DNA from: Candidatus Omnitrophota bacterium | GTDB lineage: Bacteria > Omnitrophota > Omnitrophia > Omnitrophales > Aquincolibacteriaceae | DNA length: 64,000 nucleotides | Assembly (NCBI GenBank): GCA_030698625.1 | Contig: JAUYMS010000042.1 | Span: 160,423-224,422, forward strand | Direction: 5' to 3' | The notes under the pieces: generated by a model | The model's input: only the letters and a program-made list of their open reading frames with translations | What the model was told of the DNA's origin: nothing | Database searches by the model: none | Shown here: positions 1 to 64,000 of the stretch, piece after piece | Numbering within the stretch: the stretch's first letter is position 1 | Layout: each line of letters starts with the position of its first letter | Made by a program: the position numbers and the translations under genes

Positions 1-2738
1 GAATGGAGCTCAATCATCGCCAGTTGGAACGAATCACCGCCTTCACCGGGCACCAGACCCCGCACACGAACGTCGAATTCCACCCCGCGAAAATTCCGGT
101 TCCTATGGCGGGTATTGGCAGCGCGCACATTTCGGGTAATGGAAATATCGAGGCCCGGATTCCCGATCGCATCTGCATGAAAGCCTTCAAAACCGTCCCG
201 CAAGAATCCGCGCAGTGTCACCCGGTTGCCCCCTGTTGTACGCGTATCCTTAACCGACAGGTGCGCGTAAACGTTTTTTACCGGGTTCAGGTAGATTGCG
301 TTCTGGAAGGCACCGCGCTTCTCCAGGCTCAGAGTTACTTCACGGCTCCCCGTCCTCAGTTCGGACCGCGAATCGTCTCCTGTCGCAAGTGCGGGAACTG
401 AGCCGCGTATGACGGCAATGTAACGTTCAATTTCCTCCGCTGAAATCCGCTCGGAGGGTTCGGCCATGACATCCACGCGCGGCATGAAGAAATACCGGGT
501 CTCTCCGAATCGCTCATACAGCATGCGGTCCCATTTGATACGCTTGAGGCGACCCTTCCTCGCGTAGAGCCTGTCTACGCGTTCCGAAATATACGACTTC
601 TCCGGCACAGTATCCTCTGCCGGTTTTACGACATCACCGCCTCCTAGGGCCTCGCGGTTCAGGTGTTTGAAAAACACGTAGTCCAAGGCAACCTCAAAGA
701 CCTTGGCGTACGGGCCCGTGGTAATCCTGTCGGTCTTAGGGATATCTCCCAGCAAATCCGTGATTGCCAAGTGGCGGCTAACAACCTCGTTGAACGACAG
801 CCCCTGCTTCTGTGCGGCCTCGACGGACAACCAGGCTAGTTTCGTTTTCACCATTTGAACCCAGTGATCATTCGGCTTAATAAACAAGCGGTCGATATCC
901 GCTTTCTTTCGCACATACCCAATGAGTTCGGCTCGATACTCATCTTCGGTCAGATACTTTTCATCGTCTGATCTTAATTCCGAGCGCACGGGCTTAACGA
1001 GATCCGGAGCGGAGCGCGCACGCAGAAATTGGCTCTGGAAAGTTGCTGCGTCAATGCGGTGACGGGACAAAAGGGCTCTGGCAAATTGGGTCACATCCCC
1101 TGCAAGGCGGCCGAGGTCGTGAACACCCTGCGTTTTCAAGGCGTTCTGTGTGAAAGCAAGAAAGGCAACGGACTCCATCGTGGAGTTTTCACCGAACTGG
1201 TGATCGAGGACTGACCGCACATAGGCTTCTTGGCCGTCAAAGTGACTTATGTTCGGGGCTATCAGTGCGTAATTATAATTCTTATCCCGGAAGAATTTCT
1301 TGAACGGTCCTGTATGGAACCCTCCGGTGATCACAACGGCCTTCTTCTCGGGATGCTCGCGAAGCCGGCGATCGATATTCTGCAGCATGCGCTCGTCACG
1401 GATTCTCACCCACCGGTAAAACTCCGCGGCCTTCTCATAGAGCGCGTCGATCTCGGTAATTGCACCGGCCTTCCACGAAAGTCTCGAGCCGTCCGCCGCG
1501 AATCCGCTTGATTCGTTCACGAGCGCCGAAGGGCGGGCCTCAGCAACCGCATTCTCGTCGGTCGGCAGGAGTTCCAGCGCAAAAAGCCTTTTGAGCAGCC
1601 GGTACTTCTTGAGCAGACCCAAGAGGCCCCTGACCTCGTCCGTCTCCGCCAAAACAGATGTAATCTTGTCCGCAAGTGCGTCGAGTTCTGCGAAGAGCCG
1701 CTCGCTATCGAGCTCGCTTCGGAGGATGAGATGCCCTATAAAGCGGGTCAGATTCGGGTACCTGCGAAAGTCAAAGTTCTGCGGCAGGTAGGTCATCATG
1801 CTCTCGAAGAGAAGGCCGGTTTCCGGATCCGGCAATTCGTGGCTGCTCAGATCGCCTTTGAGCAGTTTCTGGACTTCCCCAAGAAGCCCTTTTGGGGCGG
1901 TCCTAAGGAGCCGCAGAAATACCTCCCGCTCTTTTTCGAAAGCGGCGGAATCCATTTGGGTTTCAAACTCTCGAAGCTTGAATAAACGCGAAAGCATCGG
2001 CCAATCGAGCTGATGCACGGGGTCGCTAATATTCAGCTCGAGATGAGCGAGGGCTTGTACCTGAAGGTAATCGAGCCAGTCCGTCATCGCGAAACGTCGC
2101 GACTCGAACCTTTCCTCCTCCTTGAGGAAGTGCCGCAGGTCCTTGCTCAGGCGCTCGCTAGCCAGGCGGTCCATCTGCATATCGAAGCGGCGCAGAAACC
2201 CGTCTGTCTTTTCCCTCTGAGAATGGACATCGGCGAACGCTTTTGCGTTGTTCAGATAGGCATCAAGGTTTTCGATACCGAATGCTTCGACACCTTCCGC
2301 TTCCGCCAGAAACAGTTCAGGCCCTTTCACAAGGGCCTTTTTTGTAAGTTCATCCAGAATTTCCATCGTAACGTCCATGCGTTCAGGCACAAGACGCAAC
2401 AAGTCCGCGTTCAGCTTAAGCGCACTCCCCTCGAGGAGAATCAGCTCCACATCGTAAGCGGAATGCAGGTGATGGAGAATCGCCTGAACTTTCTTTTGCG
2501 CCTCGTAATTGCCATGAGCTGTCTGGAGGTGAATGAGGGTCGGGCCGGTTCCCGAGACAAGATTCTGCACGGCGCCAAGCTCGGCAGGCAGTTGTAGTTG
2601 AAATCCCTGCGGCACGGAAATCTCCCTAACACTATTCGCGTGAAGGATATTCAGGTTGGGCGCTGCCATACCGATATCCTGTGCAAGAAACAAAATCGCA
2701 GTCAGCATGGCTATCCATTTTTTGGTTTTGCTTTTCAT
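1..2738 (-). CDS. Hypothetical secreted protein, partial; the C-terminus lies beyond the left window edge. The ATG is at 2738..2736 and the N-terminus reads MKSKTKKWIAMLTAILFLAQDIGMAAPN, a signal peptide.
   Basis: Manual reverse-complement translation from 2738 downward gives a continuous frame with no stop (checked codon by codon around 2610..2642 and from the start). The + strand ORFs in this span are short, fragmented and in mixed frames. The gene is absent from the track because it runs off the window edge. Confidence 0.6.
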   Translation of the reverse strand, partial: MKSKTKKWIAMLTAILFLAQDIGMAAPNLNILHANSVREISVPQGFQLQLPAELGAVQNLVSGTGPTLIHLQTAHGNYEAQKKVQAILHHLHSAYDVELILLEGSALKLNADLLRLVPERMDVTMEILDELTKKALVKGPELFLAEAEGVEAFGIENLDAYLNNAKAFADVHSQREKTDGFLRRFDMQMDRLASERLSKDLRHFLKEEERFESRRFAMTDWLDYLQVQALAHLELNISDPVHQLDWPMLSRLFKLREFETQMDSAAFEKEREVFLRLLRTAPKGLLGEVQKLLKGDLSSHELPDPETGLLFESMMTYLPQNFDFRRYPNLTRFIGHLILRSELDSERLFAELDALADKITSVLAETDEVRGLLGLLKKYRLLKRLFALELLPTDENAVAEARPSALVNESSGFAADGSRLSWKAGAITEIDALYEKAAEFYRWVRIRDERMLQNIDRRLREHPEKKAVVITGGFHTGPFKKFFRDKNYNYALIAPNISHFDGQEAYVRSVLDHQFGENSTMESVAFLAFTQNALKTQGVHDLGRLAGDVTQFARALLSRHRIDAATFQSQFLRARSAPDLVKPVRSELRSDDEKYLTEDEYRAELIGYVRKKADIDRLFIKPNDHWVQMVKTKLAWLSVEAAQKQGLSFNEVVSRHLAITDLLGDIPKTDRITTGPYAKVFEVALDYVFFKHLNREALGGGDVVKPAEDTVPEKSYISERVDRLYARKGRLKRIKWDRMLYERFGETRYFFMPRVDVMAEPSERISAEEIERYIAVIRGSVPALATGDDSRSELRTGSREVTLSLEKRGAFQNAIYLNPVKNVYAHLSVKDTRTTGGNRVTLRGFLRDGFEGFHADAIGNPGLDISITRNVRAANTRHRNRNFRGVEFDVRVRGLVPGEGGDSFQLAMIELH

Positions 2739-2909
2739 AAGTTGCATTTCAAGATAGAATATTGCCCTCGGCTGATTACTTGGTAATAAGCCTAAGTCCA
2801 TGGGAATAAAAGAGTTGATAAAGGCTACCCGGCGCTTGGAGACTCTTCAAATTTTGAGCGCTTGCGGTATAACATCAACTAACATTGACAGGCAGGGTGC
2901 AAAAATTGA

Positions 2910-5861
2910 ATGCCGTCATCTAACCCCTTACCTATAGGCATGTCACAAGAGAATCAAATCCAGACAGTCGGCAGAAAAGTCCTCGAGCTAGCGCGGCGCG
3001 AGGAAGTGAAATTTGCTAAGAAGCATCGTTGGGAAAATGCCCTTTTGGACTGGTGCATGGCCAACGAAGAGCTCAAAAACCGTACTTTTCGTTTTATCGA
3101 TGTCTTTCCCCAATTAAAGTCTTCGAAGTCGGTACTGCAGCATATCCGGGAATATTTTCCCCTTTCCGAGCACCGCCTGCCGCAGGCGATACGCGCCGGG
3201 CTGGTCTTGACTCATCCGGGACTACTGACTCGAGGCGCCGTACACGGTGTCACGCATGCCATGTTCATGAAGCTATCGAAATTCTTCGTTGCCGCCGCAA
3301 ACGAAAAGGACCTCGAGAAAATTCTGGATGATCTGGATCGTGAAGGCGTCACGAGTTCCATCGACCTGCTCGGCGAGAAAACCATGAGCGAGGCCGAGGC
3401 AGAGATCTGTTTTCAGCGCTATCAGTCGCTGATCCGTACGCTCGGCAAGAAGAAGTGGGGCTTTAAAAAACAGAATGTCTCGGTGAAACTTTCAGCTCTC
3501 GATCCCCTCTTTGATCCCATTGATCCGAATGGAACCAGCGAGCGTATCCGTTGGCGCTTGCGAGAGCTGGTGCGGCTGGGCACGGAGCAACAGGTGTTCA
3601 TTCACATCGATATGGAAGAGTTTGAAATGCGCGATCTGACGCTCAAGATTGTGCGCGACCTTTTACACGAAGATGAATTTGCTCCGGGCATAGCTCTCGG
3701 AATCGTCTTGCAGGCTTATCTGCGCGACGCTGAAGACTGTCTCGACGGCATTCTCTCGTGGGCAAAGACATTGGCAAAACCGCTTACGATTCGGCTCGTG
3801 CGGGGTGCCTATTGGGATCAGGAGATCATGAAGGCCAAGGAGCGCAGCTGGCCGATCCCCGTGTTCCTGCGCAAAGACGAGACCGACGCCATGTTCGAAA
3901 AACTCACGGTCCGCATCCTGGACGAGGCCCCGCACGTAAACTTAGCCCTGGCAACCCATAACGTGCGGTCAATCGCACATGCAATAACATGCGCCAAGGC
4001 CAAGGGCATCGGCGACGAAAACCTTGAATTTCAATTACTCTACGGAATGGGCGAACCCTTGATGCACGTTCTCAGAGAAATGAATTACGCACCCCGTATG
4101 TACACTCCGATCGGCGACCCTGTCTGGGGCATGGCGTATCTGGTTCGGCGACTCCTTGAAAACGTTTCATCGCAATCGTTCGTCAGACGCAGCGTTCACG
4201 ACGAGTCCGCCGTAGGGGAATTGTTAAGAGCCCCACTCGCCATGATTGATCAAAACGACACTGAGGGCCCACCCGAGAAAAATAATCATTACCACCCCTG
4301 CCCTTCCCTGCGTTTTTTCAACCATAAGATCAGGCAGGATTTTTCGGACAATCTGGAGGAAGTCATCCTTACGCTGAGAAATCCCAAGCTTCCCATCGTT
4401 GTCAACGGAAAGTCGAAACAGAAAAAGGTCCGCACCCAGATTATTTCGCCGATTGACGGCGTCACAAAGGTTGCCAGCGCCTCAAACGCCGATGCCTCGG
4501 ATGTCGATCAAGCCATTCGCGTCAGCCTCGATAAATTCCGATCGTGGGCAAATACACCCGTTCATGTGCGCGCTAATTATCTGCGGCGCACTGCGGAGTG
4601 GATGCGGGACCACCGCTACGAAATGGCGGCCCTGGAAGTGTTGGAGGTGGGCAAGCCCTATCGCGAAGCGGATGCCGATGTGAAGGAGGCGATTGATTTT
4701 CTTAACTACTACGCATACTCCGCAGAGAAACTCATGCAGGACCATCCGACAGAGACGCTCGCCGACGAGGTCAACTTCACCCGGCCGCGGCCGCGCGGCG
4801 TGACCGCGGTGATCGCACCGTGGAATTTTCCGATTGCGATTTTAACCGGCATGAGCGCGGCAGCTTTAGTCACCGGCAATCCGGTTTTACTCAAGCCGGC
4901 CGAGCAATCGCCCCTTACGGCGTGGAAAGTATTTGAGGCGTTTCGCGAAGCCGGGGTTCCGCCCGGAGTGCTTCATTACCTGAGCGGCGTTGGTGAAGAG
5001 ATCGGTTCATTAATGGCTGATGACCCTCGCGTTTCGGTGGTGGCCTTTACCGGCTCAAGAGAAGTCGGACTCCAAATTGTGGCCCGGTCTAATTTACGTA
5101 ACCCATTACAGCGACATGTGAAAAAGACAGTCATCGAGATGGGCGGAAAGAATGCTGCCATCGTCGATGAGACCGCCGATTTTGATCAGGCGATTCCCGA
5201 TATCCTCTACTCGGCATTCGGTTATGCCGGGCAAAAGTGTTCCGCCCTCTCCCGGTTGATCGTTCTCGATGACGTCTACGACGCTTTCATCAAGCGATTA
5301 ATTCAAGCTGCGGGAAGTTTTCCCGTCGGAGATCCCGCCGACCCGCGGACGCTTTGCGGGCCGGTCATCGACGAGCAAGCGCGCCAGAGAATTCTAAGCG
5401 CGATCGAAGAAGCAACCGTCAAGGGCAAGGTGCTTTTCAAAGCGGATGTCTCAAACCTCGCCGCCGGTTACTATGTGCCGCCGGCAATCATTGCCGACCT
5501 CCCTGCAAATTCACGGCTTCTGCGGGATGAGCTCTTCGGCCCTATTCTTGCGGTCATACGAGCAAAGAATTTTGAGGAGGCCTTGAACCTCGCCAACGAT
5601 TCCGACTTTGCACTGACCGGAGGCCTCTTCAGCCGCACCCCCTCACACATCGAAAGAGCCAAGCAAGAGTTTGAATGCGGGAATTTCTACGTCAACCGGC
5701 CCACAACCGGCGCTATCGTTCAGCGACAGCCTTTCGGGGGTTACAACCTTTCAGGAACGGGAACTAAGGCGGGAAGTGCCGAATACCTGCGGGAATTCTT
5801 CATTGAGCGCACCATTAGCGAAAACGTATCACGCCACGGTTTCGCGCCCCTTAATCTTTAA
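2910..5861 (+). CDS. putA: Bifunctional proline dehydrogenase / delta-1-pyrroline-5-carboxylate dehydrogenase (PutA-type, no DNA-binding domain)
   Basis: 983 aa. The N-terminal half resembles a proline dehydrogenase TIM barrel. The C-terminal half is an aldehyde dehydrogenase fold with VIEMGGKNA and catalytic-Cys GQKCSA motifs. Confidence 0.88.
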   Translation: MPSSNPLPIGMSQENQIQTVGRKVLELARREEVKFAKKHRWENALLDWCMANEELKNRTFRFIDVFPQLKSSKSVLQHIREYFPLSEHRLPQAIRAGLVLTHPGLLTRGAVHGVTHAMFMKLSKFFVAAANEKDLEKILDDLDREGVTSSIDLLGEKTMSEAEAEICFQRYQSLIRTLGKKKWGFKKQNVSVKLSALDPLFDPIDPNGTSERIRWRLRELVRLGTEQQVFIHIDMEEFEMRDLTLKIVRDLLHEDEFAPGIALGIVLQAYLRDAEDCLDGILSWAKTLAKPLTIRLVRGAYWDQEIMKAKERSWPIPVFLRKDETDAMFEKLTVRILDEAPHVNLALATHNVRSIAHAITCAKAKGIGDENLEFQLLYGMGEPLMHVLREMNYAPRMYTPIGDPVWGMAYLVRRLLENVSSQSFVRRSVHDESAVGELLRAPLAMIDQNDTEGPPEKNNHYHPCPSLRFFNHKIRQDFSDNLEEVILTLRNPKLPIVVNGKSKQKKVRTQIISPIDGVTKVASASNADASDVDQAIRVSLDKFRSWANTPVHVRANYLRRTAEWMRDHRYEMAALEVLEVGKPYREADADVKEAIDFLNYYAYSAEKLMQDHPTETLADEVNFTRPRPRGVTAVIAPWNFPIAILTGMSAAALVTGNPVLLKPAEQSPLTAWKVFEAFREAGVPPGVLHYLSGVGEEIGSLMADDPRVSVVAFTGSREVGLQIVARSNLRNPLQRHVKKTVIEMGGKNAAIVDETADFDQAIPDILYSAFGYAGQKCSALSRLIVLDDVYDAFIKRLIQAAGSFPVGDPADPRTLCGPVIDEQARQRILSAIEEATVKGKVLFKADVSNLAAGYYVPPAIIADLPANSRLLRDELFGPILAVIRAKNFEEALNLANDSDFALTGGLFSRTPSHIERAKQEFECGNFYVNRPTTGAIVQRQPFGGYNLSGTGTKAGSAEYLREFFIERTISENVSRHGFAPLNL

Positions 5862-5867
5862 ATCTTA

Positions 5868-8800
5868 TTAGACGATCGTGAATGTGCTGAGGTCAACGGT
5901 GACCGGACTGCTGGTGCCGTCTGCCTTGAGAAGGACATAACTCGCAAAATTCCCTATATAGCGGACTTGTGTGGCCGCCCCGGTCAATACGAGTTTCTGT
6001 CCCGTGTTGGGGTCAATGAGAATGGTTTTGTTGTAAGAGGCGGTCTTCATCGCTACGGTTACCACCAGACGGCCTGTCGTGATCACGTGCGCATCCGCGA
6101 ACGTCGTCTCAAACGGCGGATTCGTGCCGACAACCGGGGCTAACTCCTCGGCATGCAAGAGGGTCATATTCCTCGTACCGTTGGAGGTATCATAAACAAA
6201 CACCTCAGGAGTACCACCCAGGTATTCTGTATGGACAAGAATCGGTTCCCCGTCATCGATATAAACGCTGGCACCCTGTGTGAGCAACTTAAATCCGCCA
6301 AGCGTGGTCACCTTTGTCGCCGGATCAAAAGTTGTGGTTGCTGCCAGCACCGTACCCGTGAAATCGCTCGACTCCTGCAGGAGCAATATCTTGCCGTCTG
6401 CGAAATCGATACCCTTGAGCAATTCGCCGGCGCTCTGGGCCGTAGCGGTGAAAAGGTCCGCAGATGCGAGGTCTTTTATATAGAGGTCATAAGTGTCACC
6501 TTGCGGCCCGGAGGTCTTGGTGCTGTAGACGGCCCATTTGCCGTCCGGAGATACGTCATGAAGCGGCGAAAACGGGGAAGGCCCGCCTTTCGGAACCTCG
6601 ATAGTCAGAAGGTCAATGATGTTGAGCGACGGTCCCGAGGTGTCCAACAACTGCAAGGTGTAGCGGTCATTCGGGCCCGATATTACGACCACATCAACTT
6701 TGAAAGCAAAATCACTGTTCGACGGCGCGAGTTCCCATCCGGAAGGCACGGCCACGGGAACGTTTGTAAAATGCAGGTTCCCCTGCTGCCCATTCCCTTC
6801 AACGATGAAGAACATAAGCTGAACATTTGCCAAATCGATGCCCGCAAACTTCACCGGATCGATCTCCCACACCTGCTCGATATCGGAACGAATTCCATTC
6901 AGATGAACCGAGGCCTTCTTGCCCTGATTGTCGATAAGTTCGAGTTTAACGCGGCTGACATCCCCCATGAGACCCACGGTAAATTTTGAGAGGGTATCAA
7001 AACGTTTAGACCCGGGCGCAAAGGTATAGCCTCCGCCCGTCCATCCCTGCGTCCCCGTATTATAGGCCAGGGTCGTGCCGCGGCCCTGGTAATCCGCCAA
7101 GTTGGAACTTGCATCTCCACCGGGAGATACGCCTTGGATAAAGCCTGTCGGCGAACCGGCGCGGAAATCCACAAGATCATCCAAGCCCAGCGTGTCGGAG
7201 GGATAGACATCGAGATCCGGCAGGTAATTTATCTGCAGCGACCCCACTTCCTGCGGGCCTTCTACGATAAAGTAAATAATTCGAACTTTACTAAGGTCAA
7301 TACCGCCGAGGGCCGAGATGGGAATCTCAAAAACCTGCTCTTTGTCAGGATCTACACCCTCCAAGTAGAGGACCGATCGGTCCCCGCTTGAGTCGAGCAC
7401 TTCGACTTTAACGCGGCTGTTGGTACCCGACAGGTCCTGAAGACCAAAGGCTACCGATTGTAATCCGCTCCAATCGCCCGTTTCTTGGGCGGGATTCGTC
7501 GTAAAATCATCGTAACTAAATCCGCCGCCTGCCCAACCGGCACTCCCTGTATTGTATTCAAAGAGTACGCCTCGCGGCGTGGCAGTGGCCTTGTCGGTGG
7601 CGTTGCCGCCGGGACCGACTGAGGTTATTCCGGGCGCGCCGATCTGGCCGTTCGGAAGGCCGGGAAGATCCGCCGTCGTTAACGTTGTCGAAGGAGTAAT
7701 AACAACGTCCGGTTTGATGCGATTAACAGTCAAACTGCCGTCAATGTTATCCCCTTCCACCACCAGAATAACGAACCGCAGTTTGGTTAGATCAATCCCG
7801 GTAAAAGAAGACATCGGAACTTTCCAAATCTTCTCCTCGCCGGGAACAATGCCGCCTAGTAACACTGAAGACTTCGCTCCAAAAATATCTTCGAGCTCGA
7901 GCTTAACGGTGCCATGATCTCCGAACATACCGAGTACGAGGTTGGTAAAGCCGCTAAAATTGCTAGATCCCACGAAACCCGTCGTGAAATTGTCGAAAGA
8001 AAAGGCCCCGGCTGCCCAACCCGGTGTGCCGGTATCATAATTGATTTGCATACCACGAGCGGTTCCTGCCGTCGTTGACGTCGCATCGGTGCCTGCAGGA
8101 AAGATCGGAAAGGTGAAGGGCCCGCCGTCGGTACCCGCCGGAAACTCGGTGATAGCACGTCCCGTCAATGTAGGGTCGGGCTGAAGAGACGCCGGGGGCG
8201 CATCAATGGCAAAGTTAAAGGTATCCGACCAGAGGCTTCTCGGGCCGGTGTCAAAACTGTTATTCGCAGAGGCTCGTACTCGCACATAATACTGCCCCGC
8301 ATCCGTCACAGGCGCGACTTCTGAAGTTCCCGCCGGAAATCCATCATGGACAATGTCGTTGAAGGCCGGGTCTGTGGCCACCTGCACTTGATAGATCACG
8401 GCACCGCTGACCCCTGAAAAACCGATATCTCGGCCGCCTGATACAGGACCGGCGCCATTAACTGTCGGCTTCGACACAATAAAGGCATTCCGAATGACAT
8501 CAAACGAGAAGGTGTCCGACCACTGACTGAGCGGCCCCACCTCGATGAGGGGATCTTTAGAACCGAGAACGCGCACATAATAGGTTCCGTCCGTCAGAGC
8601 GTCCGTAGAAGGGATCGTCTCGGGCGAAGTGCCCGGGAATCCCTCGTGGATAATGTTGGTGAAACCGGAATCTGTGGCTACCTGAATCCGGTACTTTTGG
8701 GCGTCCTGGATCGGCGTGAACTGGAGTTCCGTTGCACCCTCATGATTCGTCACAGCCGCATCGACCGTCGTTTTTAACGCTGTGAAGGGATCCGGCCCGG

Positions 8801-10025
8801 AAGGCTCCGGAAGATAATAGTCAATACGACCGAGCCGGTTCGGCGAGAGGCCGCGGTCGATCTCAATAATGACTTCTGCGATCTGCGTCTTATCAAATAG
8901 ACCGTCGTCAACAAAGGTAATATAGAAATTGAGAAACACATCCGAGAGATTCATCTCATAGATTTGTTCGTTACCATCTTTATCTCTGACCCGCAAGCGC
9001 GCATCGGCATCGTTCCCGTTATTCTTCAGGGCCATGACCAGGGTACCCCCAAAATCAAAGTATTCATTGGACGCAGGCACGATCTCGGCAGTTACGGTAG
9101 CCCCCGCTGATCCACCGACGTCATAACGAAAACCCCGAATGCCGTCCGGTTGGTCATCGAAGGTAATGAAACCAGGCACCGAGCCTGCTCCGCGGATATA
9201 GGCCCCGGGACTGGCCGTGGTTCCTTGAGGAAACTCGCTTAGCAGCCCTTCGCTGAAGGCCGTCACACCGCCTGCCATCATCGGCACATCAACCCCGCCG
9301 ATGTGCACAAAAATCTCGCCGCGCCGGTCCTGCTGATACGTCGTCGGGTCTATGTCGGCAAAGGTCTGCCGCAAGACCATGCAGGTCACCGCGCCTTCAT
9401 TAAAATTCGAATCCTCGCTCAAATCAATGCTGTAGGTAAGATAGGTATCAGACAAAACGAGCCGCCGCGATGCTTGATTGCCCGTAGAATCAATAAAGAG
9501 GATGGTGAGTTCATCCACGCCGTCGGTGGTGATGTCAAAGTTTTCGCGTTTCAAACGAATGAGGAGAGGCCCGCCGCTTAGGTCCATCGTGGAATTCGCG
9601 CCGACACTGATCTCGGCATCGACCGTGGCGCCTGCGCCGGCACCCAGATCATAGCGATAAGAAAAGAAACTTTCGCTGAAAGGTTTAAACGTGGCGTATC
9701 CCGGTAAGTTCTCTTTGCCCGCCTGAGAATTGTACTTGTGTAATGTCAGCTCCGGATTGCCGGGCAATTTGGAGACGATCGTCGATCCGACTTCTCCATT
9801 GACCTGAGGCGGTGACAAAGGCCCTTCCTCAGTGCCGGCACCCGAAGGAACTTCGGGGTCGGATACACCCGGGTCCTTGCTGGGATCGACGGTCGGCTGC
9901 GGAACACCTGTTGGGCCTAATATTAAATCAGCGTAAGCGGTGGATTGGAATGAAAGCGGCAGTGAATAGAAGAGTAGTGTAAGGGATAAGGACAGTCTTA
10001 GTATTTTGTTTGCAGTAAAACCCAT
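5868..10025 (-). CDS. Giant secreted multidomain protein: signal peptide, Pro-rich linker, about five CBM-like beta-sandwich repeats, two FN3-like modules, and a C-terminal TolB/PD40-like beta-propeller
   Basis: 1385 aa with an N-terminal signal peptide. Repeated ~110-aa modules carry a Y(N/D)TGT(P/Q/S)GW(A/T)GG(G)FxxD(N)F motif. Two modules read YxVxVATDxxFxxIxHxGF. The C-terminus reads SPDGKWAVYS...DLYIKDL, which is PD40-like. Confidence 0.75.
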   Translation of the reverse strand: MGFTANKILRLSLSLTLLFYSLPLSFQSTAYADLILGPTGVPQPTVDPSKDPGVSDPEVPSGAGTEEGPLSPPQVNGEVGSTIVSKLPGNPELTLHKYNSQAGKENLPGYATFKPFSESFFSYRYDLGAGAGATVDAEISVGANSTMDLSGGPLLIRLKRENFDITTDGVDELTILFIDSTGNQASRRLVLSDTYLTYSIDLSEDSNFNEGAVTCMVLRQTFADIDPTTYQQDRRGEIFVHIGGVDVPMMAGGVTAFSEGLLSEFPQGTTASPGAYIRGAGSVPGFITFDDQPDGIRGFRYDVGGSAGATVTAEIVPASNEYFDFGGTLVMALKNNGNDADARLRVRDKDGNEQIYEMNLSDVFLNFYITFVDDGLFDKTQIAEVIIEIDRGLSPNRLGRIDYYLPEPSGPDPFTALKTTVDAAVTNHEGATELQFTPIQDAQKYRIQVATDSGFTNIIHEGFPGTSPETIPSTDALTDGTYYVRVLGSKDPLIEVGPLSQWSDTFSFDVIRNAFIVSKPTVNGAGPVSGGRDIGFSGVSGAVIYQVQVATDPAFNDIVHDGFPAGTSEVAPVTDAGQYYVRVRASANNSFDTGPRSLWSDTFNFAIDAPPASLQPDPTLTGRAITEFPAGTDGGPFTFPIFPAGTDATSTTAGTARGMQINYDTGTPGWAAGAFSFDNFTTGFVGSSNFSGFTNLVLGMFGDHGTVKLELEDIFGAKSSVLLGGIVPGEEKIWKVPMSSFTGIDLTKLRFVILVVEGDNIDGSLTVNRIKPDVVITPSTTLTTADLPGLPNGQIGAPGITSVGPGGNATDKATATPRGVLFEYNTGSAGWAGGGFSYDDFTTNPAQETGDWSGLQSVAFGLQDLSGTNSRVKVEVLDSSGDRSVLYLEGVDPDKEQVFEIPISALGGIDLSKVRIIYFIVEGPQEVGSLQINYLPDLDVYPSDTLGLDDLVDFRAGSPTGFIQGVSPGGDASSNLADYQGRGTTLAYNTGTQGWTGGGYTFAPGSKRFDTLSKFTVGLMGDVSRVKLELIDNQGKKASVHLNGIRSDIEQVWEIDPVKFAGIDLANVQLMFFIVEGNGQQGNLHFTNVPVAVPSGWELAPSNSDFAFKVDVVVISGPNDRYTLQLLDTSGPSLNIIDLLTIEVPKGGPSPFSPLHDVSPDGKWAVYSTKTSGPQGDTYDLYIKDLASADLFTATAQSAGELLKGIDFADGKILLLQESSDFTGTVLAATTTFDPATKVTTLGGFKLLTQGASVYIDDGEPILVHTEYLGGTPEVFVYDTSNGTRNMTLLHAEELAPVVGTNPPFETTFADAHVITTGRLVVTVAMKTASYNKTILIDPNTGQKLVLTGAATQVRYIGNFASYVLLKADGTSSPVTVDLSTFTIV

Positions 10026-10256
10026 TTCACAATTCCTGTGTTTGTATCCATGTTTTAGACTTTCCCCCTTTCAGAACAACTACCAGCTTTTGCAAATAAT
10101 TGCGAAAGTTGCTAAGTATAGCAGAATCAACCCTGGACAGCAAGTCCTTTGAGTAAACTTGACCTCACATGTTATTTATTGCTCGACTTGATTTCAAATA
10201 AAGACCATTAAAGATCGTGGTCTTTTTGACCGTATCTCGTAAAAGGTTATTCCCCT

Positions 10257-11318
10257 ATGAAGATTGAAAAGATTGCCAAATCCGGCTTTGAAGAAATACT
10301 AGTCTGCGAAGATCAAGCCTCAGGACTCCACGCTATTATTGCTGTTCATAATACCCGGCTCGGGCCCGCCTTGGGCGGTATTCGTATGCATCCCTACGCA
10401 ACTACCGCTGACGCATTACGGGATGTCACACTTCTTGCGCAAGCAATGACTTATAAGTCGGCCGCCTCTGACCTTAAACTCGGCGGCGGCAAGGCCGTGA
10501 TCCTCGGCGATCCTGCCGCCGATAAAAGTCCCGAACGACTCTATGCCATGGGAAGATTCATAAATGAATTTAAGGGGCGCTACATCGCGGCCAAAGATCT
10601 TGGGATTACGACTGAGGATCTCATTGCTGTTGCCAAGGAAACAATATACATGACGGGGCTCCCTGAAACCATGGGGGGCAGCGGCGACCCCTCGCCTTGG
10701 ACTGCCGAAGGTATCTTTGCCGGAATACGCGCCTGCTTTCAATTCAAATTGAAGCAGCTCAATCTCGCCGGAGTGACCGTCGCCATACAGGGAATCGGCC
10801 ATGTGGGACTCGCGCTAGCGCGTCGCCTGCATAGTGAAGGCGTAAAACTTATCGTCTCGGACACGAATCCCGACCTACTAAAAGAAGTCGCTGAAAAGCT
10901 GGATGCGAAAGCAGTGCCCCCCGATGAAATCTATGATATGCCCTGTGAGGTCTTCTCCCCCTGCGCCATGGGCGGCATCATTAATGATAATACGATAAAG
11001 AGGCTACAATGTTCGATCATTGCAGGCGGCGCAAACAACCAGCTCGCCGATATGGAAAAACACGATCAGCTATTACGGGACCAGGGTATTCTTTACGCCC
11101 CCGATTACATTATTAATGCCGGGGGCGTTATCAATATCTACGTTAAAGATATTCTTAAAGAGGAAGACGCGATGCCCTGGATTCGGAAGATTAGCGGCCA
11201 TCTACTTGATGTCTTCGAGAGATCGGCTCAAAGCGGCAAGGGTGTGAATTTCGAGGCCGATAAGCTGACTCAGGCGAGACTCGAGCGGGCCTCGATAAGG
11301 CGGGATTCCGATTCGTGA
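10257..11318 (+). CDS. Leucine (branched-chain amino acid) dehydrogenase, Glu/Leu/Phe/Val dehydrogenase family
   Basis: 353 aa, collinear with Bacillus leucine dehydrogenase: GLHAIIAVHNTRLGPALGGIRM, KLGGGKAVI, GxGxVG NAD motif, PCAMGGIINDNTI, YAPDYIINAGGVIN. Confidence 0.85.
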   Translation: MKIEKIAKSGFEEILVCEDQASGLHAIIAVHNTRLGPALGGIRMHPYATTADALRDVTLLAQAMTYKSAASDLKLGGGKAVILGDPAADKSPERLYAMGRFINEFKGRYIAAKDLGITTEDLIAVAKETIYMTGLPETMGGSGDPSPWTAEGIFAGIRACFQFKLKQLNLAGVTVAIQGIGHVGLALARRLHSEGVKLIVSDTNPDLLKEVAEKLDAKAVPPDEIYDMPCEVFSPCAMGGIINDNTIKRLQCSIIAGGANNQLADMEKHDQLLRDQGILYAPDYIINAGGVINIYVKDILKEEDAMPWIRKISGHLLDVFERSAQSGKGVNFEADKLTQARLERASIRRDSDS

Positions 11319-11818
11319 CTATAGTCATCCTTTTCGCGATCGGGTCGTGACTGAATGAGAGCCGTCGAGATGGTGCCCGCAGTCACTGCCGAACCCGCAG
11401 CCGCGAAAGTCCCCGCCCCGCCCGCCGACGCGGCACCCGTTGCGACGGGCGCCGTCGCCAAACCGATAGCCCCCGCAGCTGTTCCCGCCGCCGCCAAGGA
11501 AGCCGCCAAGATATAGACCTTCTTGCGATCACTGACAGGGCCTTGGTATCCCACGTCACTCGGTCTTACATCGGGATCCAACATTCGATAGTCCGGTCTT
11601 ACGAGGGGGCCCAATTCCGGCTTTGGAATCCGGTCGAGATCAGGTTCTCGAGTGTCGACGATGGTGACATAAGGATTGCCGGTCTTCGGATGATTTCTGA
11701 CACGCACATCCGCATTAGATTCTTCGATAACCTCAGACGAATCGGCGGCATTCAGCGGCGCTGACTGCCGCCCGAGAAGCGCAAACACCATCAGAACCAC
11801 GAGATAAGTCTTCGCCAT
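11270..11818 (-). CDS. Hypothetical secreted protein with a Gly/Ala-rich C-terminal region
   Basis: Signal peptide MAKTYLVVLMVFALLG. Low-complexity AAGTAAGAIGLATAPVATGAASAGG tail. Overlaps the leucine dehydrogenase 3' end by 49 nt. Confidence 0.4.
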   Translation of the reverse strand: MAKTYLVVLMVFALLGRQSAPLNAADSSEVIEESNADVRVRNHPKTGNPYVTIVDTREPDLDRIPKPELGPLVRPDYRMLDPDVRPSDVGYQGPVSDRKKVYILAASLAAAGTAAGAIGLATAPVATGAASAGGAGTFAAAGSAVTAGTISTALIQSRPDREKDDYSHESESRLIEARSSLA

Positions 11819-11820
11819 CT

Positions 11821-12405
11821 TTATACCCCCAAAGTATCTTGCAAATGTTGCACAATGGCTATGACGTTATTCTCGATCGCTGCATTCAAATTAACTTCAG
11901 GGCCCCCTTTTTTGGCAAAGACCTTCTGGGCATCGCTTGTGCCTCGGGCCTCGAGGCGTGCCACAAACTCCAGCTCCGAATCATAGAGTTCCACTTCAGT
12001 GAGAAGCGTGACGGCCTGCCCCTTCAAGGTCACCTGATTACCGAAGTCTTTAATGCGAATCGCCGCGACATGCGCAATGGCATAGCGCTTCATAATCGCC
12101 TGCGTGGGCTCCGCTTCCATATATAGGAACTCATCAAATGCCCGCTGAAAGGCTTCAATCAGCATGGGCGTAATGGCCTCGCCGACATGGTAAGTTTGGG
12201 GATCAGCCAAACGGCCGCCGCGTTCCTGTGAGACATAGGTCATCACTTCTTTCGGAATATAGAGCGCGATGCGGGCAGGAGCCGGCTGCACGGTCTCATA
12301 GAAATGGTTAGAGAGCAACCCGGGAGCATGGATATCCCACCCAAAAAGGGCCACACAACCTGCGAGCCCTAGGGCGGTTGTCAAAAGGATATTTCGCAAG
12401 TTCAT
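11821..12405 (-). CDS. Hypothetical lipoprotein
   Basis: 194 aa. N-terminus LLTTALGLAGC is lipobox-like. Packed 2 nt from its neighbours. Confidence 0.5.
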   Translation of the reverse strand: MNLRNILLTTALGLAGCVALFGWDIHAPGLLSNHFYETVQPAPARIALYIPKEVMTYVSQERGGRLADPQTYHVGEAITPMLIEAFQRAFDEFLYMEAEPTQAIMKRYAIAHVAAIRIKDFGNQVTLKGQAVTLLTEVELYDSELEFVARLEARGTSDAQKVFAKKGGPEVNLNAAIENNVIAIVQHLQDTLGV

Positions 12406-12406
12406 T

Positions 12407-14140
12407 TTACGAAGGCCGATCCAATGTCTGCTTCAGAATCGCATTTTCCAAGGCAAGTTCTTTTCGGGCTCGAATGCGTTCCAAATGTTTTCCGATACGC
12501 TCTTCCGGGATCTTGAGATGCCGCATCACAAGCCGGCTGAGTTCGTAGCTGGCTTCCCATTCCTCCATCACCACCATATCCGCACCCAACTCATAAAGCC
12601 GCGGCATTTCTGTTTCGTACCGTGTGCGCACGGCAAGCATGACTTGAGAATTCAGTTGTTGAATAACGCGGATCACCTGCACCATACCTATGATATCCGG
12701 AAAACTCACAACCACTGCACGGGCCCGCTCTATCCCCGCTCGCTTCATGACCTCACGATTCGCCGCGTCACCGTATATAACCGATATGCGTTTCTTCCTG
12801 GCCTCCTGGACCTTGCTATGATTGAGCTCCACCAGAACGAAGGGGATGTTTTCTTCGAGGAAAGTCAGCGCCAGATCCTGCCCCGAAGGACCGAAACCGC
12901 AAAGGATCACATGGTCATTTACGGCCGGCAGGGCCGAAGGTGGGATTTTCCAATCCGCCGGAGGAGTTCCGAAGAAACCGATCCTTTCCGAAAGCGATAA
13001 GACCAGCGGAACTAACTTGAAAAGCACCGGCGTCATAAGCATGGTCAGAAAGGCCGTCGACAGGAGTACATGATACAGATAGAGGTCAATGCCCCCCGAG
13101 GCCCTGCCTGCCTCCAACAGAAGAAGCGAAAATTCACCGATTTGCGACAGCAAAATTCCCGCCGCAAGTGCGACTCGCGGGGCCATGCCGAAACACGTGA
13201 TGAGCACCGTCATGAGGACAAAGTTAACGAGCAAAACCAACCCGACCGTAACGGATACGACAAACGCGTTTTCCAACGCAAAATGGATATCAAACAGCAG
13301 GCCGATTGAAACAAAAAAGACACTCACGAAGATATAACGAAAGGGTGTTATGTCACCGATGAGAGAACTCCTGAAATCTGTGTTCGCAAACATGAAACCC
13401 GCGAAAAAAGCCCCGATCGCCAAGGACAGACCCAAAAATTCGCTCAACCAGGCCGTTCCGAGGCATACCACGACCGCGGTCAAAAAAACAATTTCCCGGT
13501 TACGCGTCACCGCCAAACGGTGCATCATACGCGGCAGTAAAAACCGTGAGAACAGCACAACGGCCGCCAGTAAGATCAGCGTCTTCACAAGTGCCATACC
13601 TAAAGTAATCGCAAGTGACGATGGCTGGCCCAGGCCGGTTGTAAAAATCAGTAGCGGCACTACCGCGATATCCTGAAAGAGAAGAATCGCCACAGCAATA
13701 CGACCGTATTGCGTATCAAGTTCACCGCGATCAATGAGGAATTTCAGGACGATGGCCGTAGAACTCAGAGCGATTACCGAGCCGAAAAAAAATCCGTCAT
13801 ACAGCGGACGGTCCCGCCACCACGCAAAGGCAAAACCGACTAAAATCGACAATAAGATCTGCAGCGTGCCCCCGAAAACCGCTAAATTCTTTAAGCCACG
13901 CATACGGTCCATCGAAAATTCCAGGCCGATCGTGAGCATGAGCAACATTACGCCGAGTTCCGCCATTTGGTGAATACGCCCTGAATCCGTCAAGATCCCA
14001 AATCCATGGGGCCCGACAATAACACCGGCAATAAGAAATCCAAGGATACTGGGGAGGCGCAGGCGCTCGAAGGTAACAGCGACAATGGTTGCCGTGATCA
14101 AAACGAGAATAAATTCTGTCAGAAATCCGGGAGTCCCCAT
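12407..14140 (-). CDS. Monovalent cation:proton antiporter-2 family K+ efflux protein with a C-terminal RCK/TrkA-N domain (KefB/KefC-like)
   Basis: Polytopic membrane N-terminal domain plus C-terminal VILCGFGPSGQ...YGDAAN Rossmann (TrkA-N). Start moved to the internal MGTPGFLTEF at about 14140 so as not to overlap DUF1223; the track ORF extends to 14236. Confidence 0.8.
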   Translation of the reverse strand: MGTPGFLTEFILVLITATIVAVTFERLRLPSILGFLIAGVIVGPHGFGILTDSGRIHQMAELGVMLLMLTIGLEFSMDRMRGLKNLAVFGGTLQILLSILVGFAFAWWRDRPLYDGFFFGSVIALSSTAIVLKFLIDRGELDTQYGRIAVAILLFQDIAVVPLLIFTTGLGQPSSLAITLGMALVKTLILLAAVVLFSRFLLPRMMHRLAVTRNREIVFLTAVVVCLGTAWLSEFLGLSLAIGAFFAGFMFANTDFRSSLIGDITPFRYIFVSVFFVSIGLLFDIHFALENAFVVSVTVGLVLLVNFVLMTVLITCFGMAPRVALAAGILLSQIGEFSLLLLEAGRASGGIDLYLYHVLLSTAFLTMLMTPVLFKLVPLVLSLSERIGFFGTPPADWKIPPSALPAVNDHVILCGFGPSGQDLALTFLEENIPFVLVELNHSKVQEARKKRISVIYGDAANREVMKRAGIERARAVVVSFPDIIGMVQVIRVIQQLNSQVMLAVRTRYETEMPRLYELGADMVVMEEWEASYELSRLVMRHLKIPEERIGKHLERIRARKELALENAILKQTLDRPS

Positions 14141-14144
14141 AGGC

Positions 14145-14891
14145 CTAAGGCAGGTACCCCCCCGTCGCCTGAACGGGTGTCGGGTCGTTTCCTTTTGTGA
14201 CCCACGTTGCCACCGCGTAGCGCTTTGATTCGACATCGGACGGAGCCTTAAGTGTTACGGTAGCCGCCAATTTATCCGCGTGAGGCTTCATAATACCGGA
14301 TTCATAACTGAGGACAACAAACTGATGATTCAAATTTCGCCCTCGGTTCTCCCCCGCCCGAACATCAGAACTTAAATCAAATCCGAGAAGCGCGCCGTAA
14401 GCGCGCCACTCTTTGCCCTGCTCTGCAGGAGTAAACGCAACCTCATATCGGCCTTCATCCTCCGCCTTCACTGCGAGCACACCGACTTCCTTATTATCTG
14501 ATTTCGGCACAGTCTTAGATCGGAACCAGCGGGGCCAGGGCCTGCCCGCCACGGCAAAACAAGGAGTGTAAATAGAAGGCTCTTGCCAAAGGCGCGCATA
14601 GACACGCTGGCGCTCCGTAAACGCAGGAGATGCGAAACGGTCTTTCCATCCCAGGTAATCCCAATAACCCACGTGAAACACCACGGGAACATAAGAACTC
14701 CAAAGATCCGGGGCTTCGGTTAAACCACTCACCCATTGGTCCGCGCGAGGACAACTGCTGCAGCCTTCGGAGGTGTAGAGTTCCAATAAATTTGTTCGAC
14801 GCGCACCACTCGTGAAGGTCTCTGCATAAATCGACGGCAAAACAAGGAGGAGGGCCAAGGGTAGAAGCCATGGCGTGCGCCGCAAAACCAT
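14145..14891 (-). CDS. DUF1223 family thioredoxin-like secreted protein
   Basis: Signal peptide, then ELYTSEGCSSCPRAD, the hallmark of DUF1223. Confidence 0.7.
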   Translation of the reverse strand: MVLRRTPWLLPLALLLVLPSIYAETFTSGARRTNLLELYTSEGCSSCPRADQWVSGLTEAPDLWSSYVPVVFHVGYWDYLGWKDRFASPAFTERQRVYARLWQEPSIYTPCFAVAGRPWPRWFRSKTVPKSDNKEVGVLAVKAEDEGRYEVAFTPAEQGKEWRAYGALLGFDLSSDVRAGENRGRNLNHQFVVLSYESGIMKPHADKLAATVTLKAPSDVESKRYAVATWVTKGNDPTPVQATGGYLP

Positions 14892-14895
14892 GGTA

Positions 14896-15468
14896 TCAAT
14901 CAGATGAAATAGTCACTTTTTTCATGGCGATGGTCTCCAGAGGCTTATCATTTGCAGCATGCGCCCGGGCAATCTTTTTTACGACATCCATGCCTTCCGT
15001 CACCTGCCCAAAAACAGAATGCCGGTTATCGAGCCAGGGCGTGGGAGCATCTGTAATAAAAAACTGGCTCCCGTTCGTATTGGGTCCTGAATTTGCCATG
15101 GATAATATGCCCGGCTTGTCGTGTCGCAAAGCCGATGAGAATTCATCATCGAACTTGTAGCCGGGGCCTCCCATTCCCGTCCCTGTAGGATCTCCGGTCT
15201 GAATCATGAAACCCGGTATGACCCGGTGAAATAGGATGCCGTCATAAAAACCCTTGTTCACCAGTTTGACGAAATTGTCCACAGTCTTCGGCGCTTCCTC
15301 GGCAAAGAGCTCCGCATAAATGTCTCCTACAGATGTCTCAATCTTAACTTTCACGATATTCTCATCCCCCCGTCTCGATGTTAATGTCCCCACGCCTGGT
15401 GTAGCGCCCACACGAGCTACACATCCCGCTGCGATGACGCATAAAATCAATAATAGCCACATTCTCAC
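14896..15468 (-). CDS. Peptidyl-prolyl cis-trans isomerase, cyclophilin type (lipoprotein)
   Basis: [14 protein letters not shown]...[17 protein letters not shown]...HSVFGQV. N-terminal lipobox AAGC. Confidence 0.85.
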
Positions 15469-15521
15469 GGGTTTATTTTATCACTAAACGTAGTCATGGC
15501 GATAGAAGGAAAGGGAATGAA

Positions 15522-15884
15522 TTAACGAACCCGCTGTTTGATTTCATGGATACGCCGCATGCAGAGATCCATCGCCTGCCGGGCATTCGTTGCATCTTCA
15601 GGTCGGGAATACTGCGGGCCCAGATTCTCGTATACACCCGCCGCCTTTTCAAAAAGTTTTCCGGCACGCGCATAAAGCGCAACTGCGGACTCGGCTCTCG
15701 CGCGGGTCATATTACCCTGCAACAGCTGCTCGGCCTGGGTCAAGATCGTCGTTGCGGCCAGAGCGTCGGCATTGGCCTGCTGGCGATAGACTTCCGGATC
15801 CTGCGTCTGCCCCAACGGCGCGCTGAGTAAAAGCAGAGGCATGGAAAAACTAACCAGTATAAAAATGCTTTTTTTGTTATTCAT
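15522..15884 (-). CDS. Hypothetical secreted protein
   Basis: 120 aa with a signal peptide. Helical and TPR-like by composition. Confidence 0.45.
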   Translation of the reverse strand: MNNKKSIFILVSFSMPLLLLSAPLGQTQDPEVYRQQANADALAATTILTQAEQLLQGNMTRARAESAVALYARAGKLFEKAAGVYENLGPQYSRPEDATNARQAMDLCMRRIHEIKQRVR

Positions 15885-15909
15885 CGATTGACCCCGTCAC
15901 CGGCGCACA

Positions 15910-16302
15910 TTAGTCCCCCGCTGAGGAATCGCCTATCTCGGTAAAACAGCGGTCGATTTCGTGGAGGAAATCCTGGGAATTGAAAGGCTTCGTGATATAG
16001 CGGTGCGCAAGATGCTCCATGCCCTTCTGAACGTTATCGCTTTGGTTAAGCGCTGTCAGCATAATAACGGGAATGTGCATGGTGTGCTTATCCTTTTTGA
16101 GATGCTCCAGAACCTGAAATCCGTCAAGTTCCGGCATCATCACATCAAGCACTATCACATCGGGATTAAATTTCTTAACCTTATGGAGCGCGTCTTTGCC
16201 GTCGACAGCCATTTCCACATCATAGCCGGCGTGTTCCAGGCGTTCCTTAATCACAATGCGCAGTTTCTCTTCATCGTCGGCGACGAGAATTTTCCTAGCC
16301 AT
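15910..16302 (-). CDS. Stand-alone response regulator receiver (CheY-like)
   Basis: ILVADDE...DVIVLDVMMPELDG...LTA...KP. Single REC domain, no output domain. Confidence 0.8.
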   Translation of the reverse strand: MARKILVADDEEKLRIVIKERLEHAGYDVEMAVDGKDALHKVKKFNPDVIVLDVMMPELDGFQVLEHLKKDKHTMHIPVIMLTALNQSDNVQKGMEHLAHRYITKPFNSQDFLHEIDRCFTEIGDSSAGD

Positions 16303-16523
16303 TAGAGGGACACCGTTTTTTGCAATGTTTTGAGAGCGGGTAACATTTCTATAATTGTACCACGTTCGTGTTTTGCCGGCTCTCGGGTCACATGGATCTC
16401 AATATGATGGGCGAGGTTTTCGTGACATTCTTCGTGCCCGCCGTGTGCCCAGGCCGTAAAACCGGGAAGCGCACCGAGAACCGTCACGAATAAAAAAACC
16501 CGCGCACGCGAGCGAAACGTCAT
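16302..16523 (-). CDS. Small His-rich secreted protein
   Basis: 73 aa with a signal peptide, then HGGHEECHENLAHHIEIH. Abuts the receiver gene start. Confidence 0.35.
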   Translation of the reverse strand: MTFRSRARVFLFVTVLGALPGFTAWAHGGHEECHENLAHHIEIHVTREPAKHERGTIIEMLPALKTLQKTVSL

Positions 16524-16695
16524 TAACGCGCCTCCGCTTTAATCACTAAAAAAGATAGAAAGAAATTCCTTGAGCATGTTCCCGCCGGACTCAGCAGATT
16601 CCACGACCCCGTCTATCATGCCTTTTAACTGATCCCCCGGCGCCCGCCACAACGCAAAAAGACGGTATTTCCACTGCCCTCGCTTCGACTCCTCT

Positions 16696-16908
16696 TCACG
16701 ACCCCCAAACCTCATACTCGTAGGTATGCGCTATATTCTTAGGCCCCTTAACGACAACACCCTCTAAAGGGGCCGCGACGACCCGCACAAGGCTTCGCCC
16801 CATATTATAAAGATGGTGGCGGGCAGACAAGGCATAGGCCGATGAGCTTTGAAGCATGAGGAGACAAAAACCGATCCGGGTAATCGTAACGTTGCGCATA
16901 GGCCTCAT
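16696..16908 (-). CDS. Small hypothetical protein
   Basis: 70-aa ORF filling the gap in the co-directional string. No recognisable motif. Confidence 0.25.
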   Translation of the reverse strand: MRPMRNVTITRIGFCLLMLQSSSAYALSARHHLYNMGRSLVRVVAAPLEGVVVKGPKNIAHTYEYEVWGS

Positions 16909-17462
16909 CGGCGTTCTTGAGCCTTTTCAACGAAGATCTTCTTGTCCTTAAGCTGGTGGATGAACTTTTTCAGTTCGGCATCACCGCGGTACGGCCAAAA
17001 CCCGAAACGCTTGGCTTCATGATAACCTTCTTTAGGCCCCCAGCCCTGGACCGCGACTCGATACACTGCAACCAAAGTACCGGTTTTATCCTTACCGCTT
17101 TCGCAATGAAGAAAAACCGGCTGTGCTCCACGATTCAACACAGTTTCCAAAAATTGAATAACGGTACTGTCTGCCGGCCTTTCGTACAGGCTCATAGGCA
17201 AGGAAGAAAAGTGCATTCCCAAGCCCTCGACGATGCCCCGCTCCTCGGCAACTCTTGCCGCATCTTCTTCGAGACTGATGACCGTCTTTACACCAAGCTT
17301 CGTGAGCTCGCTCCACTCGTCTTCCATCGGCCGCGGACCTCGATAGAACCCCTCATCGACAAGATAAAAGCCCGAAGCCCCTGACAAAAGCGGCTTATGC
17401 GCACACCCGGCGAGCCCCGTCAAGAGCGCACCCGCAAACACCCATCGAAGAAACTTAGACAT
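16905..17462 (-). CDS. Periplasmic lipoprotein with a protein-tyrosine/dual-specificity phosphatase-like fold (Siw14/TpbA-like), variant HCxxGKDKTG P-loop
   Basis: Lipobox LLTGLAGC. VFLHCESGKDKTGTL resembles the HCxxGKxRTG P-loop of Y_phosphatase2-type PTPs, with Lys at the Arg position. Confidence 0.6.
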   Translation of the reverse strand: MSKFLRWVFAGALLTGLAGCAHKPLLSGASGFYLVDEGFYRGPRPMEDEWSELTKLGVKTVISLEEDAARVAEERGIVEGLGMHFSSLPMSLYERPADSTVIQFLETVLNRGAQPVFLHCESGKDKTGTLVAVYRVAVQGWGPKEGYHEAKRFGFWPYRGDAELKKFIHQLKDKKIFVEKAQERR

Positions 17463-17467
17463 GGAAA

Positions 17468-18103
17468 TCAGGCATTATTATTGCGATAAATACCAACGGC
17501 AAAAATGGCCAGCGTCGCAACAAGTAAAACAAACAAGCCTGCATCCGGTTGAATGGCGGCTTCCTGAACAAAGTTCCTTGTCACAAAACCAAGAACCCCT
17601 TCGCCTGCCCTCTCAACAGCTGCATCAAAACCCTTCACCGCAGCCTGCCCCAAATAATAAACCCCGAACATCGAGTAAGCCGCGCCGATAAGTCCGATCA
17701 GAGAGGTGTAGACCAGCGGACTGCCCCTGCCGAAAGCCGCCAAGAAAAGGCCTCCGATCAAGGAGAGGTAGGTAACGATTAGCGCGACCGGAATCAAGGC
17801 GCCCAAAATAAAGGTTGGGGATAACCGCGTGAGCTCATTGGACTTCTTATCCCGCGGCAAGACCTTCTCCAGTAAGTCCGTAAAATCGTAATCAACCTTG
17901 AAGGATTTTTTTTTGCCGCCGCCGAAGATTTTTTGGGGAAGGGGTTCGAGGATCTGCTGAAGGCTCCAGCTCTTTGTCCCAAGCGGCGCCAGTTTCACCT
18001 GCAGAAGCGGCATAAAGTAGGTGCCGAGCCCCAGAAATAGAAGGATATAGATCGTGACCGTCGTAGTCTTCAGGGTCTGTTGTTTCGTTTTTCGTACCAT
18101 CAC
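17468..18103 (-). CDS. Hypothetical membrane protein (about 3 TM)
   Basis: 211 aa with hydrophobic helices. 4-nt overlap with the downstream receiver. Confidence 0.5.
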   Translation of the reverse strand: MMVRKTKQQTLKTTTVTIYILLFLGLGTYFMPLLQVKLAPLGTKSWSLQQILEPLPQKIFGGGKKKSFKVDYDFTDLLEKVLPRDKKSNELTRLSPTFILGALIPVALIVTYLSLIGGLFLAAFGRGSPLVYTSLIGLIGAAYSMFGVYYLGQAAVKGFDAAVERAGEGVLGFVTRNFVQEAAIQPDAGLFVLLVATLAIFAVGIYRNNNA

Positions 18104-18468
18104 TTGGCTAGCAAGTCCTCGATCGCTTTGAGGAGTTCTTGGATATCAAAGGGCTTCTGAAAAACACGATTAGCTCCCAGCTTCCGCGCCAAGTCTAGAT
18201 AATCCACAGGGATGAGTTTGGCTCCGCCCGACATTGCGATAATGCGGAGGTTGGGAGCCTCCTTCCTCAGGATGCGAATGGTCTCAACACCCTCCTGCTC
18301 AGGCATGAGAAGATCCGTAATAACGAGATCTGCCGCCTTTTCCCGGAACCGATCTACACCTTGTTTTCCGTCGGCGGCCAGAGTTACCTCATAGCCACTT
18401 TCAGTCAGAAAGGTTCCGAGTATCTCGCGAATATCCGTATTATCATCAATCACAATAATGTGCGCCAC
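18100..18468 (-). CDS. Stand-alone response regulator receiver (CheY-like)
   Basis: IIVIDDN...DLVITDLLMPEQEG...KP. REC domain only. Confidence 0.8.
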   Translation of the reverse strand: MAHIIVIDDNTDIREILGTFLTESGYEVTLAADGKQGVDRFREKAADLVITDLLMPEQEGVETIRILRKEAPNLRIIAMSGGAKLIPVDYLDLARKLGANRVFQKPFDIQELLKAIEDLLAK

Positions 18469-18486
18469 AGCTAACTCCTCTTGTTA

Positions 18487-18888
18487 TTACTCGGAATAAT
18501 GAACCGCCAGTGTTCTTTCAACATCGGCAAGAAGTTGGTCAATCTCAAAAGGTTTTGGGATATATCGCTCTGCCATGAGTTCCATAGCCCTGCTGACATC
18601 CTCGGGTTTCTGAGCCCCGGTCATCATAATAACCGGGATATGCTTTAAGGTCTCGTCTGACTTTATCGCCTGCAATGCCTCAAGCCCGTCCATTTCCGGC
18701 ATGGTTACATCCATGAGTATGAGGTGCGGCTTGATCGCCCGAGCCTTGTCGACGGCGTCTTTGCCGTTTATCGCCCCGACAGCTTCATAACCGCTCTCTT
18801 TTAAAACCTCAATAACGACGTCGCGAATCTCCTGTTGGTCGTCGGCGACAAGAATCTTTTTGCCCTGATGCGGGTTTCCTTCTGCCAT
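18487..18888 (-). CDS. Stand-alone response regulator receiver (CheY-like)
   Basis: ILVADDQ...LILMDVTMPEMDG...KP. REC domain only. Confidence 0.8.
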   Translation of the reverse strand: MAEGNPHQGKKILVADDQQEIRDVVIEVLKESGYEAVGAINGKDAVDKARAIKPHLILMDVTMPEMDGLEALQAIKSDETLKHIPVIMMTGAQKPEDVSRAMELMAERYIPKPFEIDQLLADVERTLAVHYSE

Positions 18889-18890
18889 GA

Positions 18891-19784
18891 CTAATAGACC
18901 TCTATCTTCAAACGTTTTTCGGACTTCATTTTTTTGACTAATGACCCCTCAACACCCGCCTCGGCGCCCATTTTATCGAGAACGGGGAGGATCCCCGCCT
19001 CCATCCCTTTTAGACCGCATATAAAAATCATGCTCCGCGGGTTCGTGAGTACCGGCTTAAGATCATCAGCTTGAAGCGCCATCTTGACCTGAACATACAT
19101 TCTGTCGTCCCGCGTCGGAACCTCATCGGGAACAGGATTGATCTCTTCCCGGCTTACGGCCCTATGGTAATGAAAATTTTTATGTTTTCGATAAGATTCG
19201 AACTCTTCATTATAAAAGCCCGTATCTCCATACTTCACGCCGAAAAAAAGCCACACCTGTCCTTTGTACCCGTTAGCAAAGAGCTGCTTCAACATGCCGC
19301 GATACGGTGCAATCCCCGTACCTGTTGCCACAAGCACAAGATCACGGCCTACAGCATCCGGCGGGAGAACGAAATTACGCCCAACGGGGCCGGTTAGGTT
19401 GACTTTATGCCCTGGCTCGAGATCGCATAGATAATTGCTGGCGACACCCGGAGTCTGAACCTGCCCCGGCGTATCACGGCGGAAATGACGCACCACACAG
19501 AGCGAGAGGGTCTGCTGATCTCCGTCGTCACCGGGGCTATCTGAAGCAACGGAATACAAACGCAACTTGTGGGGCTTTCCCGTGGCGGGGTCCGTACCTT
19601 CGGCAAGCACCCCCACACTCTGGCCCGGGGCATAAGGAAATTTCTCTGAATATCGAAAGGTCATGTGCCTCACGTCGAATTCCGCTCCCCGGCTTTCCGC
19701 TGTCAGACGGATATTGCTCAGGGTTTCCGCGCTGAGAGGGGCTTGTAAGGTGAATAAATTTAGGGCTATTTCCTGGGGCATCAA
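18891..19784 (-). CDS. Ferredoxin-NADP+ reductase, plant-type (FNR)
   Basis: RLYSVAS FAD-binding motif, GTGIAP NADP motif, C-terminal ...EVY. Confidence 0.85.
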   Translation of the reverse strand: MMPQEIALNLFTLQAPLSAETLSNIRLTAESRGAEFDVRHMTFRYSEKFPYAPGQSVGVLAEGTDPATGKPHKLRLYSVASDSPGDDGDQQTLSLCVVRHFRRDTPGQVQTPGVASNYLCDLEPGHKVNLTGPVGRNFVLPPDAVGRDLVLVATGTGIAPYRGMLKQLFANGYKGQVWLFFGVKYGDTGFYNEEFESYRKHKNFHYHRAVSREEINPVPDEVPTRDDRMYVQVKMALQADDLKPVLTNPRSMIFICGLKGMEAGILPVLDKMGAEAGVEGSLVKKMKSEKRLKIEVY

Positions 19785-20179
19785 GATTCTAGGAGTATAC
19801 TACCTCTATTGACAGCCCGGCAACGCCCTTTTTACGGGGCATTGACTGCATTTTAACGTTCACAAAGCGATAGAAGCGACCGAAAACAACAAAGAGTGGG
19901 AATTTCCTTCGCCCCTTTATTAAGTCGCTTCCCTCTCAAATAATAATTGTTGTCGGAATATACCGATGTCGTATAATGAACGCGTTTGCAACATTTCTCT
20001 TGCCGCTCTATTCTTTTAACTGAGGAACTTGTAAAGCCAGCGGAAAACGCCAGTACATGATGCATAAAAGCTTTGCTCGGCAGTTCCTGAGATTCTAGTT
20101 CGACTCACAGCCTTTTCCCATTCCCACTCTTCGAGGTCTCCTCGTCACTTCGCTCCTTGCCTTATCCGCTGTTTCCTCT

Positions 20180-21925
20180 ATGCCTGTCGCCTACGCCGAC
20201 TTATTGGGGGATACAAGCGACGAGGACCTTCTAGGTGAACGGAAGAGTGGAAGAGACACTGCCGACGCCACAGATTTAGATGACGCTCGCAAGGCGCACG
20301 AGGAGCTCTTTGCCGAGAATCGTTATCCGTCGGCCGCAACCTGCGCCACTTGTCACGCCAAGCAGTATCGCGAATGGTCGGTTTCTTCACACTCGTATTC
20401 ACAGCTCAGTCCGATCTACATGGCACTCAACAACACGATTAACGTGTTGGCGAGCGGTAGCAACGGCGATTTTTGTTTGCGCTGCCATAGCCAGGTCGGA
20501 GCAAACTTAGGCGAGAATCCCCGCATGTCGAATCTTGAGCGCCACCCGACATCCCGTGAGGGGATTACTTGTACCGTCTGTCACCGTATTAATAAGAAAT
20601 ATGATAAAGTCAGCGGCCGCATCGGCCTTGTTGAGGGCGGCCTGACCGAGCCCATCTATGGTCCTGGTGGCAACAAGATTCTTTCTGAGGTTCTGAGGGA
20701 CCCCAAGTTCAAAGTCGTAACCGATCCGAACCAGCCCGGCCGGAAAATTCACGACGAAGTTAAGTTCTTTGCGCCCATCTCCACATCAACGTTCTGCGGC
20801 TCATGCCATGACGTGACGCTTTTCAATGGCTTCCGTCTGGAAGAGGCCTTCAGTGAATACCGCATGTCCCCCGCGGCGCGGAAGGGCATTAGCTGTCAGG
20901 ATTGCCATATGGGCAAAGTTCAAGGTGTGGTCTCGGGTTATGATTTCGGACCGGCTGCGGTCGTGGGCGGCGTTCCTACCGAATCCAGAAAACTTACAAA
21001 TCATTTTTTTGCCGGTCCCGATTATTCCATCATTCACCCCGGCATCTTTCCTCACAACACCAAAGCTCAGGAGATGGCGACCTTGGAAGAGTGGCTGCGA
21101 TTTGATCACAAGGCCGGCTGGGGTACTGATTCTTTTGAAAATAAAGTCCCGCGCGATTTCAAATTTCCCGACCGCTGGCAGGCCCTTGACGACCGCTATG
21201 ACGCTCGCGCAATCCTCAACGATCAGTTCGAACTCCTGGCATGGGCGCGCGAACGACGGTTAGAGGCCTTGCGCAATGGGTACGGCCTCGGCGAGATCAT
21301 AATCAAGAAAGCGACGTCTTCAGGCATCAAGTTTAAGGTAGAGGTGAAAAACTTGACCAATGGCCACAACGTACCCACCGGGTTCACGGGTGAGCGGCCG
21401 GTTTGGCTTGATGTAACGGTCACCGACAGCGCCGGAACTGTCGTATTTCGGTCGGGCGACCTGGATCCTAACGGAGATTATCGCGACGACCATTCTTCGT
21501 ATGTGCGAACCGGCCGAGTACCTCTCGATACGCATCTATTCACGCTGCAATCGAAGTTTGTGGTCTCCAACATACGCGGGTCAGAGCGCGAACGCGTTAT
21601 CCCTATTCCCTACCCTCTTACGTCCCTTCCGCGCGTGCTGCCCGCACCGCAGTCTTTAGTGATCACGGGCGAGCCGTTTACCGAACGCAATCATCATAAG
21701 GGGATTCAGCCCGATGGTCGCCGCTGGGCGATGTATAAGGTGAAGGCCAAAGCCCTTACCGGGAAAAGTCCTTATAAGGCGAATGTCAAGTTGTGGAATG
21801 CGATGGTGCCGGTCAATCTTGTCGAAGCCATTCAATGGGTCGGGTTTGACTACGGGATGAGCGCCCGCGAAGTCGCCGATAACCTCCCAAAAAGAAATAC
21901 TATGGGAAAAGGATATTGTCATTAA
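20180..21925 (+). CDS. Pentaheme c-type cytochrome: five CxxCH motifs in the N-terminal ~240 aa, then a ~340-aa heme-free C-terminal domain
   Basis: CATCH, CLRCH, CTVCH, CGSCH, CQDCH. No signal peptide follows the annotated ATG, but the 27 codons in-frame upstream encode one (see findings). Confidence 0.8.
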   Translation: MPVAYADLLGDTSDEDLLGERKSGRDTADATDLDDARKAHEELFAENRYPSAATCATCHAKQYREWSVSSHSYSQLSPIYMALNNTINVLASGSNGDFCLRCHSQVGANLGENPRMSNLERHPTSREGITCTVCHRINKKYDKVSGRIGLVEGGLTEPIYGPGGNKILSEVLRDPKFKVVTDPNQPGRKIHDEVKFFAPISTSTFCGSCHDVTLFNGFRLEEAFSEYRMSPAARKGISCQDCHMGKVQGVVSGYDFGPAAVVGGVPTESRKLTNHFFAGPDYSIIHPGIFPHNTKAQEMATLEEWLRFDHKAGWGTDSFENKVPRDFKFPDRWQALDDRYDARAILNDQFELLAWARERRLEALRNGYGLGEIIIKKATSSGIKFKVEVKNLTNGHNVPTGFTGERPVWLDVTVTDSAGTVVFRSGDLDPNGDYRDDHSSYVRTGRVPLDTHLFTLQSKFVVSNIRGSERERVIPIPYPLTSLPRVLPAPQSLVITGEPFTERNHHKGIQPDGRRWAMYKVKAKALTGKSPYKANVKLWNAMVPVNLVEAIQWVGFDYGMSAREVADNLPKRNTMGKGYCH

Positions 21926-23451
21926 TGTCGCCCTGTAAAGGACATTCCGCTTATTACAAGGTTCTGTGTTGTTTTATCGCAGCGGCGATGCTTGTTTCCG
22001 TCCCTCTGCCCCGCTTAGGTTGGGCCGGAGGCGAACATGGCGGAATGGAGCACGGCGGAAGTGAATTTAAAGAACTCCATTCTAATTGGTACGACCCCTT
22101 TTACCCGTTGGGGCAGACGAAGGGTGCTAGCCGGCTCTCTGATGTGCCGGTTCCTTTTCAGGGAGTTGACAAGATACCGCCCCGCCCCAAACTCCATTTG
22201 GAACTCGGAGATCCGTTTCTGGATTCCGGTAATCTCTTCCCGGGTTTTGAATTACCTACGGGAGCCGTTTGGCAGCCGCGTCTTTGGAGTTACATGATTT
22301 ACCGTACCGCCCTACACTCTTTCGAGGTCAACGCGGATAGCCGGACATCGGAATGGGTCCATCGCTTGGACACGTATACTTCCTTGCAGCTGACGGGAAC
22401 CGAAAGAATTTTGGTTTCATTCCGCCCACTCGATAAGAACCGCTTTGATCAGTTTACGCGCTTTGATCTCGAAGATCCCAATAATGACGAGGGCTTCCGC
22501 CAGGAATTCAACTTGAATTTGCGTGCCCTTTTCATGGAAGGTGATATGGGTAGTCTCTTTCCCTTTTTAGATCCCGAGGGCATGCGGCCCATGGATTTCG
22601 GCTTTTCTGTCGGCCGTCAGAACCTCAACTTTCAAGATGGCATTATGCTCAATGACGACATGGATGCCTTGGCAATCGTGCGTAACAATATACGTATTCC
22701 CGCCATCGGTATCTCCAATTTGCGCATAACCGGTATGTGGGCCTGGAAAGGCAATGACCGCGGCGGCGGCATCACACCGCCAAACCGCCGTAGTCCGGAA
22801 GCCGATGTCTTTGGTTTATTCAATTCAGCTGATTTCCACAAGAGCACTATTAACATCGACGGTATCTTCATTTCGGATAATAAGACCAACGGCGGTGATG
22901 CCTTCTATACCGGGGTCTCGTCAATTCAGCGCATGGGTGCCTTCAATACAACGTTCCGCTGGCTGGGATCATATGCCGAAGATTCTACGACGCCGCAGAC
23001 AGGCTCGGGCCAGCTGCTGACGGGAGAAATATCCTGGACTCCGCATTCTTCAGACGACGTTGTCTATTTCAACCCCTTCATAGCCTTTGGCAATTACACG
23101 CAGGCAGGCCGCGAACCTATTCTTGGCGGTCCCCTAGCCCCACTCGGCATTCTCTTTGCATCACCGAATCTCGGCGATTATCGCGGCGAGATCGGCGGGG
23201 CCGCTCAAGATGTCTTTGGCGCGGCAACTGGTTATCAGGCCTTCTGGAATGATCACCACACCAACCTTGTCTTGGAGACCTCTTTCCGCAAGGATTATGG
23301 CGGACGCGGCACAGGCGTTTGGGGCGCTGGTTTTCAGTTGCAGCAGAAATTAGGTCAGCATGTCCAACTTCAGTTTGAAGCCTTCGCCTCTCTGCAAGAA
23401 AACCGCAAACGCGGTTACGGGGGACGTTCGGAAATTCTACTTGTATTCTAG
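21916..23451 (+). CDS. Outer-membrane beta-barrel protein (porin-like), likely partner of the flanking cytochromes
   Basis: N-terminal signal peptide. His/Gly-rich GGEHGGMEHGG segment. Alternating amphipathic beta-strand pattern. C-terminal ...SEILLVF with a terminal Phe, the OMP signature. 10-nt overlap with the upstream cytochrome. Confidence 0.6.
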   Translation: MSLMSPCKGHSAYYKVLCCFIAAAMLVSVPLPRLGWAGGEHGGMEHGGSEFKELHSNWYDPFYPLGQTKGASRLSDVPVPFQGVDKIPPRPKLHLELGDPFLDSGNLFPGFELPTGAVWQPRLWSYMIYRTALHSFEVNADSRTSEWVHRLDTYTSLQLTGTERILVSFRPLDKNRFDQFTRFDLEDPNNDEGFRQEFNLNLRALFMEGDMGSLFPFLDPEGMRPMDFGFSVGRQNLNFQDGIMLNDDMDALAIVRNNIRIPAIGISNLRITGMWAWKGNDRGGGITPPNRRSPEADVFGLFNSADFHKSTINIDGIFISDNKTNGGDAFYTGVSSIQRMGAFNTTFRWLGSYAEDSTTPQTGSGQLLTGEISWTPHSSDDVVYFNPFIAFGNYTQAGREPILGGPLAPLGILFASPNLGDYRGEIGGAAQDVFGAATGYQAFWNDHHTNLVLETSFRKDYGGRGTGVWGAGFQLQQKLGQHVQLQFEAFASLQENRKRGYGGRSEILLVF

Positions 23452-23503
23452 ACAGCCCATACCGTATTGCTATTTCATATCAGTCAAACGAAAGGATAAT
23501 CAT

Positions 23504-24511
23504 ATGCGTCTCTTTACCGCACTGTTATCTGCCATAATATTTTTTGCGAGTCCTGCGACAGCCGCGCAGATGTGGGATCCCATCGCCGATAACGAAAAAA
23601 TTACCGGCCCGGAATCCTGTGCGGAATGTCATGCAGACACCTTTCGAGTCTGGGAAGGGATGCATCACGCCACCACGTTTCGGGATATGCCTCGAAGTGA
23701 CGCGGCCCGTGAAATAGCCGATAAATTGGGCATTCAACGCATCAAAACCGAGCCCTTGTGTCTCAGCTGCCATTTTACGACGATGCTAACGGATACGGGA
23801 AAATCTAAGCCCGTGTCGGGTATTTCCTGTGAATCTTGTCACGGGGCCGGAAAGGATTGGATCAACGTCCACAGTGACTATGGCCCGGGAGCCGATAAGG
23901 ACACAGAGTCTGCTGATCACCGCGCCAAGCGACTTGCCGATTCCGAAGCCGCGGGTATGATTCGTCCGAGAAATCTGCACGCCTGGGCCTCCAATTGCTA
24001 CAACTGTCATACCGTGCCCGACGAAAAACTCGTAAACATGGGGGGACACCCCGCCGGAAGTAAGTTTGAACTTGTGTCCTGGTCTCAGGGAGAAGTGCGC
24101 CATAATGTCTGGTTTTCCGGCGGTGTGGACAATGTAATGGCTACACCCGAACGCAAACGCGTCATGTACGTTACCGGTCAGGCCCTCGACCTCGCATATG
24201 CCCTGCGCGGTCTTTCTAAAGCCACCGAAGGCGCCACCTATGCAATCACCATGGCGAAGAGGGCCAAGGCGGCAATGATCCGTCTCGGACAAATTGATGA
24301 AGCCCTTACCATTCCCGAAGTAAAAGAAATCCTTAAAGTTGCCGACGCCGTCAAGCTCGATCTCAATAATGAGGCTCAGTTGTCCGGCGCCGCTGACGAC
24401 GTTGCAAACCAGGCATTAAAATTTACTGAGGCCCATGACGGAAGTGCGCTTGCCGCATTGGACTCCCTCATTCCTTCGCCGGACGCCTTCCGCGGAACTC
24501 CCGCTGCCTAA
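23504..24511 (+). CDS. Tetraheme c-type cytochrome, secreted
   Basis: Start placed at MRLFTALLSAIIFFASPATAA (signal peptide, RBS AAAGGA upstream). CAECH, CLSCH, CESCH, CYNCH. The track ORF starts further upstream at 23360, inside the OMP gene. Confidence 0.8.
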   Translation: MRLFTALLSAIIFFASPATAAQMWDPIADNEKITGPESCAECHADTFRVWEGMHHATTFRDMPRSDAAREIADKLGIQRIKTEPLCLSCHFTTMLTDTGKSKPVSGISCESCHGAGKDWINVHSDYGPGADKDTESADHRAKRLADSEAAGMIRPRNLHAWASNCYNCHTVPDEKLVNMGGHPAGSKFELVSWSQGEVRHNVWFSGGVDNVMATPERKRVMYVTGQALDLAYALRGLSKATEGATYAITMAKRAKAAMIRLGQIDEALTIPEVKEILKVADAVKLDLNNEAQLSGAADDVANQALKFTEAHDGSALAALDSLIPSPDAFRGTPAA

Positions 24512-24659
24512 ATAATTCCTCGCAGGAGGTGTTGAAAATTCGCAACATTTTCTGCGCGAGTGTACATTTATTTCGTCATTCCATTTCTTCCGAGATATTT
24601 TTTCAAGCCGCCCGCAATAGTATTGTATTCCGGTCTTTTTCCCATATACTTAGCGATCG

Positions 24660-25856
24660 ATGGAAAATAAATTCTCCCATATTGAAAAGAGGAAATACCG
24701 ACGCAAGCCGACATCCGTGGCTGTCCGTTCCCTAAAAGAGGCGAAACGCGGCCTTTGGAAGCGCGCAAAGGCACTTGATCTTTCAGATACCGGCATACGC
24801 ATTTCCCTGCGCGAAGCGCCCGCTAAGGGAAGCCGCGTGCACCTCTCGCTCAAGTCAGAGCAAGGCAGCCGCCGCAGGCGTGTGGACGGGAAGGTTGTGT
24901 GGAAAAAGGGGCTGGAATGCGGCATACAATTTGAAAACCTTCGAGGAACTCCGAACAACGAGAAGTTGCTATTCTACATGGGCGACCGCATGTGTGAGTT
25001 TGTCGTCAAGTCAGCAGGATCCAATCTTGTCGCGCTGCCCGTTACAACGCTCACGGAGCACAAGGCCGCGTATCGGTTGATGTATCGAGAGTATCTGGCG
25101 CGGGGCTACTGCGCTAAACACGCGTCGAAGATGTACTATACTTCATACAGCTTGCTTCCCACTTCACGCACTTTTATTCTGAAGCAGCAAAAGCATCTCA
25201 TTGGGACGTTGTCCCTCTTTGTGGATTCACCCTGTGGACTTCCCATGGACCACACGGCCCCCGAAGTGACCGGCCAGCTACGCTTTCAGGGGCGACGCGT
25301 TGCAGAGGCAAGCCTCCTTGCCCTTGACCCAAACGCCTTTCGTGAGGGCACTCCCCCGCTTACCTACGCGCATCGCCTCGCGGGTTCCTTCTGGCTGTTC
25401 AAGACTTTGCTGGATTATGCGCGCCAAATCGCCGACGTTACGGATCTCGTCGTAACGGTGCACCCTAACCATGAGCACCTTTACCGCAACCTGGCATTCA
25501 AATCCATAAAACCCGCGACACCCTACGTCTTTGCCCGCGGCCATTTGGGGCTCCCGATGCATTTGGATGTGCGAGAGCTCGAGGCCCATCTTCCCGTCGG
25601 CACATGTTTTAAAAAATTCTTTTTCGACAATCTCCTGCCGTTAGATCAGCTAGCGAAGACTTACCGCTGGACGCCGGTTGCACTAAGTGACTTTATCAAC
25701 AAGCGGCAGGCAGAATGGCCCCAGATGATGCAGGGGGCCGTAGAATGGCTTAAGAGACGTTACCCGCTCGTGGCAGCCAGGACACGGCAAAAGAGCCACA
25801 AGACATCTGGTCTAAATGACAAAGGAGAGCCGCAGCTCTCCTTTGTCGGTATCTGA
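24660..25856 (+). CDS. PilZ domain fused to a FeeM/AHL-synthase-like N-acyl amino acid synthase domain (GNAT-related)
   Basis: N-terminus RKYRRKP...DLSDTGIRIS matches the PilZ RxxxR / D-x-S-x-G-G c-di-GMP-binding motifs. The C-terminal ~270 aa include AAYRLMYREYLARGYC, resembling the conserved core of exosortase-associated N-acyl amino acid synthases (TIGR03694-like). Confidence 0.55.
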   Translation: MENKFSHIEKRKYRRKPTSVAVRSLKEAKRGLWKRAKALDLSDTGIRISLREAPAKGSRVHLSLKSEQGSRRRRVDGKVVWKKGLECGIQFENLRGTPNNEKLLFYMGDRMCEFVVKSAGSNLVALPVTTLTEHKAAYRLMYREYLARGYCAKHASKMYYTSYSLLPTSRTFILKQQKHLIGTLSLFVDSPCGLPMDHTAPEVTGQLRFQGRRVAEASLLALDPNAFREGTPPLTYAHRLAGSFWLFKTLLDYARQIADVTDLVVTVHPNHEHLYRNLAFKSIKPATPYVFARGHLGLPMHLDVRELEAHLPVGTCFKKFFFDNLLPLDQLAKTYRWTPVALSDFINKRQAEWPQMMQGAVEWLKRRYPLVAARTRQKSHKTSGLNDKGEPQLSFVGI

Positions 25857-25882
25857 TTTTTTAAACGGTCGCGGTTGCTCTA

Positions 25883-26221
25883 TTAAAGATCGACTCCGTT
25901 ATTGGGAATCGGAACATCAAGCGGAATAGGAAAAGTCACTACATGAACAGCTCCCAATGCCGTATAAACGATGGCATTCCAAAGCCCTTCGCCAAACCCT
26001 TCTATCTGAGGCCGATCTTCAGCCGCAGCGGCTGTCGTCTGGGTAAATATCTCGGACCATCCGAAAACCACATTCTTTAAGCCGAACTGCAGCTTGCTCA
26101 CTGATTTCGCATAATAGTCTGCCTCTTCAGTCCACGGGCTCGCTGCCATAGCCGGAACCTGGACCGCAAGGCAAGCCACAAACACCACCAACGTAATAGC
26201 AAAAATCTTTTTCACTGACAC
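25883..26221 (-). CDS. Small secreted protein, TIGR04073-like (exosortase-system-associated family)
   Basis: 112 aa with a signal peptide. Twin G(L/F)xN(v)vxGW(S)EI(F/P)-type motifs: FGLKNVVFGWSEIF and FGEGLWNAIVYTALG. Confidence 0.4.
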   Translation of the reverse strand: MSVKKIFAITLVVFVACLAVQVPAMAASPWTEEADYYAKSVSKLQFGLKNVVFGWSEIFTQTTAAAAEDRPQIEGFGEGLWNAIVYTALGAVHVVTFPIPLDVPIPNNGVDL

Positions 26222-26300
26222 ACCCTCCCTTGGTAAATTTAAGTACCTGCATTAGGTATCGGACACTCACTGAGAACCTTTACGACGAACAGGCGAGTAC

Positions 26301-26696
26301 TCAGGCATTACATAGGTGGGAGTAAACCTTTGGTTTGATGAAGTAGCCCATTTTGTACGGTGTGTCGAGTCTCAGGAGCTTTGGGCTGTCTTCAGACATC
26401 TCCAGAATCATGCTTTCCTCTTTGCCGCAGTCCATGGAAATCAGATAATCCATGGTTGCAAAAGCATCTGCTGCCTCTCGCGTTGACTTTTTTGCCGTAC
26501 GATACCGAAAGCGGAGAATATCGCCTTCGCGTTCTACGCTATCCGTATCCACATAATAATCCGACCAGGCCAGAAATGCGTTTTCACCACCCACATTGAG
26601 CCACCGCTCCGCCGCAGCAAACGGATTTGTGGCAAACAAAAGACACAGAACCGCGAAAAACAGGCGGCTTGCTCTATAAAGCAAATGAGAACACAT
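26301..26696 (-). CDS. Hypothetical secreted protein
   Basis: Signal peptide MCSHLLYRASRLFFAVLCLLFATNPFAAA. No recognisable domain. Confidence 0.4.
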   Translation of the reverse strand: MCSHLLYRASRLFFAVLCLLFATNPFAAAERWLNVGGENAFLAWSDYYVDTDSVEREGDILRFRYRTAKKSTREAADAFATMDYLISMDCGKEESMILEMSEDSPKLLRLDTPYKMGYFIKPKVYSHLCNA

Positions 26697-27336
26697 AAGT
26701 ATGTCTGTCGGGTTTGACCTTGAGCAATTCATAAGTAAAACAATTAATCCGACTAGCCTTCCCCCTGATCGCGCGCACAGGTATATTTCGTAGGAACCAA
26801 ATTTCTTGGGCTTGCAATTTCTCTACGCGTTTTGCGCTCTTGCGCATAGCTATTTCAAGGCTTGTTTGAGTCGCGAGATCGGCGTTTACGTAGATAATTA
26901 AAAAAAGGCCGCTGTAATCCTGGGTGATCCTTTCCAACGCTACTTTCATCACTTGAGCAAGTTCTAAGGAGTCACGCTGAATCTGTCTCTGCGATTTTCT
27001 GCCGAGGACCCGTGCGGCACCCGTCGTCTCATGCCGCCGCCGCCTTCTTATGGCGCGGCTGATATAAATACCCTTGATCTGCAGTTTCTTCAGTCGTCCG
27101 TTATCACTTGCTACAACAATATCAATGCCTCGGGCATCCTCCGCATGGTGGATTTTCTCGTAATCGGCCGGAAGCTTAAAGTTAGTGCCGAATTCCTGAT
27201 TTCGAAAGCTGGTGAAAATAGCGGCAGCAATGACCTCATCCCGTCTTTTTTCCGACATTTTAAGCGCGAGAGACGACTTGCCATAAATCGTGCCCAGAAC
27301 ATGCTCAGGGGACATAAAACCTACGCTTTTGGCCAT
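26674..27336 (-). CDS. Hypothetical protein with an Mrr-like PD-(D/E)xK (restriction-endonuclease-fold) N-terminal domain
   Basis: EDARGIDIVVASDNG...LQIKG, a D...QxK arrangement typical of the Mrr catalytic domain. Start trimmed to MAKSVGF because the track ORF would overlap ykgJ by 139 nt. Confidence 0.4.
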   Translation of the reverse strand: MAKSVGFMSPEHVLGTIYGKSSLALKMSEKRRDEVIAAAIFTSFRNQEFGTNFKLPADYEKIHHAEDARGIDIVVASDNGRLKKLQIKGIYISRAIRRRRRHETTGAARVLGRKSQRQIQRDSLELAQVMKVALERITQDYSGLFLIIYVNADLATQTSLEIAMRKSAKRVEKLQAQEIWFLRNIPVRAIRGKASRINCFTYELLKVKPDRHTYVFSFAL

Positions 27337-27665
27337 AGCCGTTTCAACCCTTCGCAGTACGAATAGCTCTTTTCCGTTCGCCACTTCTTCGGAAAATCCA
27401 GGCACTGTTGCGGCTTTGCGGAATGAACCGTACAGCCATTTACAGCAAGAAAGACACAAGACTCATCTTCCCTCTTCTTCAGGACAAGCCGGTGCCGTCC
27501 CTGGAGGTCGCAGTAGTCTTCTGTGAATGCATACGGGGTAAGACCAAAAAAGTCGGCAAGCCTGTCTACGTCTTCATCGGTGAGCGCCACCCGGCCGGGC
27601 TGCTGACAGCATCGATTACAACGTTGGCATTCAAACGCTTCAAGCTTAAAAGCCGTGGCGCTCAT
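27321..27665 (-). CDS. YkgJ-family (UPF0153) Cys-cluster protein
   Basis: CQRCNRCC (CxxCxxCC) motif near the N-terminus plus downstream Cys residues. Confidence 0.7.
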   Translation of the reverse strand: MSATAFKLEAFECQRCNRCCQQPGRVALTDEDVDRLADFFGLTPYAFTEDYCDLQGRHRLVLKKREDESCVFLAVNGCTVHSAKPQQCLDFPKKWRTEKSYSYCEGLKRLWPKA

Positions 27666-27677
27666 GGGGCCCGAGTC

Positions 27678-28355
27678 TTATCTGTCATCCCTACTGTAAT
27701 CGCGGGACGCACCAGACAGCGGCGACTGAAAGTCTTCGGGGGTGGGGCCGCCTTCATTCTCCTGTGCAGCGTCTGCCCTACTTTTATTACGCTCGATTAC
27801 GGATGACTGGCCGGGTGCGGAAACATAGCCAAGCTGTGGTGAGTGAAGCTCCCGGGCCGTATTTTTTGATCCGATCGGCGAGATCGCCTTTATATCCCGC
27901 TGTCGAACGGGCTGAGTATTAACGCTTGGCGTCTTATAAACTTCGCGCAAGCGGCTTGCAAGACCCATAACACCGGCCTGTGCCGATGCGTCTTGAGCAG
28001 CAACCGCCTGTGGACCGTAAGAACGAATCGGCGTCGCGGTCCGGCCTTGAAATTCGTTGTAGCCGGAAGGACGCGTTATCCCTTCCGAGGGCGCACCAGC
28101 TCCCCGCTCACCAGGCTCACCGGTAAGCTGAGGAACGGTCACAATATCCGACTCGGCCCCCGCGCTGTCTTCGATAATGCCCTTAACGCTTTGCCCACCA
28201 AGTCTGCGAGCCGCCTGGTTGTCCGCAGAGTCACCCGCTGAGCTATCTGAGGGTTTGTCCCAAGGCAGGGTCTTCCCGTCTGAAAATACGTTGCCGGCAG
28301 GAAATAGAAAGAATGCCGCGATTAATGCGCCACTAAGAAATACATTACGATTCAT
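27678..28355 (-). CDS. Secreted low-complexity protein
   Basis: Signal peptide MNRNVFLSGALIAAFFLFPAGNVFS, then a G/S/A/P/Q-rich, probably disordered, region. Confidence 0.45.
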   Translation of the reverse strand: MNRNVFLSGALIAAFFLFPAGNVFSDGKTLPWDKPSDSSAGDSADNQAARRLGGQSVKGIIEDSAGAESDIVTVPQLTGEPGERGAGAPSEGITRPSGYNEFQGRTATPIRSYGPQAVAAQDASAQAGVMGLASRLREVYKTPSVNTQPVRQRDIKAISPIGSKNTARELHSPQLGYVSAPGQSSVIERNKSRADAAQENEGGPTPEDFQSPLSGASRDYSRDDR

Positions 28356-28427
28356 AGCTCACCCTCTTCCACAAGTTGTTATTATTATACACCTTACGAC
28401 CAAATAAGACCAGCGGCTTGGGTTGGC

Positions 28428-29447
28428 CTAGGTTTTAAGTACGATGCGATAGCGCGCCTTATTCTGAGCAACTTTTTCGAAAGCTTGATTCACATCCTTA
28501 AGGGCCACGACCTCTACTTCCGCCTCTATAGAGTGGCGTGCCGAAAACTCCAGCATCTCACGAATTCTCGTCCTGCTTCCAATCATGCTCCCGCATATTG
28601 TTTTCTGCCCAAGGACAAGCGGCAGCGCGGAAATACTCATTGGCTCCGGCGGAACCCCAACAATACAGAGTGACCCAAGCGGACGTTACGCGACGAGATA
28701 ACTCTGCCAGTCCAAACTGACATTGACCGTAGAAATAATGAAATCCAGTGATCCCTTCGCCGATTCCATCTGTTTCGCATCCCTGCTCAAAATAAATCGA
28801 TGAGCACCTAGCCTCTTCACTTCTGCTTCTTTAGAAGCGGACGAAGAGAAGGCTGTCACTTCACATCCGAAAGCACGCGCGTACTTAACAGCGAGGTGCC
28901 CGAGGCCGCCAATGCCCACAACACCGACCTTCATATTGGATGTTACATGATACTGACGCAGCGGAGAAAAAACCGTGATGCCTCCGCATAATAGCGGCGC
29001 CGCCCCTTCCGAGGACAGATTATCCGGTATTGCAAAGGCAAAACGGCTGTCTAATCGAATTCGATCGGCATACCCCCCGAATCGCCCGACACAGGTCGCC
29101 TGATTCTGTGAGCACAATTGTTCTTCGCCCCGGTCGCAATACTCGCAAGACCAGCAAGATCCGCACTGCCAGCCGACACCAACACGCTGGCCGTCTTCAA
29201 ACTGATTCACTTCCGGCCCCCTCTGGGCGATTGTCCCTACGACTTCATGGCCCGGCACCAAAGGATAGGTGCTGAAACCCCAATCGTTCTTTACCAGGTG
29301 CAAATCGCTATGGCATATGCCGCAATGGGTAATCGCGATTTCAATATCCCATGATCCCAAAACACCCGGTTCATAATCAAATTTACTGAGCGAAGCTCTT
29401 TGTTCTAAGGCAGCATAAGCATGAATCTGTGTCGCAGTCTTTTGCAT
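28428..29447 (-). pseudogene. Zn-dependent alcohol dehydrogenase (YahK / cinnamyl-ADH type) interrupted by an in-frame TAA at 28686..28688
   Basis: Track ORFs 28686..29447 and 28428..28640 are in the same frame. Read across the stop: ...DFIISTVNVSLDWQSYLVA*RPLGSLCIVGVPPEPMSISALPLVLGQKTICGSMIGS.... This is collinear with YahK (GHEVVG, GVVGIGGLGH). The stop sits where homologs have Lys/Leu. Confidence 0.75.
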
Positions 29448-29451
29448 AGGA

Positions 29452-29736
29452 TTACCAGTATCTTCTCAGTTGAGCACTCGTTAGCATGCAGTATAAAAGA
29501 TAGGGAACCGTTCCAACGTCTAAGATGAGCGGTACCCAGAAAAAAGCTAATACCCCTTCTAAAGGGCAAACGAAAAGCGCTACAAGCCCCATAAGTCCGC
29601 CCATCAGCGGTGCAAAGGTCAAGCCGATCCCGCGCTTGAGTGCCACTTCCCTCCAAACAACCCAAGCATTAAAGAGAGAGAAGATCAGAAACGCGGAAGC
29701 CAGCGCCCCACATAAAAGCCAGCGTAGAATAATCAC
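29452..29736 (-). CDS. Small hypothetical membrane protein
   Basis: 94 aa with three hydrophobic segments. Confidence 0.4.
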   Translation of the reverse strand: MIILRWLLCGALASAFLIFSLFNAWVVWREVALKRGIGLTFAPLMGGLMGLVALFVCPLEGVLAFFWVPLILDVGTVPYLLYCMLTSAQLRRYW

Positions 29737-29818
29737 AGTACCACATTCCTTTTCAATACCATGAGCGTCACGTCATCGACAAATACCGCTTCGCAGAGTT
29801 CTCCCCGCATAGAAGTCT

Positions 29819-30169
29819 TCAAGATGAGGATTTTTTCTCCGTGGCACGGTAGAGGATGACGTTTACTTTCTCGAGCGTTACTAAGCCTTCGCGAACCATC
29901 CCATCGAGATGGGGTAAAAAGCGCGTTATCTTTTCTTCGGCATCCACAATTTCAACCACAATAGGTAAATCTTCGGACAGACGCAGGAGCTTTGTCGTAT
30001 GCATGTGGCTCTTGCACCCAAACCCCATAAAGCCCTTGAAAGCGGTAGCTCCTGCCAGGCCTTCCTTGCGTGCCAAGCTCACGAGCGCCTCGTAAAGCGG
30101 CTTGCCTTCCCAACTATCTGATTCACCGATGAAGATTCTTAAAATCTGCTGTTCACCAATTGTCTTCAT
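29819..30169 (-). CDS. DUF190 (PII-like) protein, classic crcB partner
   Basis: Start taken at MKTIGEQQILRIFIGESD. PII-like fold signature. Sits immediately downstream of crcB. Confidence 0.7.
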   Translation of the reverse strand: MKTIGEQQILRIFIGESDSWEGKPLYEALVSLARKEGLAGATAFKGFMGFGCKSHMHTTKLLRLSEDLPIVVEIVDAEEKITRFLPHLDGMVREGLVTLEKVNVILYRATEKKSSS

Positions 30170-30182
30170 ATGATTTTTCTCC

Positions 30183-30554
30183 CTAGAGGGCTTCTCCCGC
30201 GAGAACACCTAAGCGCAGTAAGAGAAAGCCAATGATTACACTTCCCGTCACATTCCAGAAAGCGTGCAAGGTCTCGCCTCCTCGGATAAGATGCGAGGTC
30301 TCAAGGATGAAGGTGGAAAATGTTGTAAAAGCGCCGCAAAATCCTACCATGAGAAAGATCCTAGCATGCGGACCAAGCAAAGCCTTATCCTCAGCGAGAA
30401 CGGCTAAGACTCCGACGATAAAGCATCCTGCCATATTGACGGCTGCCGTCCCATACGGGAAAGACGCGCCAAATATATGCTGGACGGCCCCTGAGAGAAT
30501 ATAACGCGCACCCGTTCCCGCCGCTCCTCCGACGATTAAAATAATCCACTTCAT
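30183..30554 (-). CDS. crcB: Fluoride ion channel CrcB/FluC
   Basis: 123 aa with four TM segments. GFCGAFTTFSTF motif. ATGA overlap with the upstream YceI-like gene. Confidence 0.85.
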   Translation of the reverse strand: MKWIILIVGGAAGTGARYILSGAVQHIFGASFPYGTAAVNMAGCFIVGVLAVLAEDKALLGPHARIFLMVGFCGAFTTFSTFILETSHLIRGGETLHAFWNVTGSVIIGFLLLRLGVLAGEAL

Positions 30555-31183
30555 CCCTGCACCTCAATAACAGGCAAAGCCTGAATGTCAAGTTTCACGA
30601 CAACCTCTTCGCTCAAGAGCCAAGCACCGTTCTTCCAAGCCACATTCCAGTCGATTCCGAAGTCGCTTCGCTTGAGAACTCCCGTAGCCGTAAAACGGGC
30701 GCGATCGTTACCCCAAGGGTCTTGATCGGTTCCCAAATACTTCATGTCGAGTTTTACCGGCTTTTCCACCCCATGCATCGTCAAAAGCCCTTTCAAACGA
30801 TAATTACCCTCACCGGCATCCTCAACGCCCGAACTCTTGAAGGTAATCGCAGGGAATGTCTCTTCATCAAAAAACTCGCCGGACAATAGGTGTTCATCGC
30901 GTGGCGGGTGTTTTGTGTGAATGCTTGCGACCCGAATCGTCGCGTCCACAGCCCATTGCGCAGATTCACCCGGGACATGTTCAATCGTACCTTCAAAGCC
31001 GCGGAACGCGCCCTCCAGCCTGGCAAAAAAATGCCGTATCTCGAACGATACGGTGCTGTGATGGCGGTCAATGGTGTAAGTTTGAGTCCATCCACACGGC
31101 GGTGAGTGCAAAGTAACTGCAACCAAAATCCACCACGCGACGGCCAGCCGCGCACCTGAATTAAAGCGAACTGTGTGTCCCAT
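30551..31183 (-). CDS. YceI-like periplasmic polyisoprenoid-binding protein
   Basis: Start taken at MGHTVRFNSGARLAVAWWILVAV (signal peptide). YTIDRHHSTVSFEIRHF YceI core. The track ORF extends to 31369 through the CDGSH gene. Confidence 0.7.
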   Translation of the reverse strand: MGHTVRFNSGARLAVAWWILVAVTLHSPPCGWTQTYTIDRHHSTVSFEIRHFFARLEGAFRGFEGTIEHVPGESAQWAVDATIRVASIHTKHPPRDEHLLSGEFFDEETFPAITFKSSGVEDAGEGNYRLKGLLTMHGVEKPVKLDMKYLGTDQDPWGNDRARFTATGVLKRSDFGIDWNVAWKNGAWLLSEEVVVKLDIQALPVIEVQG

Positions 31184-31394
31184 CGCAGTACGGAGGGTTT
31201 TTAGTCTGCCGGCAACCACACCAAGCAACTTTTTTCGCCTCTGTGATCTCGACAATAACGGGCGACTTGCCCGTATTCTTCCGCGAGTGACTCCCATCGC
31301 AATAGGGCTGGTTCTCTGACTCACCACACGAGCACCATGCCTTTTTGCCCGGTGTTTCGTCTTTGACATACGGCATATTCTGAATTCCGCTCAT
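31161..31394 (-). CDS. CDGSH-type iron-sulfur domain protein (two CDGSH motifs)
   Basis: CSCGESENQPYCDGSHS and CGCRQTKNPPYCDGTHS. GGGAGG RBS 7 nt upstream of the ATG. Confidence 0.75.
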   Translation of the reverse strand: MSGIQNMPYVKDETPGKKAWCSCGESENQPYCDGSHSRKNTGKSPVIVEITEAKKVAWCGCRQTKNPPYCDGTHSSL

Positions 31395-31454
31395 TCCAAC
31401 CTCCCGTTCAGTTTGATAATCACGTTATATCTAATATCAAGGGTTTATATTATA

Positions 31455-32426
31455 TCAGGGAATAAAGACGGTCGATCCCGTAAGTTTCCTGGCTTCCAGA
31501 TCCTGATGAGCACCCACGGCCTCCTTCAACGGATACCGCTGTCCTATCCTTACCTTAACAATTCCCTTCTGGATGACCCCAAAAAGACGCTTGGCACTGA
31601 GTTCGAGTTCCTCTCTTGTCGCGGTATAGCCGAACAGCATCGGCCGAGTAAGATAGAGACTTTTCGGGGCAAAGACCTGCAGATTTACGTCCGGTATTGC
31701 CCCCGATGCTTGCCCAAAGCTCACAAGAACACCTCGCCGATGCAAACACTCTATGCTCTGCAAGAAGGTATCCTTCCCTACCGAGTCGTACACGATAGGA
31801 ACTCCTTTTCCCTTTGTGATTTCCATAACCCGATCGACAATATTTTCCTCACGGTACAGGATGGTGTGAGCGCAGCCGTGTTGTCTGGCGAGTTCTGCCT
31901 TCTCGGAACTGCCAACCGTACCGATGACCGTACACCCGAGATGTTTTGCCCACTGACAGGCGATCAAGCCGACTCCTCCTGCCGCGGCGTGGAAAAGGAT
32001 GGTCTGCCCCTTCCTGAGCGGATAAGTCCGGCAAAAAAGGTATTCTACCGTCATCCCCTTGAGCATGATGGCCGCAGCCACCTCGTCTGAAATTCCCCTA
32101 CCGATCTTAACCACCTGAGAGGCGGGTATAATACGCGCTTCAGAGTAAGCACCGGCAGGCCCCGTGCCATAGGCCACGCGGTCTCCGACCTTAAAACCAC
32201 CGACACCCGGCCCCATCTCTTCAATCACTCCAGCCGCCTCCAATCCTAGTATCGCCGGCAGGGCTAGGGGGTACAGTCCGCTACGGTGGTAAGTGTCAAT
32301 ATAGTTGAGGCCTACAGCAGTGTGCCGTAACCTGAGCTCCCCTTTGGAAGGTTTACCAACATCTACCTCTTCCCACTTCATGACATCGGGAGCGCCGGGC
32401 TCATAAAGTCTTAATGCATGCGTCAT
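31455..32426 (-). CDS. qor: NADPH:quinone oxidoreductase (zeta-crystallin family)
   Basis: Start at MTHALRLYEPGAPDV with an AAGGAGA RBS. GLNYIDTYHRSGLYP, AAGGVG. Confidence 0.85.
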   Translation of the reverse strand: MTHALRLYEPGAPDVMKWEEVDVGKPSKGELRLRHTAVGLNYIDTYHRSGLYPLALPAILGLEAAGVIEEMGPGVGGFKVGDRVAYGTGPAGAYSEARIIPASQVVKIGRGISDEVAAAIMLKGMTVEYLFCRTYPLRKGQTILFHAAAGGVGLIACQWAKHLGCTVIGTVGSSEKAELARQHGCAHTILYREENIVDRVMEITKGKGVPIVYDSVGKDTFLQSIECLHRRGVLVSFGQASGAIPDVNLQVFAPKSLYLTRPMLFGYTATREELELSAKRLFGVIQKGIVKVRIGQRYPLKEAVGAHQDLEARKLTGSTVFIP

Positions 32427-32439
32427 AATCACTTTCTCC

Positions 32440-32940
32440 TTAAGAGGCTTCGGCCTCAATACCCGGAAGCTCTGAGATCGCCTCATTGAGATCATCAAAA
32501 TTATCTGTTTCCACAACTCGGACCTGCGGCACCACATCTCGATCTGTCGACAACTGCTCGGCATAGATTTGTACCGGCACCTTAAGCTGAGTAGAGATGT
32601 CCTTTTCCTCCAACGGCTCTAAATGAATTACGGATGCCTGTTTCTTATAGAACTTCAGCGCCTTGTTCCCGCCGCTTTTTAGAAAGCCCGTGATCTCTCC
32701 CTGACCTATGGCCGTCTCAACCTGAGCCGTCACAGGCCTATTTTTCGCGTTGCGGGCATGGTAAGAAACATCGAAGATGACCATCTCGTCGGTGACGATC
32801 ACCTGGCGAATCAGTCGGTGGGACAAAACAACGTTATCGGAACGACCGTACCAAACCAGCATACCGCCGGCCATGAAAGGAACCGATAGCAGGAAGGAAA
32901 ACCCGAGCCCCCACAGAATCATGTTCCGTGAAATTATCAT
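32440..32940 (-). CDS. Membrane-anchored hypothetical protein (DUF3592-like architecture)
   Basis: N-terminal TM helix then a soluble domain. ATG chosen at 32940; the track start at 32976 is TTG. Confidence 0.4.
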   Translation of the reverse strand: MIISRNMILWGLGFSFLLSVPFMAGGMLVWYGRSDNVVLSHRLIRQVIVTDEMVIFDVSYHARNAKNRPVTAQVETAIGQGEITGFLKSGGNKALKFYKKQASVIHLEPLEEKDISTQLKVPVQIYAEQLSTDRDVVPQVRVVETDNFDDLNEAISELPGIEAEAS

Positions 32941-33205
32941 GTACAGATCACTGCCTGAGGGGTAAGGGACCGGCAAGTGATGGATTCAAAGGGGGTTTTT
33001 TGCTTTTTCGTCTTCTTCTCGGTCACAGCGCGTGTAGTTTATCACCCCCACGGGCATCCTGCCACTCAGGAATTCGATTACAACAGCACCCGAAAATGCT
33101 GATAATTAAGGAGAAGCGACGGAGGCTACTGTGAAGAAATACCCTATTTGCAAGATCGTGGTGGTACTGGCTGGCGCGGGAGCCGTAAACTGGTTGCGAT
33201 AAGAG

Positions 33206-33778
33206 CTAGCCACCCTCTCGGCTGTCTTGGGAGGCTTTGACGAGGCTGGCAAGCTTCGCAAGCTTTGCCTTTGCCGGTTCATAATCGGGATCTAGCGCCA
33301 AAACTTTTCTATAGAAATTAAAAGCGATCTCGTACTGCTTCGATGCAAGCGCAAAATCGGCCAAATTATAATGTGCCGTGGCATTCTCGGGATCTTTTTG
33401 AATGGCTGTCATCAGGTACTGCAGAGCACGCTCGGGTTCTCCCATTCTCATCGCTAGCGTCGCAAGACTGTTGTAAATCCGCGAGTCATTGGGTTTGAGC
33501 TTGAGGGCCTTACGGTAATTTTTCTCCGCTTTCCCCAACTGATCCTGGGCCGCGTAGATTTCGCCGAGCGCCAGAAATGCTTCGTCATTGTCCGCATCTA
33601 TCTTCAGAGCCTTATTGAGATGTTTTATGGCCTCCCTATCATTACCCTGGCTATAGAACCGGTGGGCTTCATTAACCAGATGGTTTGACTTCACGTTTCC
33701 GCTCTGCGCCTGAGGCAGTGCAAAAGCACCCACAGATATAGACATAAGCAACCCCGCATAAATCCAATAACGCTTCAT
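33206..33778 (-). CDS. Secreted TPR-repeat protein
   Basis: Signal peptide plus about four TPR units (AxxxLxxAxxxDPxNxxA pattern). Confidence 0.7.
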   Translation of the reverse strand: MKRYWIYAGLLMSISVGAFALPQAQSGNVKSNHLVNEAHRFYSQGNDREAIKHLNKALKIDADNDEAFLALGEIYAAQDQLGKAEKNYRKALKLKPNDSRIYNSLATLAMRMGEPERALQYLMTAIQKDPENATAHYNLADFALASKQYEIAFNFYRKVLALDPDYEPAKAKLAKLASLVKASQDSREGG

Positions 33779-33877
33779 GACTGATTTCCTTTCTTCATAT
33801 TGACGGATTTCCTGTATAGTGGCATTTATCGCCTTAAATAAACACTACACGTCAGTTTGCAATCATGCAAATGCAAA

Positions 33878-35728
33878 TTATCGCTGTGCAAGCTGCTTTT
33901 TTAAGCGGTCCAGATCTTCAAGCATCCGGAGCCACCCGGCCTCTTCCTCTTCAATCCAGATTGTCAGCTGCTTTGACCTGTCCCTACGCTTCCGAGAATA
34001 ATGGAAGGGATTGTTCCTCGACTCTTCAAAGAGGGCATCCCGCTCCTTAGTCCAGTGCTCTATTCGGTGTTCTGCCTGGTTAATCTTCCGTTTGAGCTTG
34101 GCGAAGTCAGATTTAGCCTTCTTCCTCCTCGCAATATCCTGCTGCTTCTCGGGATCCGTTTCCTTCTTTCTACTCGCCGTGCCGTTTTCGCTCGTGACTG
34201 ATTCCCTCTTCGAAAGCTCCCCGGGTTCCTCCCCGCGGGCCGCGCACTCAAGGTGATAAACATAATCTTCATAAGTGCCCGGATAGCGCTTAATCTTCCC
34301 ATCCTTGATGTCAATCACAGTGGTTGCGATCAGATTCACGAATGTGCGATCGTGACTGATAAAGAAAATCGTTCCTTCATAGCCGCCGAGCGCCTTCCCA
34401 AGTGCCTCAACGGTTTCAAAGTCCAGGTGGTTGGTGGGCTCATCAAGAAGCAGAACTTGCTTTTCAGACAACAACAGCCCTGCCAAACAAAGCCTTGCCC
34501 GCTCCCCCCCGCTCAGGACAGCGGTCTTCTTTCTCACGTCGTCACCTTGAAACAAAAAAGCAGCGGCCATATCCAGGATATCCTGCCTCTTTACGTCTTC
34601 GGCCGCCTCGCGTTGTAAGTGGCCGTAGACATCATCATCCGGATGTAGCGTAGAGAAAACGTGCTGCGCATAATAACCCACCTCTAGGGCAGTGCCCCAT
34701 TTGTAACTGCCGGTCCGCGCCTTGAGATTGCCCGCGATCGTACGCAGGAAGGTGGTCTTTCCCTGTCCGTTATCACCAAGCACCGCCACGTGCGAACCCC
34801 GATCAATATCGAGATGAATTCCGGATGCCACGCGCTTATCCTCATAACCAATTTCCAGATCGGAACAGGACAGAGCAACACCCCCCTTCTTCTCTACCGG
34901 TGGGATCGTAATGCGTACGGCGGCTGTTGCATGTGCAATCTCAATCGTTTTAAGTTTTGAGAGCTGCTTCATCTTCGATTTGGCCCGCGTAGCCGTTGAC
35001 GCTTTGGCCCGAAAGCGGTCTATAAAATCCTGCAGCTGATCCCTCTTCTTTTCGACGGTCTTGTTATGAGCCAACTTCTGTCGGAGCTGCTCTTCCTTGA
35101 ACTCAAAATACTCCTCGATATTACCCGGATAAAGAAAAACCCCGCCGTGCTCGACCTCAAGCGTATGCTCACAGGTTCTCTTTAAGAATTCGCGATCATG
35201 CGAAACGATGAGGTAGCCGCCGTTGAACTCTTGCAGGAAATTCTCTAAAAGAATAAGGGTGCTGAGATCAAGGTAGTTCGAAGGTTCGTCCAAAATCAGA
35301 AAGTTGGGATCGCGTAAAAGCATCGCCGTAAGCTTGACTCTCGTCTGATACCCCCCGGCCAACTCCCCGATCTTCGCCGCCAGGGACTGGCTCTTAAGCT
35401 GAAAGCGGCCCGCAACTTCACCGCATTCCCACTCTTCCTTACCCGTATAACGCATAAGAAAATCCAACACATTGTCTTGGGGTTTATAGGGATCATGCTG
35501 TTCAAGATAGCTCAAACGCATCGCATTGTTAAAGGTGAGTGTCCCGCCGTCCGGCTCTTCCTGGCCGATAATGATACGGCAAAGGGTGGATTTTCCGGCC
35601 CCATTTCGGCCCACGACGCCGATCTTCTGAAACTCATTGAAGGACGCGGATGCGTCTTCGAGGATAGCTCGTGCGCCGTATTCCTTGCGGATATTATTCA
35701 GTTGTAATAGGACGGCCATGCTCTGCAA
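33878..35728 (-). CDS. ABC-F family ATPase (two NBDs, Uup/EttA-like, no TMD)
   Basis: Two Walker A motifs (GRNGAGKST, GDNGQGKT), two signature motifs (LAGGYQTR, LSGGERAR), a linker, and a C-terminal coiled coil. Confidence 0.85.
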   Translation of the reverse strand: MQSMAVLLQLNNIRKEYGARAILEDASASFNEFQKIGVVGRNGAGKSTLCRIIIGQEEPDGGTLTFNNAMRLSYLEQHDPYKPQDNVLDFLMRYTGKEEWECGEVAGRFQLKSQSLAAKIGELAGGYQTRVKLTAMLLRDPNFLILDEPSNYLDLSTLILLENFLQEFNGGYLIVSHDREFLKRTCEHTLEVEHGGVFLYPGNIEEYFEFKEEQLRQKLAHNKTVEKKRDQLQDFIDRFRAKASTATRAKSKMKQLSKLKTIEIAHATAAVRITIPPVEKKGGVALSCSDLEIGYEDKRVASGIHLDIDRGSHVAVLGDNGQGKTTFLRTIAGNLKARTGSYKWGTALEVGYYAQHVFSTLHPDDDVYGHLQREAAEDVKRQDILDMAAAFLFQGDDVRKKTAVLSGGERARLCLAGLLLSEKQVLLLDEPTNHLDFETVEALGKALGGYEGTIFFISHDRTFVNLIATTVIDIKDGKIKRYPGTYEDYVYHLECAARGEEPGELSKRESVTSENGTASRKKETDPEKQQDIARRKKAKSDFAKLKRKINQAEHRIEHWTKERDALFEESRNNPFHYSRKRRDRSKQLTIWIEEEEAGWLRMLEDLDRLKKQLAQR

Positions 35729-35828
35729 TCAGATATTTTATGGGTTACCAAAAAAAATCGGCGGAACGGACGCCGCCGAAGTGTTGTGTAGTATTATAAC
35801 CGTTGTCTGCCAGAAGTAAAAGGGGTCT

Positions 35829-36146
35829 TCAATCCGTCGACAAGCGCCTAAAACCCGCGGTAATCTGGCTCACTTGTTCTTTGAACATAGCGGGAATGAG
35901 CATAACGAGCTCGCTGTCTTTATTCAAATTATAGAGATTGTCCTTCGTATTAGCGTACATGCGCCCGAGAAAACTTCGCGGTTCTGTCTCGAGGCTCCCA
36001 TAGAAATAAAGACCTTGAGGCGCGGCCATGCCGGAGTTCGGGGACACCGCATAGGAATGGGGCATCAAGACCATTCCGAGGCACGCCGGTCCGAAAATGA
36101 TAGACAGAAAACCCAATAATTTGATGAGCGATTTGATAAACCCCAC
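35829..36146 (-). CDS. Small hypothetical membrane-anchored protein (GTG start)
   Basis: 105 aa with an N-terminal hydrophobic segment. The start codon is GTG on inspection. Confidence 0.35.
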   Translation of the reverse strand: MGFIKSLIKLLGFLSIIFGPACLGMVLMPHSYAVSPNSGMAAPQGLYFYGSLETEPRSFLGRMYANTKDNLYNLNKDSELVMLIPAMFKEQVSQITAGFRRLSTD

Positions 36147-36511
36147 AGATACCTCCCCTCATAGTAAAGTTAGCTGCCCATGGGACTATTCTCGAGGCAA
36201 TTGCATCAAGCGGTCGAAAGACATGGTCATCCGGTAAAATAAACCTCTCCAATGTCCTGTCATATATAGGGTTAGCGACTTGGCAGAAAAAAAGATGAGT
36301 CCCCCCCATTTACGCCGCCTCGCACCTGTGGTATCATTCTGCTTCTGAAGCGAGATAAAAAATGAAAATCCGACTTACGCGACTCTATTTTTTAAAACGT
36401 ACTGCTACGATGGCAGCGCTCTGGATTCATTGTCCAGAGCATGATGTCGTGGGCGTGAGGAGGATTTCGGCCTGAGTTGATCTAGTTTAAGTCTTTATCC
36501 CGAAATAAGTT

Positions 36512-36552
36512 AAGCCCATGACATGAAATTGTTGTCATGGGCTTTTTTTATT
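36512..36552 (+). terminator. Rho-independent terminator-like hairpin on the + strand
   Basis: Perfect 12-bp inverted repeat AAGCCCATGACA / TGTCATGGGCTT with a 9-nt loop, followed by TTTTTTTATTT. No annotated + strand CDS lies upstream within ~370 nt. Confidence 0.5.
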
Positions 36553-36584
36553 TCAGTCAGGAATCACAAAAAAGGAGGTGCTGT

Positions 36585-36801
36585 CATGGCACAAATAGGT
36601 AACGCAATAAAGGTTCGAGGATTCCCAAGGTTTCTCAGAGACCCCGTCAAGTTGACGGCGCTTCTCTACCTCCGGGAAGCCCTATTAAGCGAGAGATATG
36701 AAGATTGCGCCGGCTACATTACCGTCGCGAAGGAGTTCGGGGCACAGGTCTTTGAGATCCGCAATCTGCTCGAAGATGCCAGACGCGTCCCCAGAGGCTA
36801 A
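36585..36801 (+). CDS. Hypothetical small protein (72 aa)
   Basis: ATG at 36585 with a perfect AGGAGG RBS 8 nt upstream. The track ORF starts at 36523 upstream of the RBS. Confidence 0.45.
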
Positions 36802-36834
36802 AACATGAAACCCGCACGCGACCTGTCTATCCAC

Positions 36835-37359
36835 TTACTTCGCCGATTTTACAAACTGAAGCGCAAGCGAATTCATACAATAGCGCTTGCCCGTCGGGTG
36901 GGGTCCGTCTTCAAAAACATGACCCAAATGCGATCCGCATCGGGCGCAATGCACTTCGATGCGCTTCGCAAAAAAACTACGGTCAATCGAAAAACCGATA
37001 TTCTGCTCCGCGATCGGCTCCCAGAAGCTAGGCCATCCTGTATGCGAATCATACTTCACGGCAGAACGAAAGAGCTCTGTGCCGCAAGCAATGCACCGGT
37101 AGATCCCGTTTTCGCCATACTTATTGTACTCACCCGTATAGGCCATCTCCGTTCCGTGCTCGCGCGTTATATGAAAGACCTTGGGGTCAAGAATCTTTCT
37201 CCATTCGTCTTCGCTCTTTTCAATTTTCTCAACTTGCACGAGCTTCTCCTGACTGCTGTCGTAAACGGCTATGGTCTCAGCAGCTCTGACCGAGCCCCGT
37301 CCCAAAAACACTAAAACCAGAACCCCCAAAATAACTTTAAGAATCAAAGTGAATCGCAT
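36835..37359 (-). CDS. msrB: Peptide-methionine (R)-S-oxide reductase MsrB with an N-terminal signal peptide
   Basis: CIACGTELF...HCARCGSHLGHVFEDGP...GKRYCMNS. Hydrophobic N-terminus MRFTLILKVILGVLVLVFLG. Confidence 0.85.
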   Translation of the reverse strand: MRFTLILKVILGVLVLVFLGRGSVRAAETIAVYDSSQEKLVQVEKIEKSEDEWRKILDPKVFHITREHGTEMAYTGEYNKYGENGIYRCIACGTELFRSAVKYDSHTGWPSFWEPIAEQNIGFSIDRSFFAKRIEVHCARCGSHLGHVFEDGPHPTGKRYCMNSLALQFVKSAK

Positions 37360-38018
37360 ATCGTCTCCTCTCCTTTGAAATACAGGACTACGTTCTTATG
37401 AGGAAATTCAGTCTGCCAGCCGAGCCACTCGGCGATCCAAAGAAACGTCTTTCTCTCGTAGAAACACACGTGGGTCGGCTCACTTTGATACCACCATTTC
37501 CCGAAATCGGTTTCATCATCCAGCATCTCAGTCATCACCGCAAGGTGACTTCCATCGGGTTTCAACAGACGATTCAGCAGCAAGAACTCGTTTCGCGGTG
37601 AGTAAAAATGCTCTACGACCTCCGTGCAGGTAATAAAATCGTAAGATGTTTCGAGTGGTTTCTTGTCTGGGAAATAAAAAGGGTCATAAACCTCGACGGT
37701 CATCCCCGCACCCTCGAGCATCTTTCCCAATGCGGGTCCGGGCCCGCATCCGAAATCAAGACCTCTGAAACCCGGTTTAAGTTTTTCGCGGAGAGGATCC
37801 AGCAACTTATTGATAAAATTCCGATAGCCGGAATCCGCGGGATCATTTTCGTGCAGGTCATATCGAGCTTTCTCGTCCTTCTCTTTGAGACGGCAAACAA
37901 CATCAAGAAACACCAAACTACAATGCGGGCATTTCCAGTAAGCCTTTTTCCCATGATGGGGATCGGTCTTCTCCCAACACAGATCGGGACTGTCGCTGTT
38001 GCAAAGGAGACAATGCAT
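37344..38018 (-). CDS. Class I SAM-dependent methyltransferase with an N-terminal Cys4 zinc ribbon (RlmA-like architecture)
   Basis: CLLCN...CPHC zinc ribbon. LDFGCGPG motif I. D/E acidic motif II. Confidence 0.65.
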   Translation of the reverse strand: MHCLLCNSDSPDLCWEKTDPHHGKKAYWKCPHCSLVFLDVVCRLKEKDEKARYDLHENDPADSGYRNFINKLLDPLREKLKPGFRGLDFGCGPGPALGKMLEGAGMTVEVYDPFYFPDKKPLETSYDFITCTEVVEHFYSPRNEFLLLNRLLKPDGSHLAVMTEMLDDETDFGKWWYQSEPTHVCFYERKTFLWIAEWLGWQTEFPHKNVVLYFKGEETICDSL

Positions 38019-38021
38019 CGT

Positions 38022-39683
38022 TTAATCGGGACTCAAAGGGTTGGCCATCCCGGAGGGCGGGCTCTTGAATACCGTGCATAATGCCGCACCTCCTGCCCGA
38101 GCCTCACAAAAACCCGATGCCGGCGGCCAGCCCCCTCTTTGCAGCACGGACGGCTCCCAGCGCGACGGCAGCATAATATAGTAATCAAGCGGAACATTCA
38201 GGCCGCGCCTGATGGCAGGTTTATACGGAATAAATCTGTTCCCCAATTCCCTTTTGAGGTAATAGAAACTCGACATCATGCTGCCATCGGCATGCACCGC
38301 TATCGGGCGCGTCATACCCGATTCGCGATAGTGGTCCGCTAAGCACTCCGAGCATGCCCTCAAACTGTTCCCCCAGTAATCGGTTTCATAATAGCCGACC
38401 GCCCCTTTCACATCGCCGACGAGGGCATTGAAATACGTTGCCTGGTACGGGTGATTACGCATCATCCATGCCACGGGTTCCAGGCAGAGAATTCCCAGAA
38501 AAACACAAAGGGCAATTTTGAGATTACGGGTCTTAAGGATTTCAAATAGTCGATCCCATGCCGCCGCAATAAGAACCACCAGCGGCGGGTAGATAAAAAG
38601 CACATGCCTCCAGCCATTATAGAGTTGAGATTTCTGGACTATGATCCAGACCACCGGAAAGACGGACCCGACGAGCAGTACTGTGAGCGAAGTCGGCTTC
38701 AAGTGTTTGAACATATGAATCAATACGGCACCGAGTAGAATGAGCCCAAGCAAAATAAGGATCGGGCTTGAGATCGCAATCCACTTGGGTATGTAGTACC
38801 ACGGGATTTCTGAGGCGAGTATCTTCCTGCCTTCAAACAAAAGGGTATCGCCCGCATTCGTAAAGTGAGCCATTTTTTGCATCGCAAGCCAGGGATGAAT
38901 CAACGGCGACACTAAACCGTAGGGCCAGAAAAGCAGCCCCCCGAAATAGCCGCCGGTGGTAACAGCGCCCAGCACCACGAAACATCGCGGCCATGACACC
39001 TCGCGCCTATACTTGTAACAGCTCCACAAACCGAATACCCATAGGTAAGCCAGCAAGAGAACGCCGCCAATCCGGACACCCAGGGTTACCGCAATAGCAA
39101 CGGCCAAGCCAACCGAGGTTGAAATCCTGGGTCGCGGAAATTGATCTGTGAATTTTATCAGGAGATACAAAAATAGCATGTACCCCATGGCAAATGGGAT
39201 GTCTTTGGGATTATTCATCGCATGCCCCAAAAAGCGCGGTGAAATCGCCAGAAATATCATCGCAAAAAATCCTGCACGCCAGCCCGCAAGGTGTCTTGCC
39301 GCCAAACCCGCGAACAGGATGGCCAAAAAGCCGAACAGCGCATTGATACAATGGCGCGTTTCAAAAATCCACGCCACGGCAAGGTCATCCTGCAACTGCA
39401 GCTGAGCAACCGCATGAATCGAATCAAAGACCGCGCCGTAGATAACGGTGGCGACAACATCAAAGAAGCCGCCGTAAAGATATAGATCCTTAAAACCCAT
39501 AACCTCCCGATCGGCTCCGCCGCTTAAGAAAAACCGCAGAACCAACCGACCGTAATAGGACTGCGCCCAGTCGTCCCAAGTAATACCGAAGTCCAGGCTT
39601 AAAAGGGGCATGGCAACGGCGAGCAGGCCTGCCACCGCGATAAAGGCCAGGGCATAGGGGCGCGGTTTTGCAGAAAGGTTCAT
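38022..39683 (-). CDS. Polytopic membrane GT-C-fold glycosyltransferase (PMT/ArnT-like), putative
   Basis: About 550 aa with at least 10 TM segments and a C-terminal soluble domain. Start chosen at MNLSAKPRPYALAFIAVAGL, adjacent to the dedA stop. Confidence 0.5.
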   Translation of the reverse strand: MNLSAKPRPYALAFIAVAGLLAVAMPLLSLDFGITWDDWAQSYYGRLVLRFFLSGGADREVMGFKDLYLYGGFFDVVATVIYGAVFDSIHAVAQLQLQDDLAVAWIFETRHCINALFGFLAILFAGLAARHLAGWRAGFFAMIFLAISPRFLGHAMNNPKDIPFAMGYMLFLYLLIKFTDQFPRPRISTSVGLAVAIAVTLGVRIGGVLLLAYLWVFGLWSCYKYRREVSWPRCFVVLGAVTTGGYFGGLLFWPYGLVSPLIHPWLAMQKMAHFTNAGDTLLFEGRKILASEIPWYYIPKWIAISSPILILLGLILLGAVLIHMFKHLKPTSLTVLLVGSVFPVVWIIVQKSQLYNGWRHVLFIYPPLVVLIAAAWDRLFEILKTRNLKIALCVFLGILCLEPVAWMMRNHPYQATYFNALVGDVKGAVGYYETDYWGNSLRACSECLADHYRESGMTRPIAVHADGSMMSSFYYLKRELGNRFIPYKPAIRRGLNVPLDYYIMLPSRWEPSVLQRGGWPPASGFCEARAGGAALCTVFKSPPSGMANPLSPD

Positions 39684-40378
39684 TTGCTCATATCCCGGCT
39701 CAAGGCATTTCGGGCAATGCGCCTTAGGTAAAGAACCAATATAATCGCCGCAACCATCCCGCCGATGAGAAGCGCCCACTCCAGAGGAGTCCGCTGGCGG
39801 CCCTGCGCATTCATGGCGGCAAGACTTCCGGTAATCGACCCCAAGTAGACGTAAACTGCGGCTGAGGGAATAGACCCGATGACTGTGGCCAGAAAATAAT
39901 GAAATGCCGGAATTCGAGTGAGGCCGATGATATAGTTTCCGATCAGAAAGGGGAAAATGGGGGTGAGACGGGCAAGTAAAACAACACGCCAGCCTTTCTT
40001 TTCAATTGTCTTATCCATTAGCTCAAACTTTTCGTTCCTCGCGTAGATACGCTCGACCCATCCGCGCGCCAGATATCGGCCGGTCAAGAGCGCCGCTGTA
40101 GATCCTATGCCATGGGCCAGCAGACTAAAGGCCAATCCTTTGAGAACGCCAAAGAGAATGCCCGCCGAAAAGGTAAAAACAAATGAAGGAACAAAAAAGA
40201 TACAGGTAAGGATATAGACGCCCATAAACACGACCGGCCCCCAAGGGCCGAAGTCATCAATCCAGTCCAGGACCTTGGGCAAAATTCCCTGCGTGTTAAG
40301 GTAATAGGCCAAGCTAAGGAGTATGGCCAGGATCATCAAACGAATCCAAAACCGCTGCCCCTTACTTAAAATTGCCAT
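39680..40378 (-). CDS. DedA/TVP38/TMEM64 family membrane protein
   Basis: FVPSFVFTFSAGILFG...LARLTPIFPF...NYIIGLT, hallmarks of the SNARE-associated/DedA family. Confidence 0.8.
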   Translation of the reverse strand: MAILSKGQRFWIRLMILAILLSLAYYLNTQGILPKVLDWIDDFGPWGPVVFMGVYILTCIFFVPSFVFTFSAGILFGVLKGLAFSLLAHGIGSTAALLTGRYLARGWVERIYARNEKFELMDKTIEKKGWRVVLLARLTPIFPFLIGNYIIGLTRIPAFHYFLATVIGSIPSAAVYVYLGSITGSLAAMNAQGRQRTPLEWALLIGGMVAAIILVLYLRRIARNALSRDMSK

Positions 40379-40390
40379 CAGATTCCCCTC

Positions 40391-41440
40391 TCAGACATTT
40401 ATCTGAGTCGGTTGCGGCTGCTTTTCAAAGAGATAATGGGCCACATACCACTCCGCCCCCTCGTGATATCCAAAAAGTTCCGCACAAGCCATAAAAAATA
40501 CACGCCAATAAGCCCACCACTTCTTTGCCTCTTTTCCGTAAGTCTGCTGAAAAAGGGGTTCTATTTCCCGTCTGCACGAATCCATTTTCTCGAGCCACGC
40601 CTTACAGGTCTTTTCGTAATGACTGCCCGAGACCTGCCAAAGGTCTCGCAAGCGGACATCCTCCTGAAACTCCAGGAACAAGTCTTCCGAAGGCATGGTG
40701 CCTCCCGTAAAGAAGTGTCGGGCCATCCAATTGCCGTCGTCTTCCATAGGGTAGAGATAAGGAAATGTCTTATGACAAAAAACATGGACAAAAAGCAGTC
40801 CGTCGTTCTTCAACCATGAGGATACCTTATGAAACAGTTGTTCGTAGTTGCGCATATGCTCGAACATCTCAATCGAGAAAATTCGGTCATATTCGCAGTC
40901 ACTTGAAAACGTATTCATATCGGCAGTGATGATCTTAACATTCTTAAGGTTTCGCCGCTTCGCTTCCGTTTCAATCCACATCTTTTGGGTACGGGAATTG
41001 GATACTCCCGTAATGCAGCTGTCGGGGAATTTTTCGGCAAGGAACAGGGTCAGTGAGCCCCAACCACAGCCGAGGTCCAGAATGTCATAGCCATCCTTTA
41101 TCCGGGCACGGTCAGCACAGAGACCGAGCATCGCTTCCTCGGACGCATCGAGATCAACATCCCCTTCCTCCCAGTAACCGCAGCTGTATTTCAACCTCCC
41201 GCCCAAGACAAGTCTAAAAAATTCAGCCGGCACTTCGTAGTGCTGCGCATTGGCCTCGGCGGTCGCTATGGCGATAGGGCTATGTCTTAGTTCATCAAGA
41301 AGGGTGGAACGGCGGTCGAGTTGGGCGGGGACTCCCCCCAGTGATTCCTGCCGCAACTTTTCCCTAAGTTGTCTTCGTATGCCGATGCGAATCAGAAAAT
41401 CAGGGATGAATCCATGTGTGAGAAGGCCTTCATACCACAT
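40391..41440 (-). CDS. Cyclopropane-fatty-acyl-phospholipid synthase family SAM methyltransferase
   Basis: LDLGCGWGSL...FSIEMFEHM...CRREIE, typical of the CFA/mycolic-acid synthase family. Confidence 0.85.
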   Translation of the reverse strand: MWYEGLLTHGFIPDFLIRIGIRRQLREKLRQESLGGVPAQLDRRSTLLDELRHSPIAIATAEANAQHYEVPAEFFRLVLGGRLKYSCGYWEEGDVDLDASEEAMLGLCADRARIKDGYDILDLGCGWGSLTLFLAEKFPDSCITGVSNSRTQKMWIETEAKRRNLKNVKIITADMNTFSSDCEYDRIFSIEMFEHMRNYEQLFHKVSSWLKNDGLLFVHVFCHKTFPYLYPMEDDGNWMARHFFTGGTMPSEDLFLEFQEDVRLRDLWQVSGSHYEKTCKAWLEKMDSCRREIEPLFQQTYGKEAKKWWAYWRVFFMACAELFGYHEGAEWYVAHYLFEKQPQPTQINV

Positions 41441-41443
41441 GGG

Positions 41444-42304
41444 TCAGGCCTTCGAGGCTGAAGCGGGGTCTTCGTCTCTGGGAAACCACGGAATAAACAT
41501 GTTGGTCGATCTTTGATAACGAAGATACTCATCTCCCCTCGACCGAATAGCTTGTTCCTCTGCCTTCGGAATACCGGTTACATTAAAGAGGAAGTGCAGA
41601 ATAAGTGCGGGGCAGGCAATAACCAGGATGCCGAACGGAGATCCCAAAGAATAGATAAATAAGGCGCACCAGATAAGAAATTCAAAGAAATAGTTCGGAT
41701 GACGCGAATAGAACCACAACCCTTCGCGACACGTCTTCCCTTTGTTTTCAGGATTCGATTTGAAATTCTCGAGCTGCAAGTCGGCAATGCTCTCTCCCGC
41801 GAAGGCCGCCACCCACAGGACAAAACCGAGGCCCTCAAAAAACACAAGCCCCGGACGCACATTATGCGAGGCGATAATAAAAGGAAGCGATAAAAGCGCC
41901 GCCACGGCACCCTGAAGGAGAAAAAAGATAAGCAGTTTCCTTTCTTTCTCTTCACCCCATTTATTTAAAAGCTCCGCGTATCGCGGGTCCTCACCTTTTC
42001 CGGCGACTCGCTTAAATAAGATAAAAAAACCCAATCGCATCCCCCAAAAAACCCCCATAACCGTAACAAAAAACCTGCGCCACTCATAACCCTCGCCCAA
42101 AGTGCCAAAAAAAATCGCCAGAAGGGCTATGAGACCGGCCCATACAGGGTCGACGATACTCGCCTTCTTGATGCGCACCGAGACAAACCACAACGCTGCC
42201 ATTATAGGGAGCGTAATAAACAGAGCCTGGATCAGACCACCAATAGCAAATCCCACTTTGACCTCCTTATCCCTTAGGACTGGCTTGTGAAAGCAGCTTG
42301 TCAC
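41444..42304 (-). CDS. DUF1295 / steroid-5-alpha-reductase-like (ICMT-fold) membrane protein
   Basis: Multi-TM. C-terminal GLWFYSRHPNYFFEFLIW, the signature of the DUF1295 / 3-oxo-5-alpha-steroid 4-dehydrogenase family. Confidence 0.65.
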   Translation of the reverse strand: MTSCFHKPVLRDKEVKVGFAIGGLIQALFITLPIMAALWFVSVRIKKASIVDPVWAGLIALLAIFFGTLGEGYEWRRFFVTVMGVFWGMRLGFFILFKRVAGKGEDPRYAELLNKWGEEKERKLLIFFLLQGAVAALLSLPFIIASHNVRPGLVFFEGLGFVLWVAAFAGESIADLQLENFKSNPENKGKTCREGLWFYSRHPNYFFEFLIWCALFIYSLGSPFGILVIACPALILHFLFNVTGIPKAEEQAIRSRGDEYLRYQRSTNMFIPWFPRDEDPASASKA

Positions 42305-43727
42305 GCAACTTACCGCTCAAGGCCCATTCAGACACCCAGATGCCGAAATAGGCACGCGCAAAATCTTCGCCCGGGACTATCGCCTTTTCCACGCCGTTTA
42401 AGAGCAGCGAGGTTCCGCGTTCCGGTTCATAGCGCAATTCATAGCGATCGCCCTTTTCGACATCCTCATAGGCATCATTAATGATTCGAAGACGGTCTCG
42501 AATTGCCTGCAGGTTGACGGTAGGGTTCTTTCCAAGCGCCCGGTCGGCTGCCTTTACAAATTGCGGCTGTTTTAAACCGCGATGGTATTCAATAACTAGC
42601 GACATAGGTACTTCTCCGAGGACCTGATCCTGTGCGGCCACATCCGCAGGAAGATATAAAGCCGCGGTATACACGTCCAACGTGAGAAACTCCAGTAATC
42701 CTATTCCCCGCAACGGCAAGGCATTGCCGGCTACGGCTGTCGTGCTTTCAAAGCAAGAGTTATTAAGACACTGCCCTTCGGCAGCGGAAGCGGCAAAAAC
42801 CTGTGCGGGTGTAAGTAGAACCATGAGAACCAGCGCCGCTGCGATTGCATGCTTGGATACCGCCCGCGCTTCCTCATAGATATCCTGTGGCGGCCTTCTC
42901 AGATCCCAAACAACCCCTATCCACGATAGGGCCGTCAACACATAATGGGTCACGTCAATCTCCCACCAATAAAATCCCTGCCGTTCCGAAGACGGGCATC
43001 TGTGATGATTATTGTGCCAGCCCTCGCCCATCGTTAAAAGGGCAACCCAGATATTATTACGACCATCATCTTTATTCGCAAAACGTTTTGATCCAAACAA
43101 ATGGCTGAAAGAATTCACCGCAAAGGTCACGTGGAAAAGAAAGACCGTACTGATAAAAAATCCCCAGACGATTACCTGACCAGCCGTTAATCCGATATCC
43201 GGCGCAAAACGTTCGAGACAAATTCCGAGAACTGCCACTACGGAAAAAAAGAATAAGGCCGGGATTTTTTGATTGCGATTCAGATACCGCAGTTCCGGGT
43301 ATACCGCAAAGTCGGCCACGTGAGGGTCGGGATGAAGGTTTGCGTGCTTCTTTGTCATGAACCATCCCACATGGGACCAGAAGAAACCATGAATGATGGG
43401 CGAATGCGGATCCAGTTCGGTATCCGCATAGCGATGATGATTCCGATGATGCGCGGCCCACCACAGAGCATCCTTCTGCAAGGAACAGGCTCCGAGAAAA
43501 GCCAGTATAAACTGGAATATCCGTGATGTTTTAAACGAGCGATGTGAGAAATACCGATGATAACCCGCCGTTAGCCCGAACATCCGCGGTAGCAGGGTTA
43601 CCAGAAATACAACGATAGCCGCACCGCTCATACCCGTAACAAAGGCAAGCAGACACCCCGCGTGCATCAACACAAAAGGGACATTTCCCCAAAACTCAAT
43701 AGTCTCCTCTTTCGGCCGGGGACTCAA
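42267..43727 (-). CDS. Membrane fatty-acid desaturase (stearoyl-CoA-desaturase type His boxes) fused to a C-terminal chalcone-isomerase-like domain
   Basis: HRYFSH, HRNHHRY and HNNHH boxes in the first ~280 aa. The last ~190 aa have no TM segments (LGEVPMSLVIEYHRGL...). Confidence 0.7.
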   Translation of the reverse strand: MSPRPKEETIEFWGNVPFVLMHAGCLLAFVTGMSGAAIVVFLVTLLPRMFGLTAGYHRYFSHRSFKTSRIFQFILAFLGACSLQKDALWWAAHHRNHHRYADTELDPHSPIIHGFFWSHVGWFMTKKHANLHPDPHVADFAVYPELRYLNRNQKIPALFFFSVVAVLGICLERFAPDIGLTAGQVIVWGFFISTVFLFHVTFAVNSFSHLFGSKRFANKDDGRNNIWVALLTMGEGWHNNHHRCPSSERQGFYWWEIDVTHYVLTALSWIGVVWDLRRPPQDIYEEARAVSKHAIAAALVLMVLLTPAQVFAASAAEGQCLNNSCFESTTAVAGNALPLRGIGLLEFLTLDVYTAALYLPADVAAQDQVLGEVPMSLVIEYHRGLKQPQFVKAADRALGKNPTVNLQAIRDRLRIINDAYEDVEKGDRYELRYEPERGTSLLLNGVEKAIVPGEDFARAYFGIWVSEWALSGKLRDKLLSQASPKG

Positions 43728-45739
43728 ATGGGTAGCGATTCCACGCGCACTGCTGCTTCCGGTTTCCTGTCTAAGGAGCGGTTACCGGTTCGCGATAGTA
43801 CCAACTGAAGATCGTTCAAGTGCCTCGCTTCGAATGCGGCCTCGCAATATGAAAAATAATACTGCCACACCCGCAGGGTCTTACGGGAGAAACCGAGCGC
43901 CTCCGCCTGTGTCTTTTGTTCCAGCAAGCGCTCCCGCCACAGGGCAAGTGTCCGCGCGTAATGGGGGCCTATATTATCCAACTCTTCGACATAAAAGGAA
44001 GAAGATTGAGTCATTGCTCGGCAGAGCGCTGAAAGCGACGGGAGATGTCCCCCGGGGAAAATATACTTTTGAATCCAGTCGCAACCCCTCCTGTAGGAAT
44101 CGTAACGCTGATCGGGGATGGTAATCACCTGGAGCACCACAACGCCGTCGGGTTTGAGCAACTCGTCGAAGCGCTTAAATAATTTGCCTAAATGCTCCCG
44201 GCCTACGGCTTCCAACATTTCAATGGATACAATGCGGTCAAACTTGCCCCGGACATGCCGGTAGTCGCAGAGTTGAATATCAATGCGGTCGCTGTACCCG
44301 GCCTCGTCAATCCGTTTGCGCGCAAACGCGAGCTGTTCTTTGGAGAGGGTGATTCCCGTAACCCGGCACCCGGTCGTGCGTACCGCCTCAATAGCAAAGG
44401 CACCCCATCCGCATCCGATCTCAAGCACGTGATCTTGCTCTGAGATCCTTGCCTTTCGCAAGATAGACCGAATTTTATTTTTCTGGGCCGCAGCCAAGTC
44501 CCCCCCCTCTTTTTCGAATTGACCGCAAGAATACGTCATGCTCTTATCCAGAAAGAGCTCATAGAAATTATTGCTTAAATCATAATGCGCTTCAATGTTT
44601 CTTTTACTACCTCGAACGGTATTTCCATGCCTCAAATGCCGCCAGCGATTAAGCCTTGCGCCGAGCTCCTCCAGGAGGGAGACCTTCCTCTCAAGATAAG
44701 GTTTATTATCAACCAGCAGTCCAATCACCGCCGTCACGTCGGATGAGTCCCAATCCTGTTCTACATACCCTTCACCAAAACCGATGCCGCCATCCCGCAC
44801 AATACGGCAGAAAAAATTATAGTCCCGGATTCGAATAACCGCTTTCTTGCCCGCTTCACTGCCGCCCCATGTTTCCGAGCGGCCATCCGGGTACGTAAGC
44901 GTAAGGGATCCTCGCCTGATCTTCGAAAGATAGCGTAGAACAATTCGCATAGCAATACGCTGTAAAAAGTTGGGGAGCGCGGTTCGTATGGTCATAGGGT
45001 TATCTACCGGGGGTTTCTTGAACACACTAATTTTTTTACCGTAAAAAAGTTTGGCCGCCTGGATATGGATGCGTGGTAACGTCATGACGGCCGTCATCGG
45101 GTAGCGGAGGAGAGTCCCGACAAGATTTGCCGTCGTAATTGGGACGGCGTTCCCCCACCAGCGTGAAACCAATGCAGCGTGTCCCTCTCGAAACAAGTTG
45201 ACCTGAAGATCTGCCTCAGCGCCCAACGACGAGAGTTTAAATTCGTACTCTCCCGCCCTGTCAAAGAAGGGCGAGACGTGGAAAACCTTTGGCGCTCGGT
45301 AATGGCCGTCTTTGGCCGAAAAATTATCCTTTAAGATATAGAGGTGTGTCTCGCCAAACGTATTGCTCACTTCGGCAACGGCACAGCCTAACTTTCCGCC
45401 TGAAGTATAGCAATAATAGAAACTTGCCGGGTTAAAAATCGTTCCCAGAAAACGGGCACAGGTGACAAGTTCTACGCGGGCAATACCTCGCGCACAATCA
45501 TGCGCTTCGAGAAATCGGAGCAGTTTCTCTTTTGTAGTACCCGGCCCTCGGTCAAGATAGTCTTTATCGTAAAGAGACACAACGCCGAAGTGATTATAGG
45601 AAAATAGCCGCACGCCCTCAGCGAGAATCGGCAGTTCGTCTAGATCGAACACGTAGAAATAGCTGGGGTACTCAAACTTATGCTGCACCGGTTGTAGACG
45701 CGCATGCATCAAAGTACCGCGATAGATGCGTGAGTTCAT
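43724..45739 (-). CDS. DUF1365 N-terminal domain fused to a cyclopropane-fatty-acyl-phospholipid-synthase-like C-terminal domain
   Basis: N-terminus YRGTLMHARLQPVQHKFEYP... is DUF1365-like. The C-terminus has LEIGCGWGAF...SIEMLEAVG, the CFAS motifs. Confidence 0.75.
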   Translation of the reverse strand: MNSRIYRGTLMHARLQPVQHKFEYPSYFYVFDLDELPILAEGVRLFSYNHFGVVSLYDKDYLDRGPGTTKEKLLRFLEAHDCARGIARVELVTCARFLGTIFNPASFYYCYTSGGKLGCAVAEVSNTFGETHLYILKDNFSAKDGHYRAPKVFHVSPFFDRAGEYEFKLSSLGAEADLQVNLFREGHAALVSRWWGNAVPITTANLVGTLLRYPMTAVMTLPRIHIQAAKLFYGKKISVFKKPPVDNPMTIRTALPNFLQRIAMRIVLRYLSKIRRGSLTLTYPDGRSETWGGSEAGKKAVIRIRDYNFFCRIVRDGGIGFGEGYVEQDWDSSDVTAVIGLLVDNKPYLERKVSLLEELGARLNRWRHLRHGNTVRGSKRNIEAHYDLSNNFYELFLDKSMTYSCGQFEKEGGDLAAAQKNKIRSILRKARISEQDHVLEIGCGWGAFAIEAVRTTGCRVTGITLSKEQLAFARKRIDEAGYSDRIDIQLCDYRHVRGKFDRIVSIEMLEAVGREHLGKLFKRFDELLKPDGVVVLQVITIPDQRYDSYRRGCDWIQKYIFPGGHLPSLSALCRAMTQSSSFYVEELDNIGPHYARTLALWRERLLEQKTQAEALGFSRKTLRVWQYYFSYCEAAFEARHLNDLQLVLSRTGNRSLDRKPEAAVRVESLPI

Positions 45740-47010
45740 AAGCTAACCCCGAAGTGTTCCGCGACACGCACCCCTGACAGGACTGCATCTTCATGAAATC
45801 CATAGCCAAAATAACTCCCGCAAAAAAAAGTTCGCGCTGCTCCATTTAGAACAGAGAGCTCGTCTTGGGTGCGAACCGAATCATTCGTATAACAGGGATG
45901 CTCATAATCGATTCTTCGCAGGACCCTTTCTTCCGCCAGGGCATCGTGGCGATTGAGCGACACAAAATAGGGATTGATCGTTTGTAAATTCTGAAGACGA
46001 TTCATGTGATACGTCAGCGAAACGGGCGCTCCCGGCAATTCGTCCTCACGAATATAGTTCCAAGAGGCCCACGCGCGAGGCGCTTTGGGCATAGCGCTGA
46101 CGTCAGAGTGCAGAACCGCCTGATTTTTCGTATAACGCCACGCCCCCAAAAGTCGCCTTTCGTCCCGCGACGGATCGGCCAGTACATTCAAGGCCTCATC
46201 GGCATGCATTGCAATGACAACATAATCATAGGCATTTTCCGCTTTTCCGTCTACGGCAACATAAACCTTGTCGAGCGCCCTACGCACGCGAGAGACATTC
46301 GCATTCGTGTACATCCTCCCCGAAAATTGCTCGCGAACAGCTCGCACATACGTGTGGCTTCCCCCGGGTACGTACATCCAGCGGGGCCTTTCCTTAAGCG
46401 CCAGTAAACCGTGATTGTCAAAAAAACGGAGGAAGGTTTCTGCGGGAAAATCCAACATCTCATCGCAAGGTGTTGACCAGATCGCGGCACCCATCGGAAT
46501 GAGATACCAGTCCATAAACTGCTTCGAAAAGTTTCCCTTTTCCAGGTAGGTCCCCAACGTGGTCCGTCCGAGCAGCCCGGCCTTCAAATCGCGCTGAGAC
46601 TCAGAATTAAAGCGAAGGATATCGGCAATCATGCGGTAAAAAGACGGGCGCAGCATATTGCGCTTCTGGGCAAAAAGACCGTTCGGGACATAGCTTGAAT
46701 ACTCGATGCCGTCGCGCCTCGAACTAAAACTAAAAGACATATCACTCGGACTGCCCGTAATCCCCAAGCGGGACAGAAAACGTATAAATGTAGGGTAATT
46801 GCGATCATTATAGACAATGAACCCCGTATCAACAGGGGTCCCGGCATCGGGACCATGCTCGATGACGATCGTATTGGTGTGCCCTCCAAGGTACGCGTTT
46901 TTTTCATAGAGCGTTACGTCGTAACGCTGTCCCAGTAAGTGGGCCGCCGCAAGGCCCGCAGCCCCCGTGCCCGCAATTGCGATTTTTGCATCTGCGCGGT
47001 ACTCAGGCAT
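45736..47010 (-). CDS. FAD/NAD(P)-binding amine-oxidase-like oxidoreductase (the partner usually found in CFAS/DUF1365 clusters)
   Basis: N-terminal IAIAGTGAAGLAAAHLL...YEKNAYLGGH dinucleotide-binding motif. Confidence 0.75.
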   Translation of the reverse strand: MPEYRADAKIAIAGTGAAGLAAAHLLGQRYDVTLYEKNAYLGGHTNTIVIEHGPDAGTPVDTGFIVYNDRNYPTFIRFLSRLGITGSPSDMSFSFSSRRDGIEYSSYVPNGLFAQKRNMLRPSFYRMIADILRFNSESQRDLKAGLLGRTTLGTYLEKGNFSKQFMDWYLIPMGAAIWSTPCDEMLDFPAETFLRFFDNHGLLALKERPRWMYVPGGSHTYVRAVREQFSGRMYTNANVSRVRRALDKVYVAVDGKAENAYDYVVIAMHADEALNVLADPSRDERRLLGAWRYTKNQAVLHSDVSAMPKAPRAWASWNYIREDELPGAPVSLTYHMNRLQNLQTINPYFVSLNRHDALAEERVLRRIDYEHPCYTNDSVRTQDELSVLNGAARTFFCGSYFGYGFHEDAVLSGVRVAEHFGVSL

Positions 47011-50000
47011 GGATAATTTCTTCCATCGTCGAATTCTTTAGAAGCTCCGGCTCAATGCGGACAGCCTCACGCATAGCATTGCGCATCTCATCCCCCCTGC
47101 CCATTTTGTCATATATCCGTGCTAGATTAATATAACCCGACGAGCTGTTTGGATACAGACGGATAAAACTGCGAAACGCTTCTGCCGCGACCTCATATTT
47201 TTCCTGCTTCTCAGAGACCCAGCCCAATTCCAGATAAGCCGTCGGATGGAGCGGGTAGCTCTTCACAAACCTGCGAACAGATGCGAGCTTTTCCTCATCA
47301 CTGCCGATCGATACTTGGATACTTACGATCCTTTCCAAAGATCCAAAATGCCTTCCCTTCGACCTGATAATTTCCTCATAAACTTTCAGAGCTTCCGGAA
47401 GTTGATGTGCCTTAAAAAGAGCATCGGCGAAAGCCTGGAGGTGTCTTTCGCGTTCCGTCAGTTCTACAGCCCTGCGAAGGTATCCCACGGCACTCTGCGA
47501 GTCTCCTTGTTCCATAAGAACTTTACCGAGGTAGTAATTACCATCCGCGGACTCTGGGTTCGCCTGAACAGCCTGCGTCAGATGTCTGGCTGCTTCAAGT
47601 TTATTATCCGTAAGATAATGCAGAATACCTGCCACCTCTAGGTTTCCCGGATGGTCCGGATTGGTCTCGACAGCCATGTTCAGCACGCGCCGTGCCATCT
47701 GGTAAAATTTGCCTGAAGCGTATCCCTTAGCAACCTCATGCAACAGAGCGACATTTTTCTCCGGCGGCGGGTTGATGTTTTCCATGGGTGGGAAAACCTT
47801 TGTTCTGGCACGATTCAACCATTCGAAATTCATTTTGCCGGTTTTCTCGTAAAGATGTCGCGGGGCTGAGTATTCCAAAATGGGTCGGTTATCACGATGT
47901 ATGGGCGCCTCCCGACTGAGCAGCCGCAGCTCGGTATCATCAAGCCAAAACGTCGCTAAGAAATTGCCGGGCGTTCGCAGGCCGTAGGGCCCTAAATCTT
48001 CGACAAGCTGAGGATTTTCATAGCCTCCCTGAATGCGGGCGAAGTCGACCGGCCGTTTTTCATTGCGGCCGATTAGCATTAAGTCCGGGTAGTCGGATCG
48101 CCAGAGCTGAACATGAGCGAAAGCCTCGCTGAAAGTTCTAACAATCGTCGCAATGTCCTCAGACCCCATGTTATAAGCGTGTAGCCACTGGCACGCAACC
48201 CCTCCCGGCTTCAGGCGGCTGCTCATTGTTTGGAAGTTTTCCAAAGAAAAAAGATTTGCGACGCCCGCCATCCAGGGGTTTGACGGCTCCGAGATAATAA
48301 TGTCATAAAGATCGGGCCTGACAAGAAGGGCATTGCGCCCGTCGTTGACAAAAAGCTTCACACGCGGATCTCTGAGCACGTTTCGATTCATGAAGAGGAA
48401 GAACTCGGACGCCTCTACCACGGCGGGTTCCAATTCGACCACATGCAAAACTTCCGCCGGATGGGATGCCGCAGCCGCAAGCGTCGACGCGCTGCCCAAA
48501 CCGATGATCAATACCTTTTTCGGATTGGGGTGAAGGAGCATGGGAAGATGCCCCAAATAATATTGCGTCAAGGCATCACCGTCTGAGGCATCCGTCTTTC
48601 CGTTGACAGTCAGCGCGATATTGTCCCTAGCGCGCGTAACGGACACGGTAGCGCTCGGGCCATCTTTATGGAACAGTGTTCCTCTGTTGAGAAAGTTCCT
48701 CTGAAATTCCTCATGGCTCAGGCCAACACTTTTCCACGGTTTGGTCACGGAATCACTCGAGTCCATCACCGAAAGATTCCAAGGTTTCACAAGCGAAACG
48801 GCAATCCCAACCGCAAGAAACAATGATGTTCCGGCAGCCAGTCGCTTCCAAACAAAGTTAGGGCGATGCAAGAAAAAGGCAGTGACACCCACCCCGGCAT
48901 TAATAAGTCCCGCGGTCAGTAAAGTCTTCTGAATTCCGATCGCGGGGATGATCAAAAAACCCGTCAGGGCCGAGCCCAGGATTGCGCCTATCGTATTAAA
49001 AAAGTACGCCGCGCCGACTTCGGTTCCGATAGCTGCCGTTCGGCGGTAGATATGGATAAAGCATGTAAAGGCCGCTCCAATCATCAGCGTAGGCATAAAC
49101 ATGACCGCCGAGCAGAGCAAAAATCTGCCAAACTCAAGAACAAGCGAATTCCCTCGAGCCCAAACGAAGAGCTGTATGAAAAAATAAGGAATATCGTCAA
49201 AGAAATTGATACCGATAAGCGATGAGAGAGCCGTAAGCATTTGCAAAGCGGAGAAGGTCATCAAATCGGCTTTAAATCGTTTGGAAAAAACGCTGAACAG
49301 GAAACTTCCCAAGGCTATTCCCAGGAGAAAGGTAGCCAGCATCACCGAAAAGGCGTAAACGGAACTACCGAGAACCGTCGCCATAACCCTTGTCCAGCCG
49401 ACTTCGTAGATCATCGAGACCGCCCCTGATAAACTGAAGAGACAGAGCAGCACCGGTGCTTTTACGCTCTGCTGTCCCGCGGCGGGCGGACTTGCCTGCG
49501 ATTGGGCTTCGTCATCAACAGCTGCGGCCTCAGGCGCATAGTAGCAGCAGACCCCGTAGATCATAAAGTTTATAGCCCCTGTCAGTAGGACCGTCTGCCA
49601 CAGCCCCAGAGCATAAATAGCATAGAAGCCGCTGAACAAGACACCGATGACCGCGCCCAGAGTATTCAAGGCATACAAAAGCCCGACATATCTTGCGGTA
49701 TCCCTTTTCTGACGCACAAAGAACTTCGAAACAACGGGCAGGGTGCCCCCCATCAGGAAAGAAGGGATAAAGAGGACGGTAAAGGCCACAATAAATTTGA
49801 ACAGGCTCGCCTGCATGAATTCAGGATCGACGCCGTGATAAAAAACGATATTAAGACCGTCGATCAGTTTCCATATCAAAGGAGTAATCAAGGCATAGAA
49901 TCCGACACCGGCTTCCAGCAACCCGTAGGTTGCGACCGGCTCCCCCTTGGCATCAATTTTCTTGCCGAAGTACAACGCGCCAAGACCAAGCCCCGCCATA

Positions 50001-50149
50001 TAACTGGACAAAACCGTGCTGGTTGCAAAAGTAGTATTGCCAAACACCAGTGACATCACTTTCAGCCAGGCGATCTCATAGACGAGGCCGCATAAACCCG
50101 ACACAAAGAAACATGCGAGGATTACGGAACGAACGCGGGGAATTTTCAC
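47003..50149 (-). CDS. Polytopic membrane domain fused to a spermidine-synthase-like aminopropyltransferase domain and C-terminal TPR repeats
   Basis: About 12 TM helices in the N-terminal half. VLIIGLGSAST...DIIISEPSNPW, the SpeE-family motifs. C-terminal TPR units. Confidence 0.75.
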   Translation of the reverse strand: MKIPRVRSVILACFFVSGLCGLVYEIAWLKVMSLVFGNTTFATSTVLSSYMAGLGLGALYFGKKIDAKGEPVATYGLLEAGVGFYALITPLIWKLIDGLNIVFYHGVDPEFMQASLFKFIVAFTVLFIPSFLMGGTLPVVSKFFVRQKRDTARYVGLLYALNTLGAVIGVLFSGFYAIYALGLWQTVLLTGAINFMIYGVCCYYAPEAAAVDDEAQSQASPPAAGQQSVKAPVLLCLFSLSGAVSMIYEVGWTRVMATVLGSSVYAFSVMLATFLLGIALGSFLFSVFSKRFKADLMTFSALQMLTALSSLIGINFFDDIPYFFIQLFVWARGNSLVLEFGRFLLCSAVMFMPTLMIGAAFTCFIHIYRRTAAIGTEVGAAYFFNTIGAILGSALTGFLIIPAIGIQKTLLTAGLINAGVGVTAFFLHRPNFVWKRLAAGTSLFLAVGIAVSLVKPWNLSVMDSSDSVTKPWKSVGLSHEEFQRNFLNRGTLFHKDGPSATVSVTRARDNIALTVNGKTDASDGDALTQYYLGHLPMLLHPNPKKVLIIGLGSASTLAAAASHPAEVLHVVELEPAVVEASEFFLFMNRNVLRDPRVKLFVNDGRNALLVRPDLYDIIISEPSNPWMAGVANLFSLENFQTMSSRLKPGGVACQWLHAYNMGSEDIATIVRTFSEAFAHVQLWRSDYPDLMLIGRNEKRPVDFARIQGGYENPQLVEDLGPYGLRTPGNFLATFWLDDTELRLLSREAPIHRDNRPILEYSAPRHLYEKTGKMNFEWLNRARTKVFPPMENINPPPEKNVALLHEVAKGYASGKFYQMARRVLNMAVETNPDHPGNLEVAGILHYLTDNKLEAARHLTQAVQANPESADGNYYLGKVLMEQGDSQSAVGYLRRAVELTERERHLQAFADALFKAHQLPEALKVYEEIIRSKGRHFGSLERIVSIQVSIGSDEEKLASVRRFVKSYPLHPTAYLELGWVSEKQEKYEVAAEAFRSFIRLYPNSSSGYINLARIYDKMGRGDEMRNAMREAVRIEPELLKNSTMEEIIHA

Positions 50150-50152
50150 TGG

Positions 50153-52657
50153 TTAGACGGTGTGTGAGGGCGAAAAAAGCTTGCGGAAATCTTCGGTGGC
50201 CAACTGCATTACATCCATGAGTTTCAGAAAATGATCATAGCTGGAGAATATCCATTCGGGAATACTCTGAGCACCGGAACGCCACCTCTTCAGAAGAAAA
50301 AAGAGATCGTCCTGTGCCTGGCGCTGCCTGAGGGAAATGCCCAACCTCTCAGCCAGGCCGTGGATATTCAAACACTCAGTAACGAGATCGGCCCGAGGCT
50401 CCTCCACGAAAGTCTTCATGCGATTTCCCAACTCCTCACTTAGGAACAACGCAGCCGAAGTCTTGTCCATATTGATATGAAACTTGTTAGCCGCCTCCAC
50501 GATCTCGAAAGCGGAATCGACCTTCTTCAGATTAAACCCATCGACGGCAATTTTGCGCACCGCACCCATGAAACGCTTACCGAGCACATGCTCCGCAACG
50601 TAGCGAAACTCGGGCGGAATGGGGAGACGTATTGACCGGTACATCATATTCATACGGCGGTTTTCGTCATAGATTGTTTCGTAGAATTGGCTTACCTTTT
50701 CCATCTGTTCCCGCGTCACCAAGGAGATGATCTTCATCCGGTCTTCCAACAACAGATCCTTCAACCTGAAGTGATTCTCACCGAATTGCGCATCAACTTT
50801 CTCGAGTAATTCAAGGGCCGCAGCATGGTCAATGCCTGTAAAGATATCCTTCTCGATAGCCTCAAAGCATTCTCCTCCGGTGTCCGACTTTACGTAGCAG
50901 CGAAAATCATGGAGCCCCATTTGGATCACGAAAAAGATTAAACTTTTCTCCTCGAGCGTAACTCGAGAATGGATTCGTGCACGCCCCAGTTGGACGGTCA
51001 TTTCGCCGAGCGTCTCGCGGCGGATGTTCGAAACATTGAGATAAGCACAACGATTATCAAGACTGTCCTCGGACGGATAGTAGTCCTTGAAAAGGGAACC
51101 GATCGCATAGTAGCTGACAATGTGTTCGAGTGAGGCCACAGACGGCCTGACTAGGGATTCGTAGACATCTCGGCCGCTACCCCAAAGCCTTAGGTTGCTT
51201 TCCGCCTTTTCAAGGAAGGCAAGAAAATCGGCCTCATAATCGATCCCGCTCACTTCGTGGGCCAATTGCATCGCCCTCGCCGCATACTGGAGTATCTGGA
51301 TGGTTTCAATCCCGGAGATATCGGAAAAAAACCAGCCGCAGCTTGTATACATGAGCATCGAGTGCCGCTGCATTTCAAGGAGCTTCAAGCAGACACTGCG
51401 CTCATCCGGATTGAGCTTTTTCTTCTGATGTCTGCCGAGGAAACTCTCGATTGTCGCTTCACTCCTATCGAGAATAACTTCGATATATTCATCGCGCGCC
51501 TTCCAAACATCACCAAGATATTCCGAACCGCCGCTTTCATAGAGCTTGGCGAGTCGATCGCGCAAACTATTCAGAGAATCCCTGAGCGGTTTACGCCACT
51601 TTTGATTCCACCCCGCACGCGCCCCGGTGGCACACCCGCAATCATCCTTCCACCGCTTGACGCCGTGTGCGCAACTCCAGGCCGTCCCTTCGCCATCCTC
51701 GCCCTCTTTGAGCTTTACCGTATTTTTTGGCGGATGTCGGGCCAGGAATGCCCCATAGTTGGATACATGGTAACCCCGCTCGGGAGCCTCCACGCTGAGG
51801 AAGTACGCAAGAGCTTGCTCGCCGAAGGCCTTATGGTGGCCGTAGGTCTCCCCGTCAGTAGCCACGTGAATAAATTGTGTCGAAGTCGCATTTTTAGCAA
51901 CGGCTCCCTCGATTCGATCCATGAACTGCTTCGCATCTGAGAGAATATTTTCAAACCCCACCGCATGCGATATCGGTCCGTCATAAAAAAATAAACTGAT
52001 AGACCGGTTAGGATCATTCTTAAGCTTATAGCGATAGGCCTGGCGAGGGTCAATACCTCCCGTGGAAACGTCGTGCCACTCGATTTCATCCTTACCGTCC
52101 AGGCTTACCGCTTTGGCCTGATGCGGTGAGAGAATGGTAAACTTCAATCCTTCATCAACAAGAACTTCGAGCGTTTCGTCATTGCAAGCGGTTTCGGGCA
52201 ACCAGATACCTTCGGGGGCACGGCCGAAACGGTGCCGGAAATCGGCAATCCCCCAGCGCACTTGGGTAACTCTGTCCCGGCCATTCGCCAACGGCATAAT
52301 CATGTGGTTATAAACCTGCGCAATTGCATTACCGTGGCCATGGTGAGCGTCGGCGCTGACACGATCGGCTTCCACGACGCGTTGATATGTTTTGGGGTGT
52401 TTATCCTCGAGCCAGGACATCAGGGTGGGGCCGATATTGAAACTCATCTTCTCGAAATTATTGACGATATCAACAATCTTACCGGCATCGTTGAAGATGC
52501 GAGCGCGAGAATTGGCGACATAGCATTCACTATAAATACGCTCGTTCCAATCGTGGAAAGGCTTGGCGCTTTCTTGTCGCTCGATAATTTCTACCCAGGC
52601 GTTTTCTCTGGGAGGTTGATAGAAATGGCCATGCAGACAGACATAGACAGGCTTCAA
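50153..52657 (-). CDS. Glycoside hydrolase family 57 protein (large form with a DUF3536-like C-terminal extension)
   Basis: N-terminal YVCLHGHFYQPPRENAW matches the GH57 HxHxYQPxRE signature. 834 aa. Confidence 0.7.
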   Translation of the reverse strand: MKPVYVCLHGHFYQPPRENAWVEIIERQESAKPFHDWNERIYSECYVANSRARIFNDAGKIVDIVNNFEKMSFNIGPTLMSWLEDKHPKTYQRVVEADRVSADAHHGHGNAIAQVYNHMIMPLANGRDRVTQVRWGIADFRHRFGRAPEGIWLPETACNDETLEVLVDEGLKFTILSPHQAKAVSLDGKDEIEWHDVSTGGIDPRQAYRYKLKNDPNRSISLFFYDGPISHAVGFENILSDAKQFMDRIEGAVAKNATSTQFIHVATDGETYGHHKAFGEQALAYFLSVEAPERGYHVSNYGAFLARHPPKNTVKLKEGEDGEGTAWSCAHGVKRWKDDCGCATGARAGWNQKWRKPLRDSLNSLRDRLAKLYESGGSEYLGDVWKARDEYIEVILDRSEATIESFLGRHQKKKLNPDERSVCLKLLEMQRHSMLMYTSCGWFFSDISGIETIQILQYAARAMQLAHEVSGIDYEADFLAFLEKAESNLRLWGSGRDVYESLVRPSVASLEHIVSYYAIGSLFKDYYPSEDSLDNRCAYLNVSNIRRETLGEMTVQLGRARIHSRVTLEEKSLIFFVIQMGLHDFRCYVKSDTGGECFEAIEKDIFTGIDHAAALELLEKVDAQFGENHFRLKDLLLEDRMKIISLVTREQMEKVSQFYETIYDENRRMNMMYRSIRLPIPPEFRYVAEHVLGKRFMGAVRKIAVDGFNLKKVDSAFEIVEAANKFHINMDKTSAALFLSEELGNRMKTFVEEPRADLVTECLNIHGLAERLGISLRQRQAQDDLFFLLKRWRSGAQSIPEWIFSSYDHFLKLMDVMQLATEDFRKLFSPSHTV

Positions 52658-52747
52658 GACATGCTCCTAAAAAAACAGCGCAGTCGCCGGAGAGATCTAC
52701 GGGTGGGATTTATTTGAAATTGTCGGAATCTTGGCAACAATCAAACG

Positions 52748-52969
52748 TTAGCCGTTAGATTCCCGCAGAGATACCTTCACAGAGCGGCCGGAGCGAGCTA
52801 GGCTGATCTTTTCTTCACGCGCCAGCCATCCGAGAGCCTGGTTAAAAAGCGAAGCATCGGATACGCCTACTTCCTTCTGCACCGTGGAAGACGGTTTTGC
52901 ACCCTGATTCTCTAAGGCCCTGTAAATTTTTCCTGCGACATCACCGATTGCATAATCTTGTTCGCTCAT
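52748..52969 (-). CDS. Small winged-helix protein (DUF2582-like)
   Basis: 73 aa with a helix-turn-helix-like core. Located between the two GH57 genes. Confidence 0.45.
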   Translation of the reverse strand: MSEQDYAIGDVAGKIYRALENQGAKPSSTVQKEVGVSDASLFNQALGWLAREEKISLARSGRSVKVSLRESNG

Positions 52970-52994
52970 GGTTCATTTCTCCTTTCTCTTAGAA

Positions 52995-54581
52995 CTATTG
53001 GTCACAAAAAACGCGGTAATCGACTTCGGGAAAGATATTGTCCTTATCTTCAAGCTCCTTCAACCAGCCCTCATCAACACTGTTGTTGATAAGGTCTTCG
53101 TAGATCCGTGTAAAATTCAGCAAATGGTTCTTAGTACGCTTAACAGCATAAGGCACCATGGTTCCCGTATGCATGATAAAGGCCCAATCGCTCGATTGGG
53201 CCAGTAAAAGCTCACGGGCAGCCTGGTTCAAAGACCGTTCCACGATGCCATTCTGATTCAAAAAACGGTTCGCCAACTCCCCCATCCTCAAGCTTGCCTT
53301 GTGCAAGTGCGGATAGATCCACTCATTGGCGCCGGAAAGCCAGGTCTCTGAATATCCTTTCCAGCCCCAACTCGACATCGACGGAGTCGAAACCTGGTTG
53401 ACCGGAAACTGTTTGAGGTAGTCGAGCGGCGTTGCCAACCGAATCGTATCCTGGTCATAGGCGATCTTTCTTATGAGAAAATTCAAAAAATCCGGCCCCT
53501 CATACCACCAATGGCCGTAAAGCTCTGCGTCGTAGGGGGCAACCACGATGGGCTTCCTTCCCATGAATTCATAAAGACATTCCACCTGTTTCTGGCGATT
53601 GAACAGGAAATTGCCCGCATGAGTTGCGGCTTTTTCCAAAGCGCGGGCACGCGAATAGGTTTCCTTATGGTCACCCGCACCTGTGATGCGGTGATACTTA
53701 AATCCGGTGCTGACTCTTAAACCGTCGGGAGCAATATAGGGTTTAATATATTCAAAATCGAGGTCGAATCCAATATCGCGGTAGTACTCTCTGTAGTCGT
53801 AGTCTCCCGGATAGCCCTCTTCCGCCGACCAAACCTGCTTCGAAGACTCGAAGTCGCGACCGAAAGCGGCCACGCTTGAATTACAATAGATCGGAGCAAA
53901 TACGCCGAATTTCGGGCGCGGAGACGCGTGCAGAATACCGTGCGTATCGACTAAAAAGTAACGGATACCCGCGCTTTTTAGGTACCGGTCTACGCCTGGA
54001 ACATACCCGCATTCCGGCAGCCATATTCCCACGGGTTTTCTGCCAAACACTTTCTCATACTGTTTCACCGCGGTTTGAATCTGACCGCGCACCGCTCCCG
54101 GCGTGCGGTTGACCAGCGGCAAAAACCCATGAGTCGCGCCGCAAGTAAGAATTTCCAAATACCCGCGATCCTGAAATCTTTTAAAGGCCCATATCAAGTC
54201 ACGGTAATAGCGATTAACAAAGGTGTCGCGGGCCTGTGTAAACTGATAATAGTAATGAAGTGCGGTGTCATGATATGCCGGTTCAAAACGTGTCCGATCG
54301 ATTTCCTTGCCCGCAAGTTCGATCAACCTATCCAGGTGACGCACGTACCGTTCCTGCAACAACGGGTCTTTCAGCATGGAGATCAGGGTCGGCGTCAACG
54401 ACATCGTGAGACGAAAGGGCACGCCGTCGCGCTCAAGCCCCTCAAACATATGAATCAGCGGAATATAGGTCTCGGAAATGGCCTCATAGAGCCAGTTCTC
54501 TTCCAAGAAATATTCGTGCTCGGGGTGGCGAACAAAGGGTAAATGGGCATGAAGAACGATTGAAAGGAGACCCTTTTCCAT
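52995..54581 (-). CDS. GH57 family 1,4-alpha-glucan branching enzyme (AmyC/TK1436-like)
   Basis: LSIVLHAHLPFVRHPEHEYFLEENWLYEAISETYIPL N-terminal signature, WLPECGY and HG motifs. 528 aa, consistent with GH57 branching enzymes. Confidence 0.8.
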   Translation of the reverse strand: MEKGLLSIVLHAHLPFVRHPEHEYFLEENWLYEAISETYIPLIHMFEGLERDGVPFRLTMSLTPTLISMLKDPLLQERYVRHLDRLIELAGKEIDRTRFEPAYHDTALHYYYQFTQARDTFVNRYYRDLIWAFKRFQDRGYLEILTCGATHGFLPLVNRTPGAVRGQIQTAVKQYEKVFGRKPVGIWLPECGYVPGVDRYLKSAGIRYFLVDTHGILHASPRPKFGVFAPIYCNSSVAAFGRDFESSKQVWSAEEGYPGDYDYREYYRDIGFDLDFEYIKPYIAPDGLRVSTGFKYHRITGAGDHKETYSRARALEKAATHAGNFLFNRQKQVECLYEFMGRKPIVVAPYDAELYGHWWYEGPDFLNFLIRKIAYDQDTIRLATPLDYLKQFPVNQVSTPSMSSWGWKGYSETWLSGANEWIYPHLHKASLRMGELANRFLNQNGIVERSLNQAARELLLAQSSDWAFIMHTGTMVPYAVKRTKNHLLNFTRIYEDLINNSVDEGWLKELEDKDNIFPEVDYRVFCDQ

Positions 54582-54584
54582 AAC

Positions 54585-55679
54585 TTACTTAGGCGCCTCC
54601 GGTTTCAAATATGGCGCAGGGCGATCCGTATTTCTTTCAACCTTAGGAACAATCGTCCGTTCTTCCTTATCGTCGGCAGAAGTCGCAGTAGCATCAAGGA
54701 CAATCTTCCCGTCAGGAAGGGCAAAACGCATCGAAAAGGTTCCGTCGGGACGCAGCTTAATGTCCTGTCCCTGAAGCGTGACCTTTGCGTCGGGCTCAGT
54801 AGCACCGTAGACAATAAGTTCACAATCAAGATGAAACCAGAAGCCGCGCTCCTGCTTCTTTATGGGGCTGGAGATGCTGGATACATGGGATGCCCCGGAT
54901 CCGGAGGTAATGGCGCCGCTCAACCGCTGCTCCATCTGGCGACGCAAATCAAGGGAACTCTGCCCCACTGCAAATCCGCCCGAAAGAGCATACATCTTAT
55001 CGAAATCAATCCCCATCCAACGCTCATCAAGCTCATCCGACATGGAGTCACGAGGCACGGTCACTTCATTAGAACGTGCGAGAGCAACAAAGCGTCCGTC
55101 CTCATGCAATAAGCCGATCTCAACGACATAACCGCGCCCGGGTTCAACTTCGATATACCACTGGCGGGCAAGTCCAAAAAGCGGTAAATCACAGAAGGAA
55201 GCGTCTTCGGAGGGGTTGGTAATGTCGTAAACTCGAAGAACGGATTTGACCTGCTCCCGCCTTGCATCCAGTTGAGCCAACGCCCGTTCTTCGTGATCAC
55301 GCTGAATCTCCCAATAGGAAAACATCCAATGAGGGTCGCGAACCATCAAGTAAATGTGATTGTCACCATAACCGCCCGGCAGTTCCCGTTCCGGTATCGG
55401 CATGTAGGATGGCGCTTGTAACTCTTGAACCGGTTCGGATTTCGGAGAGGGCGCGTGGGTAATAGCCTTTTTCGACTTCCTTGCTGCTGACTTTTTAGCT
55501 GAAAGAGGGGCTCTGCGAATCTTCCTAAAAGCCTGCGTTACGACACTCCGCTTTCTCCGCGGCCTGCCCGTAGTTACACGATTGGACGACTTCTTAGACG
55601 CGCCCGAAGCCTTACGGCGTGCGGTCGCCTTCTTTGAAGAGACACGTCGACTCGTCCTTTTTTCGCCAACCGAACGCAT
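54585..55679 (-). CDS. DUF4912-like protein with a Lys/Arg-rich N-terminal tail (a frequent GH57 neighbour)
   Basis: The first ~80 aa are strongly basic (KK/RR-rich). Central WMFSYWEI motif. Adjacent to the GH57 branching enzyme. Confidence 0.5.
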   Translation of the reverse strand: MRSVGEKRTSRRVSSKKATARRKASGASKKSSNRVTTGRPRRKRSVVTQAFRKIRRAPLSAKKSAARKSKKAITHAPSPKSEPVQELQAPSYMPIPERELPGGYGDNHIYLMVRDPHWMFSYWEIQRDHEERALAQLDARREQVKSVLRVYDITNPSEDASFCDLPLFGLARQWYIEVEPGRGYVVEIGLLHEDGRFVALARSNEVTVPRDSMSDELDERWMGIDFDKMYALSGGFAVGQSSLDLRRQMEQRLSGAITSGSGASHVSSISSPIKKQERGFWFHLDCELIVYGATEPDAKVTLQGQDIKLRPDGTFSMRFALPDGKIVLDATATSADDKEERTIVPKVERNTDRPAPYLKPEAPK

Positions 55680-55915
55680 TGCGAGATCCTGTTCCTCTTA
55701 TAGCTGTGAAATTCCAGGTGTTACAGGGGAAAGCATTATAACAAAAAAAGTTCGTAGGAAGCTAACTTTACTTAACCATCCAGAACTATTCTCAGCAATA
55801 TTCGTGCCTAAATATGGGGGGCCTTCTTACTCACAAAGTGGCTTCCAAAGGCAAAACTTGACAAAAATGTAGCATTTTGTAGCCATTAATGTCAGCGCTG
55901 AATGGTCTGGGCGGC

Positions 55916-56398
55916 TTAGATAGCCGCCTGGGCTCGGAGGCGCTTATTGATCTCGTAGAGCTGCGGCCCGAGAACTTCTTGAGCGACCGTCTCTTTGTCT
56001 TCCCCGTTGTAGTAGTCGTACTCCATGACAGCCGCAATCTTGACCATGGTATAGAGAGCAAACGCCTCCATGGGAGGATTCCCCTCAAGAAGGGCATCGA
56101 TCTTGGCCGCATAAAAGTTCGCGGAATTGAGGATGGCTGCATTTTCGCGATCACGAAAAAGTCCCAGGGTTTGGTCCACGGCATAAATCTTGTCATTCTG
56201 TCGGAGATTTTTCCAGCTGCTCATATTATCGAACAGCTCTCGCAGGACATCTTCGATTTTATCGGAGGGAGCATCCTGTAAGGATGTCTGTTGCGTTTCA
56301 TTTCTTGCAGAACCAATTTGGCGGGAGATAATTGTCGCGGTCAAAGCATTCGTCAGCACGAGCAAGAAACCCATCATCACGAATGCTCTTATCTTCAC
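55916..56398 (-). CDS. Hypothetical secreted protein
   Basis: 160 aa with a signal peptide. 4-nt overlap with the upstream receiver gene. Confidence 0.45.
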   Translation of the reverse strand: MKIRAFVMMGFLLVLTNALTATIISRQIGSARNETQQTSLQDAPSDKIEDVLRELFDNMSSWKNLRQNDKIYAVDQTLGLFRDRENAAILNSANFYAAKIDALLEGNPPMEAFALYTMVKIAAVMEYDYYNGEDKETVAQEVLGPQLYEINKRLRAQAAI

Positions 56399-56805
56399 AG
56401 ATCCTCTTCTTCAACCGCAGGATCGACTTCCCTGCCGGCAAAAACATCCTTAGCCAACTGCAATAGCCCGCCGACATCAGGCTTATAAATCACGCCGACG
56501 GCACCCGCGTTCAAGCATTCTTCTTCAAACGCAACCTTGTGATGCCCTGTAAACATAATTACCGGAATCTCCTTGGTTTCCTGATTCATCTTTAATTTAT
56601 GGCAAGCCTCAAGACCCGTCATACCGGGCATCAGGTGATCAAGAATAACCAAATCGGGTTTAACGTCTTTGGCCTTTTCGAGCATCTCCGCACCGCTTTC
56701 AACCGCCATAACGTCAAAATTGCTCTTCTTTAGACGAGAAACCATGATCTTACAAATGGTTCGCTCATCATCTACAAACAGTATTCTTTTAACGGGTTCA
56801 CTCAT
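56395..56805 (-). CDS. Stand-alone response regulator receiver
   Basis: ILFVDDE...DLVILDHLMPGMTG...KP. REC only. Confidence 0.8.
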   Translation of the reverse strand: MSEPVKRILFVDDERTICKIMVSRLKKSNFDVMAVESGAEMLEKAKDVKPDLVILDHLMPGMTGLEACHKLKMNQETKEIPVIMFTGHHKVAFEEECLNAGAVGVIYKPDVGGLLQLAKDVFAGREVDPAVEEEDL

Positions 56806-56886
56806 AATATCAACCTTGCCCCTTACGCTGAGATAATGCCAGAAACTGCTTCAAATCGCAAGACCTGCGAAAGCTCAAGCCGCGGA

Positions 56887-58698
56887 TCATAACCGCACCT
56901 TTTGCCGGGCAAATTCCACCCAGTCCTCGTTAAGTTCTTCCATAACATCTTCGAAGGCCTCTCCGAAGGCATCGACACTGAAGGACTCATTCGTGAGCAT
57001 TTCGATATACTTTCGCAATCGAGGGATGTATTTCCCGTTTTCATACTCGAAAAAGAATTGGGCGGCGTTTCGCCATAGCACATAGGACCGCGGTTGATAA
57101 TCGCGCGTCTTGATAACTCGATCCAGATCCGGCAGTTTCCCGAACCGATAGAGTTCGGACATATAGGTCTTCCCGGCAAGTCTGTTTTCCAAGAAATCAA
57201 TCCCGGAAAGCTTCATGCTCACATAGTCGGCCACCCCTTCATCCAGCCACGCTGGAGCACGAATCATCAGATCGGCCATCACCCAATGTGCGATTTCGTG
57301 GATGATGCCGCCGGTCTTGAGTTCCTCGGTGAAGTGATAATAGAGTGTATTCTTCTCCCTGACGAATACCCCAGAGAAAAAAACGGCATCCGAAAAGTAG
57401 TAATCATAAGAATCGCGGACAAAGGATATCTTGTCGGCATAAATATTGAGATCGGCTTTAGGCTGCGCGATGACCTTTTCACCGAAGATGGGCGTGAGGA
57501 TCTTGGTCAAATCATCGACATACTCATCCAGACTCGCCAAAAACTCCGTGCGGTAAGGATCCCCGACATTCGTCTTTAATTTGAAATAGCGCGACTCGAG
57601 GACTTCTGCATCCTTCCACTCTCCGGTTTTAGTCTTTCTTTCGAATTCGCGCTGACGGACATAGTCTTTGTATGCCTGTTGGGCCGTCTCTACCACAGTG
57701 ATCTTGTCGGTCTTTACATGCGTTATTTCTTCGATCGCATCGATGGCTTTATCCAACTCGCCCAACTCGCCGTCGATAAGCGCAATCGAGAGCTGCAGCT
57801 CCAGGTCATCCGGGTAGTAGTGCATAAGCCATCGAAGCTTTTCTTTCGCCTGCAAAAAATTTCCGGCTTCCATCATGAGCGCTGTGCGGCGGTAGTGTTC
57901 ACGCAGCGAGCTCTTGATCCCATCTTCCCTTCTCCGCACTTCACCCAAGAGCACGCGGCCCAAATGAACATCGTTAACATACTGCATCGTGACAATCTCA
58001 GGATGACCGGGGACAAGACTCAGAGCCTTTTCGATCCACACACCGGCTTCGTCATAATTCATACGCTTCATATGGTAAGTGGCTCTTAGAATGCAGTATT
58101 CGACATCTTCTATATCGTCGACACCATAATCCAGGATAACGGGGCCGCACTTCTTATACTCACCGAGCGTCAGGTAAATTCCGCAAAGCTCGGTACGCGG
58201 CTTCAGGAGGTTGGGTTGCAGCTTAATCAGTTTTTCTAGTTCTACCTGGGCCCGCACCAACTTGCGCTCGAACATCAGGAGATTTGCCTTAGTATAGATA
58301 TCTGTCCAGGAATCCCCCAGCGTCTCGAGAAGTTCCTCGTTCAGGGCATAGGCGTCGCTCATCTTACCTTGATAGATGAGCGTACTGACAAGCTCACGCT
58401 TGGCTGAGACATTGTCGGGGGCGCGCTCCAAGAGCTTGCGGTAGATCTCTTCGCCATCCTCATAGCGTCCCTGAGCCGCGAGGGCGCTGCCCAGAAGGCC
58501 CCATATTTCATTGTCTTCCGGGTGGTCGGCCAAATAACTGCGGAAAAGGTCCTCATGTGCCGTGGGATCGCCCTCAAAATAGAGCTTCAGGACCTGGGCT
58601 CGGCTTGGACTCTCCCGATTGGCAGCATCGAGACGAATGACAGGAATAATAACGACGAGTGCGGTTATTGTGAGCGCATATAGAGTGCCACGTGACAA
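56887..58698 (-). CDS. Secreted TPR-repeat protein with a C-terminal HExxH (gluzincin-like) putative metallopeptidase domain
   Basis: Signal peptide. Multiple TPR units. GGIIHEIAHWVMADL...DEGVADY (HEIAH plus downstream Glu). Confidence 0.6.
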   Translation of the reverse strand: MSRGTLYALTITALVVIIPVIRLDAANRESPSRAQVLKLYFEGDPTAHEDLFRSYLADHPEDNEIWGLLGSALAAQGRYEDGEEIYRKLLERAPDNVSAKRELVSTLIYQGKMSDAYALNEELLETLGDSWTDIYTKANLLMFERKLVRAQVELEKLIKLQPNLLKPRTELCGIYLTLGEYKKCGPVILDYGVDDIEDVEYCILRATYHMKRMNYDEAGVWIEKALSLVPGHPEIVTMQYVNDVHLGRVLLGEVRRREDGIKSSLREHYRRTALMMEAGNFLQAKEKLRWLMHYYPDDLELQLSIALIDGELGELDKAIDAIEEITHVKTDKITVVETAQQAYKDYVRQREFERKTKTGEWKDAEVLESRYFKLKTNVGDPYRTEFLASLDEYVDDLTKILTPIFGEKVIAQPKADLNIYADKISFVRDSYDYYFSDAVFFSGVFVREKNTLYYHFTEELKTGGIIHEIAHWVMADLMIRAPAWLDEGVADYVSMKLSGIDFLENRLAGKTYMSELYRFGKLPDLDRVIKTRDYQPRSYVLWRNAAQFFFEYENGKYIPRLRKYIEMLTNESFSVDAFGEAFEDVMEELNEDWVEFARQKVRL

Positions 58699-58749
58699 AC
58701 TTCACCTCCAAGTAACCATTGTAATCGCCGTAACTTACGATTGCAAACC

Positions 58750-59448
58750 TCAAATGGCGGGCTTGATGCGAAACTCTAATGCGATGGTCGTACCGGAACC
58801 CCGGAAGCTGGAAACAGCAATGCGACCGCGATTTTTGCTCACAAGGCCTTGGGTCAGGTAAAGGCCAAGACCGCTTCCTTCTTCTGCGGGTTTGGTGCTA
58901 AAAAAAGGCCGGAAGAGGCACCGCAAAGCGGCCGTCTCTATCCCGGGACCGGTATCGGCGAGTGTGATCGTAGCACGATGCTCGCCTTCTGCGGAGCAGG
59001 CGATTTGCGCGCGTAGAATTAGTTTCCCGTTGAAGGCAATGGCCTGCAGTGCATTCTTGCAGAGGTGATACAGAATCTCCTGAAATTCACCCCCTTCACA
59101 GCATATGGCTGGAAAATCGTCCGGGATTCGATCCAGTATCTCAATAGAGTCAAAAGGAAATTCTCGTTGAAGAATGCGCCTGACCCGGCTCCAGGTTTCC
59201 TTGAGTCCCGCCTCAGATTGGAGGGAATTGTCCTCATGAGCCATTCCGCTCACAACCTGTCGAATACGTTTCGTGATTTTCAACCCCTGCCGGGCCTTCA
59301 GGTAGGCGCTTTTAAGGATCTTCTCGGCGTGAATGAGCCGCTCCTCACGATTGTCAAAATACCCCTCATCGACCTGGGCTAGATGCGCCTCCGCCATACC
59401 CTTGATCACGTAGAATATGTTGAGCACATTGTGCTGAAGCTGTCCCAT
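58750..59448 (-). CDS. Sensor-less cytoplasmic histidine kinase (HisKA-like + HATPase_c)
   Basis: H-box-like LQHNVLN, N-box LCKNALQA, G1 LADTGPGI, G2 GSGLGLYL. No TM or sensor domain. Confidence 0.7.
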   Translation of the reverse strand: MGQLQHNVLNIFYVIKGMAEAHLAQVDEGYFDNREERLIHAEKILKSAYLKARQGLKITKRIRQVVSGMAHEDNSLQSEAGLKETWSRVRRILQREFPFDSIEILDRIPDDFPAICCEGGEFQEILYHLCKNALQAIAFNGKLILRAQIACSAEGEHRATITLADTGPGIETAALRCLFRPFFSTKPAEEGSGLGLYLTQGLVSKNRGRIAVSSFRGSGTTIALEFRIKPAI

Positions 59449-59457
59449 GATGCTCGT

Positions 59458-60009
59458 TTACCTCCCTTTGATATACCGACGAACTTTCATTTTCCACCAC
59501 CAAGATCTGAGATACTGCCGGCCGATAGCCAAGTCGCTGAGCTTACCAAATGCCCCTGCCGGGAAACATGTCTCCTGGCAATAATATCTCGCAAACGCCT
59601 GAATCAAATCACGGTAGCGATGAAAGAACCGTATCCAGGATTTGGAATTCGTGGGAAGGTCGCAGCGCAAAACGGCAATCAAGCGGTCTATGATCCGGGA
59701 ATGTGCTTGTGCCTCATCGGCGACGAATTCCTGCAGACAGCTCAGATGCTCTATAATTCTTAGGGCCTTGCGCGCATCGAGCCATCCCTCCTTTCCGCTC
59801 AGGGCAAAATGCGCGATCAGAGAAAAATATGAAAGCGCATGGTTGGCATTGTGGTGTTCCTGCATGGACTGAAGCCGCTGGGTAATCGGAGCTTGCTGCG
59901 ACACGATACGAATCAAGCCTTCTGGGCTCTCACTTATGTAAGTTTTGTCTGGTTCATCTTTATTACTTTTTTCTCGATAATTAACATCTATTGTCCTCTC
60001 TGCCTTCAT
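59458..60009 (-). CDS. Hypothetical protein immediately upstream of the histidine kinase
   Basis: 183 aa. 9-nt gap to the HK gene. No recognisable motif. Confidence 0.4.
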   Translation of the reverse strand: MKAERTIDVNYREKSNKDEPDKTYISESPEGLIRIVSQQAPITQRLQSMQEHHNANHALSYFSLIAHFALSGKEGWLDARKALRIIEHLSCLQEFVADEAQAHSRIIDRLIAVLRCDLPTNSKSWIRFFHRYRDLIQAFARYYCQETCFPAGAFGKLSDLAIGRQYLRSWWWKMKVRRYIKGR

Positions 60010-60173
60010 CGCTTTATCCCCCTTAATTTCTTACTTATGGGAACCATAGCACCCGAGGTTCAGCATAACAAGGTCTCCATATTAGATAGTTTTTACTATA
60101 TTTTTATCGATATTTGACAACCTCTATAAATCCGGCTAAGCTTATGAAGTTAAGACCTGTTTAAGGGAGATTC

Positions 60174-61502
60174 ATGTACAAGCAGATCTGGGAAAAATAT
60201 CGTGCCAGCTTGCCCGGGTTTCCTGCACTGCGGCGCCCATTAGTCGGTTCGGTCATCAAGGAAATTCGCGTAGACAAGGGCATAGCACAAAAGGATTTCT
60301 CGCGTCTAGTCGGTATCCACGAATCGACGCTAAAATCCATCGAGAACGATCATCAGCAGGCGACGACAGTCGACAACCTCGAGCGGTGCGCTAAGGTTCT
60401 GGGTCTGAGCGCTGACAGCTTGATTCTGGCCGGGCAAGAACGAGATCCCGCAAATTGTTTCATCCAGAAGAAAACGGCTCCATCTGCGATTACAGGCATT
60501 CGCAAGAGAAAACGCGCACCGGAAGAATGGCATCAGAGTCTGCGACTCCGTTTTAAGGATTTCGACCTAACCCCCATCTCCGCCCCTATTGCAAGCAAGA
60601 AAGACTTTTTTTTATGCCGCATCAATTTGCCGCCCAAGCGCTCCATTAGGAATCTGCGTTTACCCGGTCATCACGCAGTAATCGGATTTGTGTCAGGCGG
60701 ATTCAATGTCAAAGTCACATGCGGTTCAAAAATAGCTGAGGTTACAAGCAATCAGGGCTTTGCCCTCGACGGATTTTTCCCCCACGACATTCGCAACGAT
60801 GATGAAGATCAGGGCGCGATCATCTATCTCGTGACCCGCTTTCCGAACTTCTCCATGATCGGTCAGACAACTTCGTCTTCTGAGAAACGTCCTGGCTCGA
60901 TCCGCATATCTCAAGGAATCGAGCAATTACGTCGGCATCGCTCCGACCGTCCTGGACGGCCAATTTCGGTACAACATCTCGCGGATCTTACGGATACCCT
61001 CGATCATGAACAAGTCGCAAAGATGATGCGCCTCAAAAAGGGTTCGTCTGTAGTTTATTGGGAAAAGATTGAGGATCTCCTCGGAGGCGTAGGCGTATCG
61101 CTTGAAAAGTTTCTCCTCTGGTCGCAGGAGAGATCACAAAAGCCCTTTTCGGTGGCCACAGCGACAACACGCGCGATGATCGATTTTAGCACTTATCATG
61201 GAATCAAGATTTACTCAGCGGTTCCCCCAGGCATTGAGCACCGATTCTTCTGCGGCGAACTCTTCATTGCCGGCAAGGGCACTCTTATCAAGCGCGGGTG
61301 GGAACGTAAGGATCCAAGCATGATCGGCATTTATGTGGAGGAGGGGGAAATGGAGGTAACGGTCGGGAAACGGCGCAGTGCCCTGCCAATATTAAAGGGA
61401 GAATCGATTTACTTCGACGGGAGTCTGGGATATGTCCTGAGAAATGCCGCAAACAATCAGGTGAAAGGCTTTATGGCCGCCTGCCCTTCGATACATTTTT
61501 AG
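60174..61502 (+). CDS. XRE-family HTH transcriptional regulator with a large C-terminal (cupin-like) domain
   Basis: N-terminal GIAQKDFSRLVGIHESTLKSIEN helix-turn-helix. 442 aa. The only + strand gene in the right 27 kb. Confidence 0.65.
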   Translation: MYKQIWEKYRASLPGFPALRRPLVGSVIKEIRVDKGIAQKDFSRLVGIHESTLKSIENDHQQATTVDNLERCAKVLGLSADSLILAGQERDPANCFIQKKTAPSAITGIRKRKRAPEEWHQSLRLRFKDFDLTPISAPIASKKDFFLCRINLPPKRSIRNLRLPGHHAVIGFVSGGFNVKVTCGSKIAEVTSNQGFALDGFFPHDIRNDDEDQGAIIYLVTRFPNFSMIGQTTSSSEKRPGSIRISQGIEQLRRHRSDRPGRPISVQHLADLTDTLDHEQVAKMMRLKKGSSVVYWEKIEDLLGGVGVSLEKFLLWSQERSQKPFSVATATTRAMIDFSTYHGIKIYSAVPPGIEHRFFCGELFIAGKGTLIKRGWERKDPSMIGIYVEEGEMEVTVGKRRSALPILKGESIYFDGSLGYVLRNAANNQVKGFMAACPSIHF

Positions 61503-61504
61503 CG

Positions 61505-62335
61505 TTAACTGCCGGTGCCGAGGGTATTGGCTTCGGTTGCCATCACTTTTATCTGCTCAATTAATGTCGGAAGATCAAAAGGTTTTGTAACTAACGCCGC
61601 CGAATCGAAACCCACGCTGCGGAGTTTCTCCTTCATCTCGTCTACATACTTGGCGGAGACCGGGATAAACCTGATCATCTTGTTGAATTTCTTCACCTCT
61701 TCGATCAATTTGTGCCCCGGGATCTTGGGAAGCGACATGTCTACAACGGCGATCTGGCATGTATCCTTGTCTACCCTAAAGAAATCAAGGGCCGCCTGGC
61801 CGTCGCGGAAGGTTATGACTTCATACTTTCTTTCCCGAAGAATTTCGGCCAGAATCTCGTTAATTTCATCCTCGTCGTCCACGAGCACCACCTTGGTGCG
61901 GTTATCATAGTAAATCTCATCCTCATAATCACTGCCGACTTCACTGGGAGCGACAATACGATTAAGCTTTCTGTTAATACTGGCCTCGATTTTCGAGAAA
62001 TCCCGAAAAGGCTTTTCAATGACATCTTCGGCCGTAATCCCTACCTGCTCCAGGCGTTCACGTTCATCTTGAAAATAAGCCGTAATGATAAGGACCGGCG
62101 TCTTAACGTTGTTGGCACGAAGGTTTTGAAGCACCTCATACCCGTTTAAGCGTTCCATACGCAAATCGAGAAGTATGAGGTGAACCTCAAAGGCCTCAAG
62201 CGTCTGTTTTACAATGGCCGGATTGGCCGTAGCGATCGGTTCGTAATTGCGACGACGGAAATGGGTCACGAGCTGTTCGATGACGGTCTTATCATCATCG
62301 ACAATAAGTATGGTAGTCGGTTTGTCACCCATCAA
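61505..62335 (-). CDS. Tandem-receiver response regulator (REC-REC)
   Basis: Two D-D...D...KP receiver cores: ILIVDDDK...LILLDLRM and VLVDDEDE...AVVDMSLP. Confidence 0.8.
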   Translation of the reverse strand: MMGDKPTTILIVDDDKTVIEQLVTHFRRRNYEPIATANPAIVKQTLEAFEVHLILLDLRMERLNGYEVLQNLRANNVKTPVLIITAYFQDERERLEQVGITAEDVIEKPFRDFSKIEASINRKLNRIVAPSEVGSDYEDEIYYDNRTKVVLVDDEDEINEILAEILRERKYEVITFRDGQAALDFFRVDKDTCQIAVVDMSLPKIPGHKLIEEVKKFNKMIRFIPVSAKYVDEMKEKLRSVGFDSAALVTKPFDLPTLIEQIKVMATEANTLGTGS

Positions 62336-62347
62336 AAACTCTCCTCC

Positions 62348-62732
62348 TTAGCGTCCGAGCACAATGTTAATTTCATTTACAAATCTTTCAGGATTTAAAT
62401 CGCCCGGTTTTTCTAACACTTTATCGACGAGATCGCTTACGGCATGATCCTCAAGCGTGGGGCCGAGAAACCGCTTCGCCGTCGCCGACATAACAATGAT
62501 TTTGGGGCGGTTCTGAACGGCCCTGTAGGTTTTGATGATGTCGATCCCGGATGTGGAACCGCTAAGACGCACATCGACGATGAGGGCATCGTAGGGCACA
62601 TTAGTAAGATATTCTAGGCCCTCCTCACCGGAATGAACGACATCGACGTCATAACCGCCCTCCACGAGAACCTCCTTCAGGATCTCGCAAATATCCGTTT
62701 CGTCTTCAACGATTAGGATCCGTCGCCCCATA
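62348..62732 (-). CDS. Stand-alone response regulator receiver
   Basis: Start at MGRRILIVEDETD (ATG at 62732). DALIVDVRL...KP. The track ORF is extended upstream to 63019 through an unrelated frame. Confidence 0.75.
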
Positions 62733-62738
62733 GAACCC

Positions 62739-63101
62739 CTAAGCAGAAGCCGCAATTGCTCGCAGCACCTGAAGCTGATTGAGATGCCGGTGCTTGAGCC
62801 GTTCGTATCGCATCTTCTCAGCCTGCGCACGATCGATGATACTCTTATAAACCTGTTCCATTTCGTCGACCCATTTAGCATACTCCTTAAGGCCGTCGCT
62901 GTCCTTCTCACGAACCAGCGCTTCCCGTATCTTTTCATATTGAGAGATGGCTCTAGCCTCGGCTTCGGCTTTCTGGTCGTACCAGTCTGCCATGGATAGT
63001 GACTCGTTGACTGCCGCACCTACTTGAGACCACGCCTTCGCTGATTGAACCGTTAACAACATCACCCCGCACGCGATCACAACCATTGCCTTTTTGATCA
63101 T
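62739..63101 (-). CDS. Small secreted coiled-coil protein
   Basis: Signal peptide MIKKAMVVIACGVMLLTVQSAKA, then a charged helical region. 7-nt gap to the downstream receiver. Confidence 0.45.
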   Translation of the reverse strand: MIKKAMVVIACGVMLLTVQSAKAWSQVGAAVNESLSMADWYDQKAEAEARAISQYEKIREALVREKDSDGLKEYAKWVDEMEQVYKSIIDRAQAEKMRYERLKHRHLNQLQVLRAIAASA

Positions 63102-64000
63102 GGCTTTCTGTTGCCTCCTTGTTTTTTAAATTCGCCGCACTCTAGCCCCCAGATATCTTGAGCATATTCAGCGATCGTGCGGTCGCTTGAGAACTTACCC
63201 GAACGCGACACGTTGAGAATTGCCTTTTGTGTCCAATCTTGAACATCCAGATAATTCTTAGAAACAGCCGCTTGTGCCTGACAATACGCCTCGAAATCGG
63301 CACAAACGAAATACCGGTCGAAGGATTTCAGATTCTCAATCAGGGGCCTAAAGATGCCCTGCTCCATAGGAGAAAAGAAATCCGCTTCGACCATTTGAAA
63401 AATCTCTTCGAGGACGGGCGACTTCTGGATAATCTCGCGAGGATTGTACCCCGCAGCAGACATCCCCTTAACCTCCTCGGAACTCAACCCAAACATAAAC
63501 ATGTTTTCGCTTCCCGCCGCTTCGGCCATCTCGATATTGGCGCCGTCCTGGGTACCGATGGTCAGGGCCCCGTTCATCATAAATTTCATGCAACCCGTAC
63601 CCGAGGCCTCCTTTCCTGCCGTGGAAATCTGCTCTGAGAGATCGCTTGCGGGAAAGATCTTTTCGGCAAGAGAAACGCGGTAATTCTCCAGAAACAAAAC
63701 TTTGAGCTTTTCGTGACAAGACCTGTCTTGGTTGATCACGCCGGCGATGCTCGTAATAAACTTGATAACAAGCTTTGCCATGGCGTAACCCGGCGCAGCC
63801 TTTCCGCCAAAAATAAACGTTCGGCTGACGTTATGGCTTCTCGGATTGTGCTTGATTTTCAAGTACTCCGAGATGATATAAAAAGCGAATAACACCTGGC
63901 GCTTATATTCGTGAATTCTTTTGACCTGAACGTCAAAAAGAGAGTGCTCATCCACCCGAACTCCGGTCATCTCCCGGATAAGTCCGGCCAGCACCCTCTT
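63098..64000 (-). CDS. glgP: Glycogen/maltodextrin phosphorylase (GT35), C-terminal part; the N-terminus lies beyond the right window edge
   Basis: EASGTGCMKFMMNGALTIGTQDGANIEM pyridoxal-phosphate-site motif. The reading frame is open to position 64000. Confidence 0.85.
   Translation of the reverse strand, partial: KRVLAGLIREMTGVRVDEHSLFDVQVKRIHEYKRQVLFAFYIISEYLKIKHNPRSHNVSRTFIFGGKAAPGYAMAKLVIKFITSIAGVINQDRSCHEKLKVLFLENYRVSLAEKIFPASDLSEQISTAGKEASGTGCMKFMMNGALTIGTQDGANIEMAEAAGSENMFMFGLSSEEVKGMSAAGYNPREIIQKSPVLEEIFQMVEADFFSPMEQGIFRPLIENLKSFDRYFVCADFEAYCQAQAAVSKNYLDVQDWTQKAILNVSRSGKFSSDRTIAEYAQDIWGLECGEFKKQGGNRKP

Follow-up and report, generated by a model that had tools for sequence, protein, structure and literature searches.

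Fusions of a synthase for N-acyl amino acids (NAS) with a PilZ domain are known from Nas354 and Nas343, whose product in E. coli is N-acyltyrosine (Thies et al. 2016, Sci Rep 6:27035; PMC4897644). Nas354 by itself yields this product and the E103A substitution abolishes the phenotype; regulation of the activity of both enzymes by c-di-GMP is a proposal of the same study (PMC4897644). Since Nas354 worked in E. coli with c-di-GMP left unmanipulated (PMC4897644), its PilZ domain may be no strict switch. As cited in PMC4897644, NasP is a NAS directly activated by cAMP (Clardy & Brady 2007), and a subset of NASs is linked to exosortase systems (Craig et al. 2011). Searches of the literature on the PilZ+FeeM and PilZ+GNAT architectures, on TIGR04073, and on Omnitrophota together with c-di-GMP found nothing beyond the study of Thies et al. 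(2016).

An earlier note on the DNA examined here had regarded the PilZ-synthase architecture as undescribed. This does not stand, as the NAS+PilZ fusion, in the reverse order and with the same c-di-GMP proposal, was published in 2016 (PMC4897644). Since the concept has been published, together with a functional enzyme made of these two domains, the gene adds a variant and a phylum to a published design, and no new concept. A response to c-di-GMP is not known for any NAS.

The PilZ-FeeM (N-acyl amino acid synthase) fusion gene occupies positions 24660..25856 (+ strand) of the window, i.e. the whole 64-kb stretch of DNA that was analysed, and encodes a protein of 398 aa. A convergent gene, encoding 112 aa, lies at 25883..26221 (− strand), and both ORFs are thus located where the earlier note had placed them. 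The 398-aa protein is identical to an NCBI MAG protein (P0001) with the database title [quoted passage not shown]. Both the PilZ and the FeeM match exceed the Pfam gathering scores, and the two domains are real, with agreement between Pfam, the FeeM sequence of known structure and an AlphaFold model that is confident (AF2; pLDDT 80, pTM 0.70). Promoter and terminator scans around both genes gave nothing usefully above shuffled background, and no Rfam match to a known RNA element, e.g. a c-di-GMP riboswitch upstream, was found in the whole 64-kb window.

The PilZ domain (residues 9–98; 24684..24953, + strand) matches PF07238 with 49.6 bits against a gathering cutoff of 22.5. In the AF2 model its strands, at residues 18–91, form a six-strand β-barrel, and residues 9–98 gave Foldseek matches to the PilZ domains of Alg44 (4rt0_B, E 4.5e-5) and BcsA (9fp0_A). 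Two motifs predicted to bind c-di-GMP were read from the sequence: RxxxR (R11-K-Y-R-R15; 24690..24704, + strand), placed in a flexible N-terminal tail, and (D/N)xSxxG (D40-L-S-D-T-G45; 24777..24794, + strand). They are separated by 24 residues, the canonical PilZ spacing being about 20–30. Alignment of seven homologues with an N-terminal PilZ domain (“PilZ-first”) showed that R11 and R15 are invariant, as are S42 and G45, with D or N at position 40 in all seven. Residues 1–16 have a pLDDT below 50, as expected for the tail of an unliganded PilZ domain. By profile, motif pair and barrel fold, the 398-aa protein has a canonical PilZ domain of the c-di-GMP-binding type, which bears out the earlier assignment made from the RKYRR and DLSDTG motifs. 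Among the wider set of PilZ-first relatives, both motifs are retained in 43 of 51; the strict pair is absent from the other eight, an observation that counts against c-di-GMP gating.

The FeeM-type NAS domain, of GNAT fold (residues 136–303; 25065..25568, + strand), covers the full PF21926 model (1–158) and scores 114.2 bits, the gathering cutoff being 27. FeeM of known structure (2g0b) can be aligned with residues 129–285 (phmmer, E 1e-8), and 2g0b is also the top fold match of the domain (Foldseek, TM 0.84–0.86 normalised to target, E 2e-12). The earlier call of a FeeM-type, GNAT-fold synthase is thus confirmed in both sequence and fold. The active-site segment KLAEV of FeeM lines up with RVAEA of the 398-aa protein, giving E216 (codon 25305..25307, + strand), which is invariant in 17 homologues. 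This residue, equivalent to Glu95 of FeeM and Glu103 of Nas354, is the predicted catalytic glutamate; the role of the corresponding residue is taken from the Nas354 study (PMC4897644).

Two additional segments were recognized outside the PilZ and FeeM domains. A conserved linker helix (residues 107–118, FYMGDRMCEFVV; 24978..25013, + strand), seen in the alignment and in the AF2 model, also occurs in relatives without PilZ. Beyond the FeeM fold, the AF2 model contains a C-terminal helical extension (residues 304–381; 25569..25802, + strand), whose profile matches 78 of 161 relatives, PilZ-bearing or PilZ-less.

These 161 retrieved sequences comprise the best 150 representatives at 50% identity together with 17 homologues from the first search. 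The PilZ-first architecture was found in 51 of them, two with tandem PilZ domains, and is almost confined to MAGs of Candidatus Omnitrophota; the PilZ-FeeM fusion is conserved across many lineages of this phylum. Proteins with the opposite order (NAS followed by PilZ) constitute a large separate clade from Bdellovibrionia, Burkholderiales, Chitinimonas and Deltaproteobacteria. Both orders carry combined PF07238 and PF21926 tags in public protein collections. In a neighbor-joining tree of FeeM domains, the PilZ-first clade (107 leaves) contains no PilZ-last proteins and the PilZ-last clade (113 leaves) no PilZ-first proteins. Since the two orders separate into different clades, they look like independent fusions in this tree, and the joining of the same two domains on two separate occasions would argue for genuine functional coupling. 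PilZ-less relatives with 44–48% identity also fall within the PilZ-first clade (P0010, verified as contig-internal), which indicates that the synthase works without PilZ and counts against c-di-GMP gating.

With slightly better than even probability, the 398-aa protein is a synthase of N-acyl amino acids that depends on acyl-ACP and is gated in its activity by c-di-GMP. Homology to FeeM and Nas354 predicts its acyl donor and product type; for the binding of c-di-GMP and the allosteric control of the synthase, we infer the following course. With E216 as putative catalytic base, the enzyme would acylate a free amino acid on its amino group, acyl-ACP being the donor of the long chain. The N-terminal PilZ domain would most likely bind c-di-GMP via R11xxxR15 and D40xSxxG45. 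The flexible N-terminal tail would become ordered upon binding, and the barrel and linker helix (107–118) might then shift against the synthase domain. The output of lipo-amino acid would in this way track the cellular level of c-di-GMP. As the AF2 output came without an inter-domain error estimate, the proposed PilZ-synthase interface is without structural backing. In BcsA and Alg44, c-di-GMP bound to the PilZ domain activates the associated biosynthetic enzyme, and by analogy activation is the favoured direction of control. The suggestion of the earlier note that c-di-GMP controls lipo-amino-acid synthesis is therefore retained as the best reading, its gating step being the inferred part.

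Gene neighbourhoods were compared among the retrieved loci, and a metagenome scan with the 7-sequence alignment added 12 mostly short loci. Tandem PilZ-FeeM genes in sister loci of Omnitrophota stand in one run with genes for a MacB-type ABC protein, a LolA-like protein and a DUF1302 outer-membrane barrel; this exporter set adjoins the tandem genes in L012–L015, a context that fits an exported lipid product. In L004 and L012, tandem PilZ-FeeM genes lie directly 3′ of a PilM/secretin operon. The cytochrome genes upstream were considered as partners in a conserved operon, an idea that was rejected because no other locus has this arrangement. Similarly, the 511-aa barrel-like ORF of the window showed no relationship to the DUF1302 barrel near other PilZ-FeeM genes.

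The same neighbours would suit a different role for PilZ, namely that of an adaptor, c-di-GMP-dependent or ligand-independent, which brings the synthase to a site on the membrane or to a partner without tuning catalysis. A machine for envelope export or type IV pili could be such a partner, in line with known PilZ-mediated protein-protein interactions. Both the PilM/secretin operon preceding the tandem genes and the exporter set beside them speak for this role. However, none of these neighbours was found among the scanned ORFs around the window copy, a covalent enzyme fusion arising twice independently is more simply read as direct control of the enzyme, and the retention of the motifs in most PilZ-first relatives suggests that ligand binding matters. 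An adaptor role thus seems possible but rather improbable. Nor need the product be an N-acyl amino acid, since the synthase may acylate another amine or make another product, such as an OlsB-like ornithine-lipid-type precursor or a LuxI/LasI-like AHL-type signal. LasI is the next fold match after 2g0b, identity to FeeM is only 24–26%, the amino-acid substrate is not readable from sequence, and the lipid-transport genes in sister loci would suit a membrane lipid too. Against this, the FeeM model of Pfam is matched at four times its cutoff, Pfam and NCBIfam scans of the 398-aa protein gave no match to Autoind_synth or OlsB-type models, and every FeeM motif (GT.S…D…GLPMD…R…AE) is conserved in the alignments. 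The sole characterised PilZ-fused relative makes N-acyltyrosine (PMC4897644). A product of another kind is considered unlikely.

The convergent gene (25883..26221, − strand) encodes a secreted two-helix-hairpin protein of 112 aa (110 aa with the NCBI start, two codons later). The stop codons of the two ORFs are 26 bp apart, and their convergent orientation implies that they are not co-transcribed. The predicted signal peptide (…VPAMA, followed by ASPW…) agrees with the secretion proposed earlier. The AF2 model (pLDDT 87) consists of this peptide and helices 36–67 and 72–95; its fold is a generic helical hairpin, for which the PDB gave no significant match. The protein is homologous to the TIGR04073 family, with which it shares similar size, a signal peptide and the GxxNxxxGWxE motif; the description “TIGR04073-like” holds (E 3.8e-10), whereas membership by the curated cutoff does not (39.7 bits, cutoff 50). 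The “twin” motifs of the earlier note proved a generous term, since the exact motif occurs once (G47–E57) and the second copy (G79LWN…G90) is degenerate. All 37 scanned members of the subfamily match TIGR04073, all below the cutoff of 50 and none above 39.7 bits, and they have their own invariant termini (AASPW at the N-terminus, TFPIPxDxPLPNNG at the C-terminus). On these sequence features, the 112-aa protein belongs to a sister subfamily of TIGR04073.

The earlier note had also described the synthase as of the kind linked to PEP-CTERM/exosortase systems. An NCBIfam scan at E<=0.1 returned only a partial match to PRK14852 and one to TIGR02266, and none to TIGR03694 (the inclusion of this model in the release is assumed). 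No exosortase, PEP-CTERM tail or GGDEF/EAL domain was detected in 28 Pfam-scanned ORFs or in a regex scan of the 404 window ORFs. The remark that the window has no exosortase gene was thus correct for the ORFs scanned, and the link to exosortase systems is not borne out. The absence of diguanylate cyclase and phosphodiesterase genes from the scanned ORFs is a separate observation, which counts against c-di-GMP gating.

The synthase and its TIGR04073-like neighbour could nevertheless form a functional pair of a PEP-CTERM/exosortase system encoded elsewhere in the genome. A profile of 59 relatives of the small protein plus the L006 protein was run against all ORFs of the retrieved loci, and its only matches beside a FeeM gene were those of the window and L006–L008. 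At the latter, a second and non-syntenic locus, a PilZ-less gene of the FeeM clade is accompanied by a convergent TIGR04073 member scoring 63.4 bits, above the cutoff of 50. By a rough estimate, two adjacencies in about a dozen loci are more than expected by chance, and an exosortase-linked subset of NAS genes is known (as cited in PMC4897644). The small proteins of the window and L006 gave no phmmer match to each other, and pairwise BLASTP detected 27% identity (E 6e-6). In L010–L017, the sequence up to 10 kb from the FeeM-clade gene contains no relative of the small protein, nor do the flanks (up to 5 kb) of the metagenome loci L024–L035; three relatives of the window's small protein that lie on long contigs (L019, L021, L022) have housekeeping neighbours and no FeeM gene nearby. 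Together with the lack of a TIGR03694 match and of exosortase or PEP-CTERM genes in the window, this makes such a pair very improbable, and a functional link of the 112-aa protein to the synthase is doubtful. Conserved pairing of the two genes was rejected as a candidate feature, since it recurs in one other distinct locus only, and is left as a weak hint.

Independent fusions in opposite orders would provide good comparative evidence that c-di-GMP really controls NAS chemistry, and the two orders would be ready-made natural variants on which to test this cleanly by biochemistry. The gene would also open a first functional access to the output of c-di-GMP in Omnitrophota, which has no cultured representatives in the data set. 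A more far-reaching and rather speculative idea, which we think improbable in full, is that lipo-amino-acid synthesis is governed by c-di-GMP as a general principle with at least two origins, one in Omnitrophota (PilZ-first) and one in Proteobacteria and Bdellovibrionota (PilZ-last). The Omnitrophota PilZ-FeeM enzymes, often tandemly duplicated beside MacB/LolA-like/outer-membrane-barrel export and type IV pilus genes, would then make a surface- or membrane-active N-acyl amino acid, exported within a c-di-GMP-governed programme of surface attachment or host interaction. In the window, this system would be represented by a single gene standing alone.

Compared with known systems, the window protein shares only the broad FeeM/NAS superfamily with the PEP-CTERM/exosortase-associated acyltransferases of TIGR03694, from which it differs in the scan result and genomic context given above. 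With BcsA and Alg44 it shares a PilZ barrel of canonical type that bears the RxxxR and DxSxxG motifs; in those proteins membrane polysaccharide synthases are controlled, whereas the module here is a soluble GNAT-fold acyltransferase. NasP, as described in PMC4897644, provides a precedent for the proposed logic, in that a nucleotide second messenger controls NAS activity directly; it uses cAMP and another sensor domain, a distinction drawn from its description and not from its sequence. With FeeM (2G0B) and the type I long-chain NASs NasY1 and NasY2, the protein has in common fold, motifs, the catalytic Glu and a presumed acyl-ACP substrate. FeeM, however, is a single-domain protein of ~190 aa encoded inside a biosynthetic cluster, to which the window protein adds the N-terminal PilZ domain, the conserved linker helix and the C-terminal helical extension of ~80 aa.

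The closest parallel is with Nas354 and Nas343, which likewise combine a type I (FeeM-like) NAS containing a catalytic Glu with PilZ in one polypeptide of ~400 aa, encoded by stand-alone genes outside any biosynthetic operon. N-acyltyrosine is the product of Nas354, whereas the product type of the window protein is deduced from homology. The order of the domains is reversed, with NAS at 1–200 and PilZ at 279–394 in Nas354 as against PilZ at 9–98 and NAS at 136–303 here. The same layout as in Nas354 was found in the Nas354-like protein P0300 (FeeM 69–227, PilZ 326–416), and the Nas354 active-site peptide GQIAEVSAL is matched exactly in P0300 and in a second PilZ-last protein, P0297. The FeeM domain of P0300 is ~31% identical to that of the window protein and falls in a different clade of the FeeM tree, the Nas354-like proteins coming from Proteobacteria and Bdellovibrionota and the PilZ-first form from Omnitrophota.

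The two ORFs lie exactly where the earlier note had placed them: the PilZ-FeeM fusion gene (398 aa) at 24660–25856 on the forward strand and the gene of the 112-aa small protein at 25883–26221 on the reverse strand, with 26 bp between the stop codons of these convergent ORFs. A protein identical to the 398-aa product is already present at NCBI ([quoted passage not shown], 253-kb contig). The Pfam PilZ model matched residues 9–98 with 49.6 bits (gathering score 22.5), and the Pfam FeeM model matched residues 136–303 with 114.2 bits (gathering score 27). The canonical PilZ signature is present, RxxxR (R11-K-Y-R-R15) being followed 24 residues on by (D/N)xSxxG (D40-L-S-D-T-G45), and alignment revealed that R11, R15, S42 and G45 are invariant in all seven of the PilZ-first homologues (PilZ followed by FeeM) found first. 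[quoted passage not shown] In the alignment, "RVAEA" of the window protein stands opposite the FeeM active-site "KLAEV"; its Glu (E216) does not vary among the 17 homologues, nor do the GT.S, D…G.P and R208 positions that FeeM shares. According to PMC4897644, catalysis depends on this Glu (Glu95 of FeeM, Glu103 of Nas354), and the phenotypes of Nas354, a NAS-PilZ fusion, are lost with E103A.

The AlphaFold2 model of the 398-aa protein (pLDDT 80, pTM 0.70) consists of a disordered N-terminal tail carrying RxxxR (residues 1–16), a beta-barrel (18–91), a disordered connector (95–105), a conserved helix (107–118), a GNAT-type alpha/beta domain (123–303) and a helical C-terminal extension (304–381; window positions 25569–25802, forward strand). 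The extension, which has no assigned family, is conserved and common to PilZ-first and PilZ-less relatives (its profile matches 78 of the 161 classified sequences). In a Foldseek search against the PDB, the top six matches were FeeM (TM 0.84–0.86, normalised to target; E about 2e-12), with the AHL synthase LasI next, and the N-terminal part matched Alg44 (with c-di-GMP) and BcsA through their PilZ domains. The previously proposed PilZ and FeeM-type synthase domains are thus upheld by Pfam, the 2g0b match, the diagnostic residues and the predicted folds.

When 1.84 billion representatives at 50% identity were searched exhaustively with a profile, 252 proteins were obtained at E≤1e-30. The best 150 of these, together with 17 homologues from the first search (161 distinct sequences), were classified by sub-profiles: 51 are PilZ-first and the remainder are FeeM proteins without PilZ. 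Both c-di-GMP motifs are kept in 43 of the 51 PilZ-first sequences, and two (P0026, 510 aa; P0049, 507 aa) carry a tandem PilZ-PilZ ahead of FeeM. Among genome assemblies, this order was found almost exclusively in Candidatus Omnitrophota MAGs. Proteins with PilZ last form a separate, larger family, from which P0015 (FeeM 52–209, PilZ 308–391) retrieved 159 proteins of Bdellovibrionia, Burkholderiales, cultured Chitinimonas and Deltaproteobacteria. Two members of this family, P0297 and P0300, contain an exact copy of GQIAEVSAL, the peptide at the Nas354 active site as deduced from the published mutagenic primer; the FeeM domain of P0300 is 31% identical to that of the window protein. When 271 FeeM domains were placed in a neighbour-joining tree, built without bootstrap support and from sampling steered by two queries, the smallest clade to include 90% or more of the PilZ-first proteins numbered 107 leaves, none of them PilZ-last; its counterpart for 90% or more of the PilZ-last proteins numbered 113 leaves, none of them PilZ-first. 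The separation of the two orders into different FeeM clades of this unbootstrapped, two-query tree suggests two independent fusions.

The window protein is, on balance, probably an acyl-ACP-dependent NAS in which the N-terminal PilZ domain couples output to c-di-GMP. The synthase domain would make an N-acyl amino acid from acyl-ACP, and the PilZ domain would sense c-di-GMP and adjust synthase output. The analysis shows the two domains with their folds, binding motifs and catalytic residue, and that evolution has maintained the fusion; the substrates, c-di-GMP binding and the allosteric coupling with its sign are predicted by analogy with FeeM and Nas354, canonical PilZ proteins (BcsA, Alg44) and the cAMP-activated NasP. 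It is rather unlikely that PilZ serves for localisation or as a partner adaptor, and quite improbable that the enzyme is an acyltransferase with a different product.

The small protein has a Sec-type signal peptide, to which its model (pLDDT 87) adds a hairpin of two helices, with no significant match among PDB folds; Pfam has no family for it. The earlier note had called it TIGR04073-like, with twin GxxNxxxGWSEI-type motifs: homology to this exosortase-associated model is evident (E 3.8e-10), but the score (39.7 bits) falls under the cutoff of 50, and one GxxNxxxGWxE motif is exact whereas the second is degenerate. In its well-defined subfamily (59 relatives), an invariant AASPW follows the signal peptide and the C-terminus carries TFPIPxDxPLPNNG. 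TIGR04073 matched all 37 members scanned, none of which bettered the score of the window protein. Longer paralogues of 164 and 206 aa (L022, 6168–6662, and L021, 2658–3278, both reverse strand) lie within 1–2.5 kb of 113-aa copies; therefore, the family can be multi-copy and clustered.

It is highly improbable that the synthase gene and this neighbour work as a pair linked to an exosortase system. At one other distinct locus (L006–L008), the gene of a PilZ-less FeeM protein of the same clade (P0010; 44% identity) likewise faces a small convergent gene, whose product belongs to TIGR04073 with 63.4 bits (cutoff 50); by a rough judgement, such adjacency exceeds chance expectation. However, spans of up to 10 kb around the FeeM-clade gene of L010–L017, and flanks of up to 5 kb in metagenome loci, contained no small-protein relative, and three small-protein relatives on long contigs are surrounded by unrelated housekeeping genes. 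No match of the enzyme to the exosortase-associated acyltransferase model TIGR03694 was reported at E≤0.1. Scans of the window (28 ORFs by Pfam, 404 by regex) detected no exosortase or PEP-CTERM tail, in line with the absence of an exosortase gene in the earlier note, and no GGDEF or EAL genes. The assignment of the synthase to an exosortase/PEP-CTERM-linked type was therefore not sustained by the model scan or by the scanned ORFs of the window, and the mostly negative evidence leaves the pairing a weak rival. In L006 (7045–8872, reverse strand), P0010 and the convergent TIGR04073 member are followed by a PAS-PAS-GGDEF diguanylate-cyclase-type gene; c-di-GMP synthesis is encoded there beside a synthase without its own PilZ.

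The PilZ-FeeM gene of the window stands alone. Directly upstream, also on the forward strand (20180–24511), are a 581-aa multihaem cytochrome (20180–21925), a 511-aa protein without Pfam or NCBIfam match, whose …EILLVF end is like that of an outer-membrane barrel (21916–23451), and a second multihaem cytochrome, c554-like (23360–24511). This run, no member of which recurred next to homologues in the loci compared, resembles a porin-cytochrome extracellular electron-transfer module, unusual for Omnitrophota if so. Five other Omnitrophota loci contain tandem pairs of PilZ-FeeM paralogues of about 420 aa each (L012, 9609–12028; L013, 8297–11152; L014, 1803–4678; L015, 4112–6958; L016, 5446–8248). 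Beside the pair in L012, L013, L015 and partly L014 are genes of an ABC ATPase, a permease of MacB/FtsX type, a LolA-like protein and an outer-membrane barrel with DUF1302; after the pair of L013 come a weak AsmA-like match and a protein with DUF1318. The set is found on one side of the pair in L012 and on the other in L013, so the association has outlived a rearrangement. The set is a candidate export route, and this context is in keeping with a lipid that the family would make for the envelope, with no bearing on the window copy itself. In L004 (726–4600), from an Omnitrophota MAG, a tandem pair stands immediately after PilM-like and secretin genes (type IV pilus or type II secretion-like) on the same strand, directly followed by a ThiF-family gene. 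The first ~140 residues of NCBIfam PRK14852 (a 989-aa "hypothetical protein" model) match the window FeeM domain with 66 bits. Larger FeeM fusions may exist.

Elsewhere on the reverse strand of the window, a Zn-dependent alcohol-dehydrogenase-like gene (28428–29447, 339 codons) has one in-frame TAA at codon 254 (…SYLVA*RPLGSL…), where TTA (Leu) would suit; it represents a nonsense pseudogene or, alternatively, an error in the assembly. A 1385-aa ORF with a signal-like N-terminus (5868–10025) had no Pfam match at E≤0.001. A lipid-modification gene run (41444–50149) includes a DUF1295/steroid-reductase-like gene, a fatty-acid desaturase fused with a chalcone-isomerase-like domain, a DUF1365–cyclopropane-fatty-acid-synthase fusion and, one ORF beyond the latter, a 1048-aa MFS, spermidine-synthase-like and TPR protein.

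A single paper of relevance came out of the literature search (Thies et al. 2016, Sci Rep 6:27035; PMC4897644); it describes the NAS-PilZ fusions Nas354 and Nas343, and in it Nas354 alone produced an N-acyltyrosine biosurfactant in E. coli. Its authors proposed that NAS activity is under PilZ regulation, giving as precedent NasP, a cAMP-activated NAS as cited there. The domain combination, considered undescribed in the earlier note, is thus published; for the PilZ-first order, no description was found in the searchable literature. The main value of the window fusion lies in the comparison of the two orders, which argues that N-acyl amino acid synthesis may have come under c-di-GMP control twice in evolution and makes a simple biochemical test worthwhile. 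In Nas354-type fusions NAS is N-terminal (1–200) and PilZ C-terminal (279–394), whereas the window protein has the opposite order; relative to this published kind of enzyme, the reversed order, the probable independent fusion and the centre in Omnitrophota are new.

Follow-up and report, generated by a model that had tools for sequence, protein, structure and literature searches.

Organization of the locus

The window analyzed here is a 64,000-nucleotide stretch of an uncultured Omnitrophota contig. Its minus strand carries a compact set of genes that spans 47010 to 39680 and codes, in this order, for a UfaD-like oxidoreductase, a DUF1365::CFA-synthase-family fusion, a desaturase fused to a chalcone-isomerase (CHI)-like domain, a DUF1295 protein, a second methyltransferase and a DedA protein, as follows:

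45736..47010, minus strand: FAD amine-oxidase-family protein, UfaD-like, 424 aa (Pfam Amino_oxidase and NAD_binding_8)
43724..45739, minus strand: 671-aa fusion of DUF1365 (UfaO-like) and a CFA-synthase-family (UfaM-like) part (Pfam DUF1365 and CMAS)
45011..45727, minus strand: DUF1365 (UfaO-like) domain, aa 5-243
43787..44923, minus strand: complete CFA-synthase-like module, aa 273-651, made up of a lipid-binding N-terminal part and a SAM methyltransferase
42267..43727, minus strand: membrane desaturase of the SCD/DesC type (delta-9 family) fused to a CHI-fold domain, 486 aa in all (Pfam FA_desaturase and Chalcone_3)
42894..43721, minus strand: desaturase domain, aa 3-278 (His boxes, hydropathy, SCD1 alignment)
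42792..42854, minus strand: signal-peptide-like hydrophobic segment, aa ~292-312, ending VFA|AS (alignment, hydropathy)
42291..42752, minus strand: Chalcone_3 (chalcone-isomerase-fold) domain, aa 326-479, predicted extracytoplasmic (PF16036, AF2 model)
41444..42256, minus strand: polytopic membrane protein with DUF1295, 270 aa when counted from the revised GTG start (longest ORF 41444-42304; PF06966)
40391..41440, minus strand: CNMT-like SAM methyltransferase, putatively FufM-like, 349 aa (CMAS, 6gkv match)
39680..40378, minus strand: DedA/VTT-domain membrane protein, 232 aa (PF09335)
38022-39779 (longest ORF), minus strand: GT-C-like gene (weak Pfam PMT_2)

Apart from PMT_2, every score in the cluster lies far above its Pfam gathering cut-off, and the domain content is therefore not due to chance. 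The scan bore out the original prediction in placing DUF1365 at the N-terminus of the 671-aa protein and a CHI-like domain at the C-terminus of the desaturase. The coordinates of the five tightly packed minus-strand ORFs were likewise exact, but the 38-nt overlap reported among them is a start-codon artefact at DUF1295, which arose because the longest ORF was taken; translation likely begins at 42256, at a GTG with AAGGAGG ahead of it, and the gap is then ~10 nt. A 4-nt ATGA overlap joins the stop of the UfaD-like gene to the start of the 671-aa gene, and the GT-C gene most likely starts at the ATG at 39683, with an ATGA overlap with DedA, as opposed to the ~100 nt of overlap given by the longest ORF. 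DedA and the GT-C gene had been placed upstream; on the coding strand both lie downstream of the cluster. Relatives keep the gene order Amino_oxidase, DUF1365::CMAS, desaturase, Chalcone_3, (DUF1475), DUF1295, second CMAS, DedA.

Components of the cluster

The product of 45736-47010 matches Amino_oxidase with 69 bits and NAD_binding_8 with 48 bits, and among solved structures it comes closest to the amine oxidase LkcE, which aligns over the full length with 127 bits. Its gene lies directly upstream of the DUF1365 gene in nearly all of 83 related loci. The adjoining 671-aa protein, 100% identical to the NCBI entry 'DUF1365 family protein [Candidatus Omnitrophota bacterium]', combines DUF1365 at aa 5-243 (233.6 bits), whose predicted structure is a closed beta-barrel like those of ligand-binding and ether-ring-forming barrels, with CMAS at aa 379-643 (292 bits). 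By domain content, synteny and published descriptions, the oxidoreductase and the two halves of this protein correspond to UfaD, UfaO and UfaM, as had been proposed. The CFA synthases 5z9o, 7qos and 6bqc align to the CFA-synthase-like module over both their domains, and the E. coli CFA synthase positions C139, E239, I268 and Y317 are conserved in it. In contrast, His266, the bicarbonate ligand in cyclopropane synthases, is replaced by Gln537, and Gln occupies this position in 82 of 82 DUF1365-linked homologues.

In the 486-aa protein, FA_desaturase (aa 39-261, 68 bits) precedes Chalcone_3 (aa 326-479, 101 bits). The desaturase domain displays four hydrophobic helices in a hydropathy scan and the His boxes HRYFSH, HRNHH and HNNHH, and mammalian stearoyl-CoA desaturase 1 (4ymk, 4zyo) aligns to it with 112-118 bits. 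It shares 52-68% identity with stand-alone Omnitrophica and cyanobacterial proteins, including a DesC1, whose labels as acyl-CoA or delta-9 desaturases are those given by their sources. These features mark it as an SCD/DesC-type desaturase, which most likely supplies the cis double bond of the substrate and does not carry out a novel modification; its regiospecificity is presumably delta-9, going by family membership. A homologous desaturase gene adjoins the ufaD-like gene in ~25 of the 83 loci, from many phyla.

The 349-aa methyltransferase (CMAS, 142 bits) had been taken for a second CFA synthase. It is no CFAS paralog in the narrow sense but is CNMT-like: among solved structures, coclaurine N-methyltransferase matches it best (6gkv; 287 bits, aa 9-340), E. 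coli CFA synthase reaches only 105 bits, and it misses every NCBIfam CFA-synthase cut-off. We infer that it is FufM-like; FufM, which methylates the furan ring, reportedly resembles enzymes of this type and shares 37.9% identity with LIME1/AT4G33110, a methyltransferase of Arabidopsis (PMC10940516). Its gene is paired in ~30 related loci with that for the DUF1295 protein, which has six hydrophobic segments by hydropathy and is part of a superfamily of membrane reductases and methyltransferases (PF06966, 223 bits; Steroid_dh, 30 bits, over the cut-off). DedA (PF09335/VTT, 90 bits) is a lineage-specific member of the cluster, and likewise follows the CNMT-like gene in two related loci (L002 and L003) and on the contig encoding the fusion protein P0122. 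The DedA family includes lipid transporters.

A candidate furan fatty acid pathway

[quoted passage not shown] We consider it reasonably probable that the present locus represents the bacterial FuFA cluster in its Omnitrophota form, enlarged into a self-contained O2-dependent operon that tailors the acyl chains of membrane lipids. From the family assignments, which are themselves established, we infer the following reactions and order. First, the SCD/DesC-type domain would use O2 to convert a saturated acyl chain into a cis-monoene, whose double bond would presumably lie at delta-9. Second, the UfaM-like half of the 671-aa protein would transfer a methyl group from SAM to give a methyl-branched trans-monoene, in which the UfaD-like FAD enzyme would then form a second double bond, yielding a conjugated methyl-diene. 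The UfaO-like DUF1365 beta-barrel half would next insert one oxygen atom from O2 and close the furan ring, on which the CNMT-like enzyme may finally place a second methyl. If so, saturated acyl chains would enter the pathway encoded by the operon and leave it as furan fatty acids of the mono- or dimethyl type, which are antioxidants.

The oxidative- and light-stress genes in the neighborhoods of these clusters count in favor of the FuFA reading: one related cluster (L001) is flanked by genes for glutathione peroxidase, TspO and photolyase, an AhpC gene lies near that of L002, and a signal-peptide-bearing MsrB closes the gene string in the window. The RpoE/ChrR control initially envisaged is not evidenced here: of the window's ORFs that were scanned, none was recognized as an ECF sigma or ChrR gene.

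Other observations are less readily accommodated. The fused DUF1365::CMAS gene is also carried by strict anaerobes (Desulfosarcina, Desulfospira), which fits poorly with an O2-requiring pathway unless the gene answers exposure to O2. Along with the His266-to-Gln replacement, which sets the DUF1365-linked clade apart from cyclopropane synthases, and the dispensability for FuFA of the syntenic CFAS-like RSP1089 of R. sphaeroides, this could point to a non-furan product, such as a saturated or conjugated acid with a methyl branch at mid-chain. Here, the CFAS-like domain would methylate the delta-9 double bond and DUF1295 would reduce the resulting alkene, with the amine-oxidase and DUF1365 parts performing other chemistry. 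[quoted passage not shown] However, BfaA is annotated as an FAD oxidase and TmpA resembles geranylgeranyl reductases, neither being of the amine-oxidase type nor a DUF1295 protein (PMC7791843). Moreover, all three FuFA-sufficient components are tightly linked in this locus, two of them in one polypeptide, and the syntenic CFAS-family genes of R. palustris and Halomonas are UfaM. We regard a non-furan product as rather unlikely.

Two gene fusions of different standing

In both fusions the joined parts correspond to neighboring genes that in other loci overlap or lie almost end to end. The two had been described together as unusual, which holds for desaturase::CHI but not for DUF1365::CMAS, a widespread fusion that public databases already annotate. 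The latter architecture is found in 120 of the 120 best matches (90%-identity clusters) of the 671-aa protein and across at least 8 phylum-level groups; as a single ORF it was confirmed in 12 of 82 loci. Species genomes with single-ORF fusions bear the labels Desulfosarcina, Desulfospira, Desulfuromonadales, Vulcanimicrobiota, Auribacterota, Sedimentisphaerales and Bdellovibrionota. The UfaO::UfaM join is an old, successful and widely distributed architecture.

For desaturase::CHI we saw only three fused clusters, namely the 486-aa protein itself (P0121), P0122 and P0123, and a single fused protein among the best 150 CHI-domain relatives from 1.84 billion representatives. The three are scattered in a tree and do not form one group; they probably arose independently. 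In the relatives L002 and L003 the two genes are separate, overlapping by 4 nt in the former and lying 1 nt apart in the latter, and the same CHI domain is elsewhere fused to the small membrane proteins DUF2878 and DUF1475.

The AlphaFold2 model of the CHI-fold domain (pLDDT 94.2) is matched best in the PDB by chalcone isomerases and by FAP1 and FAP3, fatty-acid-binding proteins of Arabidopsis with the CHI fold, at Foldseek TM-scores of 0.72-0.78 to CHI, AtFAP1, AtFAP3 and Aim18p. Stand-alone Chalcone_3 relatives bear a signal peptide and a CxxxxCF motif, whose cysteine pair lies just N-terminal of the CHI domain and is invariant in 12 aligned sequences. The fifth hydrophobic segment of the 486-aa fusion (aa ~292-312 in the hydropathy scan) aligns with these signal peptides and ends in a -3/-1 small-residue cleavage motif (VFA|AS, with AFA|AP in P0122 and AFA|GA in P0123). 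On this alignment, the CHI-like part stems from a normally separate, signal-peptide-bearing neighbor gene. Since the fusion retains both segment and cleavage motif, the CHI domain is predicted to be periplasmic, and is probably not the soluble cytoplasmic module first supposed; it is possibly cleaved off the desaturase to yield a separate exported protein. We posit that desaturase::CHI represents a rare, apparently recurrent read-through of adjoining genes, which would be tolerated because the C-terminus of the desaturase is cytoplasmic and the signal peptide of the neighbor could serve as an N-in/C-out helix. As a guess, the exported CHI-fold protein may work on the periplasmic side, where it would handle the modified lipid or move it.

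This topology bears directly on the proposal that through both fusions methylation, desaturation and oxygenation are physically coupled in a cytoplasmic machine, in which a soluble CHI module hands fatty acid to the desaturase. Fatty-acid-binding proteins do occur within the CHI fold, and the conservation of UfaO::UfaM over many phyla is expected if coupling consecutive enzymes pays. Further, an engineered BfaA-B fusion raised flux in a related pathway (PMC7791843), and plant AT3G23510 fuses UfaD-like and UfaM-like parts (PMC10940516). Nevertheless, UfaD acts between UfaM and UfaO, making those two non-consecutive in the known pathway. The signal peptide, cleavage motif and cysteine pair would set the CHI domain in the periplasm, away from the desaturase active site in the cytoplasm; equally, the rarity and scatter of desaturase::CHI and the other membrane partners of the CHI domain argue against the proposal. 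The proposal is thus improbable as a whole, being weakened for desaturase::CHI while retaining the breadth of UfaO::UfaM in its favor. That either fusion is an artefact of assembly, frameshift or gene calling is scarcely credible, for although the source is a metagenome-assembled genome and the two public gene calls for desaturase::CHI do not agree on the start (they give 466 and 468 aa, while the longest ORF has 486 aa), neither ORF is interrupted in the window or in another assembly, Logan SRR13727534, both architectures recur in unrelated samples and organisms, and a conserved IEFWGNVPF upstream of the shorter annotated starts supports the longer ORF.

Comparison with known systems

In Chlamydomonas, the genes induced by singlet oxygen include DUF1365 and DUF1295, together with two that are annotated as CFA, of which one carries a coclaurine N-methyltransferase annotation as well. 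Among bacteria, the CFAS-family gene adjoining ufaO in R. sphaeroides (RSP1089) is dispensable for FuFA (PMC7380195), so that synteny alone does not prove UfaM function. Elsewhere the neighbor is UfaM: the CFAS-family neighbor gene PSPTO_1116 of Pseudomonas syringae is the best homologue of RSP_2144, that is UfaM (PMC5507510), and the Halomonas UfaM gene, consecutive with ufaD and ufaO, yields 11-methyloctadec-12-enoate in E. coli (PMC12089945). If the substrate of the Omnitrophota operon is a delta-9 acid, its products would be FuFAs of the 7M5/7M7 and 7D5/7D7 types, as opposed to the 9M5 derived from cis-vaccenate. In R. palustris, RPA2571-2570-2569 stand in the same order as the Omnitrophota trio, and UfaM is encoded there by the CFAS-family neighbor of DUF1365.

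A probable variant of the furan fatty acid gene cluster

The locus is a variant of the known furan fatty acid (FuFA) cluster and no new kind of system. Furan fatty acids are potent scavengers of radicals and of singlet oxygen and, to our knowledge, their biosynthesis has been worked out in two alpha-proteobacteria only. In this pathway, the methylase UfaM, a member of the cyclopropane-synthase family (CFAS/CMAS), converts cis-vaccenate to 11-methyl-12-trans-18:1, the FAD enzyme UfaD (RSP1091) makes the 10,12-diene, and the DUF1365 protein UfaO (RSP1090) inserts an oxygen atom from O2 and closes the furan ring (Lemke et al., 2020; PMC7380195). [quoted passage not shown] As for the CFAS-family genes linked to ufaD and ufaO, the syntenic CFAS-like RSP1089 of R. 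sphaeroides is dispensable (PMC7380195), the one consecutive with ufaD and ufaO in Halomonas gives the UfaM product in E. coli (PMC12089945), and UfaM (RSP_2144) has its best P. syringae homologue in the gene adjoining DUF1365 (PMC5507510).

The five genes under study carry the following Pfam domains, and every domain named in the original prediction is borne out:

45736-47010, minus strand: Amino_oxidase + NAD_binding_8 (UfaD-like)
43724-45739, minus strand: DUF1365 + CMAS in one 671-aa ORF
42267-43727, minus strand: FA_desaturase + Chalcone_3 in one 486-aa ORF
41444-42304 (longest ORF), minus strand: DUF1295
40391-41440, minus strand: second CMAS-family protein (349 aa)

Gene string and boundaries

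These five are part of a string of 11 co-directional genes that runs along the minus strand from 52657 to 36835, with gaps of at most ~12 nt or overlaps of 4-16 nt; the UfaD-like gene, for instance, overlaps the DUF1365-containing gene by 4 nt. A 38-nt overlap noted earlier is a longest-ORF artefact: the most likely start of DUF1295 is the GTG at 42256, which follows an AAGGAGG ribosome-binding site, and the overlap vanishes because of this shift. The second CMAS gene is followed by a VTT/DedA gene, a weak GT-C-like gene, a Methyltransf_23 gene and then a signal-peptide-bearing MsrB, which places the DedA and GT-C genes, originally described as upstream, downstream of the cluster. For the GT-C gene, the ATG at 39683 is the most likely start, which makes it overlap DedA in an ATGA. 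A promoter scan returned 18 sites against 16.8 expected in shuffled sequence, which is no excess, and a terminator scan 40 sites against 24.1 in shuffles, many of them intragenic. Only a strong terminator-like hairpin at 35779-35758 and another at 52689-52676 stood out, and the operon boundaries therefore rest on gene spacing.

At the two sides of the cluster the string includes other kinds of proteins. The last gene of the string (36835-37359, minus strand) shares 16 nt with the Methyltransf_23 gene before it. Its product, an MsrB (SelR domain) with a signal peptide or anchor at the N-terminus, is an exported enzyme that repairs oxidative damage, and the gene appears to be transcribed together with the cluster. 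On the other side, the gene at 47003-50149 (minus strand) codes for a 1048-aa protein that combines an MFS-like membrane region with a spermidine-synthase domain and TPR repeats; the last 8 nt of this gene, with its stop, are shared with the beginning of the UfaD-like gene, and no such gene is found at this position in the related loci L001-L003. Further away are a glycogen-type gene set (50153-55679 and 63098-63994, minus strand), consisting of a GH57 + DUF3536 protein (834 aa), a GH57 branching enzyme with BE_C, a DUF4912 protein and, at the window edge, the C-terminal part of a glycogen phosphorylase, and, ~9 kb downstream of the cluster, a gene for a YceI-like protein (30551-31369, minus strand), whose family includes polyisoprenoid-binding proteins.

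The DUF1365-methylase fusion

The fusion of DUF1365 with the CMAS domain is real but ordinary. The 671-aa protein is 100% identical to one recorded at NCBI on a 253-kb contig of a metagenome-assembled Candidatus Omnitrophota bacterium. It covers positions 1-233 of the 235 in the DUF1365 profile (PF07103; 233.6 bits, where the cut-off is 25), and its CMAS part (292 bits) aligns along its full length with both domains of CFA synthases. When a collection of 5.8 billion proteins was searched with it, each of the best-scoring 120 clusters at 90% identity carried both PF07103 and PF02353, in proteins of 642-691 aa with source names from Omnitrophota, Verrucomicrobiae, Kiritimatiellia, Marinimicrobia and the cultured Geoalkalibacter ferrihydriticus. 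We also surveyed DUF1365/CMAS loci by scanning one genome per species and re-deriving the ORFs in 83 loci. One ORF spans the two domains in 12 of these, under genome labels that include Desulfosarcina, Desulfuromonadales, Vulcanimicrobiota, Auribacterota, Desulfospira joergensenii DSM 10085, Sedimentisphaerales and Bdellovibrionota; the domains are encoded by adjacent separate genes in 70 others, among them loci of Proteobacteria, Acidobacteria, Verrucomicrobia, Leptospira and Bacteroidia. Almost every related locus has an amine-oxidase-family gene beside its DUF1365 gene. We rejected the idea that the unfused pairs are a single frame with one stop codon, reflecting read-through or a recent split: they share a frame in 28 of 70 cases, against a chance expectation of about one-third, and normal start codons follow. 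Such natural UfaO-methylase fusions amount to Rosetta-stone evidence that the CMAS domain shares a pathway with UfaO.

Four of the five residues of the bicarbonate site of E. coli Cfa are kept in the CMAS domain, with C139, E239, I268 and Y317 corresponding to C405, E510, I541 and Y594 of the 671-aa protein, and the fifth, His266, is replaced by Gln537 (codon near 44129-44131, in the CFA-synthase-like module 43787-44923). This histidine, a bicarbonate ligand, is present in the cyclopropane synthases of E. coli, L. acidophilus and Aquifex, and glutamine occupies its position in 82/82 of the DUF1365-linked CFAS-family genes or domains extracted from loci L001-L083. The Gln-for-His change may be a marker that separates UfaM-type methylases from cyclopropane synthases, and might help in telling the methylases of this clade apart from the latter. 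The fusion scores below the cut-offs of the NCBIfam cyclopropane-synthase models, with 276 bits for PRK11705 (cut-off 400) and 300 bits for the Brucella-type model (cut-off 600), as does the 349-aa protein, with 159 and 125 bits, respectively.

The desaturase and its chalcone isomerase-like domain

The N-terminal part of the 486-aa protein is, judged by its sequence, a delta-9-family desaturase of the stearoyl-CoA desaturase (SCD)/DesC type. It has His boxes at 57 (HRYFSH), 94 (HRNHH) and 238 (HNNHH) and two helical hairpins (four helices), matches stearoyl-CoA desaturase 1 (SCD1) with 112-118 bits, and is 52-68% identical to stand-alone proteins from Omnitrophica and cyanobacteria whose source names are acyl-CoA or delta-9 desaturase, one DesC1 among them. 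A homologous desaturase gene adjoins the ufaD-like gene in ~25 of the 83 loci, which come from many phyla.

The C-terminal part is confidently modeled as a chalcone isomerase (CHI) fold. It matches Chalcone_3 (PF16036) with 101 bits, its AF2 model has a pLDDT of 94.2, and Foldseek returned chalcone isomerases, FAP1 and FAP3 with probability 1.0 and TM-scores of 0.72-0.78; individual TM-scores are 0.72 to FAP1 and FAP3, 0.71 to Aim18p and 0.60 to Aim46p. Besides fatty-acid binders, this fold includes enzymes and heme-binding proteins (Aim18p and Aim46p). Stand-alone Chalcone_3 proteins have an N-terminal signal peptide followed by an invariant CxxxxCF motif. This signal peptide is still recognizable in the window protein, where it forms a fifth hydrophobic segment (aa ~292-312) with VFA|AS at its end, and the same feature is seen in the other two fused proteins, P0122 (AFA|AP) and P0123 (AFA|GA). 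The termini of SCD-type desaturases are cytoplasmic, and the retained segment would run N-in/C-out, so the CHI domain is predicted to lie in the periplasm, where it may be released by signal peptidase. This speaks against the physically coupled cytoplasmic machine that was first envisaged.

We counted fusions with an exhaustive HMMER search of 1.84 billion representatives because a word-indexed search with the CHI domain, which returned 24 stand-alone proteins, missed the identical fused protein and is unfit for this purpose. Only one fused protein is found among the best 150 relatives of the CHI domain. Of the two fusions initially regarded as unusual, the desaturase-CHI one is indeed rare, with three clusters seen, whereas the DUF1365-CMAS one is common. 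The three fused proteins are scattered in a rough tree of the desaturase domain, and their distribution suggests independent read-through events. In the close relatives L002 and L003 the desaturase and CHI parts are separate, nearly abutting or overlapping genes, in the order desaturase, Chalcone_3, DUF1475, DUF1295, coclaurine N-methyltransferase (CNMT)-like and DedA. Chalcone_3 domains are also fused behind DUF2878 (P0400, P0403) and DUF1475 (P0274), which are other small membrane proteins; the CHI-fold protein seems to have been joined repeatedly to whichever gene precedes it.

The second methyltransferase, DUF1295 and DUF1475

The 349-aa protein had been taken for a second CFAS paralog. 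It belongs instead to the CNMT-like branch of the CMAS superfamily and does not have the N-terminal lipid-binding domain of CFA synthases: it matches coclaurine N-methyltransferase (6gkv) with 287 bits over aa 9-340, and pavine and tetrahydroprotoberberine N-methyltransferases with 200-258 bits, as against only 105 bits for E. coli Cfa (6bqc). The Arabidopsis methyltransferase LIME1 (AT4G33110) is a CNMT-like enzyme too. FufM is reported to be 37.9% identical to it (PMC10940516). The gene of the 349-aa protein, 45-57% identical across phyla, is accompanied by DUF1295 in ~30 of the 83 loci, in keeping with the occurrence of FufM in a subset of ufa-bearing organisms. From these matches, the link from FufM to LIME1 and this distribution we infer that the 349-aa protein is FufM-like. 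A small DUF1475 gene, which neither the window nor L001 has, lies between Chalcone_3 and DUF1295 in most close relatives (L002, 9476-9808; L003, 9492-9836; and the P0122 contig).

Stress-related neighborhoods, regulation and anaerobes

The same cluster, including the desaturase-CHI fusion, occurs in an Omnitrophica MAG (GCA_016929445.1; L001, 2756-12986). Upstream are genes for a glutathione peroxidase and an NAD-epimerase/DUF2867 protein, and downstream those for TspO, a DNA photolyase and a LysR regulator. The glutathione peroxidase, TspO and photolyase on its flanks make this a light and oxidative-stress context, and AhpC is found near the cluster in L002. In proteobacteria the core singlet-oxygen regulon includes the genes for photolyase, UfaM, UfaD and UfaO (PMC5507510). 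Genes induced by singlet oxygen in Chlamydomonas code for DUF1365, DUF1295 and two CFA-annotated proteins, of which one bears a coclaurine N-methyltransferase annotation as well. The original prediction had likened the trio to an RpoE/ChrR-regulated cluster of Rhodobacter; no sigma-70 r2/r4 or ChrR-type family, and hence no ECF sigma/ChrR pair, was recognized in a scan of suitably sized ORFs from the 64-kb window, and such a pair may be encoded elsewhere in the genome. This mode of control is a trait of the proteobacterial regulon and not of the FuFA pathway itself.

A ufaD-like gene followed by a fused DUF1365-CMAS gene is also present in a Desulfosarcina MAG (L004) and in Desulfospira joergensenii DSM 10085 (L010). 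These are sulfate reducers regarded as strict anaerobes, yet the known UfaD and UfaO reactions need O2.

Predicted pathway and its implications

We consider it probable that the cluster converts saturated acyl chains to a delta-9 monoene, and this via a methyl-monoene and a methyl-diene to mono- and dimethyl furan acids. The delta-9-family desaturase would here supply the cis double bond needed by the methylase. The main rival reading, in which the cluster makes a non-furan methyl-branched or conjugated product, appears rather unlikely to us; the amine oxidase, DUF1365 and CFAS-family trio comprises the same three families as the ufa pathway in the gene order of R. palustris, and its initial assignment to that pathway stands. 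Building on the furan product, one may conceive of the eight conserved genes as a complete module, triggered by O2, in which ordinary saturated acyl chains of the membrane are made into dimethyl FuFAs of an unusual positional series (7M5/7D5-type, derived from the delta-9 bond). A DedA flippase and a secreted CHI-fold lipid carrier would deliver these to the outer leaflet or to the outer membrane, where they would serve as a sacrificial antioxidant shield, and this would take place in Omnitrophota, in sulfate reducers and in other presumed anaerobes. As a whole, this proposal is speculative and improbable, but if true it would provide the first functions for DUF1295, DUF1475 and the bacterial Chalcone_3 proteins.

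The pathway genes are spread far beyond the characterized cases, including candidate phyla and nominal anaerobes, and have a fixed set of uncharacterized partners: the SCD/DesC-type desaturase, the secreted CHI-fold protein, DUF1295 or DUF1475, the CNMT-like methylase and DedA. The interest of the locus is chiefly comparative: besides these accessory genes, it lies in the association with a delta-9-family desaturase, the glutamine that marks the DUF1365-linked methylases, the secreted CHI-fold partner, and the finding that Omnitrophota and sulfate reducers have genes for a lipid pathway that requires O2.

Comparison with known systems

The closest parallels are the ufaD-ufaO-ufaM systems of R. 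palustris (RPA2571-2569), Cereibacter sphaeroides (RSP1091/RSP1090/RSP2144) and Halomonas sp. YLGW01, with which the cluster shares the three protein families. R. palustris has the same succession of amine oxidase, DUF1365 and CFAS-family genes, and the three consecutive genes of Halomonas agree with it. An O2 dependence is expected to be shared with these systems, and relatives of the window cluster share their association with oxidative- and light-stress genes. Unlike in the known systems, DUF1365 and the methylase form one polypeptide, the operon adds the SCD/DesC-type desaturase, the CHI-fold protein, DUF1295, the CNMT-like methyltransferase and DedA, the SDR (RSP1087) and lipoprotein (RSP1088) genes of C. 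sphaeroides are not part of it, and the host is an uncultured Omnitrophota bacterium.

The added components have parallels of their own. The methyltransferase resembles FufM (RPA0924) and LIME1 in belonging to the CNMT-like branch, with the likeness to FufM running via LIME1; its gene is clustered with UfaD-, UfaO- and UfaM-like genes, and its position beside DUF1295 is the conserved one. The desaturase shares three His boxes and four transmembrane helices with SCD1 and cyanobacterial DesC, but differs from them in its C-terminal signal-peptide-like helix and CHI-fold domain, and in being embedded in a ufa-type operon. With the plant FAP1/FAP3 and the yeast hemoproteins Aim18p/Aim46p, the CHI domain has the fold in common at a sequence identity of only 12-17%, and its bacterial Chalcone_3 relatives, unlike these proteins, are of a secreted type with the CxxxxCF motif.

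BfaB/BfaA and TmpB/TmpA likewise pair a CFAS-family enzyme, which methylates a lipid-borne delta-9 monoene, with a redox partner from a neighboring gene. However, these 10-methyl pathways yield a saturated branched product, have no DUF1365 and use reductases of other flavoprotein families, and we dismiss them as true relatives and regard the likeness as a chemical analogy only (PMC7791843). Finally, Arabidopsis AT3G23510 (AtUFAMD1) is a natural fusion of UfaD-like and UfaM-like proteins (PMC10940516). In both cases the CFAS-family methylase has an enzyme of its own pathway as fusion partner, the amine oxidase in plants and DUF1365 in the window.

Follow-up and report, generated by a model that had tools for sequence, protein, structure and literature searches.

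With moderate confidence, we read the gene described here as a fusion of two adjacent lipid-cluster genes, one for a membrane desaturase and one for a CHI-fold protein, in which the CHI domain is exported by an internal signal peptide and no substrate channel connects the two halves. The gene lies on the minus strand of the window, by which we mean the whole 64,000-nucleotide stretch of DNA, from an uncultured Candidatus Omnitrophota bacterium, that was analysed. As the original prediction had claimed, though without giving the strand, a desaturase and a CHI-like domain share one ORF: a single reading frame spans both (Table 1), and Pfam matches each of them. Taken alone, each half is ordinary, and the fusion is a rare architecture built of parts that were already known. 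Comparison with relatives shows that two genes which lie next to each other in a conserved cluster for membrane-lipid modification have been joined end to start, with the loss of a stop and a start codon, and that the signal peptide has survived internally.

The TTG start of the fusion overlaps the TGA stop of the upstream gene (TTGA). The NCBI gene model starts at codon 21 (ATG) and gives 466 aa. We favour the long form of 486 aa, because its N-terminal IEFWGNVPF is also kept in two other fusions, P0002 and P0003.

Table 1. Features of the fusion gene and of its neighbours, in window coordinates; residue numbers (aa) refer to the long form of the protein.
Feature	Residues (aa)	Coordinates	Strand	Basis or remark
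VTT/DedA-family membrane protein		39680..40378	-	Pfam
Second CMAS-family methyltransferase		40391..41440	-	Pfam
DUF1295 membrane protein		41444..42304	-	Pfam
Whole fusion ORF	1-486	42267..43727	-	Long form from TTG, 486 aa; stop at 42267-42269
CHI-fold (Pfam Chalcone_3) domain	313-486 (Pfam core 326-479)	42270..42791	-	Pfam, fold searches
Cys pair CLNNSC	320-325	42753..42770	-	Conserved in relatives; candidate disulfide
Former signal peptide / fifth hydrophobic segment AIAAALVLMVLLTPAQVFA	294-312	42792..42848	-	Hydropathy, model, alignment
Fusion junction, desaturase tail YEEARAVSKH	284-293	42849..42878	-	Comparison with unfused relatives
Delta-9-type membrane fatty-acid desaturase domain	1-282	42882..43727	-	Pfam, SCD1 match, hydropathy
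His box 3, HNNHH	238-242	43002..43016	-	Aligned to SCD1 HNYHH
NSFSH	205-209	43101..43115	-	Aligned to SCD1 NSAAH
His box 2, HHRNHHRY	93-100	43428..43451	-	Aligned to SCD1 HRAHHKF
His box 1, HRYFSH	57-62	43542..43559	-	Aligned to SCD1 HRLWSH
DUF1365 (UfaO-type) fused to CMAS methyltransferase (UfaM/CFA-synthase type)		43724..45739	-	Pfam
Flavin amine-oxidase-family oxidoreductase, UfaD Pfam type		45736..47010	-	Pfam Amino_oxidase

The claim that the first half is an integral-membrane acyl desaturase holds. All three His boxes that the original prediction listed occur in it. Pfam FA_desaturase (PF00487) matches aa 39-261 (1.4e-18, 68 bits against a cutoff of 29.7 bits), mouse SCD1 (4YMK) matches over aa 3-278 (E = 1.4e-32), and stand-alone bacterial acyl-CoA/DesC desaturases of ~300 aa are 50-68% identical. 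The NCBIfam DesA model scored 70, which is below its threshold of 400. All three His boxes and NSFSH line up with the metal ligands of 4YMK; the SCD1 counterpart of NSFSH, NSAAH, supplies the Asn and His that make up the rest of the di-metal site there. Hydropathy peaks at about aa 25-43(+), 157-175 and 185-203 would correspond to the two hydrophobic hairpins (four TM segments) expected of this family, and the AF2 model has long helices. Judged from these sequence matches, aa 1-282 form a complete desaturase of the SCD1/DesC delta-9 type, which with O2 introduces a cis double bond into acyl-CoA or acyl-lipid, and it is probably active.

The C-terminal part, aa 313-486, is a CHI-fold (Chalcone_3) domain. 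The Pfam model (PF16036) matches with 101.2 bits (8.3e-29, cutoff 27 bits) over model positions 9-164 of 165, and the predicted structure is a high-confidence CHI fold, an open-faced beta-sandwich, and so neither disordered nor an unrelated fold. A single-sequence phmmer search of the domain against PDB sequences gave no match, and the profile search gave only marginal ones (4DOL, E = 0.03; Aim18p, 0.64), apart from a match to the repeat protein 4P99 that we rejected as spurious. The CHI subfamily is thus not assignable by sequence, and the fold searches alone are decisive. Among the solved structures closest to it are those of the plant fatty-acid-binding proteins FAP1 and FAP3, and no solved bacterial structure is among the close fold matches. 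The likeness to fatty-acid-binding proteins proposed earlier stands at the level of the fold, but the fold scores do not discriminate FAP, CHI and CHIL from the haem-binding Aim18p/Aim46p, and the canonical FAP/CHI Arg (GxGxR) aligns with a Leu here (GFRE in 4DOL against GLLE, in a weak HMM alignment with E = 0.03).

In plant FAPs, which bind C12-C18 fatty acids, a conserved Arg and Tyr pair reportedly tethers the fatty-acid carboxylate. The VY-strand Tyr does not vary in the family alignment, where Tyr, Tyr, Val, Asp and Trp are invariant, and a nearby Arg (in LPLRG) varies between R, H, K and Q. The CLNNSC pair sits on a predicted beta-hairpin (strands E36-38/E41-43 of the domain model). We rejected a catalytic chalcone isomerase, as the position of the catalytic Arg36 (the sole catalytic residue compared) holds Leu and identity is 11-16%; no chalcone synthase was present among the ORFs scanned around the fusion gene. 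From the gene context, the CHI-fold protein most likely binds or carries a hydrophobic ligand and has no catalytic role. An alternative is that the domain is a periplasm-facing haemoprotein of the Aim18p/Aim46p kind that carries out redox or oxidative-stress chemistry instead of binding lipid. We consider this unlikely, because no His, Cys or Met is invariant in the family alignment, a CXXCH motif is absent, the plant FAP, CHI and CHIL structures score slightly above the Aim proteins, and the genomic neighbours are lipid-modifying enzymes.

The junction becomes clear from a comparison with unfused relatives. Unfused desaturases end in VWDLRxPPxEIYEEA[KR]x6-8 followed by the stop, and the CHI gene begins 0-10 nt further on or overlaps. 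Where these relatives carry a stop codon and the start of the next gene, the window reads through. Behind the desaturase tail comes a segment, aa 294-312, which by its layout is a Sec-type signal peptide retained inside the fusion. This architecture was judged by eye and by hydropathy (Kyte-Doolittle 2.21). The n-h-c regions read SKH, AIAAALVLMVLL and TPAQVFA/AS, where the slash marks the putative signal-peptidase site: the h-region has 12 residues, Pro is at -6, V-F-A stands ahead of the site, and the residues at -1 and -3 are small. The full-length model has a helix at 281-304, and there are four K/R in the N-flank of the segment and none in its C-flank. An xFA motif ahead of the site is found in all three fusions (VFA/AS in the window, AFA/AP in P0002 and AFA/GA in P0003), and the same layout is seen in stand-alone homologues. 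The last ~190 aa had been described as lacking TM segments, which is true of the final 174 aa and not of the hydrophobic segment 294-312, which lies 175-193 residues from the C-terminus.

Stand-alone homologues were found in CFA-synthase-type clusters of other genomes, where the original prediction had placed them. At L001, L008, L012, L014 and L034, for example, the desaturase and the CHI-like protein are encoded side by side by two genes of a syntenic cluster, and the shared gene order is amine-oxidase, DUF1365::CMAS, desaturase, CHI, DUF1295, CMAS and VTT. The stand-alone Chalcone_3 homologues are up to 52% identical to the domain in the window, and one is 67% identical to the fusion P0002. 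An N-terminal signal-like segment is present in 86 of 90 such relatives and a CxxxxC pair in 67 of the 90. Among 80 loci with a CHI-like gene, the gene directly follows CMAS in 26 and occurs together with the amine-oxidase, DUF1365 and CMAS genes in 29; in 36, some of them with short flanks, no recognisable cluster gene stands beside it. A desaturase is present in only eight of the 80, so the CHI-like gene is far commoner without one.

Fusions of the two genes are very rare. With a junction-spanning profile, a search of 5.8 billion proteins yielded three fusion clusters (578, 565 and 464 bits, with the next match at 228), and an exhaustive search of 1.84 billion representatives returned one fusion representative only. 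None of the 80 GTDB loci has the fusion, and our literature search on bacterial or periplasmic Chalcone_3 proteins and on desaturase-CHI fusions found nothing relevant. The fusion clusters are labelled Omnitrophota wherever the source names an organism (two of the three). In a tree of the CHI domains, monophyly of the fusions had a bootstrap of 0/100; P0002 paired with the stand-alone P0121 (100/100) and P0003 with the stand-alone P0139 (86/100). Since the CHI domains are non-monophyletic and the junctions differ among the three fusions, we infer that the fusion arose at least twice. That the desaturase and CHI genes abut also suggests that it is easily made and has arisen more than once.

The same abutting or overlapping genes raise the question of an artefact, as an error of 1-2 nt could fuse them, and the fusion protein of the window is known from one contig only and has an extremely rare architecture. 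The fusion would then stem from faulty assembly or sequencing, or be a functionally neutral accident, in which an indel merged the genes into a non-functional or irrelevant product. We regard this as quite improbable: the three fusions come from different assemblies and have three distinct in-frame junctions, and in each the signal-like segment and the xFA motif are undamaged; the window offers no other in-frame start behind an RBS from which a separate CHI protein could be made; and all conserved residues are kept in both domains. Some room for a neutral fusion is left, because cleavage would restore essentially unfused products.

One further protein, P0231, has a CHI domain fused to a DUF1475-like protein. 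Long stop-to-stop ORFs around the CHI genes at L010, L039, L040, L054 and L056 were rejected as further fusions, as only Chalcone_3 was found in them and the extra length is probably stop-free upstream sequence. P0238, P0325, P0334 and P0335 were also rejected as CHI fusions, their long matches being tandem or extended desaturases.

Four points together lead us to infer a periplasmic CHI domain: both termini of SCD1 are cytosolic, the flanking charges follow the positive-inside rule, the stand-alone homologues are of a secreted kind, and the Cys pair is conserved. The internal signal peptide would act as a fifth membrane pass and export the domain to the periplasmic face. The most likely arrangement predicted from the sequence is a periplasmic CHI domain, either tethered or cleaved off, and a desaturase whose di-iron site faces the cytoplasm. 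Whether signal peptidase I releases the domain at VFA/AS seems to us about evenly balanced. A cytoplasmic partner, which the earlier label of a soluble domain would suggest, is not supported, given the retained signal peptide ahead of the CHI domain and the signal-like segments of the stand-alone relatives. It is very improbable that a cytoplasmic CHI fatty-acid-binding module feeds the desaturase active site, or takes product from it, at one and the same membrane face, as a hydrophobic segment with signal-peptide architecture lies between the domains, most stand-alone relatives have such a segment and the Cys pair, the charge bias places the C-side outside, a single additional pass after the cytosolic C-terminus of an SCD1-type desaturase puts the domain outside, and most CHI-like loci have no desaturase.

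With the CHI domain in the periplasm and the di-iron site facing the cytoplasm, direct substrate hand-over between the halves is unlikely. Of the proposal that the fusion delivers or releases lipid, a supply of substrate to the desaturase across opposite membrane faces is thus unlikely, while the domain may accept or handle a lipid of the outer leaflet. The fusion would mainly fix 1:1 co-expression and co-localisation of the two proteins.

The gene context suggests what the two proteins may do. The window holds a CMAS-type methylase, a flavin amine-oxidase-type protein and DUF1365, which are the families of the Ufa gene set; Lemke et al. 2020 (PMC7380195) give the biochemistry and family definitions of UfaM, UfaD and UfaO, and the UfaD/RSP1091 family is described there and in PMC5507510. 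By Pfam family membership, the cluster resembles the furan-fatty-acid gene set; NCBIfam gives an equivalog-level name to none of the cluster proteins. The DUF1365::CMAS fusion recurs in many related loci, and the true start of the DUF1295 gene is likely a GTG about 12 nt past the stop of the desaturase-CHI fusion, with GGAGG before it. In the R. sphaeroides operon, the genes besides ufaD and ufaO are dispensable for FuFA synthesis, and no CHI-like protein is known among them in the literature searched. RSP1088 (186 aa, dispensable for FuFA) was considered as a CHI-like partner; the papers found call it a hypothetical protein or lipoprotein homologue and do not present it as CHI-like. In the pathway we envisage from this context, the desaturase would turn membrane acyl chains into cis-monoenes, from which the neighbouring CMAS, amine-oxidase and DUF1365 enzymes would make fatty acids of methylated or furan type, and the CHI-fold protein would work on the same lipids from the outward-facing side of the inner membrane.

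The fusion and the synteny link the Chalcone_3 family to UfaM/UfaD/UfaO-type membrane fatty-acid modification clusters in many phyla and would place it on the periplasmic side. The family may be an uncharacterised partner of the furan-fatty-acid/singlet-oxygen lipid response, for which ligand, topology and cleavage offer a testable handle. The fusion itself would be a clean natural case of a signal peptide that is reused as an internal membrane pass once abutting genes fuse. A wider reading, which we put forward as speculative and rather doubtful, is that periplasm-facing Chalcone_3 proteins are unrecognised, widely conserved lipid chaperones of a bacterial furan/methyl-branched fatty-acid (photo-oxidative stress) system, with the recurrent fusions to membrane proteins of the cluster reflecting a trans-membrane complex. 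If so, the Chalcone_3 proteins would collect modified or oxidised acyl lipids from the inner membrane's outer leaflet, e.g. for outer-membrane transfer or disposal, and the desaturase and DUF1475-like fusions would physically couple modification at the cytoplasmic face with lipid handling at the periplasmic face.

Among known systems, the UfaM/UfaD/UfaO pathway and the sigmaE-ChrR singlet-oxygen regulon share the same three enzyme families with the cluster, and the P0003 locus additionally has a photolyase and TspO. The Ufa pathway as described (PMC7380195) has no CHI-fold protein or membrane desaturase. A further difference is that DUF1365 and CMAS are fused in the window. The stand-alone Chalcone_3 proteins of amine-oxidase/DUF1365/CFA-synthase clusters have the same synteny, signal peptide and Cys pair as the window, but they are separate secreted proteins of ~190 aa, and the version in the window forms one polypeptide with the desaturase encoded upstream. 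Plant FAP1 and FAP3 (4DOO, 4DOL) are 11-17% identical to the CHI domain, with Leu here at the Arg position; the domain in the window differs from them in being bacterial, signal-peptide-dependent and predicted to be extracytoplasmic.

The SCD1/DesC delta-9 desaturases (PF00487; 4YMK, 4ZYO) have HxxxxH, HxxHH, HxxHH, NSxxH and, as far as hydropathy indicates, the hydrophobic hairpins in common with the fusion, which adds a fifth hydrophobic segment and a predicted extracytoplasmic C-terminal domain of 174 aa. Yeast Ole1 is a delta-9 desaturase with a C-terminal cytochrome b5 domain, and in such desaturase fusions the redox domains lie on the active-site side and act as electron donors. An extra C-terminal domain is thus found in both, but the CHI domain is predicted to be separated from the active site by a membrane pass and is also found where there is no desaturase. 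Finally, in the yeast membrane-anchored CHI haemoproteins Aim18p and Aim46p (8EW8, 8EW9), as in the fusion, a single hydrophobic anchor for an inner membrane precedes the CHI domain (aa 294-312 come immediately before it here). This likeness is one of arrangement and not of orthology. The anchor in the fusion would go back to a bacterial signal peptide of the Sec type, and it is joined to an enzyme.

The desaturase and the chalcone-isomerase-like (CHI-like) domain are encoded by a single ORF of 486 aa, counted from a TTG at 43727 that shares bases with the upstream gene's TGA (TTGA). Pfam finds FA_desaturase at aa 39-261 (1.4e-18) and Chalcone_3 (PF16036) at aa 326-479 (8.3e-29; 101 bits, with a cutoff of 27 bits), and the two-domain fusion is confirmed as a real observation, well beyond chance. 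The NCBI model of an identical protein (P0001, from a Candidatus Omnitrophota MAG) is called "chalcone isomerase family protein" and takes the ATG at codon 21 as its start. We consider the longer TTG-start form more likely, because 'IEFWGNVPF', which lies in the extra residues, is kept in both of the other fusions that we found (P0002 and P0003).

The original prediction had called the N-terminal part an integral-membrane acyl desaturase on the basis of three His boxes. These were found as quoted (HRYFSH at aa 57-62, H-HRNHHRY at 93-100 and HNNHH at 238-242), together with a further motif, NSFSH, at aa 205-209. The assignment holds: the first 281 aa match SCD1 from mouse and human (4YMK, 4ZYO; E = 1.4e-32 over aa 3-278), and the SCD1 metal-ligand motifs HRLWSH, HRAHHKF, NSAAH and HNYHH all align with those of the fusion protein. 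This part is also 50-68% identical to thousands of stand-alone bacterial proteins of ~300 aa named 'acyl-CoA / stearoyl-CoA delta-9 desaturase / DesC'. Its sequence is that of an intact delta-9-type membrane desaturase, of predicted activity and regiospecificity.

The last ~190 aa had been described as lacking TM segments. This missed a hydrophobic, signal-peptide-like segment between the domains (AIAAALVLMVLLTPAQVFA, aa 294-312); among all 19-residue windows of the protein, only TM1 is more hydrophobic (KD 2.41, vs 2.21 for this segment). A helix (H281-304) is modeled in this region of the full-length structure (overall pLDDT 84). With the C-terminal part as query we retrieved 25 homologues. 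Each is a stand-alone protein of ~170-225 aa, and almost every one begins with a classical signal peptide; in the close homologues a CxxxxC pair comes next. Of 90 stand-alone relatives whose N-terminus is complete, 86 have a hydrophobic N-terminal segment, and 81 of those 86 have a positively charged n-region (both scored with a heuristic, not SignalP). The Cys pair is found in 67 of the 90; in the domain model it falls within a predicted beta-hairpin (E36-38/E41-43), which is compatible with a disulfide bond and with an oxidising compartment. In the fusion, the segment has four K/R in its N-flank and none in its C-flank, and xFA| followed by a small residue is retained in all three fusions. 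Both termini of SCD1-type desaturases are cytosolic (4YMK/4ZYO), so one additional pass would put the CHI domain outside. The segment, the relatives' signal peptides, the charge bias and the SCD1-type termini jointly make a periplasmic location of the CHI domain most probable. The domain would be either tethered via a fifth membrane pass or, as the conserved xFA| motif would allow, freed by signal peptidase I. The picture of a soluble, substrate-delivering domain is probably wrong because a signal peptide intervenes between the two domains.

The prediction of a CHI-like domain itself stood, as the fold is that of CHI and is neither disordered nor unrelated. Fold scores do not separate catalytic CHI, non-catalytic CHIL, fatty-acid-binding FAPs and haem-binding Aim proteins; sequence identity to the fold matches is 11-19%, and no bacterial protein was among the close ones. 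The residues invariant in the family alignment are a Tyr pair on the central strand (DVYTAALY), one Val, one Asp and one Trp. Aligned weakly (E = 0.03) with AtFAP3, the profile matches the 'VY' Tyr and places the 'GFRE' Arg opposite the Leu of 'GLLE', and the neighbouring Arg (LPLRG) is variable across the subfamily (R, H, K, Q); for these reasons the domain does not appear to be a catalytic CHI. In yeast Aim18p and Aim46p, a hydrophobic segment at the N-terminus anchors a CHI fold to an inner membrane; these proteins bind haem, not fatty acids (PMC9996372). This precedent keeps alive the alternative that the domain is a haemoprotein, although no His, Cys or Met is invariant across the family in the alignment. 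Fatty-acid binding by the CHI domain is plausible.

The architecture is rare yet recurrent, and its component families are known. A full-length search gave three fusion clusters with seven member sequences altogether: P0001 and P0003 (457 aa, 49% identity), both labelled Omnitrophota/Omnitrophica, and P0002 (505 aa, 63% identity) from a JGI metagenome. A profile running from the last His box through the junction and CHI domain (A3), which ranks fusions first, retrieved the same three at 578, 565 and 464 bits, with the next match, at 228 bits, being CHI-only. Exhaustive HMMER with this profile against 1.84 billion cluster representatives gave P0003 as the only fusion. Other long matches were inspected and ruled out as desaturase-CHI fusions. 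None of the 80 CHI-containing loci of GTDB species representatives has both domains in a single ORF.

The contig of P0122, a homologue, has the order CMAS (CFA-synthase-type methyltransferase), desaturase (299 aa), Chalcone_3 (188 aa, signal peptide), DUF1475, DUF1295, CMAS, VTT, which recurs in four GTDB genomes (loci L008, L012, L014, L034); its separate desaturase and Chalcone_3 genes show the ancestral arrangement. Unfused desaturases in these loci end '...VWDLRxPPxEIYEEA[KR]x6-8*', and the CHI gene starts 0-10 nt past this end or overlaps the desaturase gene (ATGA in L008). In the window the frame stays open across this point ('...VWDLRRPPQDIYEEARAVSKH-AIAAALVLMVLLTPAQVFA-ASAAEGQCLNNSC...'), so the fusion has lost the stop codon, start codon and n-region. 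No in-frame start with an RBS is present for a separate CHI protein. The fusion has kept the h-region (12 residues), a Pro at -6 and a V-F-A|A-S cleavage-type c-region. The junctions differ among all three fusions, which were monophyletic in 0/100 NJ bootstraps of the CHI domain. All 100 replicates placed the P0002 domain with the stand-alone protein P0121 (67% identity, vs 55% to the window), and 86/100 placed that of P0003 with the stand-alone protein P0139. For the desaturase domain of the window, identity is 64-68% to unfused desaturases, 71% to P0002 and 56% to P0003, which makes it as near to the unfused ones as to P0002 and much nearer than to P0003. On this evidence the fusion was gained, or split, at least two to three times. 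The window junction is known from one contig. Independent in-frame junctions that keep the motifs argue against an assembly artefact. Separately, P0231 (304 aa, from the representative library) has a DUF1475-like small membrane domain (a weak match of 22.1 bits, just under the Pfam cutoff of 22.3 bits) N-terminal to Chalcone_3, again with a signal-like segment between them; compare L001 and the P0002 contig, where a DUF1475 gene comes after the CHI gene.

Features of the fusion gene, its cluster and the rest of the window
Feature	Position	Strand	Remark
Desaturase::CHI fusion	42267-43727	-	fills the interval
N-terminal extension	43668-43727	-	20 residues beyond the public gene model
DUF1365 (UfaO-type) fused to CMAS	43724-45739	-	671-aa ORF
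Amino_oxidase-family flavoprotein (AOX)	45736-47010	-	cluster neighbour
DUF1295	41444-42304	-	cluster neighbour
Second CMAS	40391-41440	-	cluster neighbour
VTT/DedA	39680-40378	-	cluster neighbour
PMT_2-like glycosyltransferase; methyltransferase			further co-directional neighbours
MsrB (SelR) methionine-sulfoxide reductase	36835-37359	-	directly downstream of lipid cluster
MFS-like membrane part, spermidine/spermine-synthase-like domain, C-terminal TPR repeats	47003-50149	-	1048-aa ORF
GH57+DUF3536; GH57 branching enzyme with BE_C; DUF4912	50153-55679	-	upstream of lipid cluster
PilZ (c-di-GMP-binding) fused to FeeM-type N-acyl amino acid synthase	24660-25856	+	398 aa
Three successive ORFs	20180-24511	+	two with multihaem cytochrome c554/c7-like domains; middle one 511 aa, no Pfam match
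1385-aa ORF	5868-10025	-	no Pfam match at E <= 1e-5

The cluster neighbours of the fusion gene are all co-directional. The 1048-aa ORF may be co-transcribed with them, as it runs at its end into the first bases of the amine-oxidase gene; the GH57 group belongs to alpha-glucan metabolism and has no relation to the fusion. The P0002 contig reads DES::CHI-DUF1475-DUF1295-CMAS-VTT, and the P0003 locus shares the core of the window's cluster, with glutathione peroxidase, TspO and DNA photolyase on its flanks. The DUF1365::CMAS fusion recurs in many related loci (e.g. L007, L008, L011-L015, L019, L034, L044, L054, L082) and is unfused in other lineages. Stand-alone homologues do occur in CFAS-type clusters elsewhere: the CHI-like gene lies immediately downstream of a CMAS gene in 26 of the 80 GTDB loci, accompanies AOX, DUF1365 and CMAS together in 29, and at least one of these in 44, in phyla including Omnitrophota, Bdellovibrionota, Sumerlaeota, Planctomycetota, Gamma- and Betaproteobacteria and Myxococcota. 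Only 8 of the 80 loci contain a desaturase, so the CHI-fold protein is a recurrent accessory of the lipid-modification cluster generally and not of the desaturase in particular. In the related locus L082, glutathione peroxidase, TspO and photolyase surround the cluster, and in the window MsrB adjoins it; both point to a theme of oxidative or photo-oxidative stress.

R. sphaeroides and R. palustris convert cis-vaccenate on phospholipids into furan fatty acids with UfaM (a CMAS-type methylase), UfaD (FAD, phytoene-desaturase/amine-oxidase type) and UfaO (DUF1365) (PMC7380195), and these enzymes and photolyase are members of the sigmaE-ChrR singlet-oxygen regulon (PMC5507510). The other genes of the R. 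sphaeroides operon, besides ufaD and ufaO, are dispensable (PMC7380195), and we found no literature description of them as CHI-like. In the window, the desaturase would provide a cis-monoene, which the cluster's methylase, FAD and DUF1365 enzymes would then elaborate, while at the periplasmic face the exported CHI-fold protein may bind or handle a hydrophobic ligand. The fusion would secure co-expression and proximity, not substrate channelling. The published furan-fatty-acid pathway includes no CHI-like protein. The fusion is chiefly of value for the lead it gives on what bacterial Chalcone_3 proteins of furan-fatty-acid-type clusters do and on their probable periplasmic location.
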